A model generated the notes under the pieces. The model was not told where the DNA came from. It worked only from the letters and a program-made list of their open reading frames with translations, and did not search any database. The position numbers and the translations under genes were made by a program. DNA of 64,000 nucleotides from an uncultured Gemmatimonadales bacterium. GTDB lineage: Bacteria > Gemmatimonadota > Gemmatimonadetes > Longimicrobiales > RSA9. The first letter of the stretch is position 1; every line of letters starts with the position of its first letter. The stretch spans positions 96,001-160,000 of the forward strand of contig CAVUKA010000006.1 of NCBI GenBank assembly GCA_963741945.1, given 5' to 3'. Shown here in pieces: positions 1-64,000 of the stretch.

Positions 1-1
1 C

Positions 2-1780
2 GCCACGCTCCGGCCGGCATTCGGACAGGAGTACCACGCCCCGGCGTGGCTCCCGGACGGCAGCGGAATCCTGGTCGTGCGCAGCGACATGACCGGGAAC
101 GGGCGGATGCGCCCCGGCCTCTTCCTGTGGCGGTGGGAGACCGGCGGAGTGCGGCGCCTCACCCGCGGCGCGGCGATCCGCCATGCCGACCCGGCACCCG
201 GCGGCACCTGGGCCGTGGCCCTCCGATGCCTCCACGGACAGTGCGACATCGTTCGCGTCGACCTGGAGTCGGGCGACGTGGCCACGCTGGCCGCGGGCGG
301 ACCCATGACCCCGTTCGACCATCCCCGCGTCTCGCCGGACGGCCGCACCATCGTGGCGAGCGAGCAGGACGGTGCCGGCTGGCACCTCGTCGCCCTGGAC
401 GCCGACGGCGGACGTCTCCGCCGCATCGGACCCGACGACGGGGCAAGCCGCTTCGACGCCGGGTTCCTCCCCGACGGCCGGCTGGTGCTCACATCGGACC
501 GGGGCGGGATCCACAACCTGGAAATCCTCGATCTCGCGACGGGCGAGGCGCATCCCCTGACACGCGTCCTGGGCGCGGCCGTGGCGCCCGCGCCCACGCC
601 CGACGGCGATGTCTTCTTCCTTGCCCTCCACAGCCGCGGCTGGGACATCCGCCGGATCGCCCTGGATTCCGCGCCGGCCGGCCCCGCCCTCGTCCTCCCT
701 CCGGCCTACGCGCCGGCGATCCCCGAGCCGCGCGAGCCAGGCGACACGTTCGCGCCGGGGCCCATCGGCCCCGTCCGCCCCTACGGCCTGGGCCCTCGAT
801 TCCACGCGCTCCTTCCCATGACGAGCCTGGCCGTCGATGGACTCGCCGGCGGCCTCGCCCTCGGCGGAACCGACCCCATCGGCCGGCTCTCGTGGCAGCT
901 CCAGGGGATGTACGGCTCCGACGACGCCTGGAAGGGCGCTTCCCTCCGGCTCTTCTGGCGAGGAACCCGCCCCTGGCTCCACCTCTCCGGCTTCTGGGCG
1001 GACCAGCTGCGGCGGGAGGACCCGCTCATCCCGCCGCTCCCCCTGGGCGCCGATTCCCTCTTCCCTCTCACCGACCCCGTCGGGATCCGGCTCCGGGGCG
1101 CGCTCGCCGCCCTCGAGCTCCAGGGCGAAGGGCTGGCGCACCACAGCGAGCTGCGTGTCGGCGGCTCGGCCGCCGCCGTGGATGCGGCCGGCCTCGACGG
1201 CGCCGGCCGGTACCTCGGCTTCGGCGAATACGGCCTGACGCTGCGGCAGCGCCCGTTCGGCTGGGGCTTCGATGAGACAGTCCTGCTGCACGGATCCATC
1301 GGGCGTACGGGATCCCTGGACTGGCGACGCTGGGTCGCCGGCGGTGAGCTCGCCCTTGCCGGCGACGACGCCCGCCTCGCCCTCGCCGGCACCCTCGGGC
1401 ACACCGACGCCCCCCTCGCTTCCCCGGAAGCGTTCCAGCTGGGGGGATCGCCCCCCCTCCTCTTCGACCCCGCGCTCCTCTCCCAGCGCCTGACCATGCC
1501 CGCGCTGCCCGTCGGCTTCCTGCGCGGCCGCGACGTGCGGATCGTGCGCGCGGAGCTCAGTGGCGCGCTCCCGTTCACCGCGTTCTACTGGGCCGGTGAT
1601 GCCGGCGACGATGGCCTCGGCTGGTACTACGTGGCGGGCGGCGATGTGGCGGGGAGGACACCGGCCATGCCGTTCCTCAGGCTCCCTTCGGCCGAGATCC
1701 GGGCCGGGGTGGCCCGGACGCTCTCCTCCCCGGAGCGGGGGGAGTGGCGCGGCTGGCTCGTGCTCGGATTCCGTCCCTGA
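2..1780 (+). CDS. TolB-like (PD40/WD40) beta-propeller protein with probable C-terminal outer-membrane domain; 5' truncated by window edge
   Basis: Frame is open from position 2. Repeated P-x-W/V-(S/L)PDG motifs (PAWLPDG, PRVSPDGR, FLPDGR, PTPDG); alternating-pattern C-terminus ending WLVLGFRP. Confidence 0.65.
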   Translation, partial: ATLRPAFGQEYHAPAWLPDGSGILVVRSDMTGNGRMRPGLFLWRWETGGVRRLTRGAAIRHADPAPGGTWAVALRCLHGQCDIVRVDLESGDVATLAAGGPMTPFDHPRVSPDGRTIVASEQDGAGWHLVALDADGGRLRRIGPDDGASRFDAGFLPDGRLVLTSDRGGIHNLEILDLATGEAHPLTRVLGAAVAPAPTPDGDVFFLALHSRGWDIRRIALDSAPAGPALVLPPAYAPAIPEPREPGDTFAPGPIGPVRPYGLGPRFHALLPMTSLAVDGLAGGLALGGTDPIGRLSWQLQGMYGSDDAWKGASLRLFWRGTRPWLHLSGFWADQLRREDPLIPPLPLGADSLFPLTDPVGIRLRGALAALELQGEGLAHHSELRVGGSAAAVDAAGLDGAGRYLGFGEYGLTLRQRPFGWGFDETVLLHGSIGRTGSLDWRRWVAGGELALAGDDARLALAGTLGHTDAPLASPEAFQLGGSPPLLFDPALLSQRLTMPALPVGFLRGRDVRIVRAELSGALPFTAFYWAGDAGDDGLGWYYVAGGDVAGRTPAMPFLRLPSAEIRAGVARTLSSPERGEWRGWLVLGFRP

Positions 1781-1821
1781 GGCGCCGGCCGGCGTGGCAC
1801 GGCCACCACATGGACGACGAA

Positions 1822-1854
1822 GGCGCGGCCCCGGATGCGCTCCGGGGCCGCGCC
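1822..1854. terminator. Perfect 14-bp stem-loop between convergent genes, probable terminator
   Basis: GGCGCGGCCCCGGA-tgcgc-TCCGGGGCCGCGCC; weak U tract (TTCGTCGT) on the minus strand. Confidence 0.6.
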
Positions 1855-1885
1855 AACCACCATCAGCGCTCCTGCTCTGTCACGC

Positions 1886-2965
1886 TCAGTTCGCCGCCAG
1901 CCAGTTGCTCGTGGCGGTGAGCAGGTCCTCCACCCAGTGCGGGTTGTGGACACCCAGGCTGCGGTCCTCCACCACCATGTTGTAGTTCAGGTACGCTTTC
2001 ACCAGGTCCGTGCTGTACGTGCCCGGGATCGGCTCATCCTCGGCGTCCAGGACCCCATGCGCCTGGAGCTGTCCGGCCACCGTCGCCAGCATCCCCGCGA
2101 TCTTCGGCTGCAGCCCGAACTCGCCCGTGGGCGTGCCCGAGTGACAGGCGTTGCACCGGCCATCGTTGATGACGTTGCCGTTGTCCAGCGCCACACGCCA
2201 CGTGTGGCCGCCCGCCTCCTGCCCCACCGCATCCTGCATGTGGCAGCCCACGCAGCCGAACTGCGTGTGGGCTTCGAACTGGATTGTCCCCGGCATCGTC
2301 ACGCCCGGCAGCGCGAAAGCACCCATCCCCGCCATCACGTTCGCCTGTGGTCCGTGATGCACGCCGAAATGCACGCTCGTGATCCGGAACGTCTCGCCCG
2401 AGAGATCGCCCGGGTCGCGCGCCTGATGGCAGTGCGCGCACAGGTTCGCGCCCGGATACGCCAGGCTGTCCAGCGCCGCGGCGGGATCGCCGAGATCGTT
2501 CATGGCGAACGTGCCGCCCAGGAGCAGGTCCACCGGCTCCGCCGTGGTGAACGACCAGTCCTGGTCCGTGTACGTCTCGTGGATGTTGTGGCACGTCCGG
2601 CAGTTGATCCGCGTCAGCAGATGGATCTCGTCGCCCGCCAGTGTGTCGGGGGTCGCCGCGTTCGCGGCCACGAACCCGTTGTGCGTGTGGCACGTGTTGC
2701 ACGGGGCGTCATACCGCTGCCACGTGTCACCCTCGCCATGCGCCGACGTGTTGTACTGCGCTTCCCGCGCCACGATGGTCACGTCCGACGTGTGACAGTC
2801 CGAGCACGTGTTCAGCGCGTTCTGCCCCGCCGGGCCGACCGGTCCCTCTGGACCCTGCGGTCCCTGTGGCCCGGCCGGACCCGCCGGGCCGTCCGGGCCC
2901 TCGCACGCCGCAGCCCCGAGGACGAGGAGCACCGATCCGAGAAGAAGGGGAAGTCTCTGCCGCAT
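1886..2965 (-). CDS. Hexaheme c-type cytochrome lipoprotein with collagen-like linker (paralog 1)
   Basis: Six CxxCH motifs (CSDCH, CNTCH, CRTCH, CAHCH, CVGCH, CNACH); signal peptide with lipobox AAAC; Gly-Pro-X repeats; C-terminal EDRSLGVHNP. Start set at ATG 2965 (alternative 2974) after AAAGGA. Confidence 0.88.
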   Translation of the reverse strand: MRQRLPLLLGSVLLVLGAAACEGPDGPAGPAGPQGPQGPEGPVGPAGQNALNTCSDCHTSDVTIVAREAQYNTSAHGEGDTWQRYDAPCNTCHTHNGFVAANAATPDTLAGDEIHLLTRINCRTCHNIHETYTDQDWSFTTAEPVDLLLGGTFAMNDLGDPAAALDSLAYPGANLCAHCHQARDPGDLSGETFRITSVHFGVHHGPQANVMAGMGAFALPGVTMPGTIQFEAHTQFGCVGCHMQDAVGQEAGGHTWRVALDNGNVINDGRCNACHSGTPTGEFGLQPKIAGMLATVAGQLQAHGVLDAEDEPIPGTYSTDLVKAYLNYNMVVEDRSLGVHNPHWVEDLLTATSNWLAAN

Positions 2966-3072
2966 GGGTTCCATGTCCTTTCGCTGGTGGGTTGGCGCCG
3001 GGTCCGATCGCCCGCTTCGTGCACGCAGAGGCCGGGCCGCCACACCACACAGACTTTTCCCGGAAGCGACGA

Positions 3073-3100
3073 AGCGCCGCACCCCGAGGGGTGCGGCGCT
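3073..3100 (-). terminator. 12-bp stem-loop between the two cytochrome genes (terminator or mRNA-stabilising hairpin)
   Basis: AGCGCCGCACCC-cgag-GGGTGCGGCGCT. Confidence 0.5.
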
Positions 3101-3129
3101 CCGCTCCGACGTTCAGGTCCTGAGACCCG

Positions 3130-4203
3130 TCAGTTCGCGTTCAGCCAGTTCAGCGTGGCCGTCAGCACGTCCTCGGCCCAGTGCGGGTTGTGAACACCCA
3201 GGCTCCGGTCCTCGAGAATCATGTCGTAGTTCAGGAACGCCTTCACCAGCGCCGTGGGATACGTCCCCGGCACAGGCGAACCGTTCGCGACGATCCCCTT
3301 CGCCACGAGCTTCGCCTCGACCGCGTCCAGCTTCGTCTGGATCTTCGGCATGAACCCGAACTCGCCCGTGGGCGTGCCCGAGTGACAGCCGTTGCAACGG
3401 CCATCGTTCATGACGTCGCCGTTGTCCAGCGCGACACGCCACGTGTGGCCGCCCGCTTCCTGCCCCACCGCGTCCTGCATGTGGCAGCCAACGCACCCGA
3501 ACGCCGTGTGGCCGTCGAAGTCCGTCTGGGCCGGCATCGGCGCGCCCGGCAGGTCGTACGCACCCTTACCCGCGAGCACGTTCGCCTGTGGCCCGTGATG
3601 CATCCCGAAATGCGTGCTCGTAACCCGGAACGTCTCGCCCGAGAGATCGCCCGGATCACGCGCCTGGTGACAGTGCGCGCACAGGTTCGCGCCGGCGAAG
3701 TTCTCCACCGCCGGGTTCGGCTGCGAGTTCAGCGCCGTGATGTCGAACGTGCCGCCCACCAGCAGGTTCACCGGCTCCGTCGTGGTCAGCGCCCAGTCCG
3801 CATCCGTGTACGTCTCGTGCACGTTGTGGCAGGTCCGGCAGTTGATCCGCGTCAGCAGATGGATCTCGTCGCCCTGCAGCGTGTCCGGGCTCGCCGCGTT
3901 CGCGGCCACGAACCCGTTGTGCGTATGGCACGTGTTGCACGGGGCGTCATACCGCTCCCACGTGTCACCCTCGCCATGCGCCGACGTGTTGTACTGCGCT
4001 TCCCGCGCCACGATCGTCACGTCCGACGTGTGACAGTCCGAGCACGTGTTCAGCGCGTCCTGCCCCGCCGGTCCGGTCGGTCCCTGCGGCCCCGCCGGCC
4101 CCTGAGTTCCCGCCGACCCCGCAGGTCCGGCAGGCCCCTCACAAGCCGCCATGCCCAGAGCCATGAACATGGCTCCAAGCAGGAGAGGTAGCTTTTTCCT
4201 CAT
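3130..4203 (-). CDS. Hexaheme c-type cytochrome lipoprotein with collagen-like linker (paralog 2)
   Basis: Six CxxCH motifs (CSDCH, CNTCH, CRTCH, CAHCH, CVGCH, CNGCH); lipobox MAAC; Gly-X-Y repeats; GGGAGG SD upstream. Confidence 0.9.
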   Translation of the reverse strand: MRKKLPLLLGAMFMALGMAACEGPAGPAGSAGTQGPAGPQGPTGPAGQDALNTCSDCHTSDVTIVAREAQYNTSAHGEGDTWERYDAPCNTCHTHNGFVAANAASPDTLQGDEIHLLTRINCRTCHNVHETYTDADWALTTTEPVNLLVGGTFDITALNSQPNPAVENFAGANLCAHCHQARDPGDLSGETFRVTSTHFGMHHGPQANVLAGKGAYDLPGAPMPAQTDFDGHTAFGCVGCHMQDAVGQEAGGHTWRVALDNGDVMNDGRCNGCHSGTPTGEFGFMPKIQTKLDAVEAKLVAKGIVANGSPVPGTYPTALVKAFLNYDMILEDRSLGVHNPHWAEDVLTATLNWLNAN

Positions 4204-4564
4204 GGATCTCGCCTCCCATATCGGGTAGTCGAAGAAATGATGCTGAGTCCTTCACCTTCCCTGCCCCCCTGCCGTGGCCCGCTCCGCATCCATTCCTTCG
4301 CTTCCCGAAGGGTAGGAGGCACGGACCCCCTCCGTCGCTAAGCGGCGGCGTGCACACACCCCAGGGCTCAGGGACGCTGTACAAGATCGACCTCCGTATC
4401 CCACCACGCTATCCGGAAACCCGTGGAAACTGCCTTAGTAGCTTTCCCTACACCCACGCAGCCATCCACCGTGGGGCGTTCCCCCATCCCCGCCCGCGGC
4501 GACGGCACGGCACGACCGCTCCGGATAGCGGAACAGACGGACGCTCGCCCGCGCCGGAGTCGCC

Positions 4565-5269
4565 TCAGAAGGGGGTCCAGGCCAGGCCCGCCAGCACCAT
4601 GACATCGTGCTGCTGCTTGCCCCAGTAGTGGCTGATGGCGTCGCGAACGAGCAGGTCGGCGCTCACGCCCAGGAACCGGAACGTGGCGCCGGCGCCCAGG
4701 TTGGCCATGAGCACGGTGCCCTTCTGGGGGAGTACGATCTGCGCCTCGTACGGGGCGATCTCGCCGTTGTCGAACGCGTAGCGCTTGCCGCCCACGCCGG
4801 CAGTGACGTAGGGCTGGATGCCGAAGGGGAGGCGGAACGCGGTGGGGAGGCCCACATCGAAGCTGCCCATGGTGAGGGTGGTGGGCACGCGGTAATTGAA
4901 CCGGTCGACGCGGGCGGGCCCGGCCAGGCTCGCGGGGACGAGGACGGCATAGGTGACGGAGGTCTCGGCGCCGAGTGTGGTCAGCACCTCGCCGCGCAGC
5001 CAGAGGCCGCTGCCCCGGGGCTCGACCTCGGCCGTGAGGCCGACGAGGGGAGCGCGCAGGATCGCCGCCTCGGTCCATTCGAGGGGATCGACGCCGAAGT
5101 GTCGGAACTCCTCGTAGAACCAGTCGGCGGGGGTCAGGACGCCGGCGCGAGGGGTCAGGCGAACATCGAGGGGGTGCTGCGCCGCCGCGCTGCCGGGCAT
5201 GAGCAGGGCGAGCGCGGTCAGCACCGCCAGGACCGGGGCTGGACCGGATCGCGAGGGTTCGTGGGCCAC
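4565..5269 (-). CDS. Probable small outer-membrane beta-barrel protein
   Basis: Signal peptide ending AAAQ, amphipathic beta-strands (IQPYVTAGVGG, ANLGAGATFRF), C-terminal Phe; GTG start after GAGGA. Confidence 0.55.
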   Translation of the reverse strand: MAHEPSRSGPAPVLAVLTALALLMPGSAAAQHPLDVRLTPRAGVLTPADWFYEEFRHFGVDPLEWTEAAILRAPLVGLTAEVEPRGSGLWLRGEVLTTLGAETSVTYAVLVPASLAGPARVDRFNYRVPTTLTMGSFDVGLPTAFRLPFGIQPYVTAGVGGKRYAFDNGEIAPYEAQIVLPQKGTVLMANLGAGATFRFLGVSADLLVRDAISHYWGKQQHDVMVLAGLAWTPF

Positions 5270-5555
5270 GCTGCGTCCTCCGATTGTGGAGCGATCAGGG
5301 CCGGGCGCCTGGCGACGGGCCCGGACCGACGCACAACAATGTCCGAGCGCGGCTCCCACTACAAGTCGTGCGAGCGAGAGCGCGGGTGTTTCCCTACGCG
5401 CTGGCCGGGTTCTCCCCATGGTCTGGGCGGCCCTCTTCCGGGTTCTGCCCTATCCACTGCGGGCGGGAGTGGTGATAGTATCCGGAGTCGCGACGCCCCG
5501 CCGCGCTCGGCGGGGGCCGCTCTGGGGCGAGCGGGACGGAGAACCGGGAGGACGG

Positions 5556-5978
5556 ATGATCGAGGCGAGGGGCGTGAACCACATCGGCATCGCGGTGCGT
5601 TCGCTGGACGACCAGCGGCCGTATTACGAGACGGTGCTGGGCGCGACGTACGAGGGGACGGAAGAGGTCGCGAGCCAGCAGGTGCGGGTGGCGTTCTATC
5701 GTCTGGGCCCGGCGGAGTCGCCGGTGCGGATCGAGCTGCTGGAGCCGGTGTCGCCGGAGTCCCCCGTCGCCCGCTTCCTGGAGAAGCGGGGGGAGGGTGT
5801 GCATCACGTGGCGTACACGGTGGACGGTCTGGAGTCCCGTCTCTCGGCACTGGCGGACGCGGGCGTCCGTCTCATCGATGAGGCGCCGCGCCCGGGGGCG
5901 CACGGCAACCGGATCGCGTTCCTCCATCCGAAGAGCACGGGCGGCGTCCTGACCGAGCTCTGCGAGCCCGAGTCCTGA
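5556..5978 (+). CDS. mce: Methylmalonyl-CoA epimerase
   Basis: NHIGIAV, IELLEP, EGVHHVAY, GAHG..IAFLHPKSTGGVLTELC motifs; GGAGG SD. Confidence 0.93.
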   Translation: MIEARGVNHIGIAVRSLDDQRPYYETVLGATYEGTEEVASQQVRVAFYRLGPAESPVRIELLEPVSPESPVARFLEKRGEGVHHVAYTVDGLESRLSALADAGVRLIDEAPRPGAHGNRIAFLHPKSTGGVLTELCEPES

Positions 5979-6040
5979 CTCCCGCACCGCGAGCTCAGCG
6001 CCAAGGCACCGGCCCGGATCCCAGGAGAGCATAGCCAGCG

Positions 6041-7567
6041 ATGTCGCCAAGCCTGCCGTACCCCGTCCTCACTGCCGAGGATGCCGCCGAGCTGATCGGG
6101 CACGGCATGACCGTCGGCTTTTCCGGATTCACCGCGGCCGGTGCGGCGAAGGCCGTGCCCACGGCCATTGCCGCGCAGGCGCGGCAGCTGCACGCGGTGG
6201 GAGAGCCGTTCCGCCTGCGCATCCTCACCGGCGCGTCGACGGGTCCGGCGTTCGATGATGCGCTGGCCGAAGCCGACGCCGTGGCCTGGCGTGCGCCGTA
6301 CCAGTCGTCGCGCCCGCTGCGGCAACGCATCAACGCGCAGGAGACGCAGTTCGTGGACATGCACCTGTCGCATGTGCCCCAGATGGTGGAGTTCGGATTC
6401 TTCGGCAAGCTGGACGTGGCGGTGGTGGAAGCGACGGAGGTGACGCGGGACGGCCGCGTTTACCTGACCACGTCGGTGGGCGCGTCGCCCACGCTCCTGA
6501 AGCACGCCGAGCGGGTGATCATCGAAATCAACCGCCACGCTTCACCACGGCTGGGGGAGATGCACGACATCGCGGTGCTCCCACCGCCGCCGCATCGGAA
6601 CCCGATCCCGATCTTCCACCCCATGTCGCGCATGGGCGTGCCGTACGCGTCCGTCGACCCGCGGCGGATCGTGGGCGTGGTGGAGACCGACGCGCCCGAC
6701 GGTGTCGCCCCGTTCGACGAGGCGGACGAGACCAGCCGGCGAATCGCCGACCACGTGGTCTCCTTCCTCCTGGGCGAGCTGCGCGCCGGCCGCATCCCCG
6801 ACGACTTCCTCCCGGTCCAGGCCGGGGTGGGCAACATATCCAACGCCGTCATGGCCAACCTGGGGCTGAGCGCCGTTCCGCCGTTCTACATGTACACGGA
6901 AGTGATCCAGGATGCGCTCATCGACCTGATGACGGAGGGGCGCCTCCTGGGCGCGTCCACGTGCGCGCTGACGCTCTCCGACGACACCATGCAGCGCGTC
7001 TACGACGCCATGGACTTCTTCACGCCGCGGGTGGTGCTGCGGCCGCAGGAGCTGTCGAACAACCCGGGGATCATCCGGCGCCTTGGAGTCATTGCCATCA
7101 ACACGGCCATCGAGGCCGATGTCTACGGCAACGTCAACTCCACGCACGTCCTGGGCACGCAGCTGATGAACGGGATCGGCGGCTCCGGCGACTTCGTACG
7201 CAACGCATATCTCTCGGTGATGATGTGCCCGAGCACGGCCAAGCGCGGCACGATCTCCACCATCGTGCCCATGGTGACGCACGTGGACCACAACGAGCAC
7301 TCGCTCCAGGTGCTCGTCACCGAGCAGGGGCTGGCCGACCTGCGCGGCAAGGGGCCGCTGGAGCGCGCCACGATCATCATCGATCAGTGCGCCCACCCGG
7401 CCTACCGCGACTACCTCCACCACTACGTGGACGAAGCCCCCATGGGCCATATCCGACACGACCTCTCCCGCTGCTTCGAGCTGCACCGGAACCTGATCGA
7501 GCGCGGACGGATGCTCCCCGACCTCGCGGTCGAGGACGCCAGCGAACACCCCAACTCACGGTCCTGA
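6041..7567 (+). CDS. Succinate CoA-transferase / acetyl-CoA hydrolase family (ScpC/AarC-like propionyl-CoA:succinate CoA transferase)
   Basis: GFSGFT, TGASTG, FVDMHLSH, GVGNISNAV, LRPQELSNNP, NGIGGSGDF motifs; operon context. Confidence 0.88.
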   Translation: MSPSLPYPVLTAEDAAELIGHGMTVGFSGFTAAGAAKAVPTAIAAQARQLHAVGEPFRLRILTGASTGPAFDDALAEADAVAWRAPYQSSRPLRQRINAQETQFVDMHLSHVPQMVEFGFFGKLDVAVVEATEVTRDGRVYLTTSVGASPTLLKHAERVIIEINRHASPRLGEMHDIAVLPPPPHRNPIPIFHPMSRMGVPYASVDPRRIVGVVETDAPDGVAPFDEADETSRRIADHVVSFLLGELRAGRIPDDFLPVQAGVGNISNAVMANLGLSAVPPFYMYTEVIQDALIDLMTEGRLLGASTCALTLSDDTMQRVYDAMDFFTPRVVLRPQELSNNPGIIRRLGVIAINTAIEADVYGNVNSTHVLGTQLMNGIGGSGDFVRNAYLSVMMCPSTAKRGTISTIVPMVTHVDHNEHSLQVLVTEQGLADLRGKGPLERATIIIDQCAHPAYRDYLHHYVDEAPMGHIRHDLSRCFELHRNLIERGRMLPDLAVEDASEHPNSRS

Positions 7568-7568
7568 G

Positions 7569-7856
7569 ATGATCGTCAAAGCGATCCTGCTGCGGCGAGT
7601 GCCGCTCGACAAGGCGGGCGAGCTCAAGCCGCTGCTCATGGAAATGCGCGCCCTGGCCCTGGCCCAGCCCGGCTACATCTCGGGCGAGACGCTCATGAAC
7701 GCCGATGACCCGGAGGAATACCTGGTCATCAGCACCTGGGCGGACATCGACCACTGGAAGGTCTGGCTACGGAACCCGGAGCGCATCATGGTCCAGCGGC
7801 AGATCGACAGCCTGCTCGGCCGCGAGACGCTCTACCAGGTCTACTACAACGCTTGA
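7569..7856 (+). CDS. Antibiotic biosynthesis monooxygenase (ABM) family protein
   Basis: 95 aa with [10 protein letters not shown]...EYLVISTW pattern. Confidence 0.75.
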
Positions 7857-9424
7857 GCGGAGACGCGGCCTTGGACAGCATGCAACGGCGGATCGACGAC
7901 CTCCTCGAGCGGCGGCGCCAGGCGCTGCTGGGTGCCGGCGAGGAGCGGATCGCCCGGCACCACGAGCGCGGCCGCTTCACGGCACGCGAGCGCCTCGACC
8001 TGCTCCTCGACGAAGGCTCGTTCGAGGAGTTCGACATGCTGAAGGAGCACCGCTGCACGAACTTCGGCATGGAGACGAAACGCGTCCCGGGAGACGGCGT
8101 GGTGACCGGCTACGGGACCATCGACGGACGGCTCGTCTATGTCTACGCCTTCGATGCCACGGTCTTCGGCGGATCGCTGTCGGAGACCGTGGCCGAGAAG
8201 ATCTGCAAGGTGATGGACCTGGCGGCCCGGAACGGGGCGCCGATCATCGGCCTGAACGACTCCGGCGGCGCGCGCATTCAGGAAGGGATCGAGAGCCTGG
8301 CCGGCTACACGGAGATCTTCCTCCGCAACGTCATGCTGTCGGGCGTGGTGCCGCAGATTTCGGGGATTTTCGGCGCCTGTGCGGGCGGCGCCGTCTACTC
8401 CCCGGCGCTCACCGACTTCACCATCATGGTGGAAGGCGGCTCCTACATGTTCCTGACGGGGCCCAAAGTGGTGAGGGCCGTGACGCACGAGGATGTGGAC
8501 GAGGAGACGCTGGGCGGTGCCGCGATCCACACCGGCCGCAGCGGCGTCGCCCAGCTTTCCTCGCCTTCCGAGCCGGAAGCGCTCGCACTGCTCCGGCGGC
8601 TGCTCTCCTTCATGCCATCCAACAATCTGGGCTCGGCACCCCGGCGGGATTCGCCGGATCCGCCCGACCGCGAAGTGCCGGAGATGGATTCGGTCCTCCC
8701 CGAGAATTCCGACCAGCCGTACGACATCCGGGACGTGATCGTCGGGACCGTGGATGAGGGAGACTTCCTCGAGATCCAGCCGCAGTTCGGGGCCAGCCTG
8801 GTGGTGGGCTTCGCCCGCTACGGCGGCATGCCCGTGGGCGTCGTCGCCAACCAGCCCGCCCACCTCGCCGGCGTGCTGGACAACGATGCCTCCGTGAAAG
8901 GCGCCCGGTTCGTCCGCTTCTGCGACTGCTTCAACCTGCCCGTGGTCACGTTCGTCGACGTGCCGGGCTTCATGCCGGGCACCGTGCAGGAGTACGGCGG
9001 CATCATCCGCAACGGCGCCAAGCTGCTGTACGCGTTCGCGGAGGCCACCATCCCGAAAGTGACGGTGACCACGCGCAAGGCGTACGGCGGGGCGTACTGC
9101 GTCATGAGCTCCAAGCACCTGCGCGGCGACATCAACTACGCCTGGCCCACGGCGGAGATCGCCGTCATGGGCGCCCGCGGCGCCGTGGGCATCCTGTATG
9201 CCAGGGAGATCCAGGCGAGCGAGGATCCCGACGCCGCGGCCGCGGAGAAGGCGGCCGAGTACGGCGAGCGATTCGAAAACCCGTACGAGGCCGCGAGGCG
9301 AGGCTATGTGGACGCCGTCATACGCCCCGCCCAGACCCGGGTGCGGATCTGCAAGGCGCTGCGGATGCTGGAGAACAAGCAGGTGAGCAACCTGCCCAAG
9401 AAGCACGGCAACATTCCGCTTTGA
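7853..9424 (+). CDS. mmdA: Acyl-CoA carboxyltransferase, methylmalonyl-CoA decarboxylase alpha subunit (start may be 7871 or 7880)
   Basis: [56 protein letters not shown] motifs; followed by OadG-, biotin-carrier and OadB-type genes. Confidence 0.88.
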
Positions 9425-9436
9425 GGTAGGAGCGCC

Positions 9437-9859
9437 ATGGGTTTCCACAACGTCGTGGCAGCGAACGGCTTCTCGGTGGCCCTGACCGGGATGGCGATCG
9501 TTTTCGCCGGGCTGATCCTGGTCAGCCTCTTCATTGCCGCGATCCCTCGCGTGCTGGGGCGCGGCGAGAGCCGCGTCCGGGACATGGCCCGGCGGGGCGC
9601 CGCCTGGAGGGCCGAGCACGCGGCCCGGGCGGCGGGAGCCGTCTCCCGCGGCCCCACCTCCGCCGGCGGGACGATCGATGGCTCCGCGACCGCCGACAAG
9701 CTCCCGGGCGAGTTGCGGGCGGCCATCGCCTACGTACTGGTGGCCGAGCGGGAGCGGGAGCTCGCGCTCGACCGGCAGCACATCACTCTACGAGAGGGCG
9801 AGGAGCAGCGCGTCTGGACCGCCATCGGCAAGATGCGCACGCTCGCCACACGGCTTTGA
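9437..9859 (+). CDS. OadG/MmdD-family membrane anchor subunit of Na+-translocating decarboxylase
   Basis: N-terminal TM GMAIVFAGLILVSLFI, ELRAAIAYVL, C-terminal W..IG. Confidence 0.8.
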   Translation: MGFHNVVAANGFSVALTGMAIVFAGLILVSLFIAAIPRVLGRGESRVRDMARRGAAWRAEHAARAAGAVSRGPTSAGGTIDGSATADKLPGELRAAIAYVLVAERERELALDRQHITLREGEEQRVWTAIGKMRTLATRL

Positions 9860-9863
9860 ATCC

Positions 9864-10313
9864 ATGCGTCGCTACGAGCTCGACATAGAGGGCAAGCACT
9901 TCTCGGTGGACGTCCTGTCCTTCTCCGCCACCACTGCGGAGCTGGAAGTTGACGGCACGCGCTACACGGTGCGCGTGGAAGACGTGGTCACGGAAGGCGG
10001 GAGCCCCTTCCCCTCGGCCACGGCCCGACCCTTCGCCCGGCCGGAGCCGGAGTCGGCGGCCAAGGCGCCGCCCGCCCGCCCCGTGGGCGTGGGCACGCAC
10101 CCGGGGAGCGTCACCGCCCCGATCCCGGGTCAGATCCTGGAGATCCTCGTGCGCGAGGGCGACGAGGTACGAAAGGGACAGCCGCTTCTGAAGATGGAAG
10201 CCATGAAGATGGAGAACGTGGTGAACGCCCCCGTGGCCGGCACCGTCGCTCAGATCCGGTGCAATCCCGGGGACGCGGTGACGCAGGGCCAGGAGCTGGT
10301 GGTCATCGGCTGA
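9864..10313 (+). CDS. mmdC: Biotin carboxyl carrier subunit (MmdC-like)
   Basis: EAMKM biotinylation motif, Ala/Pro-rich linker. Confidence 0.88.
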   Translation: MRRYELDIEGKHFSVDVLSFSATTAELEVDGTRYTVRVEDVVTEGGSPFPSATARPFARPEPESAAKAPPARPVGVGTHPGSVTAPIPGQILEILVREGDEVRKGQPLLKMEAMKMENVVNAPVAGTVAQIRCNPGDAVTQGQELVVIG

Positions 10314-10316
10314 GCC

Positions 10317-11444
10317 ATGGGAACGCTTCTACAGTTCATCGGCCAGAGCGGGTTCGCCAACATCACTGCCGGCAACCTCCTCATGATCGCCATCGGCGCC
10401 CTCTTCATCGGACTGGCCGTGGTCAAGCATTACGAGCCGCTCCTTCTCCTCCCCATCGGCTTCGGCATCATCGTCGGAAACCTCGCTGTCGCCCCAGGGA
10501 TGAACCTCGGCGTCTATGACCGCGGCAGCGTCCTCTACTACCTCTACTTCGGCGTCACCCAGGGGATCTACCCGCCCCTCATCTTCCTGGGGATCGGCGC
10601 CATGACCGACTTCTCCACCCTGCTCTCGAATCCCAAGCTCGTTCTCCTGGGAGCAGCGGCGCAGATCGGCATCTTCGGCACCCTCATCGGCGCCCTCTAT
10701 CTCGGCTTCACACCCGCCGAGGCCGGCGCCATCGGCATCATCGGCGGGGCGGACGGACCCACTGCCATCTTCCTCTCCGCCAAGCTCGCGCCGCACCTCC
10801 TGGGCGCCATCGCCATCGCCGCATACTCCTACATGGCGCTGGTCCCCGTCATCCAGCCGCCGATCATGAAGCTCCTCACCACGCGAGAGGAGCGCCTCAT
10901 CCGGATGCGTCCCCCGCGCCGCGTATCTCAGCGCGAGAAGATCCTCTTCCCCATCGGGACCCTGCTCATCTGCGCCCTCATCGCTCCGGGCTCCCTGATC
11001 CTGATCGGCATGCTCATGTTCGGGAACCTGCTCAAGGAGAGCGGCGTCACGGAACGGCTGGCCCAGACCGCACGCACCTCCATGATCGACATCGTCACCA
11101 TCCTGCTCGGCTTCTGTGTGGGCGCCAGCACGCAGGCACAGACGTTCCTGACCACGCAGTCCCTGGGGATCTTCGCTCTCGGCGCCGCTTCTTTCGCCAT
11201 CGCCACTGCCGGTGGCGTCCTCGGCGCCAAGACCATGAACCTGTTTCTGACCGAGAAGATCAACCCGCTCGTCGGCGCCGCCGGCGTTTCCGCCGTCCCC
11301 GATGCCGCTCGCGTCGTCCAGATCGTCGGTCAGAAGGAGGACCCGAACAACTTCCTCCTCATGCACGCCATGGCCCCGAACGTCGCCGGCGTCATCGGCA
11401 GCGCCATCGCCGCCGGCATCCTGTGGAGCGTCCTGGTCCCGTGA
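10317..11444 (+). CDS. mmdB: Sodium ion-translocating decarboxylase beta subunit (MmdB/OadB)
   Basis: YEPLLLLPIGFG, IGIIGGADGPT, AYSYMALVP, GAAGVSAVP, LMHAMAPNVAGVIGSA. Confidence 0.93.
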   Translation: MGTLLQFIGQSGFANITAGNLLMIAIGALFIGLAVVKHYEPLLLLPIGFGIIVGNLAVAPGMNLGVYDRGSVLYYLYFGVTQGIYPPLIFLGIGAMTDFSTLLSNPKLVLLGAAAQIGIFGTLIGALYLGFTPAEAGAIGIIGGADGPTAIFLSAKLAPHLLGAIAIAAYSYMALVPVIQPPIMKLLTTREERLIRMRPPRRVSQREKILFPIGTLLICALIAPGSLILIGMLMFGNLLKESGVTERLAQTARTSMIDIVTILLGFCVGASTQAQTFLTTQSLGIFALGAASFAIATAGGVLGAKTMNLFLTEKINPLVGAAGVSAVPDAARVVQIVGQKEDPNNFLLMHAMAPNVAGVIGSAIAAGILWSVLVP

Positions 11445-11486
11445 GGCCCCGGCCACCCGACGCACACGGCCGCCCGGCGATACCGC

Positions 11487-11939
11487 TCAGGCCGAGCCCC
11501 TGAAAAGCTCCGTCAGGTCCAGCGACTCCACCCGCGTACGCGACGCCAGCGACACGTACTCCACCGCCAGCGCCTCCTTCCCCGCGCCCAGCACCGTGCT
11601 CACCAGACCGAACGCCTCCGGGTAGTCCGAAGAGTCCAGCACCTCGACCACCCGCCGCCACACCACTTCCTCGAACGCGTTGTACGCCGCGTGCACCTCC
11701 TGCAGTCCGTACCCCGCCCCGTGACGCGCCCGCGCCACCGCCTGCGCGTGCGTGACCATCGGCACCAGCGTGCGCTCCCGGATGCACTCTGCCGTCAGCT
11801 CGTGCAGAGGACCGATCCGCTCCCGTTTCTCCCCGTCCGTGCTCGACGCATAATGTTTCAGCTCCGGACGCGACAGCGCCCGAACCGCTTCCTCCACCAA
11901 CGACTCCCGCTCCTTCGACAGCAGCTCCAGCACCGTCAT
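11487..11939 (-). CDS. Stand-alone RsbRD N-terminal (globin-like sensor) domain protein
   Basis: 150 aa helical protein with 'ARARHGAGYGLQEV..A...FEEVVW' pattern; AGGAGG SD before ATG 11939. Confidence 0.55.
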   Translation of the reverse strand: MTVLELLSKERESLVEEAVRALSRPELKHYASSTDGEKRERIGPLHELTAECIRERTLVPMVTHAQAVARARHGAGYGLQEVHAAYNAFEEVVWRRVVEVLDSSDYPEAFGLVSTVLGAGKEALAVEYVSLASRTRVESLDLTELFRGSA

Positions 11940-12174
11940 TCCCCACCTCCTGTCCCCGTCGATCTCCCCCTCCGCCGGCAAAGCTAGATCCCCGCCTGCC
12001 ACCCCGCGAGCCCTCTCCCGCCACCCCCGACCGCGGTCATACGCGCGCGTGCGCGGACGACCGCCACCCGGGACCAGAAACATGCGTTTGGCCGGCACGC
12101 TTCTTTCTACCACTCCCCCACCACCCCCTCGCGGGGATCGCAGCAACCGATGCAACCCACAACCGAGAAGAAGC

Positions 12175-13371
12175 ATGAAAAGAACCTATGCGACGGCAGC
12201 CCTGGCCGCTCTCACGGCCGTGAGCCTGGCTGCATGCGGAGACAACAGCAGCCCCTCCGGTCCAGAGACCACGCAGGCACCCTTCACTGTGGTCATGGAA
12301 CCGCAGAGCGCAGCGAGCGCGGCGAGCATCGCCGGCTCCACGCTGGCGGCGGCTCGGCTGCCGCTGTCGAACGTCACGTCGATCACGCTCCCGCTGGGGG
12401 TCGTGGAAGCGCACACGGTGGGCTCCACCGGGAGCGACGCCTGGGTGGCAGCCGGAGCCGTGGACGAAGACGTCGATCTCCTGGCCCTGCCGTCCGACGG
12501 GATCACGCTCGTGGACAGCTCACTGCCGGAGGGGTCGTATGACGCCCTGCGCTTCTACCTGACCGGCGACCCCACGATCACGTTGAACCAGTCCGTACAG
12601 GTGGGACGAACGACCTTCGAGGCCGGCTCCCATACGCTCGTGATCCCCAGCGCCGACCAGAACGGGATCCGGCTGGCTGCTGACTTCACGGTCGACGCGG
12701 CGGGGCAGGTGCTCACCGTCCTCGTGGACGATCAGGCGACGGTAAACCACGTGACCGCCACGGGCTCCGGCCGGCTCATGATCGCGCCCGTGCTCAACGT
12801 GCGGAATCAGGCGGGCGAGCACGTCGGCGGGCTCGATGACGGTGCAGGCGGGAGCGAGTCCGAGGCGGAGTTCCACGGCACGGTGGCAACGATCGTGGAC
12901 GGCACGGTGAGTCTCGGGGATGGAACGATGATCGAGATCACGGACAGCAGTGAAGTGGGAGGCGACCTCCTGAGCATCGCCGCGGTGCAGGATGCACTCG
13001 ATGCCGGGGAAGTGATCACGGCCGAGGGCGAGGGTTCCCTGGCCAGCGACGGCGAGACGATCGTGGCCGACAGGATCGAGTTCGAGGTGGAGTCCGAGGC
13101 CGGGAACGAGATCCGGGGGACCGTGTCCAATGTCGACGTTGCGGGTCGAAGCTTCAATGTCACGAACGGGAGCGGGACCACGACCGTAGTCCTGACCGAT
13201 ACCACGGAAGTGGACTTTGAGGACGGGCTCGTGGACCTCGCGAACGTCGGCTCACTCGTGACCGGCGGCACAACGGTATACGCCGAGGTCGAAGGGACCC
13301 TTGCCGGTGACACGCTCACTGCCACGGAAGTGGACTTCAAGCTGGACATGGGCATGGACGGCGGCGAGTAG
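12175..13371 (+). CDS. Lipoprotein with DUF4382-like and two DUF5666-like domains
   Basis: Lipobox LAAC; VDLLAL..LPEGSY..LRF; repeated 'E..GTV...T...D...V..EG.L..A..I/V.F' units. Confidence 0.65.
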   Translation: MKRTYATAALAALTAVSLAACGDNSSPSGPETTQAPFTVVMEPQSAASAASIAGSTLAAARLPLSNVTSITLPLGVVEAHTVGSTGSDAWVAAGAVDEDVDLLALPSDGITLVDSSLPEGSYDALRFYLTGDPTITLNQSVQVGRTTFEAGSHTLVIPSADQNGIRLAADFTVDAAGQVLTVLVDDQATVNHVTATGSGRLMIAPVLNVRNQAGEHVGGLDDGAGGSESEAEFHGTVATIVDGTVSLGDGTMIEITDSSEVGGDLLSIAAVQDALDAGEVITAEGEGSLASDGETIVADRIEFEVESEAGNEIRGTVSNVDVAGRSFNVTNGSGTTTVVLTDTTEVDFEDGLVDLANVGSLVTGGTTVYAEVEGTLAGDTLTATEVDFKLDMGMDGGE

Positions 13372-13400
13372 CGCACCGCGCGCCCCCGGCCAGCAGAGAG

Positions 13401-13436
13401 AACCCCCGGCAGCGGAGAGATCCGGTGCCGGGGGTT
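13401..13436. terminator. Stem-loop between convergent genes, probable terminator
   Basis: AACCCCCGGCA...TGCCGGGGGTT followed by TCCCGTGTTCT. Confidence 0.55.
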
Positions 13437-13446
13437 TCCCGTGTTC

Positions 13447-15063
13447 TCAGCTGGCCAGCCCTTCCTCCACGAGCGCCTCGCGCGCGACCTGCTCTTCGAG
13501 GCGCTGATCGTTCGACAGCTCGGGGACGCGCCACTGCTCCCGCAGGAACCAGCCCAGGGCCAGGAATGCGCCCAGGATGTTGGAGATCGGGTAGGCCCAC
13601 CAGATCCCCTGCTCACCGAGGCCGGCCCGCGCGGAGAGGATCCAGGCGAGCGGGAAGAGGAAGACCCAGAGGGAGATGACGGTAATGAGGAGCGCGCTCC
13701 CCGTTCGGCCCGCGCCACGGAGCGAGCCCGTGATCACCTGCTGGATGCCGAGGAACCCGAAGGAGAGGGCCATGATGTGGATGAAGCGCGTGCCGACGCT
13801 CACCACGTCCGGCTCGTCGGGTACGAACGCGCGGATGATGGCGGAAGCGAAGAAGAAGAGGAGGAGCCCGGCCGCGGTCATGCCGGTGAACGCCACGACC
13901 ATGGCGGTCCGGGCGGTGTCGCGCGCGCGCTCGGGCCTGCGCGCGCCGAGGTTCTGGCCGACGAGCGTGGTGGCGGCCATGGAGAGCCCGAGGGCGGGGA
14001 TGATGATGAAGCTCAGGATGCGGGTTCCGATCCCGTATGCGGCGACGATGGTCGTGCCGAAGCCGGTGACCAGCAGCATCATGACCGAGAAGCCGAGCCC
14101 GCGGGCCGATTGCTCGAGAGAGGACGGCAGGCCGAGCTTGAAGATGCGCATCACGAGGGGGAAGTCCGGGGAAAGGTCCCGCCGGCGGAGGTGGATGCCG
14201 AAGCGGCCTATGGTGAGCACGCGGAGCCCGATCACGGCGGCCAGGCTCTGCGTGGCCACCGTCGCCACCGCGGCCCCACCCACGCCCATCTCGGGAAACG
14301 GTCCGAGCCCGAGGATGAGCAGCGGATCGAGGAAGAAGTTCAGCACCACGGTCCCGGCCACGATGAAGAGCGGCGTCCGGACGTCGCCCACGCCCCGCAT
14401 CAGTGACTGCACCACGAAGTAGAGGAAGACCGCCACCAGTCCGAGGAAGGAGATGCTGAGGTAGCTGGTGGCGAGTCGCTCCACCTGCGCGTCGGGCGCA
14501 AAGGCGTGCATGATCGGACCGGCAATGAAGTAGCCGAAGACGGAGAGGCCGATCGACACGGTGCCCACGGCCACGAGGGTCTGCGCCGCCACGTGGTCCA
14601 CCATCCGGGCGTCGCCCGCGCCGTAGTACTGCGCCACGAGGATCGCCCCCGCGATCGACAGCCCGCCGCCCAGGGATATGATCACGAAGAGGACGGGGAA
14701 GCTGACGGACACGGCGGCCACGGCGGCGGCGCCCAGGCGCCCGACCCAGAACGTGTCGATGAGCTGATAGACGGTCTGGAGCACGTTGGCGGCGACGATC
14801 GGACCGGCCAGCGCCAGCAGCGCCCTCCAGATCGACCCGCTCGTCAGACTGCTCCGGCCTTGGCCTTTCCCGTTCCCGCCCGCGGGCCGATCGGACTCGG
14901 GCGGCTCCGAACGCGCGCTCCGCCTGCTCGCCAGGCTACGCGAGCGGCCGGGCCGCGCACCCTCGTTCAGCGTGCCTGGACGGGCCAGACCCCATGGCTT
15001 CCGGACCCGCCTGCCCGCCGTTCGCCGCTCTTCTTCTCCGTGGTTGCGGTCTCCACGCGCCAT
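13447..15063 (-). CDS. MATE family efflux transporter (start uncertain)
   Basis: LTSGSIWRALLALAGP, DTFWVGRLG, LMRGVGDVRTP, NFFLDPLLI, GQNLGA motifs; ~12 TM segments. Confidence 0.9.
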   Translation of the reverse strand: MARGDRNHGEEERRTAGRRVRKPWGLARPGTLNEGARPGRSRSLASRRSARSEPPESDRPAGGNGKGQGRSSLTSGSIWRALLALAGPIVAANVLQTVYQLIDTFWVGRLGAAAVAAVSVSFPVLFVIISLGGGLSIAGAILVAQYYGAGDARMVDHVAAQTLVAVGTVSIGLSVFGYFIAGPIMHAFAPDAQVERLATSYLSISFLGLVAVFLYFVVQSLMRGVGDVRTPLFIVAGTVVLNFFLDPLLILGLGPFPEMGVGGAAVATVATQSLAAVIGLRVLTIGRFGIHLRRRDLSPDFPLVMRIFKLGLPSSLEQSARGLGFSVMMLLVTGFGTTIVAAYGIGTRILSFIIIPALGLSMAATTLVGQNLGARRPERARDTARTAMVVAFTGMTAAGLLLFFFASAIIRAFVPDEPDVVSVGTRFIHIMALSFGFLGIQQVITGSLRGAGRTGSALLITVISLWVFLFPLAWILSARAGLGEQGIWWAYPISNILGAFLALGWFLREQWRVPELSNDQRLEEQVAREALVEEGLAS

Positions 15064-15207
15064 CCCACTCGACCCCCGTTGGATCCGCCGCGCCTGAAGT
15101 GATCTCCGCCGCTCCTGCGCACGTATCGGGCCGTTGCGACGGCCGCGCGCGTCATGGGACCGGGTCTGGCTGGTGGAGACCGTTGGCCGCGCCGTTAGCT
15201 TTCGTCC

Positions 15208-16431
15208 ATGAAGGACGGCAGGAGCGGATCGGGAGCGGAAAGTCGAACGGGCCACGCGGCCCACCGGGCCGACGACCCCGCGGAGCACGGGGGCGTTCCG
15301 GTGGCGCGCGTGCTGGTCGTGATGTCGACGTGGATCGTCGCGTGTTGGGCGGCGCTCGGGCTCCTGTTCGCGCCAGTGGTCCCGGGCGGCTGGGGCCTGG
15401 TGGCCGTGCTCGGCGTGTTCTCGGCGCTTCCGCTGGTGGTGCTGGTCCGCGGCTTCGCGACGCGCGCGTATCCCGGGGCCGCCGTGCGGCTATGGGTGCT
15501 GCGACCCTTCTGGTATGTCCAGCTGGGCCTTCCACTGCTCGTGGCCGGTGCGGTGGTCGGAACGGGGGTGGGGCTGCTGGTCGGGCATCCCGGGGTGGGC
15601 GGGCGTGTGGCGGTGGCCGCCATGTTCGCGCTCCTGGTGCTCGCGGGCGTCTGGGGCTACGTCGGCTCGAGGCGCCTGCGCGTCGAGCATCTCTCCCTCC
15701 GCTTCGCGGCTCTGCCGGTTGGACTGGAAGGGCTCCGGATCGTGCAGCTGTCCGATCTGCACGTGGGGCCGCACACGCCCCGGCGGTACCTGCGCCGGAT
15801 CGTGAGCGCCGCCAGGGCGGCGAGGCCCGACCTGGTGGCGATCACGGGCGACCAGGTGGACGACTACGCCGAAGACGTCACCCACTTCGTCCGCGCCTTC
15901 CGCGAGCTCAGCGCCCCGCTGGGCGTGTTCGCGGTGGCGGGAAACCACGACGTCTACGCGGGGTGGTCGGCGGTGCGGGATGGGATGGAAGCCGCGGGAA
16001 TCCGGGTCCTGGTGAACGAGGCGGTCCCGCTGGACCGCGCCGGCGCGCGCCTCTGGCTGGCGGGGACGGGGGATCCGGCCGGGTCGGCGTGGTCCCGCGA
16101 CGGCGGCGCCGATGCCGCTCCGGACGTGGAGCGCACGCTGGCGGACGTTCCGCCGGGGGCGTTCACCGTGGTGCTGGCGCACAATCCGGCGCTCTGGCCG
16201 TCCCTGGCCGGGCGAGGTGTCCATCTGACGCTGAGCGGGCACACGCACCATGGCCAGCTGTCCATTCCGCGCTGGCGCTGGAGCCTCGCCTCGCCGTTCC
16301 TGGACCTTGCCATGGGGCTGCACCGCCGCGGAGACTCGGTGCTCTACATCTCCCCTGGCACCAACTACTGGGGGCTGCCCCTGCGAATCGGCGCGCTGCC
16401 GGAAGTGACCGTGGTCGTGCTGACCCGCTGA
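15208..16431 (+). CDS. Membrane-anchored metallophosphoesterase (YkuE/YaeI-like)
   Basis: SDLH, TGD.VD, GNHD, LAHNP, SGHTH motifs plus N-terminal TM helices. Confidence 0.88.
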   Translation: MKDGRSGSGAESRTGHAAHRADDPAEHGGVPVARVLVVMSTWIVACWAALGLLFAPVVPGGWGLVAVLGVFSALPLVVLVRGFATRAYPGAAVRLWVLRPFWYVQLGLPLLVAGAVVGTGVGLLVGHPGVGGRVAVAAMFALLVLAGVWGYVGSRRLRVEHLSLRFAALPVGLEGLRIVQLSDLHVGPHTPRRYLRRIVSAARAARPDLVAITGDQVDDYAEDVTHFVRAFRELSAPLGVFAVAGNHDVYAGWSAVRDGMEAAGIRVLVNEAVPLDRAGARLWLAGTGDPAGSAWSRDGGADAAPDVERTLADVPPGAFTVVLAHNPALWPSLAGRGVHLTLSGHTHHGQLSIPRWRWSLASPFLDLAMGLHRRGDSVLYISPGTNYWGLPLRIGALPEVTVVVLTR

Positions 16432-16619
16432 GCCCGCGACCGACGGGACGAGCACACCCCGCGTGACCCGGGGCTCCCGTGCGGTGCTCGCTTCGCCCCG
16501 ACGGTGCGCCTCCCGGAAGCGCGAACATCGGGCTACATTTCGGCATCCTGCCGGCGCCGGGGAGGATCCGGGCGCCGGACGCTCCCGTGCGGAGCCCAGT
16601 TCCCCGAGCCACCGGAGCC

Positions 16620-18053
16620 ATGCGCCCGTTCCGCAGAATCCCGATCGCGGCCGTCGCGGTGCTGGCCGCGGCGCCCCTCACAGCGCAGCAGCCAGCCGGC
16701 GCCGAAGCCGGCGCCCTGACCATTCCGTTCGAGCGGGTGACGCTCGACAACGGGCTGAACGTGATCCTTTCCCCCGACCATACCACGCCGCAGGTGGTGG
16801 TGGACGTCTGGTACCACGTGGGCTCGAAGAACGAAGAGCCCGGGCGGACCGGGTTCGCCCACATGTTCGAGCACGTCATGTTCACGGGCTCGGCGCACGT
16901 CCCCTACGGACTCCACGACCGGCTGACGGAGGGCGTGGGCGGTTACAACAACGGGTCCACGAACAACGACCGGACGAACTATTTCGAGAGCGTGCCGTCG
17001 AACTACCTCGAGTCGGCGCTCTGGCTGGAGTCGGACCGGATGGGGTTCCTGCTGGACAAGCTGGACGAGGCGAAGTTCACGGCGCAGCGCGACATCGTGC
17101 AGAACGAGCGTCGCCAGGGGGTGGACAACCAGCCGTACGGCCGCGCGTCGGAGATCCTGACGGCCGCGGCGTACCCGCCGTCCAACCCGTACTCGTGGTC
17201 CGTGATCGGGTACATGACGGACCTGCAGGCGGCCACGGTGGACGACGTGAAGAAGTTCTTCCGCCTCTACTACGCGCCGTCCAACGCCACCATCGCCATC
17301 GTGGGCGACTTCGATCCGGCGCAGGCGAAAGCGTGGGTGCAGCGCTACTTCCGCGATCTGCCCGCGGGGGCGGCCATCACGCGGCCGACGGTGACACGAC
17401 CCGTGCTGGAAGCGGAGAAGTCGCTCGTCTACGAGGACCGGGTGCAGGTCCCGCGCCTCTACATCCGCTGGCCCACGGTGGGCGTGGACAACGCGCAGAG
17501 CCGGGCGCTCGAATACCTCGGTGAGATCCTCACCGGCTCCCGCACCGCGCGGCTGACGAAAGCGCTCGTGTACGACCTGCAGTCGGCGGCGAGCGTCATG
17601 GCCTACAACGGCGCGCGCGAGAACGCCGGTGACTTCAACATCATCATCACTCCGCGCCCCGGGCACACCCTCTCGGAGCTGAAGGCGGCCACGGACTCGG
17701 TGCTCGCGGGGATCCTGGCGGACGGCCCCACGGAAGAGGAGATGGCCCGTACGGCCGCCGGGCTCCAGTACCAGTTCGTTTCGTCGCTCCAGTCCAATCT
17801 CGGCAAGGCGGAAATGCTGAACACCGGGCTCGTCTTCCACGGCGACCCGGCGTTCTACCGGGCAGAGTTCGAGGCCATGAAGGCGGTGACCGCGGCCCAG
17901 GTCCGTGCCGCCGCCCGGGAGTACCTGACGCCCGGACGCGTGGTGCTCAGCGTCGTCCCGCTGGGGGAGACGCAGCTCGCCGCCGACGCCGACCAGAGCA
18001 TTCCCGTGACCGTCGCCGAGGATGGCGGCCATTACATCATGGAGCCCCGCTGA
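16620..18053 (+). CDS. M16 family zinc peptidase, catalytic subunit
   Basis: HMFEH inverted zinc motif, TLDNGL, LWLESDRM; signal peptide. Confidence 0.92.
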   Translation: MRPFRRIPIAAVAVLAAAPLTAQQPAGAEAGALTIPFERVTLDNGLNVILSPDHTTPQVVVDVWYHVGSKNEEPGRTGFAHMFEHVMFTGSAHVPYGLHDRLTEGVGGYNNGSTNNDRTNYFESVPSNYLESALWLESDRMGFLLDKLDEAKFTAQRDIVQNERRQGVDNQPYGRASEILTAAAYPPSNPYSWSVIGYMTDLQAATVDDVKKFFRLYYAPSNATIAIVGDFDPAQAKAWVQRYFRDLPAGAAITRPTVTRPVLEAEKSLVYEDRVQVPRLYIRWPTVGVDNAQSRALEYLGEILTGSRTARLTKALVYDLQSAASVMAYNGARENAGDFNIIITPRPGHTLSELKAATDSVLAGILADGPTEEEMARTAAGLQYQFVSSLQSNLGKAEMLNTGLVFHGDPAFYRAEFEAMKAVTAAQVRAAAREYLTPGRVVLSVVPLGETQLAADADQSIPVTVAEDGGHYIMEPR

Positions 18054-19531
18054 TGCGCACCCAGGCACGTACCACCCCACGCGGCGCCCGCGCGGCCGCC
18101 GCGCTCCTGGCCGGCCTGGCGCTGGCCACGTCTTCCGCGGCGGCACAGTCGCCCCTGGACCGCGGTGTGGTCCCGCCCCCTGGCCCCGCGCCCGAGCTGC
18201 GCGTGCCGGAGTGGACCCACACCACGCTGGCCAGCGGCGCCCAGCTGGTGGTGGTGCCCAAGCACGACCTCCCGCTCGTCTCCTTCAGCATCGACTTCAT
18301 TGGCGGCGCGGCGAATTACGAGCCCGCGGGGAAGACGGGGCTGGCGGAGCTCACGGCCGACATGCTGAGCGAGGGTACGAAGACGCGCACGGCGGACGAG
18401 CTGAGCGAAGCGGAGCAGATGCTCGGCACCACGATCCGCACCGGCGTGCGGCAGGAGAGCGGCTACCTCTCGTTCACCGCCCTCGGCGACCGCTTCGAGC
18501 CGGCGCTGGCGCTCCTCGCCGACATGCTGGAGAACCCCACGTTCCCCGCGGACGCGCTGGAGCGGCTGCGCGGGCGCACACTGGTGTCGCTGCGGCAGGC
18601 CGGGGATCAGCCGAACGTCATCGCCTTCAACGTGTTCGCCCGTGTGGTCTACGGCGACGCGCACCCGTACGGTCGCGTCATGACGGAGGCGACTGTGGGC
18701 GCCATTACGCGCGAGGACATCGCCGCCTTCCACCAGGCGTACTTCCGTCCGTCCCACGCCGTCATCACCGTGGCCGGCAATGTGGACCCGGCCACCGTGC
18801 GCACGCAGGTGGAGCGGGCGCTGGCCGGGTGGACGACGGGCGGCGCCGTGCCGTCGTTCGATTACCCGGCCGTGCCGACGCCGAAGCCCACCACCATCTA
18901 CCTCGTGGACAAGCCGAACGCGGCGCAGTCGGTGTTCGCCATCGGCCTCGCGGGACCGCCGCGGAACACGGCCGACTACTACGCGCTGGAAGTGATGAAC
19001 ACGCTCCTCGGCGGCCTCTTCCAGTCGCGGCTCAACCATGAGATCCGTGAAGTGCGGGGCTGGAGCTACGGCGTGGGATCCGATTTCGCCTACGGCCGCG
19101 GCCCCGGCGCGTTCCGGGCGGGCGGCGGCGTGATCACCGCCAAGACGGACAGCGCGCTCATGGCATTCATGCGCCACCTCGAGGGGGTGCAGGGCGAGAT
19201 CCCGTTCACGGAAGACGAGATGGCCCAGGGCAAAGGCTCGCTGGTGCAGTCGCTCCCCGGGCGCTTCGCCTCGGTGCAGGCCACGGCGGACGCCATCGGC
19301 ACGCTGTACACCGACGCCCTACCGGCAACCTATTACCAGGACTATGCGGCGAAGATCGACGCCGTGACCCGGGATGACCTGGTGCGGGTGGCCCGGAAGT
19401 ACCTGGACCTCGGGCACCTCGACATCGTCATCGTCGGCGACCGGTCGGTGATCGAGGGGCCGCTCCGGGACACCGGGATCGCGCCGATCACCGTGCTGGA
19501 CGCGGATGGCAACCCGGTGACCGGCGAGTAG
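18053..19531 (+). CDS. M16 family peptidase, non-catalytic partner subunit
   Basis: Lacks HxxEH; has FQSRLNHEIREVRGWSYG; start overlaps upstream stop (TGATG). Confidence 0.88.
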   Translation: MRTQARTTPRGARAAAALLAGLALATSSAAAQSPLDRGVVPPPGPAPELRVPEWTHTTLASGAQLVVVPKHDLPLVSFSIDFIGGAANYEPAGKTGLAELTADMLSEGTKTRTADELSEAEQMLGTTIRTGVRQESGYLSFTALGDRFEPALALLADMLENPTFPADALERLRGRTLVSLRQAGDQPNVIAFNVFARVVYGDAHPYGRVMTEATVGAITREDIAAFHQAYFRPSHAVITVAGNVDPATVRTQVERALAGWTTGGAVPSFDYPAVPTPKPTTIYLVDKPNAAQSVFAIGLAGPPRNTADYYALEVMNTLLGGLFQSRLNHEIREVRGWSYGVGSDFAYGRGPGAFRAGGGVITAKTDSALMAFMRHLEGVQGEIPFTEDEMAQGKGSLVQSLPGRFASVQATADAIGTLYTDALPATYYQDYAAKIDAVTRDDLVRVARKYLDLGHLDIVIVGDRSVIEGPLRDTGIAPITVLDADGNPVTGE

Positions 19532-19533
19532 GA

Positions 19534-19582
19534 CTCACGCGGAGACGCGGAGGACGGCGGCTCACGCGGAGAACGCGGAGGG
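19534..19582 (+). repeat. Short tandem direct repeat CTCACGCGGAG(A)ACGCGGAGG x2 (REP-like)
   Basis: Copies at 19534-19553 and 19561-19582. Confidence 0.6.
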
Positions 19583-19583
19583 G

Positions 19584-19636
19584 ATGGTCCGGGTGGCTGG
19601 GTTCGTCGAGGAGTCATGCCGTCCGGGCCATTTTTT
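19584..19636 (+). terminator. Probable intrinsic terminator after the peptidase operon
   Basis: ATGGTCCGG...CCGGGCCAT stem followed by a T-run. Confidence 0.5.
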
Positions 19637-19722
19637 GTTTCGGGTTGCGGCGCGCGTGAAACCCGGGGGCCACCGGTGCCGTAGAGCGGGCACGACAACC
19701 ACCTCGTCCCGGGCTCACCCCA

Positions 19723-22182
19723 ATGATTCGCGAGCTGCGTCAGAACCTCCGGCTCCTGTGGAAGGAAAAGGCGTTCACCCTCACCGTGCTGGTGACCCTC
19801 GCGGTCTGCGTGGGTGCGAACGCGGCCATCTTCTCCGTAGTCCACCGCGTGCTGCTGGCCCCGCTGCCGTATCCGGCGGCGGACCGGCTGGTGACGATCT
19901 ACAACAGCTACCCGGGGGCGGGCGTGCCGCGGGCCTCCAACGGGTCGTACGACTACTTCGTGCGACGGGAGCGGATCAAGTCGTTCGAGGCGCTGGCGGA
20001 GTACCAGATGGCCGGGGCGACGGTGGGGGAAGCGGGCGCCACGGAGCGCCTCACGATCCTGCGGGCGACGCCATCGTTCTTCTCCCTGTTCGGCGTCAAG
20101 CCGGTGCTCGGCCGCGGGTTCACCGAGTCGGAGATGGAGCCGGGCAGCGAGCAGGTGCTGGTGCTGTCCAACGGGTACTGGCAGGAGCACTTCGCCGGCG
20201 ACCCGGCGGCGGTGGGGCAGGACCTGCGGGTCGACGGGCGGAAGTACCAGGTGGTGGGCGTGCTCCCGCCCGGTTTCCGGCTGCCGCAGGCGGAGCAGCC
20301 GCGCTTCTACGTCCCCATCGCGTATTCGCCGGAAGCGCGGACCATCGAGGCTTGGCACAACAACAACTACGGCATGGCGGGCCGGCTGGCGCCGGGCATG
20401 AGCGTGGAGCGGGCCACGGCGGAGAACGAGGAGCTGAACCACGCGCTGATCTCCGAATGGCCGATCCCCGGCGCCGAGCAGCTGCTGAAGGACGCCGGGT
20501 ACCACACGGAAATATACCCGATGCACGAGGAGCTGGTGCGGGACATCCGCCCCACGCTCTACCTGCTGTGGGCGGGCGTGGCGTTCGTGCTGCTCATCGG
20601 GTGCGTGAACATCGCGAACATCATCCTGGCCCGGTCGCAGGTGCGGCTCCGCGACGTCGCGACGCGGCTGGCGCTGGGGGCGCCCCGTCGTCGCCTGGCC
20701 CGTGAGATGCTGACCCACGCCATGCTGCTGGCGGGGATCGGCGGTGTGCTCGGCATCGGTGTGGGGCTGGCGGGGATCAAGCTGCTGAGCGCCTACGGCG
20801 CGGCGGAGCTGCCTCGCGGCGCGGAGATCGGCATGGACGGCACCGTGCTCCTGTTCACCCTGGGCGTCGCGCTGGTGGCAGGGCTCATTTTCGGCGCCAT
20901 CCCCAGCGCGCAGCTGTTGCGGGGCAACCTCCAGTCGGTGCTGCAAACGGAGAGCAGGGGCGGGACCGCGAACCGTCGCACGCTGTGGATGCGGAACGGG
21001 CTCGTGACGGCGCAGGTCACGCTCGCTTTCCTGCTCCTCATCGGCGCGGGGCTCATGCTCGCGAGCTTCCGCCACGCCGTGGCCGTGGATCCCGGCTTCC
21101 GCCCCGACGGCGTGCTGACGGGGAGCCTTGCGCTGCCCACGTCGCGCTACCCCGAGGGCGACGACCGGGAGCACTTCGTGGACAACCTGCTCGCCGAGAT
21201 CCGGGGCATCCCCGGCGTGCGCAGCGCGGCGCTCACGACGCTCCTGCCCTTCAGCGGGAACAACTCGTCCAGCGTCATCTTCCCGGAGGGCTACAACCCG
21301 CCGCCGGGTGAGTCCGTCCTGTCGCCGTTCCAGAACTGGGTGGCAGGGGATTACTTCGCGGCCATGGCGATCCCCCTGGTGGAGGGGCGAACGTTCGAGG
21401 CCGACGACGGGCGGGGGGACCGCCGCGTCATCGTCATCGACCGCTGGCTGGCCCACCGCTACTACGGCGACGAGAGCCCGCTGGGCAAACGCATGGTCTG
21501 GGGCGACATCCCGAGCCAGGCCAGCCCGGAGGACTACTACACCGTCGTGGGCGTGGTGGAGACCGTGAAGCAGAACGACCTCACCGCCCGCCCCGAGGAG
21601 CACGTGGGGGCGTACTACTTCCCCTACCGCTCCAACCGCCAGACGAACCTGACGCTCGTGGTCCGGACGGATGGGGACCCGGAGTCCCTCACCCCGGCGA
21701 TCCGCGAGAGGGTCCAGAAGCTGGACCCGGAGCTCCCGCTCTATTCGGTGAGCACCATGCAGGCACGCATCGATGAGTCGCTCACCAGCCGGCGAGCGTC
21801 CATGCTCCTGCTCCTCACGTTCGCAGGCGTGGCCCTGTTCCTGGCCGTCCTCGGCATCTACGGCGTGCTGGCCTACGCGGTGGCGCAGCGCACGCGGGAA
21901 ATGGGCATCCGCATGGCCATGGGCAGCACCGCCCGCGAGATCTTCGTGCTCGTGGTCTCCCAGGGCGCCCGCATCACGCTCCTGGGGCTGCTGGTCGGGG
22001 GCGCCGCCGCGGTCGGGCTCGGCCGTCTCATCCGTTCGCTGCTCTATGACGTCCAGCCACTGGACCCGGCGATCCTCGCCTCCGTGGCCGTCATCCTGGC
22101 CGCGGTGGCCGTCGCCGCGTGCATGCTCCCCGCCTGGCAGGCCACCCGCGTGGACCCCGTCCGCGCGCTCGTGGGGGAATAG
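19723..22182 (+). CDS. ADOP-type duplicated ABC transporter permease (MacB/FtsX family)
   Basis: GANAAIFSVV, VLLIGCVNIANI, RLALGA, DPGF, GIYGVLAYAVAQRTREMGIRMAMG, RVDPVRAL. Confidence 0.92.
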   Translation: MIRELRQNLRLLWKEKAFTLTVLVTLAVCVGANAAIFSVVHRVLLAPLPYPAADRLVTIYNSYPGAGVPRASNGSYDYFVRRERIKSFEALAEYQMAGATVGEAGATERLTILRATPSFFSLFGVKPVLGRGFTESEMEPGSEQVLVLSNGYWQEHFAGDPAAVGQDLRVDGRKYQVVGVLPPGFRLPQAEQPRFYVPIAYSPEARTIEAWHNNNYGMAGRLAPGMSVERATAENEELNHALISEWPIPGAEQLLKDAGYHTEIYPMHEELVRDIRPTLYLLWAGVAFVLLIGCVNIANIILARSQVRLRDVATRLALGAPRRRLAREMLTHAMLLAGIGGVLGIGVGLAGIKLLSAYGAAELPRGAEIGMDGTVLLFTLGVALVAGLIFGAIPSAQLLRGNLQSVLQTESRGGTANRRTLWMRNGLVTAQVTLAFLLLIGAGLMLASFRHAVAVDPGFRPDGVLTGSLALPTSRYPEGDDREHFVDNLLAEIRGIPGVRSAALTTLLPFSGNNSSSVIFPEGYNPPPGESVLSPFQNWVAGDYFAAMAIPLVEGRTFEADDGRGDRRVIVIDRWLAHRYYGDESPLGKRMVWGDIPSQASPEDYYTVVGVVETVKQNDLTARPEEHVGAYYFPYRSNRQTNLTLVVRTDGDPESLTPAIRERVQKLDPELPLYSVSTMQARIDESLTSRRASMLLLLTFAGVALFLAVLGIYGVLAYAVAQRTREMGIRMAMGSTAREIFVLVVSQGARITLLGLLVGGAAAVGLGRLIRSLLYDVQPLDPAILASVAVILAAVAVAACMLPAWQATRVDPVRALVGE

Positions 22183-22186
22183 CCGC

Positions 22187-24631
22187 GTGCCGCGGGGCCC
22201 CGTGACCCCGATCCTCTCGTCGTTCCGCGTCGCCGCCCGCACGCTGACGAAGCGGCCCGCCTTCACGGCCGTGGCCGTCGCCTCCATCGCTCTGGGCGTG
22301 GGATTCAACACCGCGATCTTCAGCGCCGCCAACGCGCTGCTCCTCCGCCCGGTCCCGGGCGTCCGGGACCCGGACCGGGTGGTGGAAGTCGGGCGCACGC
22401 GGCGGGGCGAAGGCTTCGACACGTTCGGCTACCCGGAGTTCGTGGCCTTCCGCGACCACGCCCGCACCCTGGACGCCGTGGGCGCCTGGACCACGCGGCC
22501 CCTGAGCTTCGGCGGCCGCGACGGAGGCGAGCGGGTGAGCGGGATGGCCGTGTCGCCCGGCTACTTTCGCGCCCTGAAGGCGAGGGCGGAGCGGGGGCGG
22601 CTGTTCGGGGACGACGAGGGCGCGCGCGCGGCGGCGGCGGTGGCCGTGGTGAGCCACGCGTTCTGGCGCGACAGACTGGGGGGCGACCCGGCGGCGATCG
22701 GCTCGACCATCGAGATCAACCGGCAGCGGGTCACGGTGGTGGGCGTGACGGAGCCGGGGTTCAGCGGCCACCTTCCCATGCTCCGCACCGACGTCTGGCT
22801 CCCCATCACCCGGTCGGACTTGGCCAATCCCAACTTCGACAACGGCATCTTCGATCGCCGGGGCTCCTCGTGGCTCATGGTTCTGGCCCGGCTGGCGTCC
22901 GGGGCCACCGTGTCGCGGGCGGACGCCGAAGTCGGCAGCATCATGGCCGGCCTTGCCGAAGCGTTCCCCGAGAGCAACGGAGACCGGGGCGGTCACGTGA
23001 TCGCCCTCGGCCCCATCCCCGGCGCCGGACGGCCCATGATCCGGGCGTTCCTGGGCGTCCTCCTCGCCCTCGTCTCCCTCATCCTCCTCACTGCCGCCGC
23101 CAACGTGGCGGGCATGCTCCTCGCCAGCACCGCCGCCAGGGAGAAGGAGATCGCCGTGCGGCTGGCCCTCGGCGCCGGACGCCGCAGGATCGTGGCACAG
23201 CTGCTCGCCGAGTCCCTGCTCCTCTTCGCCGCCGGGGGCGTCGCCGGCTTCGCCCTGGCGTGGTGGGGAACGTCGCTGCTCACGCGCCTTCCCCTCCCTT
23301 CGCCGCAGCCGATCCTCCTCGACCTGCGCCCCGACGGCGGCGTGCTGGCCTACGCGCTGGCCGTGGCGCTTGCGACGGGGCTCCTCTTCGGCCTCCTGCC
23401 CGCGCTCCAGTCCACCCGCCCCGACCTCGTCGCCGCGCTCCGGGACGGCGGCGGCGCCGGGCTGCGGCGCTCGGCCCTGCGACGCGGTTTCGCCGCCGCG
23501 CAGGTGGGCGTGTGCCTCGTCCTGCTGGCCGCGGCCGGCCTCTTCCTCCGCTCCCTCCAGCACGCCGGGCGCGTGGACGCCCACTTCCGCCCCGACGGCG
23601 TCGAAGTGGCTTCGCTGGACCTGGCGCTGGACGGCTACAACGAGGAGACGGGCCCCGTGTTCCAGCGCGCGCTGCTGCGCCAGCTCCGCTCCACGCCCGG
23701 TGTGGACGGGGCAGCGCTGGCCATTGACCTGCCCATGGACCTCTCGGCCAACGGCTCGCCCGTGTGGCCGGAAGGGTGGCAGGATCCGGACGGGCGGGGG
23801 CTCGGCGCCGACTTCAACGTGGTGTCGCCTGGCTATTTCGAGACGCTCCGGATCCCGGTGCTCCGCGGCCGGGCGTTCTCGGACGCTGACCGCGAGGGCG
23901 CGCCGCCGGCCGTGGTGGTGAACGCGGCGCTGGCCCGGGCGGTCTGGGGCGATGACGACCCCGTGGGCAGGCGCCTCCGCTTCGGCGGCCCCGAGGCCGA
24001 GCTCCGCACCGTCGTGGGCGTGGTGCCCGACGTGAAGAACCAGACTCTCGGCGAGACAGTGTCCCCCATCGCGTATCTCCCCCTCGCCCAGTACTACCGC
24101 TCCGAGGTCTATGTCCTCCTCCACGGGCGGAGGACCGATGCGGCGGCGCTCCGGCGCGCCGTCCTGGCGGCGGACCCGAAGCTCTCGCTGGGGCAGGTCC
24201 AGCCGCTGGAGGCGGTCTCCGGCGTCGGGCTCCTCCCCCAGCGCCTGGCCGCCACCCTGGCCACAGCCCTCGGCGCCCTCGCCCTCTTCCTCGCCATCCT
24301 CGGCGTGTACGGCGTCGTTTCCTTCTCCGTCGCACGGCGCCGCCGCGAACTGGGGATCCGGAGCGCGGTGGGGGCATCTGCCGCGGAGCTGGTCCGCCTC
24401 GTGGTTTCCAGCGGGCTCCGCGCCGCCGCCCCCGGACTCGCCGTCGGCCTCCTCGCCGCGCTGGCAGTGGGCCGGCTCGCCCGGGGCTTCCTGTTCGGCA
24501 TCTCGCCCCTGGACCCCGTGACCTATCTGGCCGTGGCCGCCGTCCTCATGCTGGCCGTGCTGGTGGCCAGCTGGATCCCGGCTCGACGGGCGGCGAGGCT
24601 GGACCCGGTGGAGTCGCTGCGGAGCGAGTGA
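22187..24631 (+). CDS. ADOP-type duplicated ABC transporter permease (start 22187 or 22202)
   Basis: ALGVGFNTAIFS, REKEIAVRLALGA, GVYGVVSFSVARRRRELGIR, PARRAARLDPVESLRSE. Confidence 0.9.
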   Translation: MPRGPVTPILSSFRVAARTLTKRPAFTAVAVASIALGVGFNTAIFSAANALLLRPVPGVRDPDRVVEVGRTRRGEGFDTFGYPEFVAFRDHARTLDAVGAWTTRPLSFGGRDGGERVSGMAVSPGYFRALKARAERGRLFGDDEGARAAAAVAVVSHAFWRDRLGGDPAAIGSTIEINRQRVTVVGVTEPGFSGHLPMLRTDVWLPITRSDLANPNFDNGIFDRRGSSWLMVLARLASGATVSRADAEVGSIMAGLAEAFPESNGDRGGHVIALGPIPGAGRPMIRAFLGVLLALVSLILLTAAANVAGMLLASTAAREKEIAVRLALGAGRRRIVAQLLAESLLLFAAGGVAGFALAWWGTSLLTRLPLPSPQPILLDLRPDGGVLAYALAVALATGLLFGLLPALQSTRPDLVAALRDGGGAGLRRSALRRGFAAAQVGVCLVLLAAAGLFLRSLQHAGRVDAHFRPDGVEVASLDLALDGYNEETGPVFQRALLRQLRSTPGVDGAALAIDLPMDLSANGSPVWPEGWQDPDGRGLGADFNVVSPGYFETLRIPVLRGRAFSDADREGAPPAVVVNAALARAVWGDDDPVGRRLRFGGPEAELRTVVGVVPDVKNQTLGETVSPIAYLPLAQYYRSEVYVLLHGRRTDAAALRRAVLAADPKLSLGQVQPLEAVSGVGLLPQRLAATLATALGALALFLAILGVYGVVSFSVARRRRELGIRSAVGASAAELVRLVVSSGLRAAAPGLAVGLLAALAVGRLARGFLFGISPLDPVTYLAVAAVLMLAVLVASWIPARRAARLDPVESLRSE

Positions 24632-24776
24632 GCCGGAGGGGGCCACGCGCGTCTGTATCATCGATGTAACGCGTCTGTAGCAGCCGCTTCCCGCCAGACA
24701 CTGCCGCTTCTTGCGACGCGCCCGCCATGCCATCGTTCAAGAGCAGCAGCCGGTCTCCCTCTCCAGGATGGAAGCC

Positions 24777-25067
24777 ATGCGGTACGAAGGCTACCTCTAC
24801 CATGATGACGGGTGCATCGTGTACGCCGCCGAAGGCCGGCAGCGGGACGTTTCCGTGCTGCGCCGGCGCGCGGACGGGAGCTGGCACTGCGGCGCCTGCG
24901 ACACCACCGGCTGCCGCCACGCGGACGCGGCCGCCGCGGTGGCCGCGGACGCCCTGGCTCAGAACGGCGCGGGCAGCGACCAGGCCACGGTCATTCCCCC
25001 GCGGGGGGACGGGAGCACCGTGGTGGACAGGAGTATGCGGTCCACCCGGTTGTCCGGGTGGGAATAG
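24777..25067 (+). CDS. Possible small zinc-binding protein (SWIM-like)
   Basis: WHCGACDTTGCRH motif; fills an otherwise empty gap, but the 3' end overlaps the PAP2 gene on the opposite strand by ~110 nt. Confidence 0.35.
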   Translation: MRYEGYLYHDDGCIVYAAEGRQRDVSVLRRRADGSWHCGACDTTGCRHADAAAAVAADALAQNGAGSDQATVIPPRGDGSTVVDRSMRSTRLSGWE

Positions 25068-25816
25068 GCGTACCAGACCACCTTGTTGCCGCTGAAGGTC
25101 CCGATGGCGGCGCCCACCACCACGTCGCTCGCCCAGTGCTTGTCGTGGTACATGCGTGAGATCCCGACCAGCGTGGCGCCCCCGTACATCACCCCGCCCA
25201 CCACCAGCTTCCAGCCCGGCCACGCATCTTCCCGGTCCAGCCAGACGGCCGTTTCCGCGGTGACCGCGGACGCAACGGAGAACGCCGTGGTGGTGTGTCC
25301 CGAGGGGAAGGACGAGTAGTCCGTCCCCTTGAAACCGCGGAACAGCTTGAACGAATAGGCGGCGCTGTCCGCCGAGACGTACGGGCGTGCCCGGCCGGCG
25401 AGCATCTTGATGCTCGTCGTGAATACGGTCGCCAGCAGGAACGACTCGGTCCCGTGGAGCCCCAGCGCGGACAGGTACGGCCAGCCGCCGAGGCGCCCTG
25501 CCAGGTACAGCGACGGCCCGATGATTTCCGGCGCCGGCTGCCCCATGAAGCGGAAGAAGGAGGCGGCATCGTGGGCGACGGTGTTGTCCTGGAACACCGG
25601 CTCGCGGATCTCCTGCGCCAGCCGCTGATCCACGGGCAACATGGCTACGGTGCCGAGGGCGAACCCAGCGGCGAGCCAGGCATCGGTACGGGTAAGGAAG
25701 GGCTTCGAGGCGTCCTGCGCGCTGTCCGAGGAGGTCGCAGGGGCCTGCGCCCCCGCCCCGCCCGCGGTGCTCGCCACCAGGACGATGGCTGCGAGAATCC
25801 GTCGCATGGCTGTCAT
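24959..25816 (-). CDS. PAP2 family phosphatase
   Basis: KMLAGRARP, SFPSGH, SRMYHDKHWASDV motifs; signal peptide. Confidence 0.9.
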   Translation of the reverse strand: MTAMRRILAAIVLVASTAGGAGAQAPATSSDSAQDASKPFLTRTDAWLAAGFALGTVAMLPVDQRLAQEIREPVFQDNTVAHDAASFFRFMGQPAPEIIGPSLYLAGRLGGWPYLSALGLHGTESFLLATVFTTSIKMLAGRARPYVSADSAAYSFKLFRGFKGTDYSSFPSGHTTTAFSVASAVTAETAVWLDREDAWPGWKLVVGGVMYGGATLVGISRMYHDKHWASDVVVGAAIGTFSGNKVVWYAYSHPDNRVDRILLSTTVLPSPRGGMTVAWSLPAPF

Positions 25817-25905
25817 CCGGCTGCCACGGCCCGGCCGCGGCGCTGTTCGCGATATCGTGTAGGCCACGAGTGTCGGCCACGACCGCCTTGCAACGCCCGC
25901 GCCAC

Positions 25906-26892
25906 TTACGGCATACGCCCCTGCGCTCCGCCGCCCACGGAAAGGGCGATGCCCAGTGCGACCCCGCCCGAGCCGGCGGGGCCGATGCGGGGGACGACGG
26001 CCGGCTCGCCCCCGCCGTCCGCCACCACCATGCTGCGCCCGATCAGCGTGCCGATGGCCGCACCCACCACCACGTCCGACACGAAATGGGCGTCGTGGTA
26101 GACCCGGGCCACGCCCACGCTCCCGGCCAGTCCGTAGGCCAGCAGGTCCACCCAGAGCGAGCCCGATTCCGCCGCGATCACGGACGCCACGGCGAACGCC
26201 TGGGTCGTGTGGCCGGACGGGAACGACTTGTCCCCGGAGAAGGGCGCGAACGCGTACGGCCCTTCCTCCTGCCTCGGCCTCGCCCGCCCCACGGCCGCTT
26301 TGAGCAGCGGCGTCACCACGCCCCCGGCCACCAGGCTCGCCGCCACCGCCTCCACCGCCGTCCGGCGCAGCCCGGGCCGCCCCAGGACCACCCCCCCACC
26401 GTACAATCCCGCGACCACGGCGAACGACCCCAGCTCCCCGAGCGGCTCCACCGCACCAAGATACGCATCGGCCTCCCGGCTCCGCCGCGCATCCTCGTAC
26501 CGCTCCACCCGGCCATCCGTGGTCCGGACCAGCACCGCAGCCGCCATCCCCGCCGCCGGCACCCACAGCCAGTCCGCTCCCGTCCACCGCGCCGGCGCGG
26601 TGAGCCCGTGCACCACCCGTCCCGCACCGTAGCGCGCGTCCGACAGCAGGAAAGACCCGCCGGCAGGAGACGCTCCGAGCCGCGACGCCGCGTTCACCGC
26701 CACCATCGCCGGCGTCACCGCCTGAGCGTGCGCCGCCGCGGGCGCCGCACGGCCCTCCGCCGGGACCGGCCTGGCCCCCGCCTGCGCCGCCAGCGGACCG
26801 GCGGGAAGCACCAGCGCGGCCGCAACGATCGCGAGCGCCGGTCCCCGGCGGCGCCGCCCTGCCATGGGAACGGGAGCGGAACGGGTGAACAT
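25906..26892 (-). CDS. PAP2 family phosphatase (second paralog; start 26892 or 26865)
   Basis: KAAVGRARP, SFPSGH, ARVYHDAHFVSDV motifs. Confidence 0.88.
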   Translation of the reverse strand: MFTRSAPVPMAGRRRRGPALAIVAAALVLPAGPLAAQAGARPVPAEGRAAPAAAHAQAVTPAMVAVNAASRLGASPAGGSFLLSDARYGAGRVVHGLTAPARWTGADWLWVPAAGMAAAVLVRTTDGRVERYEDARRSREADAYLGAVEPLGELGSFAVVAGLYGGGVVLGRPGLRRTAVEAVAASLVAGGVVTPLLKAAVGRARPRQEEGPYAFAPFSGDKSFPSGHTTQAFAVASVIAAESGSLWVDLLAYGLAGSVGVARVYHDAHFVSDVVVGAAIGTLIGRSMVVADGGGEPAVVPRIGPAGSGGVALGIALSVGGGAQGRMP

Positions 26893-26983
26893 GGCTTGCA
26901 ATCTCCCCCCATCTGGCGAGTTGGCAACCCTCCGCCCCTTCCGGTGGGCAACACGCCCCTTGCCCATGGAGGTGGCGTCGGCT

Positions 26984-27005
26984 AATCGTGTATCTTGTCA
27001 CGAAA
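26984..27005. promoter_or_regulatory. Predicted Rex operator
   Basis: AATCGTG-tatcttgt-CACGAAA, directly upstream of the SD of the PSE transporter. Confidence 0.65.
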
Positions 27006-27020
27006 AGGAGGGTGCCGACG

Positions 27021-28355
27021 ATGGAAATCGCTTCCCGGCCGCCGGACCAGCTGCCCGTCGCGACGGGCGAGCGGTGGTTCACGAGCGAAGACTGGTGGTC
27101 CGTGATCCTCGGGTTGTTCCTGCTGGCCGCCTGCTGGGCGGCCTTTGCGTTGGGGCGGCCGCTGGCGGTGCTGTCCAGGGCGGCGCCGACGCGCTGGCCG
27201 GCGAGCCCGCTGGGCGAGCATTTCGCCCGGAGCTGGCCGGCGTACGTGGCGATGTTCGGCATGCTGGCGGCGCTCACGACGGCGGCGGTGTACGTGATGA
27301 CGGGGAAGGTGCGGAACTACCTGCTCGGGTTCACGGTCCTGTTCGCGGCGTCCACGCTGATCATGATCCTGGGCGCGCAGGAGCAGCTGAAAGCGTGGGG
27401 GCTGGAGACTGCGTTCTGGGCGCTGGTGCTGGGGCTGGCCGTGGGGAACGCCATCCACCTTCCCGTATGGTTCCAGGCGGCGGCGGGGCGAACGGAGTTC
27501 TTCATCAAGACCGGAATCATCCTGCTGGGCGCGCAGCTCTCGTTCAACGTGATCATCTCCGGTGGCGTGTGGGGCTTCCTCGAAGCGCTGCTGATCGTCT
27601 CGGCCGGATTCACCACGGCCTTCTTCATCGCCAAGCGCCTGGGCTACGACAACCGGTTCGCCGCCGTGCTCGGCGCCGGTGGGTCGGTGTGCGGCGTGTC
27701 GGCCGCCATCGCCGTGGGCGGCTCGGTGAAAGCGAACGAGAAGCAGGTGGGCTACGTGATCTCCCTCGTGGTGCTCTACGCCCTCGTGCTGATCTTCCTC
27801 CTGCCGGCCATCTCCCGCGCCATCGGCCTGAGCGAGGTCGTGGCCGGCGCCTGGATCGGCGGCTCCGAGCTCGCCGACGCGGCCGGCCTCGCCTCCGCTG
27901 CCATGATCAGCGAAAAGGCCGTGCAGGCATTCACTCTCGTCAAGCTGAACCGCGATGTCATGATCGGCTTCCTCTGTTTCCTCTTCGCCTACCTGGCCGT
28001 CACCCGGTGGGACGTGAAGGAATCCGGCGCGAAGCCGAGCCCCCGGGTGATCTGGGACCGCTTCCCCAAGTTCGTCCTGGCGTTCCTCGTGACCTCCATC
28101 GTGATCACTGCCCTCGATACCCGCATCGGGCCCGATGTCGCCGCCTACATCGTGGCGCCGCTGCGCACTGTGCGCGGCTGGCTGTTCACCATCGCTTTCC
28201 TCTGCATCGGACTCAACACACGCATCGAGGACGTCCGTGCCATGGGGGCGAAGCCGATCATGGCCTTCACCGCCGTGGTCCTCGTCAACGTCAGCGTCGG
28301 CTTCATCCTCGCCAACCTCTTCTTCGGCGGCATCATCGCAGCGCCGCTGAAGTAG
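27021..28355 (+). CDS. Putative sulfate exporter (PSE/YeiH family) transporter
   Basis: EDWWSV, EFFIKTGIILLGA, GGSVCGVSAAIA, GAWIGGS, WDRFPKFV, GWLFTIAFLCIGL; AGGAGG SD. Confidence 0.85.
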   Translation: MEIASRPPDQLPVATGERWFTSEDWWSVILGLFLLAACWAAFALGRPLAVLSRAAPTRWPASPLGEHFARSWPAYVAMFGMLAALTTAAVYVMTGKVRNYLLGFTVLFAASTLIMILGAQEQLKAWGLETAFWALVLGLAVGNAIHLPVWFQAAAGRTEFFIKTGIILLGAQLSFNVIISGGVWGFLEALLIVSAGFTTAFFIAKRLGYDNRFAAVLGAGGSVCGVSAAIAVGGSVKANEKQVGYVISLVVLYALVLIFLLPAISRAIGLSEVVAGAWIGGSELADAAGLASAAMISEKAVQAFTLVKLNRDVMIGFLCFLFAYLAVTRWDVKESGAKPSPRVIWDRFPKFVLAFLVTSIVITALDTRIGPDVAAYIVAPLRTVRGWLFTIAFLCIGLNTRIEDVRAMGAKPIMAFTAVVLVNVSVGFILANLFFGGIIAAPLK

Positions 28356-28430
28356 CGCGGTCGAGCTCGGAAGGCCGCGCGGTCACTGCCGGATCGTGAA
28401 CGGGGGTTGACGAGCAGCGGGCGCAGCAGT

Positions 28431-28452
28431 AATCGTGACAACTGGCACGATT
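28431..28452. promoter_or_regulatory. Predicted Rex operator (perfect 7-bp arms)
   Basis: AATCGTG-acaactgg-CACGATT, downstream of a TTGACG -35-like hexamer at 28407. Confidence 0.7.
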
Positions 28453-28601
28453 GCCGACGGTCGCCCCTGCCGCCGGCTGAACACGGAAGGTGGTCCTTGG
28501 CGTCGACGCAGGCGGTTCCGGGGGACGGGATCGAGATCGGTAGGCCGGCGTCCGTGGAGGAGGCGGAGCCGGCGGATCGCGGTCGGGCGGAGCGTGCGCT
28601 G

Positions 28602-30047
28602 ATGGAGCGACCGGAGCTGAGCATCCGGACGCGGATCACGGGCGTGTTCGCGCTGCTGTTCGTGCTGTGCACGACGATCACGGTGGCGGCGGTGATGTTC
28701 CTGTCGGCCTTCCAGGCCAAGATCCAGTTCCTGGAGAACGCGAGCAGCTACTCGTTCGAGATCGAGGAGGCGCGGCGCAACGAGAAGAATTTCTTCCTGT
28801 ACGGGACGGGTCTGCCGGAGGCGCTGGCGAGCGCGACATTGGCGCGGACGCACCTGGAGCGGAACGCGGGGCAGATCCGGTCGGTGGTGGGGAGCTCGAA
28901 GTACGGGGAGATGGAGCGGAGCCTGACGCGCTACCAGGAGCTGCTGCGGGAGCTGGTGGACGCGGAATCCGGGGGGTCGGCGGACGGCGCGGGGGCGACA
29001 GCGGGCTCGCAGCGGCGGATCGAGGTGAGTCTGCGGACAGAGGGCGCGCAGCTGCTGAGCGATGCCGAGGAGATGATCGCCGGGGAACGGGCGGCGGTGT
29101 CGTCGATGCTGCGCACGTCCATGCTGGCGGCGTTCGGCTTCCTGGGTCTCATGCTGCTCCTGATGGTGCTGTTCGGCGGGTTTGTGGTGCGGACGGTGGT
29201 GTACCCGCTGGACCGGTTCATGGAGTACATCGGGCGGATCGGCGCGGGGAACTACGAGCCGATCCAGCCGGTGCGTCGGTTCCGGGACGAGTTCTCGTCG
29301 CTGGCGCTGGCGTTCAACCGGATGCTGGGGGAGATCGTGACGCACCAGGAGCAGCTGGTGCAGTCCGGGAAGATGGCGGCGGTGGGGACGCTCACCTCGG
29401 GGATCGCCCACGAGCTGAACAACCCGCTGAACAACATCGGCCTGACCGTGGAAGCGCTGCTGGACGATCTGGACGCATACTCGGAAGACGAGAAGCGCCG
29501 GATGCTGGAGCAGGCGTACACGCAGGTGGAACGGGCCAGCACGACGGTGCGAAACCTCCTGGACTTCACGCGCAAGGACCGCTCGGCGTTCACCACGGTG
29601 TCCATGGCCGGGGTGGTGGACTCGGCGCTCCGGCTGGTGGCGAACGAGGCCATGCTCGCGGGAGTGGAGTGCGAGCGCAGCGTGCCCGCGGATCTCCCGC
29701 CCGTGCGGGGCAACCCCCACGACCTGGAGCAGGTCTTCCTCAATCTCTGCCTGAACGCGATCCAGGCCATGCCGGAAGGCGGGCGGGTGCGGATCACGGG
29801 GGCAAGGGAGGGGGAGGACGGAGTGCGGGTGGACGTGGCAGATACGGGGTCGGGGATCGCGCCGGAGCACCTGGAGGAGATCTTCGATCCGTTCTTCACG
29901 ACGAAGGAGATGGGCGAGGGCACGGGGCTGGGGCTCTCGGTGAGCCACAGCATCATCGAGCAGCACCGGGGGCGGATCACCGTCATGAGCGAGCGTGGAG
30001 CGGGGACGACGTTCTCCATCCACCTGCGCGCGGCGGAAGGGGCGTGA
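28602..30047 (+). CDS. Membrane sensor histidine kinase (2 TM, HAMP, HisKA, HATPase)
   Basis: GIAHELNNPL H-box, NLCLNAIQAM, DTGSGI, IFDPFFTTK, GTGLGL. Confidence 0.92.
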   Translation: MERPELSIRTRITGVFALLFVLCTTITVAAVMFLSAFQAKIQFLENASSYSFEIEEARRNEKNFFLYGTGLPEALASATLARTHLERNAGQIRSVVGSSKYGEMERSLTRYQELLRELVDAESGGSADGAGATAGSQRRIEVSLRTEGAQLLSDAEEMIAGERAAVSSMLRTSMLAAFGFLGLMLLLMVLFGGFVVRTVVYPLDRFMEYIGRIGAGNYEPIQPVRRFRDEFSSLALAFNRMLGEIVTHQEQLVQSGKMAAVGTLTSGIAHELNNPLNNIGLTVEALLDDLDAYSEDEKRRMLEQAYTQVERASTTVRNLLDFTRKDRSAFTTVSMAGVVDSALRLVANEAMLAGVECERSVPADLPPVRGNPHDLEQVFLNLCLNAIQAMPEGGRVRITGAREGEDGVRVDVADTGSGIAPEHLEEIFDPFFTTKEMGEGTGLGLSVSHSIIEQHRGRITVMSERGAGTTFSIHLRAAEGA

Positions 30048-30069
30048 CCCCGGACGGGAGTGAAGCGAT

Positions 30070-30996
30070 ATGAATCATCTGGCGATCTACCTCCCCGTGG
30101 CGGGGAGCGCAGTGAGCATGCCGTTGCTGATCGGGCTGGGCGCCCTGGTCGGGTTCATGTCAGGGCTGTTCGGCGTGGGGGGCGGGTTCCTCATGACGCC
30201 GCTCCTGATCATGGTCGGCATCCCCCCCACCGTGGCAGCGGCATCGGACTCGAACCAGATCGTCGCGGCATCGTCGTCCGGGACCTACGCCCATGCCCGA
30301 GCCGGGTCCGTGGACGTCCCCATGGGGCTGCTGCTGCTGGTGGGCGGCATCGCCGGCGGATCCGTGGGCGTGGTGCTCATCAAGTTCCTGCGCGCGATGG
30401 GCAACGCGGATTTCGTGATCACCGTGACGTATGTGATCATGCTGGGCGGCATCGGGGCGTACATGTTCGTGGAGAGCCTCCGGAGCATGCGCACGGGGGC
30501 CGCCGTTCGGCAGGTGGAGGCGAAGCCATCGCTCTACGCCCGCATGGCGCAGGCGCTCCCGTTCAAGAGCCGGTTCCGCCGCTCGAACGTGGAAATGTCG
30601 GTGCTCATGCCGCTGCTGCTCGGCGTGCTGGTGGGGACGCTCGCTGCCATCATGGGCGTGGGCGGCGGCTTCATCATGGTCCCGATCATGGTCTACCTGC
30701 TGCGCATGCCCATGCACGTGGTGGTGGGGACCAGTCTGTTCCAGATCCTCTTCACCTGCATCAACGTGACCGTGCTCCAGGCCACGCTGAACCACACCGT
30801 GGATTTCGTCCTGGCCCTGTTCCTCCTCATCGGGTCGGTGGTCGGGGCGCAGCTCGGGGCGCTCGTGAGCAAGCGGCTGAAGGCCGACCAGCTCAAGATC
30901 CTCATGGCGGGCATCGTGCTGCTGGTCACCGCCAAGATGCTCCTCGGCCTCGTCCTGCCGCCGGAGTTCCTCGTGGCGTATGCGGGAGGCCACTGA
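30070..30996 (+). CDS. Sulfite exporter TauE/SafE (TSUP) family protein
   Basis: Duplicated GLFGVGGGFLMTP / AIMGVGGGFIMVP motifs, VGTSLFQI. Confidence 0.9.
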   Translation: MNHLAIYLPVAGSAVSMPLLIGLGALVGFMSGLFGVGGGFLMTPLLIMVGIPPTVAAASDSNQIVAASSSGTYAHARAGSVDVPMGLLLLVGGIAGGSVGVVLIKFLRAMGNADFVITVTYVIMLGGIGAYMFVESLRSMRTGAAVRQVEAKPSLYARMAQALPFKSRFRRSNVEMSVLMPLLLGVLVGTLAAIMGVGGGFIMVPIMVYLLRMPMHVVVGTSLFQILFTCINVTVLQATLNHTVDFVLALFLLIGSVVGAQLGALVSKRLKADQLKILMAGIVLLVTAKMLLGLVLPPEFLVAYAGGH

Positions 30997-31844
30997 TGCG
31001 CAGTTCTGCGGTCGCGCTTGCCCTTCTCACCGTGACCATTGCGGGGGCGGTTCCCCTGAGTTCGCAGACCGGGGCCATGACCCTGCAGGACACCGCGCAC
31101 GCCCCGGTGGTGGAGCAGGCGCCGGAGCTGCCGGGCGAGGCGCTGGAAGGCGGAGCGGGTGGAGTCGTGGTGGAGCCCGAGCTTGTGGTGACGGGGATGT
31201 TCTACACGGGCGCCACGGTGCACGTGAGCGCGGTCGTCCCCGCCGGTGCCGACGTCGCCGTGCTCTGCCGTGGTGAGGGGCACCCGCTGACGCTGAAGCG
31301 GAAGGGGAAGGTGCTGGGACTGCTCTGGATGAACGTGGGCGACGTTTCGTTCGAACAGGTCCCGGCCCTGTACCTGCTGGACACGTCCCGCCCGCTGGGG
31401 GAGCTGGCCGCCGACACGGTGCTGGACGCCCTTGGCCTCGGGGTCGCGGCGCTGGCGACGCGCTGCGACGCGGACGCATCGGATCCGGTACTGTTCAGCG
31501 AGCTGGCGCGGCTGAAACAGAAGGAGCGACTGTGGCGAGTGGCGGAGGGGGCAGTGGAGATCCGGTCGGGTGAGGGCGGCGCGGAGCTGGCGGTTGCGGA
31601 CCTGCCCCTGCCGCCGAAGGCCGGCCCCGGGGACTACGAGGTGCTGGTTTACGCGTTCGGATCGGCGCAGCCGGAGCTGATCGGCACCGGCCACGTCCGC
31701 GTGGAGCAGGGGGGCGTGTCCGGCTTCATCACGGAGCTGGCCACGAAGCACGGCCTGCTCTACGGCGTGCTGGCTGCGCTGGTGGCGGTGGTCGTGGGCC
31801 TGCTCACCGGCCTTATCTTCGGGATGGGGTCGAAGGGGCACTGA
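30996..31844 (+). CDS. TIGR02186-like membrane-anchored protein (usual TSUP partner)
   Basis: FYTGATV, RKGKVLGLLWMN, VPALY, GDYEV, C-terminal TM with LLYG; TGATG coupling to TSUP. Confidence 0.75.
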   Translation: MRSSAVALALLTVTIAGAVPLSSQTGAMTLQDTAHAPVVEQAPELPGEALEGGAGGVVVEPELVVTGMFYTGATVHVSAVVPAGADVAVLCRGEGHPLTLKRKGKVLGLLWMNVGDVSFEQVPALYLLDTSRPLGELAADTVLDALGLGVAALATRCDADASDPVLFSELARLKQKERLWRVAEGAVEIRSGEGGAELAVADLPLPPKAGPGDYEVLVYAFGSAQPELIGTGHVRVEQGGVSGFITELATKHGLLYGVLAALVAVVVGLLTGLIFGMGSKGH

Positions 31845-31851
31845 GAAGGGG

Positions 31852-34836
31852 ATGATGCTGGAGAGGCTGCGCGCGCTGTTCCGACATGGGGGAGCGGAGT
31901 CCACCGAGCGGATCCGGAAGAAGCTGACCACCTTCCGGGAGCTGGTGGAGAAGAATGACCGCGTGCTGGAGCTCATTGCCGACGCCGGCGAGAAGCTGGG
32001 CGGCGAGTACGTGTTCGACCGCAAGTACCTGGAGGACCTGGTCGGCGAGCTCAAGGGCACGGTTCACGGCGTGGTGGAGGACCTGAACACGCTGACCGAG
32101 AACCGGTACCCGGAGCTGTTCCAGGTCGTGGCTTCGGTGGATGCGGGCGTGTACGCCGCCCTCGAGTGCCGGACTCGCCTGCCGGAGGGGCCGTACATCA
32201 TCCCGCTCCATGAAGCGGGGGTGGAGCAAGCGGAGCTGGTGGGCGAGAAGATGGGGCGCCTGGGCGAGATCGGCAGCCGCCTCGGTTGCCGCATCCCCGA
32301 GGGCTTCGTCGTGACGACCCGGGCGTGCCGCGCCTACCTGGAGCACGCCGGCGTGGTGGAAGCGGCGGAAGCGCTCCGCACCCGGGTGGACGGCGAGCTC
32401 CGGAGAATGGAGGCGGAAGCGCGCGAACTCCAGGCACACGTTCTCGCCACGTCGGTCCCGCGGGAGCTGGCGCGGGCCATCCGCCGCGAGGTGGACCGCC
32501 TCCACACCACCCAGCCCGGCGCCCTGTTCGCGGTGCGCTCAAGCGCGGCGGAGGAGGACGGCACGCTCACGTTCGCCGGGCAATACGAGACCATCCTGGG
32601 CGTGGACGCCGACGACGTGGTGGACGCGTACCAGCAGGTCGTGGCCAGTCTGTTCGCCCCGAGCGTCCTCCGCTATCAGCACAGCCACCGCCTCCCCCCG
32701 GGGTGCGGACTGATGGCCGTGGGCTGTCTGTGCATGGTGCCCGCCCGCGCCAGCGGGGTGGCGTACACGTTGAACCCCGCCCCGGGCTTCGGCCGCGTGC
32801 AGCTCGTCACGTCCACCTGGGGGCTCGGCAAGGCCGTGGTGGAGGGCGAAGCGCCGGTGGACCGCTTCGAGGTGCTGCGGGACGAGGGCTACCCCGTCGT
32901 CGACAGCCGGATCGCCGAGAAGACGTGGAAGTACGTCGCCCGCCCCGGCCGCGGCACCGTTCGCGAGCCCGTCGCCGACGACGAGCGGCAGGTTCCGTCC
33001 ATGTCGCCGGCGCTGGTCTCGCGGCTCGCCGAAGCGGCCTGCCGCATCGAGCGCTACATGAAAGCGGCGCAGGACATCGAGTGGGCGGTGGATGACGATG
33101 ACCGCCTTTTCATCCTCCAGGCACGCCCGCTCAGCATCCCGCCCGCGGCTGGCGACGCGGAGCACGATGTCTCCGACGTGGTCGCGCGCTACCCGGTGCT
33201 GCTGAAGGGGCGAGGCGAGGTGGCGTGCCGCGGCATCGGGATCGGTCGGGTCCACCTCCTGGACGACGACCCGTCCGCCGCCGAGGTCCCCCCCGGTGCG
33301 GTCCTGGTCACGCGCACAGCCTCGCCGCGCCTGGGCGGCTTCCTGGCCGGTACCAGCGCCGTGGTCACCGACCTGGGAAGCGCCACCGGCCACTTCGCCG
33401 CCGTCGCCCGGGATTTCCGCGTCCCCACCATCGTGGCCACCGGCGTGGCCACGCGCGTGCTGCGAAACGGGATGGAAGTGACGGTGGACGCGGAGGAGAA
33501 CGTGGTCTACGAGGGGCGCATCGACGAGTTGCTCCGCCACCAGCTGCTGACGCGCTCTTCCTTCGAGGACACCAGCGAATTCCGCCTGCTGCGGCGTATG
33601 CTGCGGAGCATCGCACCGCTGCGCCTGCGCGACCCGCAGAGCTCTTCCTTCACCGCGTCGCAGTGCCGCACCTATCACGACATCATCCGCTTCGCCCACG
33701 AGAAGGCGATCGCAGCGCTGATCGACATCGGCTGGGTCAAGGCCACGGGCGAGCAGGCGCACCTGCGGCGACTGGACCTGCCGATCCCGCTGGACCTGAT
33801 CCTCATCGATCTGGGGAACGGCTTCGAACCCCGGCTCGGTCAGGCCACGGTGAAGCTCGAGGACATTACCTCCCGGCCGCTCATCCCCGTACTGCAAGCG
33901 CTCACGGCCGAAGGGGTCTGGGACACGGCCCCCGCCGAGATGGACATGGACGGGTTCATGTCCAGCGCCACGCGCTCCATGGCCCTCACCGGCCCCCTCG
34001 TCGGACGGCCGACGCAGAACCTCGCCATCGTGGGCGGCCGGTACATGCACCTCAGCCTTCGGCTCGGCTACCACTTCAACATCGTGGACGCCCATCTCGG
34101 CGACGCGCCGGCGGACAACTACATCTACTTCCGCTTTGCCGGCGGCGTAACGGAGCTGACGCGCCGGTCCCGCCGCGCGTCGCTGCTGAAGCAGATCCTG
34201 GAAGCGAACGGCTTCGTGACCGACGGCCGGGAGGACCTGGTCATCGGACGTGTGAAAGGGCTGGCAGCGGAGCTGATGGAGGAGCGGCTGCGAATGGTGG
34301 GCCGCCTCATCGGCTTCACGCGACAGCTGGATGTGTATCTCAAGAACGATCGCCTCGTGGACCGGTACGTGGAGCAGTTCACGGGCGGCAAACCGATCCG
34401 GGACGCCGTACTCCCGGACAGTGGAACGGAGACGCCAATGAGCAGCAACGCGGATGTCCTGGTCCTGGATGACGAGCCGATGGTGGCCGAGCGGCTCAAG
34501 GATCACCTGGACCGCAAGGGTTATCAGGTGGAAGTGTTCACCGACAGCCAGACGGCCATTGATCGGCTTTCGATCAAGCGCTTCGACGTGGTCATCACCG
34601 ATCTCAAGATGGCGGGGCCTGACGGCCTGGACGTGCTCCGGTTCGTGCGCGACCAGAGCTACGGCACCCAGGTCATCATCATCACCGGCTACGGGTCCAT
34701 GGATGCGGCGAGGAAGGCCGAGTTCACCGGCGCGTACGAGTTCGTCAACAAGCCGTTCAGCATGAAGAGCCTCGAGGACATAACACGGAAAGCGGTGCGC
34801 CGGGCCCAGAAGCTGAACGCCAAGGAGCCCACGTGA
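31852..34836 (+). CDS. PEP-synthase-like protein (ATP-grasp PEP/pyruvate-binding + phospho-His mobile domain) fused to a C-terminal receiver domain
   Basis: VGEK, AVRSSA..ED...FAGQY, GLGKAVVEG, QDIEWAV, ILQARP; GSATGHFAAVARDFRVPT; C-terminal VLDDE..VVITDLKM..ITGY..FVNKPF. Confidence 0.85.
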   Translation: MMLERLRALFRHGGAESTERIRKKLTTFRELVEKNDRVLELIADAGEKLGGEYVFDRKYLEDLVGELKGTVHGVVEDLNTLTENRYPELFQVVASVDAGVYAALECRTRLPEGPYIIPLHEAGVEQAELVGEKMGRLGEIGSRLGCRIPEGFVVTTRACRAYLEHAGVVEAAEALRTRVDGELRRMEAEARELQAHVLATSVPRELARAIRREVDRLHTTQPGALFAVRSSAAEEDGTLTFAGQYETILGVDADDVVDAYQQVVASLFAPSVLRYQHSHRLPPGCGLMAVGCLCMVPARASGVAYTLNPAPGFGRVQLVTSTWGLGKAVVEGEAPVDRFEVLRDEGYPVVDSRIAEKTWKYVARPGRGTVREPVADDERQVPSMSPALVSRLAEAACRIERYMKAAQDIEWAVDDDDRLFILQARPLSIPPAAGDAEHDVSDVVARYPVLLKGRGEVACRGIGIGRVHLLDDDPSAAEVPPGAVLVTRTASPRLGGFLAGTSAVVTDLGSATGHFAAVARDFRVPTIVATGVATRVLRNGMEVTVDAEENVVYEGRIDELLRHQLLTRSSFEDTSEFRLLRRMLRSIAPLRLRDPQSSSFTASQCRTYHDIIRFAHEKAIAALIDIGWVKATGEQAHLRRLDLPIPLDLILIDLGNGFEPRLGQATVKLEDITSRPLIPVLQALTAEGVWDTAPAEMDMDGFMSSATRSMALTGPLVGRPTQNLAIVGGRYMHLSLRLGYHFNIVDAHLGDAPADNYIYFRFAGGVTELTRRSRRASLLKQILEANGFVTDGREDLVIGRVKGLAAELMEERLRMVGRLIGFTRQLDVYLKNDRLVDRYVEQFTGGKPIRDAVLPDSGTETPMSSNADVLVLDDEPMVAERLKDHLDRKGYQVEVFTDSQTAIDRLSIKRFDVVITDLKMAGPDGLDVLRFVRDQSYGTQVIIITGYGSMDAARKAEFTGAYEFVNKPFSMKSLEDITRKAVRRAQKLNAKEPT

Positions 34837-34882
34837 CGGAGCACAGCCCCGGACGTACCGGACCCGTGCGGAGACGGCGGCC

Positions 34883-35257
34883 ATGAAGACGCCGAAGAAG
34901 GTCCTGCTGCTGGACGACGAGCCGGTGGTCTGCGAGCGGCTCAAGCCGGCGCTGGAGAAGCTGGGGTTTTACGTGGAGTCCTACACCGAGAGCCAGCCGG
35001 TGGTGGACCGCGTGCTGGAGGAGCGCTTCGACGTGCTGGTGACGGACCTGAAGATGCAGAAGCCGGATGGGCTGGAGATCATGCGCTTCGTCAAGGAGCA
35101 CTCCCCCGGCACGAAGGTGATCATCATCACCGGGTTCGCCACCGTTGAGACGGCCACGGAAACGCTGAAGGGCGGCGCGGTGGACTTCATCGCGAAGCCG
35201 TTCAAGATCCGAACGCTCTGCGAGCGCATCGTCGAGCTGACCCGGGACGACGTGTGA
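34883..35257 (+). CDS. Single-domain response regulator (REC)
   Basis: LLDDE, VTDLKM, ITGF, FIAKPF. Confidence 0.9.
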   Translation: MKTPKKVLLLDDEPVVCERLKPALEKLGFYVESYTESQPVVDRVLEERFDVLVTDLKMQKPDGLEIMRFVKEHSPGTKVIIITGFATVETATETLKGGAVDFIAKPFKIRTLCERIVELTRDDV

Positions 35258-35261
35258 GCGC

Positions 35262-36074
35262 TCAGACCGTGTAGTCGGGCGCCGCCAGGTTCTCCCGGTC
35301 CACCCGCTCCACCCCCGGCACGCCGGAGGCCACCTCGATCACTGCGTCCACAAGCGACGGAGGCCGGAGCCGCCCTCGCACGTACACCACACCGTCCCGC
35401 GCCCGCAGCCTTACCTCCGCCGGGAACGTCCGCTCGTCCGCGGCCAGCGCCGCCTGGACCCGGCTCGCCAGCACCAGGTCCGCCATGGACCGCTGGCTCT
35501 CGACCGTCGGCTCAAAGCGGGGGGAGCGGGACGCCAGGACCACCAGCGCCACGGCATCTTCCATGGCCAGCGTCCGCACACTGATGCACAGGTCGTACAG
35601 GCGCGGATCCAGCCAGTCCACGCCATAGAGGAAGCGCGTCCATTTCTCCCGCTGACGGTCCAGCTTCTTGATCCGCGCCTCCGCCTCGGCCTCGGTCAGA
35701 TCCGACCGCTCCTTCAGGACCCGGTCACGGAAGTCCACCGGCGCGATCAGGCGGACCCGTACCACGTGCGCCACCCCGGGCAGCAGGAGGTGCCCCGCGT
35801 TGCCGTGATACACCACGCCGTCTGCCTGCGCCCGCTCCGTCAGCGCCGCCTGGACGTACGCCAGGTATCGCCGCCGCTCGTGCTGCACCCGGTCCCACAG
35901 CCGGGGTGGCTCGAGCAGCGCCTTCCGGAGCTCCTCCTCCGACGCGCCGAAGCGCGTGGCCTCGTGCACCACCTCCTCCCGGCTGACCACGTCATAGCCG
36001 AGCTCCTTCGCCACCGCTTCGGCGAGAACCCGCCCGCCGCTCCCCGAGCCCCTCGATATCGTTACGATCGCCAT
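35262..36074 (-). CDS. Cytidylate kinase-like family protein with C-terminal BON domain
   Basis: N-terminal TISRGSGSGG P-loop, VVYHG..GH.LL, YGVDW.DP..YDL; BON-like 'RVQAAL...DGVVYVRG...VPGVERV'. Confidence 0.8.
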   Translation of the reverse strand: MAIVTISRGSGSGGRVLAEAVAKELGYDVVSREEVVHEATRFGASEEELRKALLEPPRLWDRVQHERRRYLAYVQAALTERAQADGVVYHGNAGHLLLPGVAHVVRVRLIAPVDFRDRVLKERSDLTEAEAEARIKKLDRQREKWTRFLYGVDWLDPRLYDLCISVRTLAMEDAVALVVLASRSPRFEPTVESQRSMADLVLASRVQAALAADERTFPAEVRLRARDGVVYVRGRLRPPSLVDAVIEVASGVPGVERVDRENLAAPDYTV

Positions 36075-36092
36075 GGATTCGCTTCGGTCCTG

Positions 36093-36767
36093 TCAGGATG
36101 AGAACGCCGTGACATCACGGGCGGGCTCCGCGTCCTCCGACGCCCGCACCAGCGCGCTCAGCCGCTTCATGCGGGTGTGCGCGCCGTAGTAGCCCTGCCC
36201 CGCCCAGACGATGACGACGAGACTCGCCAGCGCGAGCCCGCCGTCGAACAGCGTCCACCAGTTGAGCCCGAAATACCGGAACAGCGAGATCCCCAGCGCC
36301 AGGAACGCCAATCCCGTCCGGATGAACGCCAGGTACGTCCGGCCCCACGCCAGCTCCGTCCGCAGCGCGGAAAGGTGCGTCCGCCGCTGCGCATACCGCG
36401 TCCTCCCCTCCGCCAGGCCATTCCGCGCGGCCGCCAGATCCGTACGTCGGCGCGACAGCCCCGTCCGCTGTCCCGCCAGGTTCGTCCTCGCCCGCGCCAT
36501 GTCCGTGCGATGAACGGACAGGTCCGTTCGCTGACCGGCGAGCCCTGTCCGCTCCCGGCTCAGCTCGGTCCGGAGATTCCCCAGCTCCGTGCTGCGCGTC
36601 GACAGCCGCGTCTGCTCCCGCGTCAGCGCCGTCCGCTCCGACGCCATGTCCGTCCGCTGGCGGGAGTACCCGCTTTCCACCTGCTCCAGGTCCACCGACC
36701 GGGACACCAGACTCCGGATCGCCTCCAGCGTCTCCTGCGTCGGCGCCTCCCCCGCTGTCTTCGTCAT
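36093..36767 (-). CDS. DUF202 (YidH/Vtc1-like) membrane protein with expanded RTxL heptad repeats
   Basis: 17 heptads of xxRTxLx ending in RTYLAFIRTGLAF, followed by two TM helices. Confidence 0.72.
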   Translation of the reverse strand: MTKTAGEAPTQETLEAIRSLVSRSVDLEQVESGYSRQRTDMASERTALTREQTRLSTRSTELGNLRTELSRERTGLAGQRTDLSVHRTDMARARTNLAGQRTGLSRRRTDLAAARNGLAEGRTRYAQRRTHLSALRTELAWGRTYLAFIRTGLAFLALGISLFRYFGLNWWTLFDGGLALASLVVIVWAGQGYYGAHTRMKRLSALVRASEDAEPARDVTAFSS

Positions 36768-36793
36768 GACGCGCCTCTCCTCAGCACCCGGCT

Positions 36794-37612
36794 TCACGAC
36801 TCCGCCAGCAACACCGGAGCATATCCGGGCTCGTAGGCGACCTCCCGATCGCCCGCCACTCGCCGGGCCACCTCCAGGACCTGCTCCCTCCGGGCGTCGT
36901 CCAGGTATGGCCCGGTGACCGTGATCCTTCCCTCCGCCACACGCGCCCCCGCTTCCACCTCCGCCGTCCCCGGATCCGAGACCAGCGCCGCTTCCACATG
37001 GCTCCCCAGCAGCAGCGAGTCCAGCTCCGCCCTGGACTCCGCCGTGGCCTGGCTCCCAGGATCCTCCGCCAGCGCGCAGATCACGTGTGCCGCCGTCTCC
37101 ACGCTCGTCCGACTCAGGTCCAGGCACACATCGTACTGCCCCGGATCCCGGATGTCCTTCCCGTACATCAATCTCGCCCACCGCACACGCGCCTCGTCAT
37201 CCCGCGCAATGTACTCCCGCGCCTCCTCCTCCGAGCACGACAGCCGCGCCATGGTCATCGAAACCCGCAGCGGAAGCGACGCATTGATCCGCACCCGCCG
37301 GAAATGGGCGATGCGTGGCACCAGCAGGTGACCGGAAAAACCGTGGTAGATGAGGTCCGCCTCCCGCGCGTACTCCAGGAGCGCCGTACGCATCAGGACC
37401 ACGTACGGACGCCGTAGCTCGCAGAACTCGTCATAGTCCTGCGTGGCCTTCCCCAGCCGCTCCACGATCCGCTGCGCCAGCTCGCCATGCCGGTTCACCA
37501 CCGCCACCAGGTCCTCGCGCGAGACGCAGCGCCACCCCGTGCACTCCGCCAGACGGCCCACCAGCAGGCGAACGCCCGACATGGTTCCCCGGGAGATCAG
37601 GAGTACGGACAA
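36794..37612 (-). CDS. Cytidylate kinase-like family protein with BON-like C-terminus (second paralog, degenerate P-loop)
   Basis: TTG start after GGAGG; ISRGTMSG, IYHGFSGHLL, YGKDIRDPGQYDV. Confidence 0.75.
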   Translation of the reverse strand: MSVLLISRGTMSGVRLLVGRLAECTGWRCVSREDLVAVVNRHGELAQRIVERLGKATQDYDEFCELRRPYVVLMRTALLEYAREADLIYHGFSGHLLVPRIAHFRRVRINASLPLRVSMTMARLSCSEEEAREYIARDDEARVRWARLMYGKDIRDPGQYDVCLDLSRTSVETAAHVICALAEDPGSQATAESRAELDSLLLGSHVEAALVSDPGTAEVEAGARVAEGRITVTGPYLDDARREQVLEVARRVAGDREVAYEPGYAPVLLAES

Positions 37613-37710
37613 TGACGCAGCCTCCAACACACGCACGCGGAGCCAGGCCGATCCGGTCGGCGCGCGCCCCGAATGCCACCCGCTCTTTCCAGGTTGCCGG
37701 CGGCGCCGGC

Positions 37711-37732
37711 AACCGTGCAATCCGTCACGATT
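37711..37732. promoter_or_regulatory. Predicted Rex operator
   Basis: AACCGTG-caatccgt-CACGATT upstream of the kinase-like/DUF202 operon. Confidence 0.55.
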
Positions 37733-37790
37733 TCACGATGCGCCCCACCACCGCCTCCGTCAAGAGGAAGCGGTGGGGCGCGGCGCCGAC

Positions 37791-38231
37791 TCAGGACGCC
37801 GACGGGGCAGCCGCGAGAAGCCGGTCCACGGCGGCGAGGAGCGCGTCGCGATCGATGGGCTTGGGGAAGAAGCCATCGGGCGGCGGGACGGCGTCGCTCT
37901 TCCGGATGAACTTCTCGTAGCCGTATGGATCGCCGCCGTAACCGGTGACGGCGGTGACGATGACGACGGGGACGCTCCTGAGCGCGGGATCGGTCTTCAC
38001 CGCGCGGTAGAAGCGGGTCCCCGAGGCTCGGGGCATGGAGATGTCGAGGGTGACGAGGTCGGGCGCCTGGGTGCGCATCAGCTCCAGCGCCGCCTCGCCG
38101 TCACCGGCGACTACGGTCTGGTAGCCGCTGTCGCGGAACAGCATGTCGAGGTATTCGACGACGTCCTGCTCATCGTCGACTATGAGGATCTTCCTGGCCG
38201 GTCCCTGCGCGGCCTGGTCCGGTGCGGGCAT
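37791..38231 (-). CDS. Single-domain response regulator (REC)
   Basis: IVDDE, VTLDISMP, IVTA, FFPKP. Confidence 0.88.
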   Translation of the reverse strand: MPAPDQAAQGPARKILIVDDEQDVVEYLDMLFRDSGYQTVVAGDGEAALELMRTQAPDLVTLDISMPRASGTRFYRAVKTDPALRSVPVVIVTAVTGYGGDPYGYEKFIRKSDAVPPPDGFFPKPIDRDALLAAVDRLLAAAPSAS

Positions 38232-38278
38232 GGCTCGCCTCCTTGCTCTGCGGTACGTCGCTGCCACCCGGTCCGCCA

Positions 38279-38809
38279 TCAGGCGCCGGGCGTGGTGCGT
38301 TTCAGAGCCTCCAGGGCGCGTCTGAGCGCGTGGGGCTCCGCCTGTGTCAGCTGGCGGCGAACCTCATCCTGGAGGGTGATGCGATCGTCGTCGCCGGGGC
38401 TCTCCTCGAGGCCGAGGGCGCGCTGGACGCAGCGGACGTAGTCCAGCGGCTTGACGGGCTTCTCGAGGTAGACGCCCGGCCCGGAGATGACGCGGCTCTC
38501 GACGATGTCCTCGAGCTCGGCGCGTCCGAGCTCATCGCGGGCGTGCGCGGTGACGATGAGGACGGGAATGCGGGAGAGCGCGTGGTCCTTGCGGAGCTCG
38601 TAGAGGAGCTTGTGGCCGCTCTTGCCGGGCATGACGAGGTCGAGGGAGATGAAGTCGGGCGGCTGCTGGCGGATGAGGTCGAGGGCCTCGTCGCCGTCGG
38701 AGGCCGTCCGGACGGCGAAGCCTGCGTCCCGGAGGATCTGGGCGAGGTATTCGCGGACGTCCGGCTCGTCGTCCACCACCAGCACGGTCTTGTCACTTGG
38801 CCGCTCCAT
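38279..38809 (-). CDS. Response regulator (REC with short C-terminal helical extension)
   Basis: VVDDE, ISLDLVMP, IVTA, YLEKP. Confidence 0.88.
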   Translation of the reverse strand: MERPSDKTVLVVDDEPDVREYLAQILRDAGFAVRTASDGDEALDLIRQQPPDFISLDLVMPGKSGHKLLYELRKDHALSRIPVLIVTAHARDELGRAELEDIVESRVISGPGVYLEKPVKPLDYVRCVQRALGLEESPGDDDRITLQDEVRRQLTQAEPHALRRALEALKRTTPGA

Positions 38810-38813
38810 GGCG

Positions 38814-39953
38814 TCATCCCTTCGTGTGGTCCTGCCCGTCAGCCCCATCGGCCGGTTCGGCGGCCGCGTGGTCGGGCAGCGAGTCGCGAGGCAGCTCGAT
38901 GCGGAACACCGATCCTTCGCCCTCCTTCGACGTGAAGGAGATGCTGCCGCCGTGCTGGTGCACGATGCGGCGGGTGGTCAGCAGGCCGAGGCCCGTGCCC
39001 CGGTCCGAGCCCTTGGTCGTGAAGAACTTGGAGAACACTTTCCGGCTCAGCTCGTAGTCCATCCCCTTGCCGTTGTCGGCGACCTCGTAGACCAGGACGC
39101 CGTCCTCCTCGGAGACGGAGAGGCGGACGACGAATTCCCGCTGCTTCTCGGCCACCGTGCACGCGTCAATGGCGTTGGACACCAGGTTGGCGAGGCAGGT
39201 GTGGATCCCCGCCTCGTCCAGCAGCGCGGGGGCGATGCCGTCCTGCGGCTCGAAGTCGAGGCGGATGCCGGCGCGCGCGGCGCCGTCGCGGAAGAGGTCG
39301 GCGGCGTTCCTCGCCGGCAGCACGGGGTCGGTGAGTGCCACGACGGCCGGGCGTCCCTTGGCGAAGTCCAGGAACTCCTTGATGAAGGCGGAGATCCGGT
39401 TGACGTTCTGCTCCAGTGTGGTCCAGCCGCGAGCAATGCGCTCGTCGTCGCCGAGCTGGATGCCGGTATTCACGGCGTACATGCCGCCCTCGAGGCCCAT
39501 CAGGATGTTCTTCACGCCGTGGGCGACGCCGGCCACGGTCTCGCCTACGGCGGCGAGGCGCTCGGCTTCGCGCTTCTCACGCTCGAGGCGCTTTACGGCG
39601 GTGATGTCGGTGGACATCTCGATGACGTAGGGGATGTCGCCGTTGGGGCGGACCAGGGGTACCATGTGGACCAGGTAGTCGATCTCCCTGCCGTTCCCCA
39701 CCACGCCCTCCTCCTCCTGCTCCCGGATGGAGCCATCGGCAAACGTGGCGAGGGCGGCGCAGCGGAGGCAGGGCTCATCGCGCCCCTTGTGGACCTGATA
39801 ACAGGGGCGCCCCTGCCAGTCGCCGAACTCCGCCTCGAACGCCAGGTTCGCGTCCACGATCCCGTAGTTGCGACCGATGACGCTGATGGCCACCGGCACT
39901 TCGTCGTAGAGGTGGGCGTGGAGCCAGTCGCGGATCTCCGTGGTGTCCATCAT
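38814..39953 (-). CDS. Cytoplasmic PAS-domain histidine kinase
   Basis: PAS with C-x10-C-x2-C; VAHGVKNIL H-box, NLVSNAIDA, DNGKGM, FFTTK, GTGLGL. Confidence 0.9.
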   Translation of the reverse strand: MMDTTEIRDWLHAHLYDEVPVAISVIGRNYGIVDANLAFEAEFGDWQGRPCYQVHKGRDEPCLRCAALATFADGSIREQEEEGVVGNGREIDYLVHMVPLVRPNGDIPYVIEMSTDITAVKRLEREKREAERLAAVGETVAGVAHGVKNILMGLEGGMYAVNTGIQLGDDERIARGWTTLEQNVNRISAFIKEFLDFAKGRPAVVALTDPVLPARNAADLFRDGAARAGIRLDFEPQDGIAPALLDEAGIHTCLANLVSNAIDACTVAEKQREFVVRLSVSEEDGVLVYEVADNGKGMDYELSRKVFSKFFTTKGSDRGTGLGLLTTRRIVHQHGGSISFTSKEGEGSVFRIELPRDSLPDHAAAEPADGADGQDHTKG

Positions 39954-42007
39954 GGCAGCGACCCTCCTCCCCCGCTGGCCGGCGCGCGCGCGGCGGCCGT
40001 TCCCGCCACGGCGCGGGCGGCTTCCCCTGCCTGGCGGGCTGGCGCAAGCTCCTTCAGGCGGGCTCGACGATCCGCATCGTGGCACGTCTCACAGCGGGCC
40101 AGGTGCTCCGGGTGCTCGGCGGGAGCGTTCCGGACCTCGTCCTCGTGGCACTTCACGCACAGGCCGTGCATCGCGTCCATGTAGCCGGGTGCCGGGCGCC
40201 AGCGGGCATCCGCGGCGGGGATGATCCGGCTCTCGCCGGCGTCGCCGCCGTGGCATTCGCTGCACGCCGTGGCGGTGGCGTAGGTCTTGGTGGCCACGCC
40301 GGGGACGTGGCACTGGGCGCAGCCGTCGTCGCCCTGGAGCGCGGCCACGTGGGCCGCGTGGTCGAAGACCCCGGTGCTGTCGAACATGTCCCGGTGGCAG
40401 GCGGCGCAGCGGCTGGCGCGTTCCAGCGGGAGGTTGAGGTGGTGGCACGTGCCGCACGCCTGCTCGCCGCCGGTACGCTCGATGTGGGCGTCGTGGTCGA
40501 ACAGCACGGCGTTGCCGTCCCGGTCCCCATCCACGAGCAGGAGCATCGCTTCACGGGCGCGGGCGCTCCCCCCCGGGCCCTCCCCTGCGGATGCGCCCTC
40601 GACCGCGGCCACGGCCGACACGGGGGAGGAAGCCTCCTCGCCCACCCCGACCAGCGCCAGCGCCCTCCGGGCGCCGGGCCGCTCCAGGACCACGCCGGCC
40701 ACGGCGCGGGCATCCGTCACGGGGGCGGGCTTCGCCCGGGGCCCGGCCAGCGGCAGGAAGAGGAGCGCCACGGCGAACGCCACCACCGCGGCGGCGCTGT
40801 TCCTCCGGGGGCCGCCCAGGCGCGCCGGGAGCAGCCCGTGGACGGTGCCCGGGTCGAAGCTCCGGGGCCGTGCCCGGACGGTGTCGGTGGACACGTCGTC
40901 GTATACGTGCAGGTGCTCGGCGAAGAAGATGAAGACCAGCATGGCGCCGGCCACGATCCCAGCGCTGACCGCGAACTCCTCCCAGCTGGGGAAGTACGAC
41001 ATCCCCGCCGGCCGGGCGAACGCCAGCACGGAGACGTCGAGGCGGTAGAGGATCATCCCGGCCACGGTCATGGTGGCGGCAATGCCCACGCCCCGGATCG
41101 TGCGGCGGACCGCGGGGATGGCCATGAGCACCACGGGCACGCCCGCGCTCAGCGCCAGCTCGGCGACGAACAGCGCGCCGTGCCAGGAGGGGCGGAGCGC
41201 GCTCGTGAGGATGCCCCGGGCAGCCAGGTCCCCCAGGCGCAGGGCGAGGTAGAGGGAGAGCACCACGGCGGCGGCGGCGCCCAGCCCGGACATCTGGCGC
41301 GGGTGCAGCTCGTGGCCGAGAAAGCGTCGTGCGAACAGGGACTCCACCACCACCATGGAAAGCCCGAGGGCGACGGCGGAGACGAAGAAGAGCACGTAGA
41401 TGATCGGCGAGTACCAGAGCGGGTGCAGCCGGTAGGGCATGATCAGGAAGAGGGATCCCAACGACGACTGGTGCAGCGTGGACAGCATGATCCCGAGAAT
41501 GACCAGCGGGATCGTGGCCTTCCGGAGCACTCTCAGGGCGGCGCGGAACCCGCGCCAGCGGAAGAGCGGGTGCTCGAGGATCGCGGGGGCGAACTCGAGC
41601 CCGAGCACGGTGAGGTAGAGCATGACGCACATGGCCACTTCGAACAGCACGGAATGGTGCTGCCAGTGCACGAGCGGGTGCCAGATGCGCCACGGTAGGC
41701 CGAGGTCGTAGAGCAGCCCCACCGCCACGGCCACGTAGCCGAGGAACGCCGTAAGCACGGCGGGCCGGGCGAACGCGTGGTAGCGCTCAAGGTGGAAGAT
41801 GTAGACGGTGGCCGCCATGACGAAGCCGCCGGCGGCCAGCGCCACGCCGGACATGACGTCGAAGCCGATCCAGAGCCCCCACGGGGTGCCGTCGGAGAGA
41901 TGGGTCACGGCGCCGAGGCCGCGGGTGTAGCGCACCACGCTCACGGCCACGAGGACCCCCACGAGCGTCCACAGGACCAGCTTCAGCCGCGCCAGCCGCT
42001 CACGCAT
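39950..42007 (-). CDS. NrfD/HmcC (HybB-like) membrane subunit fused to a six-heme cytochrome c3-type domain
   Basis: PWGLWIGFDV..GVALAAGGF, DLGLPWR, SVLFEVAMC, LSTLHQSSLG, LHPLW, YFPSW.E; then FDHDAH/FDHAAH and six CxxCH. Confidence 0.88.
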   Translation of the reverse strand: MRERLARLKLVLWTLVGVLVAVSVVRYTRGLGAVTHLSDGTPWGLWIGFDVMSGVALAAGGFVMAATVYIFHLERYHAFARPAVLTAFLGYVAVAVGLLYDLGLPWRIWHPLVHWQHHSVLFEVAMCVMLYLTVLGLEFAPAILEHPLFRWRGFRAALRVLRKATIPLVILGIMLSTLHQSSLGSLFLIMPYRLHPLWYSPIIYVLFFVSAVALGLSMVVVESLFARRFLGHELHPRQMSGLGAAAAVVLSLYLALRLGDLAARGILTSALRPSWHGALFVAELALSAGVPVVLMAIPAVRRTIRGVGIAATMTVAGMILYRLDVSVLAFARPAGMSYFPSWEEFAVSAGIVAGAMLVFIFFAEHLHVYDDVSTDTVRARPRSFDPGTVHGLLPARLGGPRRNSAAAVVAFAVALLFLPLAGPRAKPAPVTDARAVAGVVLERPGARRALALVGVGEEASSPVSAVAAVEGASAGEGPGGSARAREAMLLLVDGDRDGNAVLFDHDAHIERTGGEQACGTCHHLNLPLERASRCAACHRDMFDSTGVFDHAAHVAALQGDDGCAQCHVPGVATKTYATATACSECHGGDAGESRIIPAADARWRPAPGYMDAMHGLCVKCHEDEVRNAPAEHPEHLARCETCHDADRRARLKELAPARQAGEAARAVAGTAAARAPASGGGGSLP

Positions 42008-42797
42008 GATCACCTCCCTCGGAGCCGGGCGCCGCGTGCACGTCCGCCGCTTCCGCCGCCCGCTGCATGCGACGCTGGATTACCCAGTAGACCCCGCCCA
42101 TGACCGTCCCCATCCCCAGGAACACGCCGGGCACCTTCTCCAGCGACGCCCAGGAGAGGAGCGGGAGCGGGCCGTCGCCCACGTGGCCACCCCATCCGAG
42201 GAAGCCGAGGGAAGCGTCGGAGATGTAGAGCACCGACGTGCCGCCCACTTCCTTCTCGCCCCACACGTGGTCGATGTAACGCTCGGGCGCGGCGGCAATG
42301 CGGGCGTGGGCCTCCCGCAGCACGTCGTCCCGGGAGCCGAAGTGGAGCGCCTTCTCCGGGCACGCCTCCACGCATGCCGGCTCCTTCCCCTCCTTCAGTC
42401 GCGGATAGCACATCTCGCACTTCCGCACGTAGGGCACGGCCTCGTCCCAGTCGTAGCGGGGAATCCCGTACGGGCAGGCCACCATGCAGTAGCGGCAGCC
42501 GATGCAGAGCGAGGAGTCGTAGAGCACCGGCCCTTCCGGCGACTTCTGCATGGCCCCCACCAGGCACGCGCTCACGCACGCCGGCTCCAGGCAATGGCGG
42601 CACTGCTGCTTCACGTACAGGTCGCCCGGGCGCCGGAGCACGGTGGAGAAGCGGCGAGCGGACAGGTCGTCCACCGCTTCCTGCCCGGGCCCCATGCCGT
42701 CGGGCGGAAGGTGGTTTTCCTCCTTGCACGCCACCACGCACGTCTCGCAGCCGACGCAGCGCGTGGTGTCCACCAGGATGGCAGGCGAGCGGATCAT
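42000..42797 (-). CDS. 4x[4Fe-4S] protein, HmcB/HybA/NrfC family
   Basis: CVGCETCVVAC, CRHCLEPACVSAC, CIGCRYCMVACP, CEMC..PACVEACP, EKEVGGTS; C-terminal TM. Confidence 0.88.
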   Translation of the reverse strand: MIRSPAILVDTTRCVGCETCVVACKEENHLPPDGMGPGQEAVDDLSARRFSTVLRRPGDLYVKQQCRHCLEPACVSACLVGAMQKSPEGPVLYDSSLCIGCRYCMVACPYGIPRYDWDEAVPYVRKCEMCYPRLKEGKEPACVEACPEKALHFGSRDDVLREAHARIAAAPERYIDHVWGEKEVGGTSVLYISDASLGFLGWGGHVGDGPLPLLSWASLEKVPGVFLGMGTVMGGVYWVIQRRMQRAAEAADVHAAPGSEGGDHA

Positions 42798-43495
42798 ATC
42801 GGTTCACCCTCCTTCCCCAGCGCGGCGCCGACGCGGGCCCCGGCATCCCGGGGCCAGTGCCAGGCCGCTTCCGACACCAGCTGGGCCAGGGGCAGCAGGA
42901 ACATGTGGCTGAGCTTGCTTACGGGGACGAGCAGGAAGAGCAGGTCCCCGGCGAGCACGTGAGCGAGGAAGACCGGCTGGAACGCGAAGGGGTTCCACGC
43001 CGGGTGCATGGTCATGAAGCCCGTGGCGAACGTGGCGGCGATCATGACCGGGAGCGCGTAGTCCTGGAAGCGCCCCAGGGCGCGGGCGGCCCGGATCGTC
43101 GCCCGCTGGATGATGACAGCGAGGGCCGCGACCACCACGACCGTGGTGAGGACGGTGGCCACAGCGTTCGGCAGTGCGGGCCAGGACAGGCCGATGGCGC
43201 GCTCCCAGAGCGCGATGTGACCGGCCAGGAAGAGCGGCACCGCGATCACCGCCAGATGGAAGACCATGGTGGTGACGCTGTACGGCCAGCGCCGCAGCAG
43301 CCGGCGGGTGGGGAAAAGCCAGCCCGCCGTGGTCGCCGCCACCGTGCGGCCCGGGAACTTCCTGTCGCCCGCCAGGCGACGCACCCGGGCCAGCTCCCAC
43401 GCCACCAGGGCGAGCTCCCGGAGCAGCCCCAGGACCATGAACGCCAGCGCCGCCCAGAAGAGCGGTCCGCGGGCCCAGCTCAGCCATGCCTCCAT
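42794..43495 (-). CDS. NarI-like cytochrome b subunit (HmcE/TmcC-like)
   Basis: WARGPLF, FH...VPLFLAGH, AHVLAGD...P.SKLSH (four His). Confidence 0.82.
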   Translation of the reverse strand: MEAWLSWARGPLFWAALAFMVLGLLRELALVAWELARVRRLAGDRKFPGRTVAATTAGWLFPTRRLLRRWPYSVTTMVFHLAVIAVPLFLAGHIALWERAIGLSWPALPNAVATVLTTVVVVAALAVIIQRATIRAARALGRFQDYALPVMIAATFATGFMTMHPAWNPFAFQPVFLAHVLAGDLLFLLVPVSKLSHMFLLPLAQLVSEAAWHWPRDAGARVGAALGKEGEPI

Positions 43496-43498
43496 GGG

Positions 43499-44887
43499 TC
43501 AGCCCTCCCCGTTGCCGTGGCCGTTGCCGTCACGGCCGCCGAAGTCGATGACGCGGAGCAGGAGGTCGTGCAGGCCCACCACCTCCACCTCGTCCAGGCC
43601 GTTGTCCTGGCACAGCTCCTTCAGCTGCTTCTTGCAGTTGGCGCACGGCGCCACCACGTATTTCGCCCCCGTCTCCCGGATCTGGTCCGCCTTCCGCTTG
43701 CCCAGCGGGCCGGTGCGGAACGCCCGGATCTCGTCGATGGAGACCGTCCCGCCCCCACCGCCGCAGCAGTAGTTGCGCGTGCGGTTCGGCGTCATCTCGG
43801 CGTAGTCCGCGCAGATGGTCTTGAGGATCTCGCGGGGCTGCTCGGTGATGCGCCCCACCCGGGCGATGTTGCACGGGTCGTGGTAGGTGACCCGCTCCAG
43901 GATCTTCTCGTCCTTCAGTGGGATTCGCCCCGCTTCCAGCTGCTCGTGCGCGTACTCCAGGCAGTTCACCACCTGCGGCGCGTCGGGGCCGCAGAACGTG
44001 GGGATGAACCAGGCGGACCGCGTGGCGTGGCCGCACTCCCCCACCAGGATCTTCTTCGCCCCCAGCCGGTTCGCCTCCGCCACCACGTTTCGGACGATGC
44101 GCTCCATTATCCGGTCGCTGTAGAACAGGCCGTAGTTGATCCCGTCGTAGTTGTGCGTCCCGATGGTCCAGGAGCCGCCGGTGACGTGCATCACGGCCGC
44201 GTTTCCCATGAGCGTGTCCGCTTCCATGATGAAGTCGGAGACGGCAGGGAAGAACGCGAACTCGGACCCCTCCACGTCGAACGGGTACTTCACGTCCACG
44301 CCGTAGATCTCCTGGAGCTCCTCCTCCAGGAACTCGCACGTGTCCTTCAGCGCAGGGAGCGGAATCGCCGACGTGTTCCCTGTCTTCCCATCCAGCTGCT
44401 CGCGCACGGACACGAGCAGGGCGCGCGGAATGATTCCCACCTCCGCCAGGATCCAGCGCCCCAGGTGCGTGACCAGCCCGTGGTCCAGCCCCATGGGGCA
44501 GCTGTCCTTGCACCGGCGGCACGCCGTGCAGCGGTAGTAGTCCTCCGCCATCCGGTCGATATACGCGTCCGTGAGCGTGAAGCCCCCGCCCAGCCGCGCC
44601 TTCAGTATCCCCCAGGTCGTGAAGTAGCGGCGGTACACCCGCAGCAGCAGCTCCGAGCGCTCGCACGGGATGTCACGGTCCTCGCCCGTGGCCTCGTAGA
44701 GCTGGCACTCCGCGGCGCAGCGGCCGCAGCGGGCGCTCAGACGCGCGTACGTCTCCAGCGCCACCTGGTAGCTCCCGTGTTCCAGAATCGCCGAGAACGC
44801 TTCCAGGAACCGCCGCGGACGCTCCGTCAACTCCAGCGCCCGCTGCTCCACGTGATAGCTGTACTTCGTCGGTGTCGGCACCTTCAC
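43499..44887 (-). CDS. HdrD/DsrK-related Fe-S CCG-domain protein (HmcF/TmcB-like)
   Basis: SARCGRCAAEC (first Cys replaced), CTACRRCKDSCP, GECGH, YHDPCN, YCCGGGGG, APCANC. Confidence 0.85.
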   Translation of the reverse strand: MKVPTPTKYSYHVEQRALELTERPRRFLEAFSAILEHGSYQVALETYARLSARCGRCAAECQLYEATGEDRDIPCERSELLLRVYRRYFTTWGILKARLGGGFTLTDAYIDRMAEDYYRCTACRRCKDSCPMGLDHGLVTHLGRWILAEVGIIPRALLVSVREQLDGKTGNTSAIPLPALKDTCEFLEEELQEIYGVDVKYPFDVEGSEFAFFPAVSDFIMEADTLMGNAAVMHVTGGSWTIGTHNYDGINYGLFYSDRIMERIVRNVVAEANRLGAKKILVGECGHATRSAWFIPTFCGPDAPQVVNCLEYAHEQLEAGRIPLKDEKILERVTYHDPCNIARVGRITEQPREILKTICADYAEMTPNRTRNYCCGGGGGTVSIDEIRAFRTGPLGKRKADQIRETGAKYVVAPCANCKKQLKELCQDNGLDEVEVVGLHDLLLRVIDFGGRDGNGHGNGEG

Positions 44888-45252
44888 CGCTCCATGATCG
44901 GGTCACCCCCGGGAGGCGGCCCCTCGGCCACCGGCAGCTCGGTGCCCGGCACCAGCTGCCCCCGGATGTACATGTCGAGCAGATCCTCCACCCGCCCCAC
45001 CACCCACGAGATCACCTGGAACCCGCTCGCCCGCACCAGATCCTCGTAGTGGTCCTCCATCCCCCCGCAGATCAGTGTGTTCACCTCCTGATCTCGCAGC
45101 AGACGCACACGGTCGAACGGGTCGCGACTGCGCAGCGGGAAATCCATCTGGTCCACCACCCTGCCTCCCGACACTGTGAACACTGCCATCGTGGCGCAGT
45201 ACTCGAAGCACGGCGCCACCGTCTCACCCATCCGCGGAACCGCGATCTTCAT
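44884..45252 (-). CDS. NifB/NifX (Orp-like) dinitrogenase FeMo-cofactor-family protein
   Basis: MKIAVP...VAPCF, VNTLICGG, ..V.DLL..Y.RGQL; GGAGGAG SD. Confidence 0.75.
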   Translation of the reverse strand: MKIAVPRMGETVAPCFEYCATMAVFTVSGGRVVDQMDFPLRSRDPFDRVRLLRDQEVNTLICGGMEDHYEDLVRASGFQVISWVVGRVEDLLDMYIRGQLVPGTELPVAEGPPPGGDPIMER

Positions 45253-45286
45253 GGTGGCACTCCTCCGATGGCTGCCCCGGTACAGG

Positions 45287-45301
45287 GCAAGCGCCGGACC
45301 C
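45287..45301 (-). promoter_or_regulatory. Predicted sigma-54 (-24/-12) promoter of the NifX/Hmc-like operon
   Basis: Minus strand reads GGGTCCGGCGCTTGC: GG and TTGC at canonical spacing, ~35 nt upstream of the ATG. Confidence 0.5.
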
Positions 45302-45424
45302 ACCGGGGCACGGGCGGACAGGATCCGTCTAAGTGGCTGGGCTACAGTGCGTTAAGCGGAACATTCTGAGGTGGGGCCAGGGCCGCGGCCGCGCGGCCTT
45401 TGGTGCAACAGTGAAAGGATCGGT

Positions 45425-45440
45425 TGTTTCAGATGTTACA
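45425..45440. promoter_or_regulatory. Candidate enhancer-binding-protein site (UAS)
   Basis: Imperfect palindrome TGTTTCAGATGTTACA (TGT-N10-ACA) ~125-140 nt upstream of the sigma-54 motif. Confidence 0.4.
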
Positions 45441-46812
45441 CACCTGGAACATGCCCGGGCGGCGTCGTGCGGAAACCGCCGGGCTCGATCCCGTACTTTT
45501 TCATCTTGCGCCAGAGCGTGGTGCGGCTGATGCGCAGCTCGTGGGCGGTTCGCCCCTGGTGACCGTGGTTGCGACTGAGGGCGAGGCGGATGGCGTCGGC
45601 CTCGCTGTCCTCGAGGGGGCGGGCGGGGCGGCGCTCCGTCGCGGTGGCGCCCTGGATGTCCTCGGGGAGGTGGCGGACATCGATGAAGCGGTTGTGACAG
45701 AGGACGAAGGCGTACTCGATGATGTTCTCGAGCTCGCGCACGTTGCCGGGGAAGTCGTGGCGCATGAGGATCTCCATGACGGCCGGCGTGACGCCCTGGA
45801 TGCTCTTGGCCTGCTTGGCGTTGAAGCGCTCGACGAAGTGTGCGACGAGGTGGGGGATGTCCTCGCGGCGCTTCAGGAGAGGCGGGATGGAGAGGCGGAC
45901 GACGGCGAGGCGGAAGTAGAGGTCGTCGCGGAATTGCGAATCGGCCACGAGGCGGGCGAGGTCCTTGTTGGTGGCGGCGACGATGCGGATGTCGGCGCGT
46001 TTGGTCTGCACGCTGCCGAGCGGGCTGTACTCCCGCTGTTGCACGACCCGGAGCAGCTTGACCTGGGTCTCGTGGGGGAGCTCCCCGATCTCATCGAAGA
46101 AGATGGTGCCACCCTGCGCCTCCGTGATCCGCCCCGGCTTGTCCTGGCGCGCGTCGGTGAAAGCGCCACGCTTGTAGCCGAAGAGCTCGGATTCGAAGAG
46201 GTTGGGCGGGAGCGTTCCGCAGTTCACGACCACGTACGGCTGGTCGCGGCGAGGGCTGAGGTTGTGGATCGCGCGCGCGAGCAGCTCCTTGCCGGACCCG
46301 CTCGGCCCCTCGATGAGGACCGTGCTGTCGCTGGCGGCAATGTCGGGGAGGAGCGCGAAGATCTTCTGGAAGGCCTCGCTCCGCCCGATGATGTCCTCGA
46401 ACGTGTAGCGGCTGTGGATCTCGCGCCGCAGCTGCTCGACGGTGGACATGTCGCGGAAGGTCTCCACGGCCCCGAGCAGCGTGCCATCGCGGGCGCGCAG
46501 CACCGCACTGCTCACCGCGATGGGGACGGAGCGGCCGCGCCGCGTCAGGATGCGGGCGGGTCGATCGATGACTTCGTGGTCCTGTTCGAGCGATTCACGG
46601 AGCGGGCAGGCGCACTCGCACAGGTCGGAGTGGAACACGTCCGAGCAGCGCCGCCCCACGGCGCGCTCCGCGGACACGCCGGTGATGCGGGCGGCAGCCG
46701 GGTTGAAGGACGTGATCCGCCATTCCCGGTCGATCGTGAAGACGCCCTCCGTGACACAACGGAGGACCGTCTCGAAGAACCGGTTCTCGTCTCCCAGGTC
46801 CTGTCCGGCCAT
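45436..46812 (-). CDS. PAS-domain sigma-54-dependent transcriptional activator (OrpR-like)
   Basis: PAS with C-x8-C-x3-C; GPSGSGKE, ESELFG, GAFTDA, FFDEIGE, FPGNVRELEN, C-terminal Fis HTH. Confidence 0.9.
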   Translation of the reverse strand: MAGQDLGDENRFFETVLRCVTEGVFTIDREWRITSFNPAAARITGVSAERAVGRRCSDVFHSDLCECACPLRESLEQDHEVIDRPARILTRRGRSVPIAVSSAVLRARDGTLLGAVETFRDMSTVEQLRREIHSRYTFEDIIGRSEAFQKIFALLPDIAASDSTVLIEGPSGSGKELLARAIHNLSPRRDQPYVVVNCGTLPPNLFESELFGYKRGAFTDARQDKPGRITEAQGGTIFFDEIGELPHETQVKLLRVVQQREYSPLGSVQTKRADIRIVAATNKDLARLVADSQFRDDLYFRLAVVRLSIPPLLKRREDIPHLVAHFVERFNAKQAKSIQGVTPAVMEILMRHDFPGNVRELENIIEYAFVLCHNRFIDVRHLPEDIQGATATERRPARPLEDSEADAIRLALSRNHGHQGRTAHELRISRTTLWRKMKKYGIEPGGFRTTPPGHVPGV

Positions 46813-46910
46813 GGGCGCCTCCTCACGAGCCGGGGCCCCCGATCCTCGCTCCCGCTGCGGCCGCCCGCGGTCTGTCGAGCCCGCCGCCTCGCCCGCCGCC
46901 TCGACTCCGC

Positions 46911-48515
46911 TCAGTGCATCTCCCAGTGGATGAACGGCTCTTCGACGTCCACCATGGCGTTCACGATGAGCTCCACGAGGCCGCCGTACGTGATGCCGCT
47001 CTTCTCCAGCGCGCCGTAGTAGTCCAGCATGTCCCGGATCTGACCCTTGCAGTTGGAGCACGGTGCGCACACGTACTTCTTCACGTCGGGTCCGGGCTGG
47101 TCCGCGAAGGCGTCCAGGATCTGCTTGAACTTCATGCGGCCGCCCACACTGACGCGCCAGTCCGTGAAGTTGTTCGGGCTCATGACCGCGAAGCCGCTCC
47201 CGCCGCCGCAGCAGTAGTTGTCCACGCCGTGGGGCGTCATCTCCCGGAACTGCGGGCAGAGGTAGCGCAGGATGCGCCGCTGCGGCTCGACGATGCCCAG
47301 GTTGCGGACGATGTTGCACGGGTCGTGGAGCGTGACGGGGAAGTCGTTCTTGGACGGGTCGAACTGGATCTTCCCGCTGAACACGATCTGCTCCAGCAGC
47401 GTGAAGCAGCTCTCGCGCGGCACCGACAGCTCCCCGGTGAGCACGCGGTCCGCGATGGTGACCAGGGCCTTGTGCTGGTGGCCGCACTCGCCCATGACGA
47501 TGCGGTTCACCTTCAGCTTCCTCGCCGTCTGCGCGTGCTTGAGCGCGATGCGGGCCAGCTGCATGTCGTCGTAGAAGAGGCCGTAATTCACCCCGTCGTA
47601 GCCCACTGGGTCCGATGCCAGTGTCCAGCTGACTCCGGCGGCGTTGAGGATGATGGCGAAGGCGCCGGGGTTCTCCGGCCACGCCAGGATCTCGCCCGCG
47701 TTGTGGATCAACAGGACGTCCGCCTCCTCCTCGTCGAAGGGCGTGTGCGCGTTCTGGCCCGTGGCCTCCTCCATGTCCTCATCGATGAACTCGATGTTGT
47801 CCTTCACCACCACCGGGTTCATCCCCGTCGAGCTGCCCACTTCGAGCTGCAGCACCGTCCCCTTCTCGTGCAGCTCCTTGGGCGCCCACCCCAGCTCCTG
47901 GCTGAACAGCTTGCGCAGCTCGTGCGTGATCAGCCCGTTGTCCACGCCGATGGGACACGTCTGCGCGCAGCGCCGGCACATCGTGCAGCGGTAGGCCAGC
48001 TCGTAGAGGCGCGTGATCGTCGCCCAGTTCAGCTCGATGTCCTCCCCCTTCAGCTTCGCCAGCGCCGCACTCCCCGGCTTCACGTACTTCCGCACCAGCC
48101 TGCGCAGCACTTCGGCCCGATAGGTGGGCCGGTACACCGGGTTGCGGCCACTCATGACGTACGTGGGGCAGGCCTCGTTGCACGTCTGGCACCCCACGCA
48201 GTACTCCGCCGACAGCGTCAGCGGCTGCAGGAACGTCCAGTTGTTCTCCTTCGAGAACAGCTTCTTCAGTCCCGCCTCGAAGCGATCCACGTACGCCTGC
48301 TTCTCCGCTTCCGACTCCGGCTGCGGAATGCTCACCCCGATCACGCCGTCCAGGTTGCACACCATCCGCTCGAGGGCCGCCGGCTGGATCTCCTTCCACG
48401 CCGGGTCCTCCACGTCGTACGGCGGAGGAAGCGGCGGCAGGTCCGCCACCGAAACCGGCGACAGCACCTCGGTCTCGCGCCGGCTGATGTCCTTCACACT
48501 CACCGGCTTGCTCAT
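46911..48515 (-). CDS. DsrK-like Fe-S/CCG protein (second DsrK paralog)
   Basis: CVGCQTCNEACP, CTMCRRCAQTCPIGVD, GECGH, HDPCN, YCCGGGSG, APCSNC. Confidence 0.82.
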   Translation of the reverse strand: MSKPVSVKDISRRETEVLSPVSVADLPPLPPPYDVEDPAWKEIQPAALERMVCNLDGVIGVSIPQPESEAEKQAYVDRFEAGLKKLFSKENNWTFLQPLTLSAEYCVGCQTCNEACPTYVMSGRNPVYRPTYRAEVLRRLVRKYVKPGSAALAKLKGEDIELNWATITRLYELAYRCTMCRRCAQTCPIGVDNGLITHELRKLFSQELGWAPKELHEKGTVLQLEVGSSTGMNPVVVKDNIEFIDEDMEEATGQNAHTPFDEEEADVLLIHNAGEILAWPENPGAFAIILNAAGVSWTLASDPVGYDGVNYGLFYDDMQLARIALKHAQTARKLKVNRIVMGECGHQHKALVTIADRVLTGELSVPRESCFTLLEQIVFSGKIQFDPSKNDFPVTLHDPCNIVRNLGIVEPQRRILRYLCPQFREMTPHGVDNYCCGGGSGFAVMSPNNFTDWRVSVGGRMKFKQILDAFADQPGPDVKKYVCAPCSNCKGQIRDMLDYYGALEKSGITYGGLVELIVNAMVDVEEPFIHWEMH

Positions 48516-49435
48516 TTCCCCACCTCCGACGTCGCTATGTCCACCCAATTCTTCGAGCCGTCCGCACCCACGTGCGTGGCCGACCACGTGACCCGCTGTT
48601 GCATGAGCTCGAGCACTTCCGACTCCAGCTTGCCGCCCACTTCCAGTGGCCGATCCTCCCAGCGCACCTGGTGGTACGTGAAATACTTCGCCACGAAGTG
48701 CATCATCTGACTGAACGGCAGATAGGCCAGGAACACACCGGCCACCAGGACGTGCGCTGCCAGCGGCGCCGGCACCGTGACCGACGCATCCGCCGTCAGC
48801 AGCGCCCCGGCCACCCCCAGCGCCCTCGCCCCGAACGACGGCACGGCCACCACGGCCCACACGCCCGTGCCGAACAGCGCCAGCAGGAGCAGCAGGTTGA
48901 AATAGGCCACCCTCGTGGTCATCGCCCGCAGGCTCCCCATCGCCATCCGGCTCACCAGCAGCCCCAGCGCCCCGATGCCGCCCAGCACGAAGCTCGCGCC
49001 GGCGAGCACCGTGAGCCCGGTGCCCACCACGGCCGACGTCGCCGCCGCCACACCCAGCAGTCCCAGCACTGCCGCCAGGACCGCGAGACCCGTCAGCGCC
49101 ATGAGCACGTACAGACCGAGGTGGAACGGGTACGACGACCACCAGAGCGGGCGGTTGTGCTCCCACAGCGCCTTGAGGAATACGATCTCTTTCGCCATGT
49201 ACCCGAGCTCGCCCGCCAGCGATTCCTCCCGCGGCTTCTTCCACCACTCGTACTCTTCCAGGTACGAGCCACCATAACGGCCGCGCCCCTTCTCCTTCGG
49301 TACGGGCGCCAGCTCCCAGCGCAGGTGCACCGGCAGCCGCGCCAGCCCCACGGATCGGACCAGGAACGCGACGAGGAACGTGCCGAGAAGGACGTATCCA
49401 GCAGCCAACAGCAGGGGACCGGGCATTGTCGTCAT
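48512..49435 (-). CDS. DsrM-like NarI-family cytochrome b (second DsrM paralog)
   Basis: PVHLRWELAPVP, GGSYLEE, SYPFH.G, AH...YLPFSQMMH; ATGA overlap with the DsrK-like gene. Confidence 0.8.
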   Translation of the reverse strand: MTTMPGPLLLAAGYVLLGTFLVAFLVRSVGLARLPVHLRWELAPVPKEKGRGRYGGSYLEEYEWWKKPREESLAGELGYMAKEIVFLKALWEHNRPLWWSSYPFHLGLYVLMALTGLAVLAAVLGLLGVAAATSAVVGTGLTVLAGASFVLGGIGALGLLVSRMAMGSLRAMTTRVAYFNLLLLLALFGTGVWAVVAVPSFGARALGVAGALLTADASVTVPAPLAAHVLVAGVFLAYLPFSQMMHFVAKYFTYHQVRWEDRPLEVGGKLESEVLELMQQRVTWSATHVGADGSKNWVDIATSEVGK

Positions 49436-49522
49436 CTCCGGAGCGCAGTGATGGTGCCGCTCACCGAAGCCCCCATGCGCGCGGCGCTGTCAAAGTTAAG
49501 AAGTCGCACACGTGCGCGGGCT

Positions 49523-49544
49523 AATCGTGGCAAACGTCACGATT
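49523..49544. promoter_or_regulatory. Predicted Rex operator (perfect 7-bp arms)
   Basis: AATCGTG-gcaaacgt-CACGATT in the dsrM-like/rex divergent region. Confidence 0.72.
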
Positions 49545-49614
49545 GGAGCTTGCAGCGTCGGCGCCACGGCGTCAAGTACCCCGTTCGCGGAGGGTCGCGA
49601 GGGGCGGGCCCGGG

Positions 49615-49636
49615 AATCGTGCCAAGTATCACGAGG
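49615..49636. promoter_or_regulatory. Predicted Rex operator (autoregulation)
   Basis: AATCGTG-ccaagtat-CACGAGG immediately upstream of TTGACC before rex. Confidence 0.62.
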
Positions 49637-49742
49637 GTTGACCTTTGGCTGCACTGGCGCCAGCATTGTCGGGGGTGAGAGCTCATGTCGCGCGGCCGCC
49701 AGCCCGTCGCGCGTGTCCTGATCATGGAGGCACTGAATACCC

Positions 49743-50435
49743 GTGGTTCGCCTGCGACGCGTGGTGCTCGAGCGACTGATCCGATACTACCGGTACCTGA
49801 CGGAAGTCACAGCCAGGCGGCCGCTTCAGACCGTCACGAGTGGCCAGCTGGCAGCGGTGCTGGACGTGGATGCCAGCCAGGTGCGCAAGGACTTCAGCGC
49901 CGTGGGGCTTGTGGGTGTCAGCCGGGTGGGCTACGACGTCTGCGAGGTCTGCCGTACGATCCGAAGCGAGCTGGGCTTCGACAACTCGTACGAGGCGGTG
50001 CTGGTGGGCGCGGGGCACCTGGGAGTGGCGCTGGCGAACTACGGCGGCTTCGAGCGTTACGGCCTGCGTGTGGTGGCCGTGTTCGACAGCAACCCCGACG
50101 TGGTCGGCCAGCCGATCGGCAATCTCATGGTGAAGTCGGTGCACGACCTCAAGGGCTTCGTCGAGCAGCGCCGTGTCCCCGCTGCCATCCTGACCACGCC
50201 GGCCAGCGTCGCCCAGTCGCTCGCCGACCTGCTCGTGATGTCCGGCGTCAAGGCCATCTGGAACTTCACCCCCACACGCCTCAACGTGCCCGACGACGTC
50301 CTCGCCAGGAACGAGCACATCTCCGTGGGCCTGGCCCAGATCTCGTTCCATCTCAACGGCGTCCTCGAAGGCGATCGACCCGGCAACCCCGTCGGGCTCT
50401 GCTGCGCCGAGAACGGGACGAAGCTGTCCCGGTAG
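49743..50435 (+). CDS. rex: Redox-sensing transcriptional repressor Rex
   Basis: RL..YYRYL, S.QLA...VDASQVRKDFS..G..G...VGY, LVGAGHLG Rossmann motif, AIWNFTP. Confidence 0.93.
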   Translation: MVRLRRVVLERLIRYYRYLTEVTARRPLQTVTSGQLAAVLDVDASQVRKDFSAVGLVGVSRVGYDVCEVCRTIRSELGFDNSYEAVLVGAGHLGVALANYGGFERYGLRVVAVFDSNPDVVGQPIGNLMVKSVHDLKGFVEQRRVPAAILTTPASVAQSLADLLVMSGVKAIWNFTPTRLNVPDDVLARNEHISVGLAQISFHLNGVLEGDRPGNPVGLCCAENGTKLSR

Positions 50436-50564
50436 CCCCGGCCCTGCCATCGCCAGCGACCGGGCCGCATCCGGACTTCCTCGCTCGCCACCCATACCCC
50501 CCGCATCCGCCTGCCGTTGGGCGACTTCTCTTTCCTCGGTCGTCAACCCCTGGCAAGGACCCCC

Positions 50565-50594
50565 TTGACAACCCCGATCCGGACCCCGTATAGA
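50565..50594 (+). promoter_or_regulatory. Sigma-70-type promoter of the apr-qmo-sat-dsr operon
   Basis: TTGACA-N18-TATAGA. Confidence 0.6.
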
Positions 50595-50597
50595 TCG

Positions 50598-50619
50598 ATT
50601 CGTGAATCTTATCTCGAAT
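50598..50619. promoter_or_regulatory. Predicted Rex operator overlapping the presumed +1 (one mismatch)
   Basis: ATTCGTG-aatcttat-CTCGAAT. Confidence 0.5.
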
Positions 50620-50773
50620 TCCGCCGACGCACCGCTGCACGCGGCCTTCCGGGATGAGATGATGGGTCTGCCGGCCCGTTGGACGCCGGACCCGACGGTG
50701 GATGCGGCCCCGCGCACGGCGCGCCGGGTGCGCGAAGGAAGCCGAGTTGGCGCAGTACGTTTTTTTTGCTGGT

Positions 50774-50795
50774 TTTCGTGATTGGTTTCACAAAT
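50774..50795. promoter_or_regulatory. Predicted Rex operator upstream of aprB
   Basis: TTTCGTG-attggttt-CACAAAT, the copy closest to the canonical TTGTGAA-N4-TTCACAA. Confidence 0.72.
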
Positions 50796-50842
50796 CGGGA
50801 TCCCCTCTGGCGCGCTGGCCCGCGCGGAAAGGACGAGAAGAC

Positions 50843-51310
50843 ATGCCGAGCTTCGTGATCCCGGACAAATGTGACGGCTGCAAGGCACTCGACAAGACTG
50901 CCTGCCAGTACATTTGCCCGAACGATCTCATGGTGTTGAACAAGGACACCATGAAGGCCTACAATCAGGACCCCTCGATGTGCTGGGAGTGCTACAGCTG
51001 CGTGAAGATCTGCCCGAACCAGGCGATCGAAGTGCGCGGCTACGCCGATTTCGTGCCGATGGGCGCGAAGGTGTCGGCGATGCGGAGCTCCGAGGACATC
51101 ATGTGGACGATTCAGTTCCGCGACTCTCAGATCCGGCCGAAGCGGTTCAAGTTCCCGATCCGCAGGGGCGTGTCCGAGGGACAGGCGGATCCGTTCGGTC
51201 ACTATTCCACAGGCGACAACGACATCAAGAGCCCGACCCTCATGTCCGAGCCGGAGGGGCTGAACACGGAACGTGGTCCGCTGAAGTTCGACGCGGTCCC
51301 GACGCTGTGA
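50843..51310 (+). CDS. aprB: Adenylylsulfate (APS) reductase beta subunit
   Basis: MPSFV..KCDGCK..KTACQYICPNDLM, CWECYSCVKICP, VRGYADF, FKFPIR. Confidence 0.97.
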   Translation: MPSFVIPDKCDGCKALDKTACQYICPNDLMVLNKDTMKAYNQDPSMCWECYSCVKICPNQAIEVRGYADFVPMGAKVSAMRSSEDIMWTIQFRDSQIRPKRFKFPIRRGVSEGQADPFGHYSTGDNDIKSPTLMSEPEGLNTERGPLKFDAVPTL

Positions 51311-51365
51311 TCGCGAGCGGTATGCGACGCGGGTATCGAAAGCGAATCCAAGGAGACAAGGGACA

Positions 51366-53294
51366 ATGGCGGACTTCGAGACTGTAGTCGTCGACACCGA
51401 CCTCCTGATCTGCGGGGGCGGGATGGCCGCGTGTGGCGCGGCCGTGGAGGCGTCGTACTGGGCGCAGCAGAACGGTCTGAAGGTGACCGTGGTGGACAAG
51501 GCGGCCATGGACCGTTCGGGAGCGGTGGCCATGGGGCTGAGCGCCATCAACCAGTACGTGGATCTGAACAGCGGGAAGAACACCCTGAAGGATTACTGCG
51601 ACTACGTGCGCAACGACCTGATGGGGATCACGCGCGAGGACCTGGTGGCGAGCATCGCGCGGCACGTGGATGACACGGTGCACCTGTTCGAGAAGTGGGG
51701 TCTTCCGATCTGGAAGGATCAGGAAGGCAACTTTGTGCACGAGGGTCGCTGGCAGCTGATGATCAACGGCGAGTCGTACAAGATCATCGTGGCCGAGGCG
51801 GCGAAGAACGCGCTGGCGAAGGCGAACGGTGAGTACTTCGAGCGCGTGTTCATCACGCACCCGCTGATGGACGGCAACAAGTGCGTGGGGGCGATCGGCT
51901 TCAGCGTGCGCGAGAACAAGGTGTATGTGTTCCGTGCGAAGGCGGTCCTCGCATCGATGGGCGGAGCGGTGCACGTGTTCAAGCCGCGGTCGACGGGTGA
52001 GGGCTTCGGCCGCAGCTGGTATCCGCCGTTCAACTCGGGCGCGAGCACGTTCTTCACGCTGTACGCGGGCGCCGAGCAGACGTGCCAGGAAGTGCGCTTC
52101 ATCCCGGTTCGGTTCAAGGACGCGTACGGCCCGGTGGGCGCGTGGTTCCTGCTGTTCAAGTCGATCGCGACGAACGCGTACGGCGGCAACTACATGAAGG
52201 ACAACGCCGCCGAGCTGGAGAAGTGGATGCCGTACGGCAGCGTCAAGCCGAGCCCGGCGAACATCCGCAACTGGCTGATGATGCTGGACGTGATGGATGG
52301 CAAGAGCCCGATCTACATGCAGACGGCCGAGGCCATCAAGCGTATCGCCGACACGGCGCCGGACGAGAAGGCGGCCGCGCGGAAGCTGAAGGAGCTGGAG
52401 GCGGAGGCGTGGGAGGACTTCCTGGACATGACGATCTCGCAGGCGATCCTGTGGGCCGCGTCGAACGTGGAGCCGGAGAAGAAGCCTTCGGAGATCATGG
52501 CATGCGATCCGTACTTCATTGGTTCGCACTCGGGCGCTTCGGGCGCGTGGGTGTCCGGTCCTGAGGACCTCCAGACGGCCGAGACGAAGGACGAGTACTT
52601 CTGGGGCTACCCCAACATGACGACGGTGGACGGGCTGTTCGCCGCCGGCGACGCGTCGGGCGCCTCCAGTCACAAGTTCTCGTCGGGCTCGTTCACGGAG
52701 GGTCGGATCGCAGGCAAGGCGGCGGTCGCCTACATCCTGGACCACAACCAGGCGCCGGAGGTGGACGCCGGCCAGGTCGAGGCGCTGAAGGACAAGATCC
52801 TCAAGCCGTTGAAGCTGTTCGAGGAGCACAAGGGCGCCACGACGGATCCGGAGATCAACCCGAACTACATCCGGCCGCGCCAGTTCATGTATCGGCTGCA
52901 GAAGATCATGGACGAGTACGCGGGTGGCGTGTCCTCGCAGTTCAAGACCAACGACAAGCTGCTTGAAAAGGGTCAGGAGCTGCTGGACTTCCTGAAGGAG
53001 GACGCCGATTCGCTGGCGGCCGAGAACCTCCACGAGCTCATGCGCTCGTGGGAGGCAGTCCACCGGATGTATCAGGGCGAGGCGCACGTGCGCTCGATCC
53101 TGTTCCGCGAGGAGACCCGCTGGCCGGGCTACTACTTCCGAGCGGACAAGCCGTCGATGGACAACGAGAACTGGCTGGCCTTCTGCAACTGTCAGTATGA
53201 CCGCACGACGGGCGAGTGGAAGATGATCAAGCGCCCGGTGAAGTACATCACGCAGGCATCACCGGCTGCGAAGCCGGAGATGGTGAACGCCTGA
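51366..53294 (+). CDS. aprA: Adenylylsulfate (APS) reductase alpha subunit
   Basis: GGGMAACG, RSGAVAMGLSAIN, WQLMINGESYK, RFKDAYGPVGAWFL, AWEDFLDM, HKFSSGS, REETRWPGYY. Confidence 0.97.
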   Translation: MADFETVVVDTDLLICGGGMAACGAAVEASYWAQQNGLKVTVVDKAAMDRSGAVAMGLSAINQYVDLNSGKNTLKDYCDYVRNDLMGITREDLVASIARHVDDTVHLFEKWGLPIWKDQEGNFVHEGRWQLMINGESYKIIVAEAAKNALAKANGEYFERVFITHPLMDGNKCVGAIGFSVRENKVYVFRAKAVLASMGGAVHVFKPRSTGEGFGRSWYPPFNSGASTFFTLYAGAEQTCQEVRFIPVRFKDAYGPVGAWFLLFKSIATNAYGGNYMKDNAAELEKWMPYGSVKPSPANIRNWLMMLDVMDGKSPIYMQTAEAIKRIADTAPDEKAAARKLKELEAEAWEDFLDMTISQAILWAASNVEPEKKPSEIMACDPYFIGSHSGASGAWVSGPEDLQTAETKDEYFWGYPNMTTVDGLFAAGDASGASSHKFSSGSFTEGRIAGKAAVAYILDHNQAPEVDAGQVEALKDKILKPLKLFEEHKGATTDPEINPNYIRPRQFMYRLQKIMDEYAGGVSSQFKTNDKLLEKGQELLDFLKEDADSLAAENLHELMRSWEAVHRMYQGEAHVRSILFREETRWPGYYFRADKPSMDNENWLAFCNCQYDRTTGEWKMIKRPVKYITQASPAAKPEMVNA

Positions 53295-53302
53295 CCGGTA
53301 TA

Positions 53303-53392
53303 CCCGGGCCGTGCGCCTGCGCGGCCCGGGGCCGGCGAGGGGGGACAGGCAACAGGGAGGCACTCTCCGGGCGGCGCATCGGTCGCCCGGAG
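53303..53392 (+). other. Two GC-rich stem-loops after aprA (mRNA-stabilising or attenuating)
   Basis: CCCGGGCCGTGC-gcct-GCGCGGCCCGGG (53303-53330) and CTCCGGGCGGC...GTCGCCCGGAG (53365-53392); no U tract. Confidence 0.45.
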
Positions 53393-53428
53393 GGGGCACC
53401 CGGGAAATCAGGGGAAGCGAGGCCGCTT

Positions 53429-53716
53429 ATGCCGGACACTCCATTGACCTGCCCGTATTGCGGGTCACGCATGAAGAAATGGCGCGTGCCCGACGGGACG
53501 AGTTGGGATGCGGAGTACTTCATGGTCTGTTTCGACGATGAATGCTCGTACTACCGCGACGGATGGACCTGGATGCGGGAGCAGTTCAGGCAGGAGGCCT
53601 CGTACCGCTACGCCGTGGACCCGCGCGAGGGTCAGCGCTGGATGATTCCCGTCTGGTCGCCCACCGCCACGAAGGAAATGATCGTGGAGGAGAGCGTGGA
53701 GGGAGCGGCGCAATGA
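53429..53716 (+). CDS. Small zinc-ribbon protein
   Basis: CPYC...CFDDEC; 95 aa; ATGA overlap with the next gene. Confidence 0.75.
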   Translation: MPDTPLTCPYCGSRMKKWRVPDGTSWDAEYFMVCFDDECSYYRDGWTWMREQFRQEASYRYAVDPREGQRWMIPVWSPTATKEMIVEESVEGAAQ

Positions 53717-54606
53717 CCCCGACGACGATATCCACGGTGGAAGGGGAGCACGCGAAGCTCCGGGAGCAGATTCTGGCGGAGCGTCCGCGCCTCGGCCGGG
53801 ACGACACCTTCCGCTTCGGCTGCCACGCGGGCGTGGCGTGCTTCAATCGCTGTTGCAACGACGTCAACATCTTCCTCTCCCCCTATGACGTGCTTCGCAT
53901 GCGCGAGCGTCTGGGGATGGGCTCCACCGAGTTCCTCGAGAAGCACACGCTGCTCCCCGTGCAGAAGGACATGAGGACTCCGGTCGTCGTGCTCCGGATG
54001 CGCGACGAGGAGGGGCACCCCTGTCCGTTCGTGGGGGCGGCCGGGTGCAGCATCTACGCGGACCGGCCGTGGCCGTGCCGCATGTACCCGCTGGGGCTCG
54101 CGACATCGAAGGACACGGCGGACGGCTGGAGGGGGGAGCGCTTCTACTTCCTCCTGGAGGAAGAGAAGTGTCTTGGTCACCGCGACGCGACGGAGTGGAC
54201 CGTCGACGGCTGGCTCGAGAACCAGGGTGTGGAGGAGTTCGACCGCTGGGGCGAGGCATACAAGGAGATGGCGCTGCACGACTACTTCGAGAAGGGCGGC
54301 GTCCTCAGTCCCGAAAAGATGGAGATGTTCTACACCGCCTGCTACGACCTGGACAAGTTCCGCACGTTCGTCTTCGAGACCTCGCTGCTGAAGAAGTTCG
54401 AGGTGGACGAGGACTTCGTCGACGAGATGCGCTACAGCGACGAGGCACTGCTTCGCTTCGGCTTCCTCTGGCTCCGCTTCAGCCTGTTCGGTGAGGCGAC
54501 CATGAAGATGCGCGAGGAGGCGGTCCGCGAAGCGCAGGACCGGCTGGAGCGACGCGTCATCCAGGACAGCAGGCGCACGCGCGCGGCGCAGGAAGGGGTG
54601 CGATGA
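53713..54606 (+). CDS. YkgJ family cysteine-cluster (Zn/Fe-S) protein
   Basis: FRFGCH..VACFNRCC, CPF....GCSIY.DRP.PCRMYP, C.G. Confidence 0.85.
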   Translation: MTPTTISTVEGEHAKLREQILAERPRLGRDDTFRFGCHAGVACFNRCCNDVNIFLSPYDVLRMRERLGMGSTEFLEKHTLLPVQKDMRTPVVVLRMRDEEGHPCPFVGAAGCSIYADRPWPCRMYPLGLATSKDTADGWRGERFYFLLEEEKCLGHRDATEWTVDGWLENQGVEEFDRWGEAYKEMALHDYFEKGGVLSPEKMEMFYTACYDLDKFRTFVFETSLLKKFEVDEDFVDEMRYSDEALLRFGFLWLRFSLFGEATMKMREEAVREAQDRLERRVIQDSRRTRAAQEGVR

Positions 54607-55925
54607 ACGGCAACGGCACGCGCGGCCGGATCCTGGTGATCGGAGGTGGGATCAGCGGGATCACGGCGGCCGTGGAAGCGTCGGAGGCCGGCGCGGAGGT
54701 GGTGCTGGTGGAGCGGGAGGCGTTCGTGGGCGGCCGTGTGGCGGCGCTCAACGAGTATTTCCCGAAGCTCTGCCCGCCGAGCTGCGGTCTCGAGATCAAC
54801 GTGCGGCGGATCAAGACCAGTCCGCGGATCCGGGTGCTGACGCTCTCGGAGGTCGAGAAGGTGACGGGGGAGCCCGGGAGCTACCGGGCCACGATCCGCA
54901 AGAACCCACGCTACGTGCGGGACAACTGCACGGCGTGCGGTGCGTGCGTGGATGCCTGTCCGGTGGAGCGGCCGGATGCCTACAACCTGGGCATGGGGAC
55001 GACCAGAGCGGTCTACCTCCCCCACGACATGGCGTATCCGTTCCGCTTCGCGATCGATGACAGCGTCTGCCCGGGCGAATCGTGCGGCAAGTGCGTGCCG
55101 GCGTGTCCGTTCGACGCCATCGACCTGGGAATGGAGCCCGAGACGCTGGAGCTGGACGTGAGCTCGGTGATCTGGGCCACGGGGTGGTCTCCGCCGGACG
55201 CGGAGAAAATCGAGGGCCTGGGCTTCGGCACGCATCCGGACATCATCACGAACGTCATGATGGAGCGCCTGGCCGCGCCGGCCGGTCCCACCGGCGGTGT
55301 GATCCGCAAGCGCTCCGACGGCGAGCCGATCCGGTCCATCGCCTTCGTGCAGTGCGCGGGCTCCCGGGACGAGAACTACCTGCGCCAGTGCTCCGGCGTG
55401 TGCTGCATGGCCTCCCTGAAGCAGGCCCGCTACGTCCGGGCGCAGTACCCGGATGCCGACATCTACGTCTTCTACATCGACATCCGCGCGCCCGGTCGGC
55501 TCGAGGACTTCTACCAGGCGTCGCAGGAGGACGAGAAGCTCCATCTCATCAAGGGGAAGGTGGCGAAAGTCACGCCGCTCCCCGACGGCGGGATCGAGGT
55601 GATGGCGGAGGACACGCTCTCGGGCGGCCGCGTCCACCAGGCCGTGGACATGGTGGTCCTCGCCACGGGCATGGCGCCCGTGGGCGCGGGTGGCACCGAG
55701 GTCGAGGGGGGCCTCCGCACGGATGACTTCGGGTTCTTCACCGTCGAGCAGCCGCAGGCCGGGCTGCTGGCGGCGGGGTGTGCGCGGCAGCCGCTGGACG
55801 TGGCCGCGTGCGTGAGAGACGCGACGGGGGCGGCGCTCAAGGCGCTCAGCTTCTGCGGGGCGGGACGTGAGTCAAGGGGGGCCGACGCCCAGGCTCCCGC
55901 GTTCTCGGAGGCGGGACGTGGATAA
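54603..55925 (+). CDS. qmoA: QmoA, HdrA-like FAD/Fe-S subunit
   Basis: GGGISG, YFPKLCPPSCGLEIN, QCAGSRDE, CSGVCCMASLKQ, LATGM; downstream of aprBA. Confidence 0.9.
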   Translation: MNGNGTRGRILVIGGGISGITAAVEASEAGAEVVLVEREAFVGGRVAALNEYFPKLCPPSCGLEINVRRIKTSPRIRVLTLSEVEKVTGEPGSYRATIRKNPRYVRDNCTACGACVDACPVERPDAYNLGMGTTRAVYLPHDMAYPFRFAIDDSVCPGESCGKCVPACPFDAIDLGMEPETLELDVSSVIWATGWSPPDAEKIEGLGFGTHPDIITNVMMERLAAPAGPTGGVIRKRSDGEPIRSIAFVQCAGSRDENYLRQCSGVCCMASLKQARYVRAQYPDADIYVFYIDIRAPGRLEDFYQASQEDEKLHLIKGKVAKVTPLPDGGIEVMAEDTLSGGRVHQAVDMVVLATGMAPVGAGGTEVEGGLRTDDFGFFTVEQPQAGLLAAGCARQPLDVAACVRDATGAALKALSFCGAGRESRGADAQAPAFSEAGRG

Positions 55926-58167
55926 GAACACTGCCGTTTACATCTGTCGCGGCTGCGACATTGGGAGTTCGCTCGATCTCTCCGCCCTGTCGGAGCTGGC
56001 CACCGGCGAACTGGGCCTCAAGCGTTGCCAGGAGCACGCGTGCCTGTGCGGCGACGAGGGTCGCGAGCTGATCAGCCAGGACATCCGGGACGAGGGCGTG
56101 AACACCATCGTGGTGGCCGCGTGCTCCCCGCGCGTCATGGCGGACGCGTTCACCTTCGACGGCGTCTTTACCGAGCGCGTGAACCTGCGCGAGCACGTGG
56201 TCTGGAGCCACGCGCCGAACGACGAGGACACGCAGATGCTCGCGCAGGACTACCTGCGCATGGGCGCGGCCCGGGCGCAGAAAGCGCAGCTGCCGGAGCC
56301 ATTCGAAGCGGAGATCGACAAGACGCTGCTGGTGGTGGGTGGCGGCGTAGCCGGCATGGGCGCGGCGCTGGATGCCGCGAACGCCGGCTACTCCGTGGTG
56401 CTGGTGGAAAAGGAGAAGGAGCTGGGTGGCTGGATGGGCCGCTTCGCCCGCCACATCCCGCATGCGCCGCCATACCGGGAGCCCACGGCCTCGAGCATCG
56501 TGGACCAGGTGGCACGGGTCCATGGCCACGAGCGGATCACGGTCCACACGGGCGCCACGATCGGCAAGATCACCGGTCAGCCCGGCCAGTTCGACGTCGC
56601 GCTGAACGCCAACGGCTCCAGCACGGAGCTGCGGGTGGGCGCCATCGTCCAGGCCACCGGCTGGCAGCCGTACGACGCCTCACGGCTCGGCCACCTCGGC
56701 TACGGCAAGTCGCCGGACGTGATCACGAACGTCGAGATGGAGGAGATGATCGCGGCGGGCGCGGTCAGGCGGCCGAGCGACGGCCAGCCACCGGCCCGGA
56801 TCGCGTTCATCCAGTGCGCGGGATCGCGGGACAAGGAGCACCTGCCGTACTGCTCCGCGGTGTGCTGCCGCGCCAGCATCAAGCACGCGCTGGTGGCCCG
56901 GGAGCTGAACCCGGACGCGCAGGTCTTCGTCCTCTACAAGGACATCCGGGCGCCCGGACAGTACGAGGAGCTGTACCGCCGGGCCCAGGAAGACGCGGGC
57001 ATCTTCTTCACGAAGGTGGATGTCACGGGCGTGGAGACGGGCTCCGGCTCGCTCGTGGTGAAGGGCGAGCACTCGCTGCTCGGGGACGCGGTCGACGTGG
57101 AGGCCGACCTGGTCGTGCTCGCCACGGGCATGGTCCCCCGCTCCGCCGACGGCGAGCTGCTGCGGCGCTACACGGACGCGAAGGCGGTGGTCGCGAAGGA
57201 CGAGGCCGGCGCCCAGCTCGAGACGGCGAAGACCACCGTCGGTGAGCTGGAGCACCTGGAAGGCACCTCGATCCTGAACCTGGGCTACCGGCAGGGGCCG
57301 GACCTCCCGGTCCTGCGCCACGATTTCCCGGACTCGCACTTCATCTGCTTCCCGTACGAGACCCGGCGGACGGGCATCTACACGGCGGGGGCCGTGCGCG
57401 CGCCGCAGGACGCACTGATGGCCGCCGGTGATGGTTCGGGCGCGGCGCTGAAGGCGATCCAGACCATGGAGCTCGCCACGCGGGGCGAAGCCGTGCACCC
57501 GCGCTGGGGCGACATGTCCTACCCGGACTTCGCGCTCCAGCGCTGCACGCAGTGCAAGCGCTGCACGGAGGAGTGCCCCTTCGGCACGCTGAACGAGGAT
57601 GTGAAGGGGACGCCGCAGCCGAATCTGACGCGCTGCCGCCGCTGCGGGATCTGCATGGGCGCCTGCCCCGAGCGGATCATTTCCTTCAAGGACTACTCGG
57701 TGGACATCATCTCCTCGATGATCAAGGCGGTGGACATCCCCGACGAGTTCGAGGAGAAGCCGCGCCTGCTCGGGCTGATCTGCGAGAACGATGCCTACCC
57801 GGCGCTGGACACCGCGGGGCTGAACCGGATGCAGCACTCGGCGAATATCCGCTTCATCCCGGTCCGGTGCCTCGGCAGCGTGAACGTGGTGTGGGTGGCC
57901 GACGCACTGGCCCGCGGCTTCGATGGTGTGCTCATGGTGGGGTGCCGCTCCGGCGAGGACTACCAGTGCCACTACATCCGCGGCAGTGAGCTGATGGAGA
58001 CCCGCAGCAAGAACGTGCGGGAGAAGCTCCAGCAGCTGGCGCTCGAGGAAGAGCGGGTCCGCCTCGAGCAGCTTCCGATCGACCAGTTCGCGCGACTCCC
58101 GCAGATCATCAACGAGTTCGCCGAGCAGATCGATGCCATCGGGTTGAACCCCTTCAAGGGAATGTGA
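55918..58167 (+). CDS. qmoB: QmoB, HdrA-like plus MvhD-like domain
   Basis: VYIC.GC.IG, AACSPR, DSHFICFPYETRRTGIY, CTQCKRCTEECP, CENDAYPALD, CLGSVN, CHY..GS, NPFKG. Confidence 0.92.
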   Translation: MDKNTAVYICRGCDIGSSLDLSALSELATGELGLKRCQEHACLCGDEGRELISQDIRDEGVNTIVVAACSPRVMADAFTFDGVFTERVNLREHVVWSHAPNDEDTQMLAQDYLRMGAARAQKAQLPEPFEAEIDKTLLVVGGGVAGMGAALDAANAGYSVVLVEKEKELGGWMGRFARHIPHAPPYREPTASSIVDQVARVHGHERITVHTGATIGKITGQPGQFDVALNANGSSTELRVGAIVQATGWQPYDASRLGHLGYGKSPDVITNVEMEEMIAAGAVRRPSDGQPPARIAFIQCAGSRDKEHLPYCSAVCCRASIKHALVARELNPDAQVFVLYKDIRAPGQYEELYRRAQEDAGIFFTKVDVTGVETGSGSLVVKGEHSLLGDAVDVEADLVVLATGMVPRSADGELLRRYTDAKAVVAKDEAGAQLETAKTTVGELEHLEGTSILNLGYRQGPDLPVLRHDFPDSHFICFPYETRRTGIYTAGAVRAPQDALMAAGDGSGAALKAIQTMELATRGEAVHPRWGDMSYPDFALQRCTQCKRCTEECPFGTLNEDVKGTPQPNLTRCRRCGICMGACPERIISFKDYSVDIISSMIKAVDIPDEFEEKPRLLGLICENDAYPALDTAGLNRMQHSANIRFIPVRCLGSVNVVWVADALARGFDGVLMVGCRSGEDYQCHYIRGSELMETRSKNVREKLQQLALEEERVRLEQLPIDQFARLPQIINEFAEQIDAIGLNPFKGM

Positions 58168-58175
58168 GGCGAGCC

Positions 58176-59393
58176 ATGTCCCAGGCCGTACTCCTCCAGC
58201 CGGATCGCGCGTTCATCGACGCCGTCATGGCGTCAGGCGGCGGGGACCTGAAGAAATGCTTTCAGTGTGCCACGTGCTCGGCCGTCTGCGCCCTCTCCAT
58301 GGACGGGGATCCGTTCCCTCGCAAGGAGATGCACTGGGCCCAGTGGGGGCTGAAGGACCGCCTCATGGCCGACCCGGACATCTGGCTCTGCCACCAGTGC
58401 AACGATTGCTCCCGCCGCTGCCCGCGCGGCGCCCGTCCGGGCGATGTGCTGGCCGCGGTGCGGCAGCAGGCCGTGCAGAACTACGCGTTCCCACGTTTCA
58501 TGGGGCGATGGGTGAATCGCATGCCCACGCTGCCCCTCATGCTCTTTATCCCGGCCGTGCTCCTCGCCCTGGCGCTTCTGGTACGCGACCCCCTCGCCCA
58601 GGCGTTCAGGGTCGGGGAGCCGGACGGGTTCTATGCTGAATTCTTCCCGCACTGGCTCCTCATCGGCTTCTTCTCCTTCTTCGTGGGCCTCGCCCTCGTG
58701 GGGGCAGTGGTCGGAGCCACACGGTTCTGGCGCGCCATGAAGGCGGCCGACGCCAGAGCCGGGATCACCCGGACCGGTGCGAGCGTGCCCGCCAGCATCG
58801 GCATCACCCTGTCTTCCATCTTCCGCCACGACCGCTTCGGTGAGTGCGAGACACAGCGGTCGCGGCGCGCGACGCACCTGATGGCGTTCTACGGCTTCCT
58901 GGCTCTGTTCATCACCACGGTATACGCGGTGATCGACCTCTACGTCCTTCCCACTCTGGGGATGGAGTCGGGATACCCGTTCGGTCTCACCCACCCGATG
59001 AAGTTCCTGGCCAACGCAGGCGCGATCCTGCTGACGGTGGGCGCGGGGAAGGCGATATGGGACCGTGTGAGGGCGGAGGAGGGAGTCGAGCAGAGCACAT
59101 CGTTCGACTGGATCTTCGCCTGGCTGCTGCTGACCATCGGCATTTCCGGACTGCTGACGGAGGCACTCCGGTTCGTGGTCCAGCCGGGCGCGGGCGCGGA
59201 GCTCGTGGCCACGGCGTACTCGCTGTACTTCGTGCACCTCATGCTGGTGTTCGCGCTCCTGGTTTACCTCCCGTACTCGAAGTTCGCCCACGTGCTCTAC
59301 CGCACCGTGGCGCTCGTGTACGCGGAGCATACGGGTCGTACACGGGGGACGCGCCGCGTGGCGGCGCCGGCCCCTGCGGTCATTGGTGCATAG
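58176..59393 (+). CDS. qmoC: QmoC, Fe-S plus membrane cytochrome b subunit
   Basis: LKKCFQCATCSAVC, PFPRKEM.WAQWG, WLCHQCNDC..RCPRGA, YFVHL...YLPYSKFAH. Confidence 0.93.
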   Translation: MSQAVLLQPDRAFIDAVMASGGGDLKKCFQCATCSAVCALSMDGDPFPRKEMHWAQWGLKDRLMADPDIWLCHQCNDCSRRCPRGARPGDVLAAVRQQAVQNYAFPRFMGRWVNRMPTLPLMLFIPAVLLALALLVRDPLAQAFRVGEPDGFYAEFFPHWLLIGFFSFFVGLALVGAVVGATRFWRAMKAADARAGITRTGASVPASIGITLSSIFRHDRFGECETQRSRRATHLMAFYGFLALFITTVYAVIDLYVLPTLGMESGYPFGLTHPMKFLANAGAILLTVGAGKAIWDRVRAEEGVEQSTSFDWIFAWLLLTIGISGLLTEALRFVVQPGAGAELVATAYSLYFVHLMLVFALLVYLPYSKFAHVLYRTVALVYAEHTGRTRGTRRVAAPAPAVIGA

Positions 59394-59438
59394 CCCCACG
59401 GGGCATGCGGGGACTCCTAACGCGATGAGGGAACGGAC

Positions 59439-60665
59439 ATGAGCCAGCTCGTGAATCCGCATGGCAAGGAAAAGAAGCTGAAGCCCCTCCTGCTGGAGGG
59501 CGCGGAGCTGACGGACGCGCAGAAGAAGGTCCCGACGCTGAAGAAGATCCCCATCACGTCGAGGGAGGCGGGTGATGCCATCATGCTGGGCATCGGCGGC
59601 TTCACTCCCCTGGACGGGTTCATGGGGAAGGACGACTGGAAGGGCGTCGTCACGCAGATGCAGATGACGGACGGCACGTTCTGGCCGATCCCCATCACAC
59701 TGTCGGCTTCGAAGGCGGACGCGGACACCATCAAGGAGGGCGACGAGGTCGTCCTGCTGGACGTGGAGACGGGGACGGACCTGGCGATCCTGAAGGTCAA
59801 CGAGAAGTACACGATCGACAAGGCGTTGGAGTGCCAGGAAGTCTTCAAGACGACCGACCCGGAGCACCCCGGCGTGGCGCAGGTGATGGCGCAGAAGGAA
59901 GTGAACCTGGGCGGCACGCTGCAGGTGCTGAGCGAGAGCTACTTCCCCGTCGAGTTCGGCGACGTCTACATGCGGCCGGCGGAGTCCCGCAAGCTGTTCG
60001 AGGAGCGCGGGTGGCGGACGGTGGCCGCGCTGCAGCTGCGCAACCCGATGCACCGCTCCCACGAGTACCTGGCGAAGATCGCCCTCGAAGTTCTCGATGG
60101 GCTCTTCATCCACCAGCTCGTGGGCAAGCTCAAGCCCGGTGACATCCCGGCCGACGTGCGCGTGAAGTGCATCGACACGCTGGTGGAGCACTACTTCGTC
60201 AAGAACTCGGTCATCCAGGGCGGCTATCCGCTGGACATGCGCTACGCCGGTCCGCGCGAAGCGCTGCTCCACGCCCTCTTCCGCCAGAACTACGGCTGCA
60301 GCCACCTCATCGTCGGGCGCGACCACGCCGGCGTGGGCGACTACTACGGGCCGTTCGACGCGCAGGAGATCTTCAACGAGATCCCCGAGGGCGCGCTGGA
60401 GACGCAGCCGTTGAAGATCGACTGGACCTTCTACTGCCACAAGTGCCGCGGCATGGCTTCCATGAAGACCTGCCCGCACGGCAAGGAAGACCGGCTGCTG
60501 TTGAGCGGAACCGTTCTGCGCAAGACGCTGTCCGAGGGCGGCGATCCGCCAGCGGACTTCAGCCGTCCCGAGGTGCTGGCCATCCTGAAGGAGTACTACG
60601 CCAACCTCGAGGACAAGGTGGAAGTGAAGCTGCACGGCGCCGCTACGGGCGCGGCGGCGAAGTAG
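59439..60665 (+). CDS. sat: Sulfate adenylyltransferase (dissimilatory type)
   Basis: [61 protein letters not shown]. Confidence 0.97.
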
Positions 60666-60693
60666 GGCATCGGCGACGGGTGAGGGTGAGGCA

Positions 60694-61080
60694 ATGGACC
60701 TGATCACGGTCTCCAGGCAGTCCGGACTGCAGTTCGACATCCGGGTGCGGAGCCATTCGGTGCGGAGCGACTTCTCGGTGGACGACGGCGGCGAGGATGC
60801 CGGCCCGTCGCCGTCGGAGCTCTTCGCCGGCTCGCTGGGGGCGTGCATCGCCATGATGGTCCAGGGCTACTGTGACCGCCACGGCCACGGCGACGTGGAA
60901 GTGGCGATGACGGTGGAACTGGGCACGGATCCGAAACGGATCGCGGCCATCGCGGTGGACGTGGAGCTTTCCCGGGAAGTCCCGGAAGCGGAGCTCCCGG
61001 TCCTGCGCCGGATCGCGGAAACCTGCGTGATCCATCACACCCTCGCCCGGCCGCCCCGGGTGGACATCGAGTTCGTGTAG
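60694..61080 (+). CDS. OsmC family protein
   Basis: D....GG.DAGPSP.EL..GSLGAC ... C.IHHTL two-Cys pattern. Confidence 0.85.
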   Translation: MDLITVSRQSGLQFDIRVRSHSVRSDFSVDDGGEDAGPSPSELFAGSLGACIAMMVQGYCDRHGHGDVEVAMTVELGTDPKRIAAIAVDVELSREVPEAELPVLRRIAETCVIHHTLARPPRVDIEFV

Positions 61081-61135
61081 CGCGCCTGCGGCCGAAGGGC
61101 GGCGGCAACGCGGCACGGGAACACAGGGAGGAATC

Positions 61136-61450
61136 ATGGAAACGCAGCTCGGCGGTAAGACGATGGAGATCGACGAGGACGGGTTCATCCAGGACCCGAC
61201 CGAGTGGGATGAGGCAGTGGCCGCGGACCTCGCGAAGACCGAGGGCGTGGACGAGCTGACGGAGCAGCACTGGAAGCTCGTGAACTATCTGCGGCAGTAC
61301 TACCTGGACTACAACATGGCTCCGATGATCCGGAAGCTGTGCAAGGAGACCGGGTTGAAGCTGAAGGACGTCTACGACCTGTTCCCGAGCGGCCCCGCGA
61401 AGGGGGCGTGCAAGGTGGCCGGGCTGCCGAAGCCCACGGGCTGCGTCTGA
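61136..61450 (+). CDS. dsrC: DsrC sulfur-carrier protein
   Basis: IDEDGF, LTEQHW, LFPSGPAKGACKVAGLPKPTGCV: both C-terminal Cys present (C-x10-C). Confidence 0.93.
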   Translation: METQLGGKTMEIDEDGFIQDPTEWDEAVAADLAKTEGVDELTEQHWKLVNYLRQYYLDYNMAPMIRKLCKETGLKLKDVYDLFPSGPAKGACKVAGLPKPTGCV

Positions 61451-61458
61451 GGAATGGC

Positions 61459-61495
61459 TCCGGCGGCGTCGGGGGAATGCCCCGGCGTCGCCGGA
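61459..61495 (+). other. Stem-loop after dsrC
   Basis: TCCGGCGGCGTCGGGG...CCCCGGCGTCGCCGGA. Confidence 0.45.
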
Positions 61496-61509
61496 ACGGA
61501 GTCAATGGC

Positions 61510-62091
61510 ATGAGCACGATACGGCAGGTTCTGGAGACGAAGAAGGAGGCAGTCCTCGAGCGGTGGCTCGAAGACGTCGTCGCCGCGTATCCGGCGGAGG
61601 GCGGCGCCTTCTTCCGCGCCCGTCGCGACCCGTTCGCGAACCCGGTGGGCCACAGCATCCGTGAGGGCACGCGGGAAGTGCTGGACGGTGTGCTGGCGAG
61701 CGCGGAAATGTCGACGTTCCGTGAGCCGCTGGCACGCATGCTCAAGGTGAGGGCGGTGCAGGAGATGTCCGCGTCGCAGGCGGTGGGCTTCGTGCTGGGG
61801 CTGAAGCGGGCGATCCGGGCCGAGGCGGGGCAGCCGGAGAACTGCGCGCGGGCGGAGGAACTGGTGTCGCTGGAGGAGTCGGTGGACCGGGTGGCCCTGC
61901 TGGCTTTCGACCTGTTCACCGAGCTGCGGGAGGAGCTGGCCAGGGTGCGGATCCGGGAAGTGGAGCGCCACGTCTCCTGGATCACGAGCCGGCTGAACGG
62001 GCGCGACCTGCGGCGGCCGACGGCGGCGGCGGAGGGCGCGGGCGAGGATGCACCAGCAGACGCGAAAGTGAGGCGAGGGACTCTCCCATGA
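61510..62091 (+). CDS. dsrT: DsrT (RsbRD N-terminal domain protein)
   Basis: W......YP....F....DPFANPVG, L...LKVRAVQE..ASQAV.F...LK, AFDLF; directly upstream of dsrM. Confidence 0.82.
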   Translation: MSTIRQVLETKKEAVLERWLEDVVAAYPAEGGAFFRARRDPFANPVGHSIREGTREVLDGVLASAEMSTFREPLARMLKVRAVQEMSASQAVGFVLGLKRAIRAEAGQPENCARAEELVSLEESVDRVALLAFDLFTELREELARVRIREVERHVSWITSRLNGRDLRRPTAAAEGAGEDAPADAKVRRGTLP

Positions 62092-63077
62092 AGGTGATTC
62101 TTCCCCTGCTGCTCGTGGCGGCGCTGTTCGTGACGGGGATGCTCGGCGCCGGGCTGGCGTCCGGGTGGGTATTCGGCGTGGTGATCCCATACGTGGCAGT
62201 GACCATCCTGCTCACCGGGCTCGTGTATCGAGTGCTCACGTGGGCGAGCGCTCCGGTGCCGTTCCGGATCCCGACCACGAGCGGACAGCAGAAGTCGCTC
62301 CCCTGGATCCGGCACAGCCGCCTGGACAACCCGAGCGGAAAGCTGGGCGTCCTGGGCCGCATGGTGCTGGAGGTCTGCTGCTTCCGGTCGCTCATGAAGA
62401 ACACGCGCACGGAGATGGCAGCAGGGCGGCGGCTGGTGTACGCCACGTCGCTCACGCTCTGGGCGGCGGCGCTGGCCATGCACTGGTCGCTCCTGATCAT
62501 CGTGACGCGTCATCTGCGCCTGTTCATGGACCCGGTACCGGGCTTCGTACGGGCGATCCAGGCGCTGGACGGCTTCCTCGAGGTGGGGCTGCCGGTCTTC
62601 TACATCACCACGATCCTCTTCCTGCTGGGCGCGGGATACCTGCTGTACCGGCGCCTCGCGGACGCGCGCGTGCGCTACATCTCCCTGTTCGGCGACTACT
62701 TCCCCCTCTTCCTGCTCCTGGGGATCGGGTTGAGCGGGTTCTGGCTTCGCCACCTGGCCCGCACGGACGTGCGCGCCATCAAGGAGCTGGCGATGGGCCT
62801 GGTGAGCTTCGCGCCCGTCGTGCCGACCGGAATCGCGCCCCTGTTCTTCGGGCACCTGTTCCTGGTGTCCGTGCTGCTGGCCTACTTCCCGTTCAGCAAG
62901 CTGCTCCACGCCCCCGGCGTGTTCCTTAGCCCGACGCGCAATCTGGCGAACAGCAATCGCCGCGTCCGGCACGTGAACCCGTGGGATTATCCGGTCCCCG
63001 TGCACACCTACGAGGAGTACGAGGACGAGTTCAGGGAGAAGATGATCGCTGCCGGTATCCCGGTGGAGAAATCATAG
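62088..63077 (+). CDS. dsrM: DsrM membrane cytochrome b
   Basis: PVPFRIPTTSGQQKSLPWI, FRSL.KNT, HWS....RHLR, HLFLV..L.AYFPFSKLLH, PTRNLAN, RHVNPW, EDEFREKM. Confidence 0.93.
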   Translation: MKVILPLLLVAALFVTGMLGAGLASGWVFGVVIPYVAVTILLTGLVYRVLTWASAPVPFRIPTTSGQQKSLPWIRHSRLDNPSGKLGVLGRMVLEVCCFRSLMKNTRTEMAAGRRLVYATSLTLWAAALAMHWSLLIIVTRHLRLFMDPVPGFVRAIQALDGFLEVGLPVFYITTILFLLGAGYLLYRRLADARVRYISLFGDYFPLFLLLGIGLSGFWLRHLARTDVRAIKELAMGLVSFAPVVPTGIAPLFFGHLFLVSVLLAYFPFSKLLHAPGVFLSPTRNLANSNRRVRHVNPWDYPVPVHTYEEYEDEFREKMIAAGIPVEKS

Positions 63078-63079
63078 CC

Positions 63080-64000
63080 ATGTCGCGCTTCGACGAACCG
63101 GAACACTACGAGATGGACGAGCTCCTGAGGGTAGACTGGACCCCACCCTCCTCGCCCTGGATGGACACGCCCGTCCAGATCCAGCCGGGCCGCTTCATCT
63201 ATCCCGGCAAAGCCAAGAACCTGGAGGCGCTGGGCCTGCCCAACCCCCGGGAGTGGGCGGTCACGGACGTGGACTGGAAGCTGCCCCACGACTGGCAGCG
63301 GATCATCCTGGAAGGGATGGCCGAGCGCCTGAAGAAGTACCGCAGCTTCAAGCTCTACATGGACATCTGCGTCCGGTGCGGAGCGTGTGCGGACAAGTGC
63401 CACTTCTTCATCGGCGGCGGCGATCCGAAGAACATGCCGGTGCTCCGCGCCGAGCTGCTGCGCTCCATCTACCGCCACGACTTCACCGCCATGGGGAAGG
63501 TCTTCGGCAAGATGGCTGGCGCGCGGCCGCTCACGGAGGACGTGATCAAGGAGTGGTTCTACTACTTCTTCCAGTGCACGGAATGTCGGCGCTGCTCGGT
63601 GTTCTGCCCGTACGGGATCGACACGGCCGAGATCACGATGATGGGGCGCGAGCTGCTGGGGCTGCTCGGGCTGTACGTGAACTGGGTGATCGAGCCCGTG
63701 GCCAACTGCTCGCGGACCGGGAACCACCTCGGCATCCCGCCCCACGGGCTGGTGGACACCCTCGAGTTCATGCGCGACGACATCGAGGAGGCCACCGGCA
63801 TCCGCGTGGACCTGCCCATCAACAAGAAGGGCGCCGAGATCCTGTTCGTCACGCCGTCCGGTGACTACGTGGCGGCGCCGGGCATCTACACGTGCATGTC
63901 CTACATGCTCCTCTTCCACGAGCTGGGCATCGACTACACGTGGAGCACCTACGCGTCAGAGGGGGGCAACTTCGGCCTGTTCACCTCGCACGAGATGATC
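63080..64000 (+). CDS. dsrK: DsrK, 3' truncated by window end (not in the ORF track because no stop codon is reached)
   Basis: My translation: MSRFDEPEHY...YMDICVRCGACADKCHFF...PKNMPVLRAELLRSIY...QCTECRRCSVFCPYGIDTAEIT...ASEGGNFG. Confidence 0.93.
   Translation, partial: MSRFDEPEHYEMDELLRVDWTPPSSPWMDTPVQIQPGRFIYPGKAKNLEALGLPNPREWAVTDVDWKLPHDWQRIILEGMAERLKKYRSFKLYMDICVRCGACADKCHFFIGGGDPKNMPVLRAELLRSIYRHDFTAMGKVFGKMAGARPLTEDVIKEWFYYFFQCTECRRCSVFCPYGIDTAEITMMGRELLGLLGLYVNWVIEPVANCSRTGNHLGIPPHGLVDTLEFMRDDIEEATGIRVDLPINKKGAEILFVTPSGDYVAAPGIYTCMSYMLLFHELGIDYTWSTYASEGGNFGLFTSHEMI

Follow-up and report, generated by a model that had tools for sequence, protein, structure and literature searches.

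Recurrent, REC1-specific fusion of a PEP-synthase-like phosphohistidine enzyme to a receiver domain

PEP synthases (PpsA; TIGR01418, PRK06464; PDB 9dae, 2ols, 8a8e) and PPDK place an ATP-grasp domain ahead of a central swivel domain that bears the catalytic histidine. RPH, PigC/RedH and HpeHI/CreHI also combine an ATP-grasp domain and a swivel His domain, together with a separate substrate domain that is not a barrel, and small-molecule dikinases built on such a three-domain plan are described in the accessible text of PMC12167813 and PMC4844700. Among signalling systems, those of the CheY/Spo0F/CpdR type resemble the locus described here in its membrane HisKA kinase, its two intact receivers of the stand-alone type and its lack of a DNA-binding output, and differ from it in that here one receiver paralog has repeatedly become joined to an enzyme of the phospho-His kind. 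Judged by description, the Desulfovibrio vulgaris DVU0145-DVU0150 cluster is also similar, having a predicted TSUP transporter (DVU0149; available part of the supplement of PMC4641369) and a response regulator, DVU0145, whose cluster is up-regulated in syntrophy according to the accessible text of PMC4265775. A literature search on the tag DVU0152 found no paper, nor did one on the enzyme family or the REC1 fusion, most subscription papers being outside its reach. DVU0152 itself, a neighbour of the D. vulgaris cluster, we take to be a PEP-synthase-related protein.

The open reading frames of the window, by which we mean the whole 64,000-nucleotide stretch of DNA that was analysed, include a single 994-aa frame on the + strand (31852-34836), in which Pfam matches and a structural model place a PEP-synthase-like dikinase with a swivel domain fused to a receiver, REC1. 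The order of domains given in the original prediction was borne out, all of them lying on the + strand. The helical N-terminal domain (aa 1-112; 31852-32187) forms long helices in the model, is specific to the family and has no real Pfam match. The ATP-grasp domain (aa 113-432; 32188-33147) matches PPDK_N (PF01326; aa 128-429, E 5e-71), and the swivel phosphohistidine domain (33184-33531) matches PEP-utilizers (PF00391; aa 480-549, E 1e-14). An undescribed C-terminal domain (aa 561-846; 33532-34389) leads into an unconserved linker (34390-34437) that is disordered in prediction (pLDDT under 50 at aa 849-863). REC1 begins at its own ATG (34438-34836; Response_reg at aa 869-976, E 8e-24) and retains its phospho-site residues D873, D874, D917, T945 and K967, the phospho-acceptor Asp917 being encoded at 34600-34602.

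K133, R229, T247 and E410 of the ATP-grasp domain align to K22, R117, T136 and E297 of RPH, the roles of these ATP-site residues being taken from the accessible text of PMC4844700. His514, within the motif SATGHFA (codon 33391-33393), was invariant in 120/120 listed close homologs and 87/87 distant ones, while Thr512, at the position of the regulatory Thr, was found in 118/120 and 43/87, respectively. Conserved His residues occur in the enzyme only at 514, 609, 616 and 741, with none in the N-terminal helices, and the 994-aa protein had no HisKA or Hpt match in Pfam; a His donor on a DHp/HPt bundle is thus absent. By analogy with its family, the enzyme would form His~P in the reaction ATP + H2O -> His~P + AMP + Pi.

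As in PpsA and PPDK, the catalytic His is retained, and so is the Thr at the second position before it, but the fusion lacks the pyruvate-binding barrel (no PF02896 match in the 994-aa protein) and adds the 112-aa helical domain, the C-terminal domain of 290 aa and the receiver. All four RPH residues have counterparts here; however, the His domain is central (480-549), whereas in RPH, PigC and HpeHI it is C-terminal, after the substrate domain. The C-terminal domain has no sequence match to RPH, matches covering only the ATP-grasp part and the swivel part, and the NF041857 score is 180 against a cut-off of 999.

The C-terminal domain occupies the place of the second substrate domain in PEPS/PPDK. 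Residues 560-850 gave no Pfam match, even at E 0.1, and were modelled as an alpha/beta sheet domain (pLDDT 87.7) in which the order of strands and helices is not that of a TIM barrel, in agreement with the earlier impression of a ~270-aa domain unlike that of PpsA. A total of 1128 clusters (50% identity) match this domain, and six of its residues are near-invariant in the distant homologs: H609 (86/87), D610 (87/87), H616 (86/87), H741 (87/87), R775 (87/87) and D827 (87/87). The polar residues are equally kept in 24 fused, 28 split and 28 single-receiver loci, H609 at one single-receiver locus being the sole exception. This His/Asp/Arg set appears to resemble an enzyme pocket, and the architecture makes the domain the likely acceptor site. 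Structural comparison found no relative hinting at a ligand: the best VIA-align match, a coproporphyrinogen oxidase fold (Z 6.4, rmsd 4.2, 123 aligned), and those to bilin-reductase-like and MotA folds (Z 6.1-4.7) lie within the range common for that tool, and Foldseek gave no match at E 0.001, a ChpT fold (E 0.03, TM 0.11-0.15) being noise. Matches in the ESM Atlas were only to unnamed or PEP-utilizing clusters of Thermodesulfobacteriota. RPH was absent from the 50 VIA-align matches listed and from those of Foldseek, a result which leaves room for a RIF-binding-domain fold.

The operon order of the family is kinase–TauE–TIGR02186–enzyme–REC–REC. In the window, all on the + strand, a membrane sensor histidine kinase with HAMP, HisKA and HATPase_c domains and an intact H-box (28407-30047; an actual start downstream of 28407 is possible) is followed by a TauE/SafE (TSUP) permease (30070-30996; PF01925, E 1e-49) and its TIGR02186/Alph_Pro_TM partner protein (30993-31844; PF09608, E 2e-40; TIGR02186 below cut-off). 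Downstream of the enzyme lies the expected second stand-alone receiver, REC2 (34883-35257, +), with a Pfam match, 124 aa long and of the ancestral type in the receiver tree. TauE was upstream in 64/64 loci with room for it, and the kinase was matched in 48/64, with the H-box intact in 48/48. A cytidylate-kinase-like + BON protein (35262-36074, -) is a frequent neighbour of the module, and a putative sulfate exporter of the YeiH family (26988-28355, +), located upstream and not constant in the module, contains one terminator-like site; the intergenic stretches of the operon contained no sigma-70 promoter-like or terminator-like site. Pfam found no DNA-binding output domain in the module proteins, and a PDRP-type regulator (PF03618) was not found in the 96.7% complete genome. 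Two further receivers are encoded at 37791-38848 and a PAS kinase at 38814-39953; a profile comparison of the enzyme family with this PAS kinase gave nothing.

The enzyme family is large, unfused and of ~850 aa, and none of the 120 best profile matches of the wider family carried a receiver. Among 41 carrier genomes, picked by hand from 80 genome loci, 37 have dsrA, compared with 7/301 in the sample of the window's phylum, where six of the seven dsrA genomes lack a match to the C-terminal domain; one genome, G018, has such a match and no dsrA match. Among the genomes sampled, the family is almost restricted to those that encode a dissimilatory sulfite reductase. Cultured carriers of the unfused module include Desulfosarcina cetonica, Thermodesulforhabdus norvegica and Halodesulfovibrio aestuarii.

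A contig from run X1, 591 nt long, spans 34185-34775 without a single difference or gap, and thus the junction carries no stop before 34438, although the run may come from the source sample and so not be independent. No RNA run was among those listed as containing the sequence. The same fusion is present in 19 of 119 other listed homologs (20/120 with the window protein) and therefore gives the junction independent support; together with the bridging contig, it rules out a sequencing artefact. Loci in which a receiver adjoins the enzyme were assembled from metagenomes (74, reduced to 46 at 90% identity; the query comprised enzyme and receiver, which favours loci with receivers) and from genomes (64 of 80, reduced to 55), and the receiver tree comprised 94 distinct loci whose receiver is complete. 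REC1 was fused to the enzyme in 25 of the 62 loci that have it and split in 37, and 32 loci have a single receiver. In contrast, no fusion was seen at REC1>REC2 (0/62), TIGR02186>enzyme (0/46), TauE>TIGR02186 (0/46) or kinase>TauE (0/41), together 0/195, three of these four control junctions involving membrane proteins that are topologically unable to fuse; single receivers were fused in 0/32 loci, with only 4/32 in frame. On the tree, 12 changes between the fused and split states were counted, at least 9 of them forced by starred branches, and the protein-set tree gave 9, of which 6 are forced. The fusion is thus recurrent and specific to REC1, which is new, in a family that is otherwise mostly unfused.

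We favour, at roughly even chances, a dikinase of a small, probably permease-carried substrate, gated by a receiver of its own that the intact operon kinase feeds; this is one of two readings offered by the original prediction. ATP would phosphorylate His514, from which the phosphate would go to a small ligand in the C-terminal domain, the candidate acceptor site; this ligand is probably a solute that the adjacent TauE permease transports, the substrate being a guess. The operon kinase would phosphorylate REC1 and so gate the enzyme, and it is the repetition of the fusion that suggests that REC1 acts on the enzyme. Since the join came about repeatedly in sulfur-respiring bacteria, it is likely that the receiver turns the enzyme on or off and does not accept its phosphate. 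On the other side, differential conservation in four lineages that lost REC1, a fifth having no usable sequence, gave no clear REC1-linked surface patch. Free REC1 would probably still be made alongside the fusion, as had been proposed, since the receiver's own start is retained in fused genes: a ribosome site and start were found at the receiver in 8/8 fused metagenome loci and 18/18 fused genome loci, here as GGAG at 34428-34431 and the in-frame ATG at 34438 (codon 863), compared with 20% of other internal starts. The fusion singles out which of the two receivers partners the enzyme and offers a natural single-chain construct for testing the direction of phosphate flow. Should it run from kinase to receiver to enzyme, this would be a signal-gated dikinase, and its substrate might bring to light a new step in the uptake of sulfur compounds.

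It could also be envisaged that the enzyme is a regulatory protein kinase, whose phospho-His or C-terminal domain phosphorylates a protein, be it the permease, the permease's partner or the cytidylate-kinase-like neighbour; anion transport would be controlled in this way, and no metabolite would be produced. In PTS enzyme I a swivel His does transfer phosphate to a protein, and the constant linkage to TauE and TIGR02186 would fit such a role. Some distant paralogs, moreover, have lost ATP-grasp residues (K133 is present in 68/87) and keep His514 and the C-terminal residues, as might be expected of a multi-subunit phospho-carrier. However, the conserved His/Asp/Arg set looks more like an enzyme pocket, and the characterised three-domain relatives, in the accessible text of PMC12167813 and PMC4844700, act on small molecules; we therefore consider this reading unlikely.

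The two receivers bear directly on the other reading that had been offered, a relay from ATP to His to Asp without a classical kinase. All 62 REC1 sequences fall in a single clade (support 96), marked by a signature in helix 4 and helix 5, and the REC1 phospho-site (DD, D, T/S, K) is intact in 25/25 fused and 37/37 split copies. At helix-1 positions 22-23, which we take from EnvZ/OmpR specificity work to be kinase-contact positions, REC1 has D/E-H/F/Y, whereas REC2 and the single receivers mostly have P-A; this difference could mean that only one of the receivers is served by the operon kinase. In a relay, His514 would pass the ATP beta-phosphate to Asp917 with the C-terminal domain docking, gating or relaying the transfer, and REC2 would serve the classical kinase; the swivel His would then be a second, kinase-independent phosphodonor for REC1. 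This pairing would be signalled by the repetition of the fusion, its restriction to REC1 and the changed face of helix 1, and the lack of DNA-binding output domains is also consistent with it. If true, ATP beta-phosphate would enter two-component signalling by a new route in Dsr-type sulfur respirers. Nevertheless, the operon contains an intact kinase, D11, D12, E13, V16 and R19 are common to REC1 and REC2 in every sequence, and 32/94 distinct loci have only a REC2-type receiver. REC1 was lost in several lineages in which the conserved enzyme core is unchanged. The wider family, moreover, is unfused, the literature search found no paper with a swivel-His-to-receiver relay, and we know of no precedent for one. 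Thus a relay is improbable, and as the main function of the protein it was not upheld.

We also regard as doubtful the view that the fusion is a tolerated accident, enzyme and REC1 being neighbours with separate targets whose intervening stops were lost in a GC-rich variable tail. The loss of the stop is itself supported: split forms are found in each of the three frames, and the fusion appears to arise through stop loss in the variable tail with the receiver start kept, much as the lost stop codon of the original prediction implied. The retention of ribosome site and start at every fused locus scored, the unconserved linkers of 39-90 nt and the disorder of the linker in the model would fit an accident. 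In the metagenome set, reading through to the receiver start was about equally frequent in the three frames (8/15, 8/15 and 7/16), and shuffles led us to expect about 17 of the 30 pooled in-frame REC1 linkers to be open. The observed number was 24/30, these sequences being related (L132, which is fused and has no start called, was excluded from the linker and tree counts, leaving 24 fused loci, not 25), and in the genome set frame 0 was favoured (18/22, against 5/9 and 9/24). Against chance joining, in-frame junctions were fused in 25/31 cases at enzyme>REC1, compared with 0/10 at REC1>REC2 and 0/4 at single receivers, and 31/62 REC1 junctions were in frame where one third was expected. By the frame counts and shuffles, fusion exceeds chance to a modest and mixed degree.

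That the protein is an ordinary pyruvate,water dikinase, as the source names of homologs read and as the closeness of its N-terminal two-thirds to PEP synthases might suggest, is very improbable, since the barrel is missing, the modelled C-terminal domain is not one, the TIGR01418 score is 278 against a cut-off of about 740 (739.75) and covers only positions 2-466 of 784, the PRK06464 score is 294 against 598, and the genome has a PPDK-sized barrel gene of its own. Metabolic models that count this family as a gluconeogenic PEP synthase are therefore probably wrong. The PF02896 matches of the genome are on another contig, C1, in two genes whose frames, at 931 and 595 aa, correspond in size to PPDK and PTS enzyme I.

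A single frame of 994 codons lies open on the + strand of the window (31852-34836), followed by a stand-alone receiver of 124 aa (34883-35257, +; REC2). Pfam placed PPDK_N at aa 128-429, the swivel domain at aa 480-549 and a receiver (REC1) at aa 869-976, in agreement with the original prediction of one protein carrying an ATP-grasp domain, a swivel His and a receiver, and gave no match within aa 560-850. The closest solved structures were PEP synthases, with the alignment confined to residues 112-563. Residues K133, R229, T247 and E410 aligned with RPH K22, R117, T136 and E297, of which the first three are described as required for rifampin phosphorylation and the last as a Mg contact (PMC4844700). 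The internal ATG at 34438 was in frame, with GGAG six bases before it as had been noticed, and the enzyme-receiver junction, for which a read check had been proposed, was crossed with 0 differences by a 591-nt contig from sequencing run X1, possibly the source sample itself.

The domain following the swivel (C-domain, aa 561-846) had been judged not to resemble the PpsA pyruvate-binding barrel, and this was borne out by its model, an alpha/beta domain (pLDDT 87.7), and by the barrel family PF02896, found in this genome on another contig only, where two frames carry it (931 and 595 aa). A structure search with the C-domain returned no match at E 0.001, and fold comparison yielded no convincing structural relative (top Z 6.4). 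With 1128 clusters matching it at the 50% identity level, the C-domain marks out a large family. Across 87 distant members His514, D610, H741, R775 and D827 were invariant, H609 and H616 were each kept in 86, and a minority lacked ATP-grasp residues, K133 being present in 68. Some distant homologs have lost ATP-grasp residues and retain His514 and the C-domain residues, and many loci carry a more distant second paralog within a few kb (L038, L043-L046, L057, L060-L062, L113, L123, L159 and others among the homologous loci compared); together these suggest enzyme hetero-oligomers.

Kinase, TauE permease, TIGR02186 protein, enzyme and receiver(s) follow one another in this order in Gemmatimonadota, Acidobacteriota, Myxococcota, NC10, Elusimicrobiota, Planctomycetota, Thermodesulfobacteriota and other groups, and a cytidylate-kinase-like gene is a frequent neighbour. 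TauE lay upstream of the enzyme in 64/64 loci with room for it, and a kinase was matched in 48/64, with the H-box intact in every matched kinase.

A survey of homologs recovered both fused and split forms, the receiver being fused in 20 of the 120 closest proteins listed, the window protein included, and in none of the best 120 family-profile matches. To account for the fused state, the protein tree calls for 9 changes, of which at least 6 are forced, and the locus tree for 12, of which at least 9 are forced. In all fused loci scored the receiver retains its start codon together with a ribosome site (8/8 in the metagenome set, 18/18 in the genome set, vs 99/489 other internal starts). The linkers (39-90 nt) are unconserved, that of the window protein is disordered in the full-length model, and split forms are known from each of the three frames, frequently overlapping. 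We therefore infer that the fusion arises by repeated loss of a stop codon, one of the origins first proposed, and a free receiver, whose separate synthesis had been raised as a potential, is probably still made from fused loci.

The module retains an intact ATP-grasp, swivel His, operon kinase and two receivers, and a third domain with a conserved polar set. By analogy with the dikinase family, whose swivel-domain small-molecule members the protein is predicted to resemble in its working, ATP would phosphorylate His514 with release of AMP, and the C-domain would provide the acceptor site. REC1, phosphorylated by the operon kinase, would most likely then bind and gate the enzyme. The ligand may, as a guess, be the solute of the permease, trapped by phosphorylation in the way proposed for HpeHI (PMC12167813). 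We give this kinase-fed, REC1-gated dikinase, taken whole, an even chance. That the enzyme is instead a protein-directed regulatory kinase is unlikely.

Equal reach of the enzyme frame to the receiver start in the metagenome set (8/15, 8/15 and 7/16 by frame) fits a neutral fusion. The genome set favoured frame 0 (18/22, vs 5/9 and 9/24), and pooled in-frame REC1 linkers were open in 24/30 cases vs ~17 expected. Specificity is the sharper result: enzyme>REC1 junctions were fused in 25/62 loci (31 in frame), vs 0/62 for REC1>REC2 in the same loci (10 in frame), 0/46 for TIGR02186>enzyme, 0/46 for TauE>TIGR02186, 0/41 for kinase>TauE and 0/32 for single-receiver loci, only 4 of these in frame. 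The evidence is mixed and leans towards more than accident; an accidental fusion we consider unlikely.

REC1 forms one clade of 62 (support 96) on the receiver tree, and single receivers are nearer to REC2. It is set apart by a signature in helices 4 and 5 (E95, A119 and a basic tail), and at helix-1 positions 22-23, presumably the kinase-contact face, carries D/E-H/F/Y vs mostly P-A in REC2. Because fusions are limited to REC1 and helix 1 differs, a direct relay from His514 to REC1 keeps some weight. However, the conserved enzyme residues are unchanged in single-receiver loci, and REC1 has been lost several times on the locus tree, so REC1 is an unlikely acceptor of the His514 phosphate and the relay is put at the same low probability as an accidental fusion. 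Phosphorelays have a DHp/HPt donor, absent here. RPH membership fails since the domain order differs, and PpsA/PPDK membership for want of the barrel; with family scores far under cut-off, PEP synthase identity is rejected as highly improbable.

The module adjoins an Hmc/Tmc-like cluster (39950-44887, -), comprising a DsrK/TmcB-like Fe-S protein, a TmcC/HmcE-like anchor, an HmcB-like protein and an HmcC/NrfD fusion, all scoring under the NCBIfam cut-offs, and a sulfate-respiration island (49743-63077, +) of rex, aprB, aprA, two HdrA-like genes, qmoC, sat, an OsmC-like gene, dsrC, an RsbRD_N protein that we take to be DsrT-like, and dsrM. Just past the window on the same contig (G000:C6:163245-165553) come dsrA, ~3 kb beyond the window's end, and another frame resembling dsrA. 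dsrA was present in 37 of 41 carrier genomes, hand-picked out of 80 genome loci, vs 7/301 genomes sampled from the phylum. The C-domain matched 2 of these 301, in one of which dsrA was not matched, and it was missing from 6 of the 7 dsrA genomes. The link thus runs one way: carriers tend to have dsrA, and dsrA genomes mostly lack the C-domain. As carriers are related, no test statistic is given. A literature search found no description of the dikinase family or the receiver fusion; what is new here is that the fusion recurs and is specific to REC1, along with the counted link to dsrA.

In the HmcC/NrfD fusion (687 aa) the partner is a multiheme cytochrome c domain. Beside rex lie a frame with an Fe-S/CCG domain and a membrane protein that resembles nitrate reductase gamma (46911-49435, -). 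Two cytidylate-kinase-like proteins, one with BON, flank a DUF202-like gene that includes a repetitive coiled stretch (35262-37582, -); this set accompanies the module in many genomes, and no lysine is visible in either P-loop-like motif. A search of the window's genome turned up no PDRP family gene, so a putative role of these proteins at Thr512 is a speculative idea. A second signalling set (37791-39953, -), in which two stand-alone receivers accompany a PAS histidine kinase, is a possible alternative phosphodonor for REC1. Directly upstream of the YeiH gene lie two PAP2-type phosphatase-like frames (24959-26967, -), one matching PF01569 (25906-26967) and the other (near 25189-25880) similar in motif by eye.
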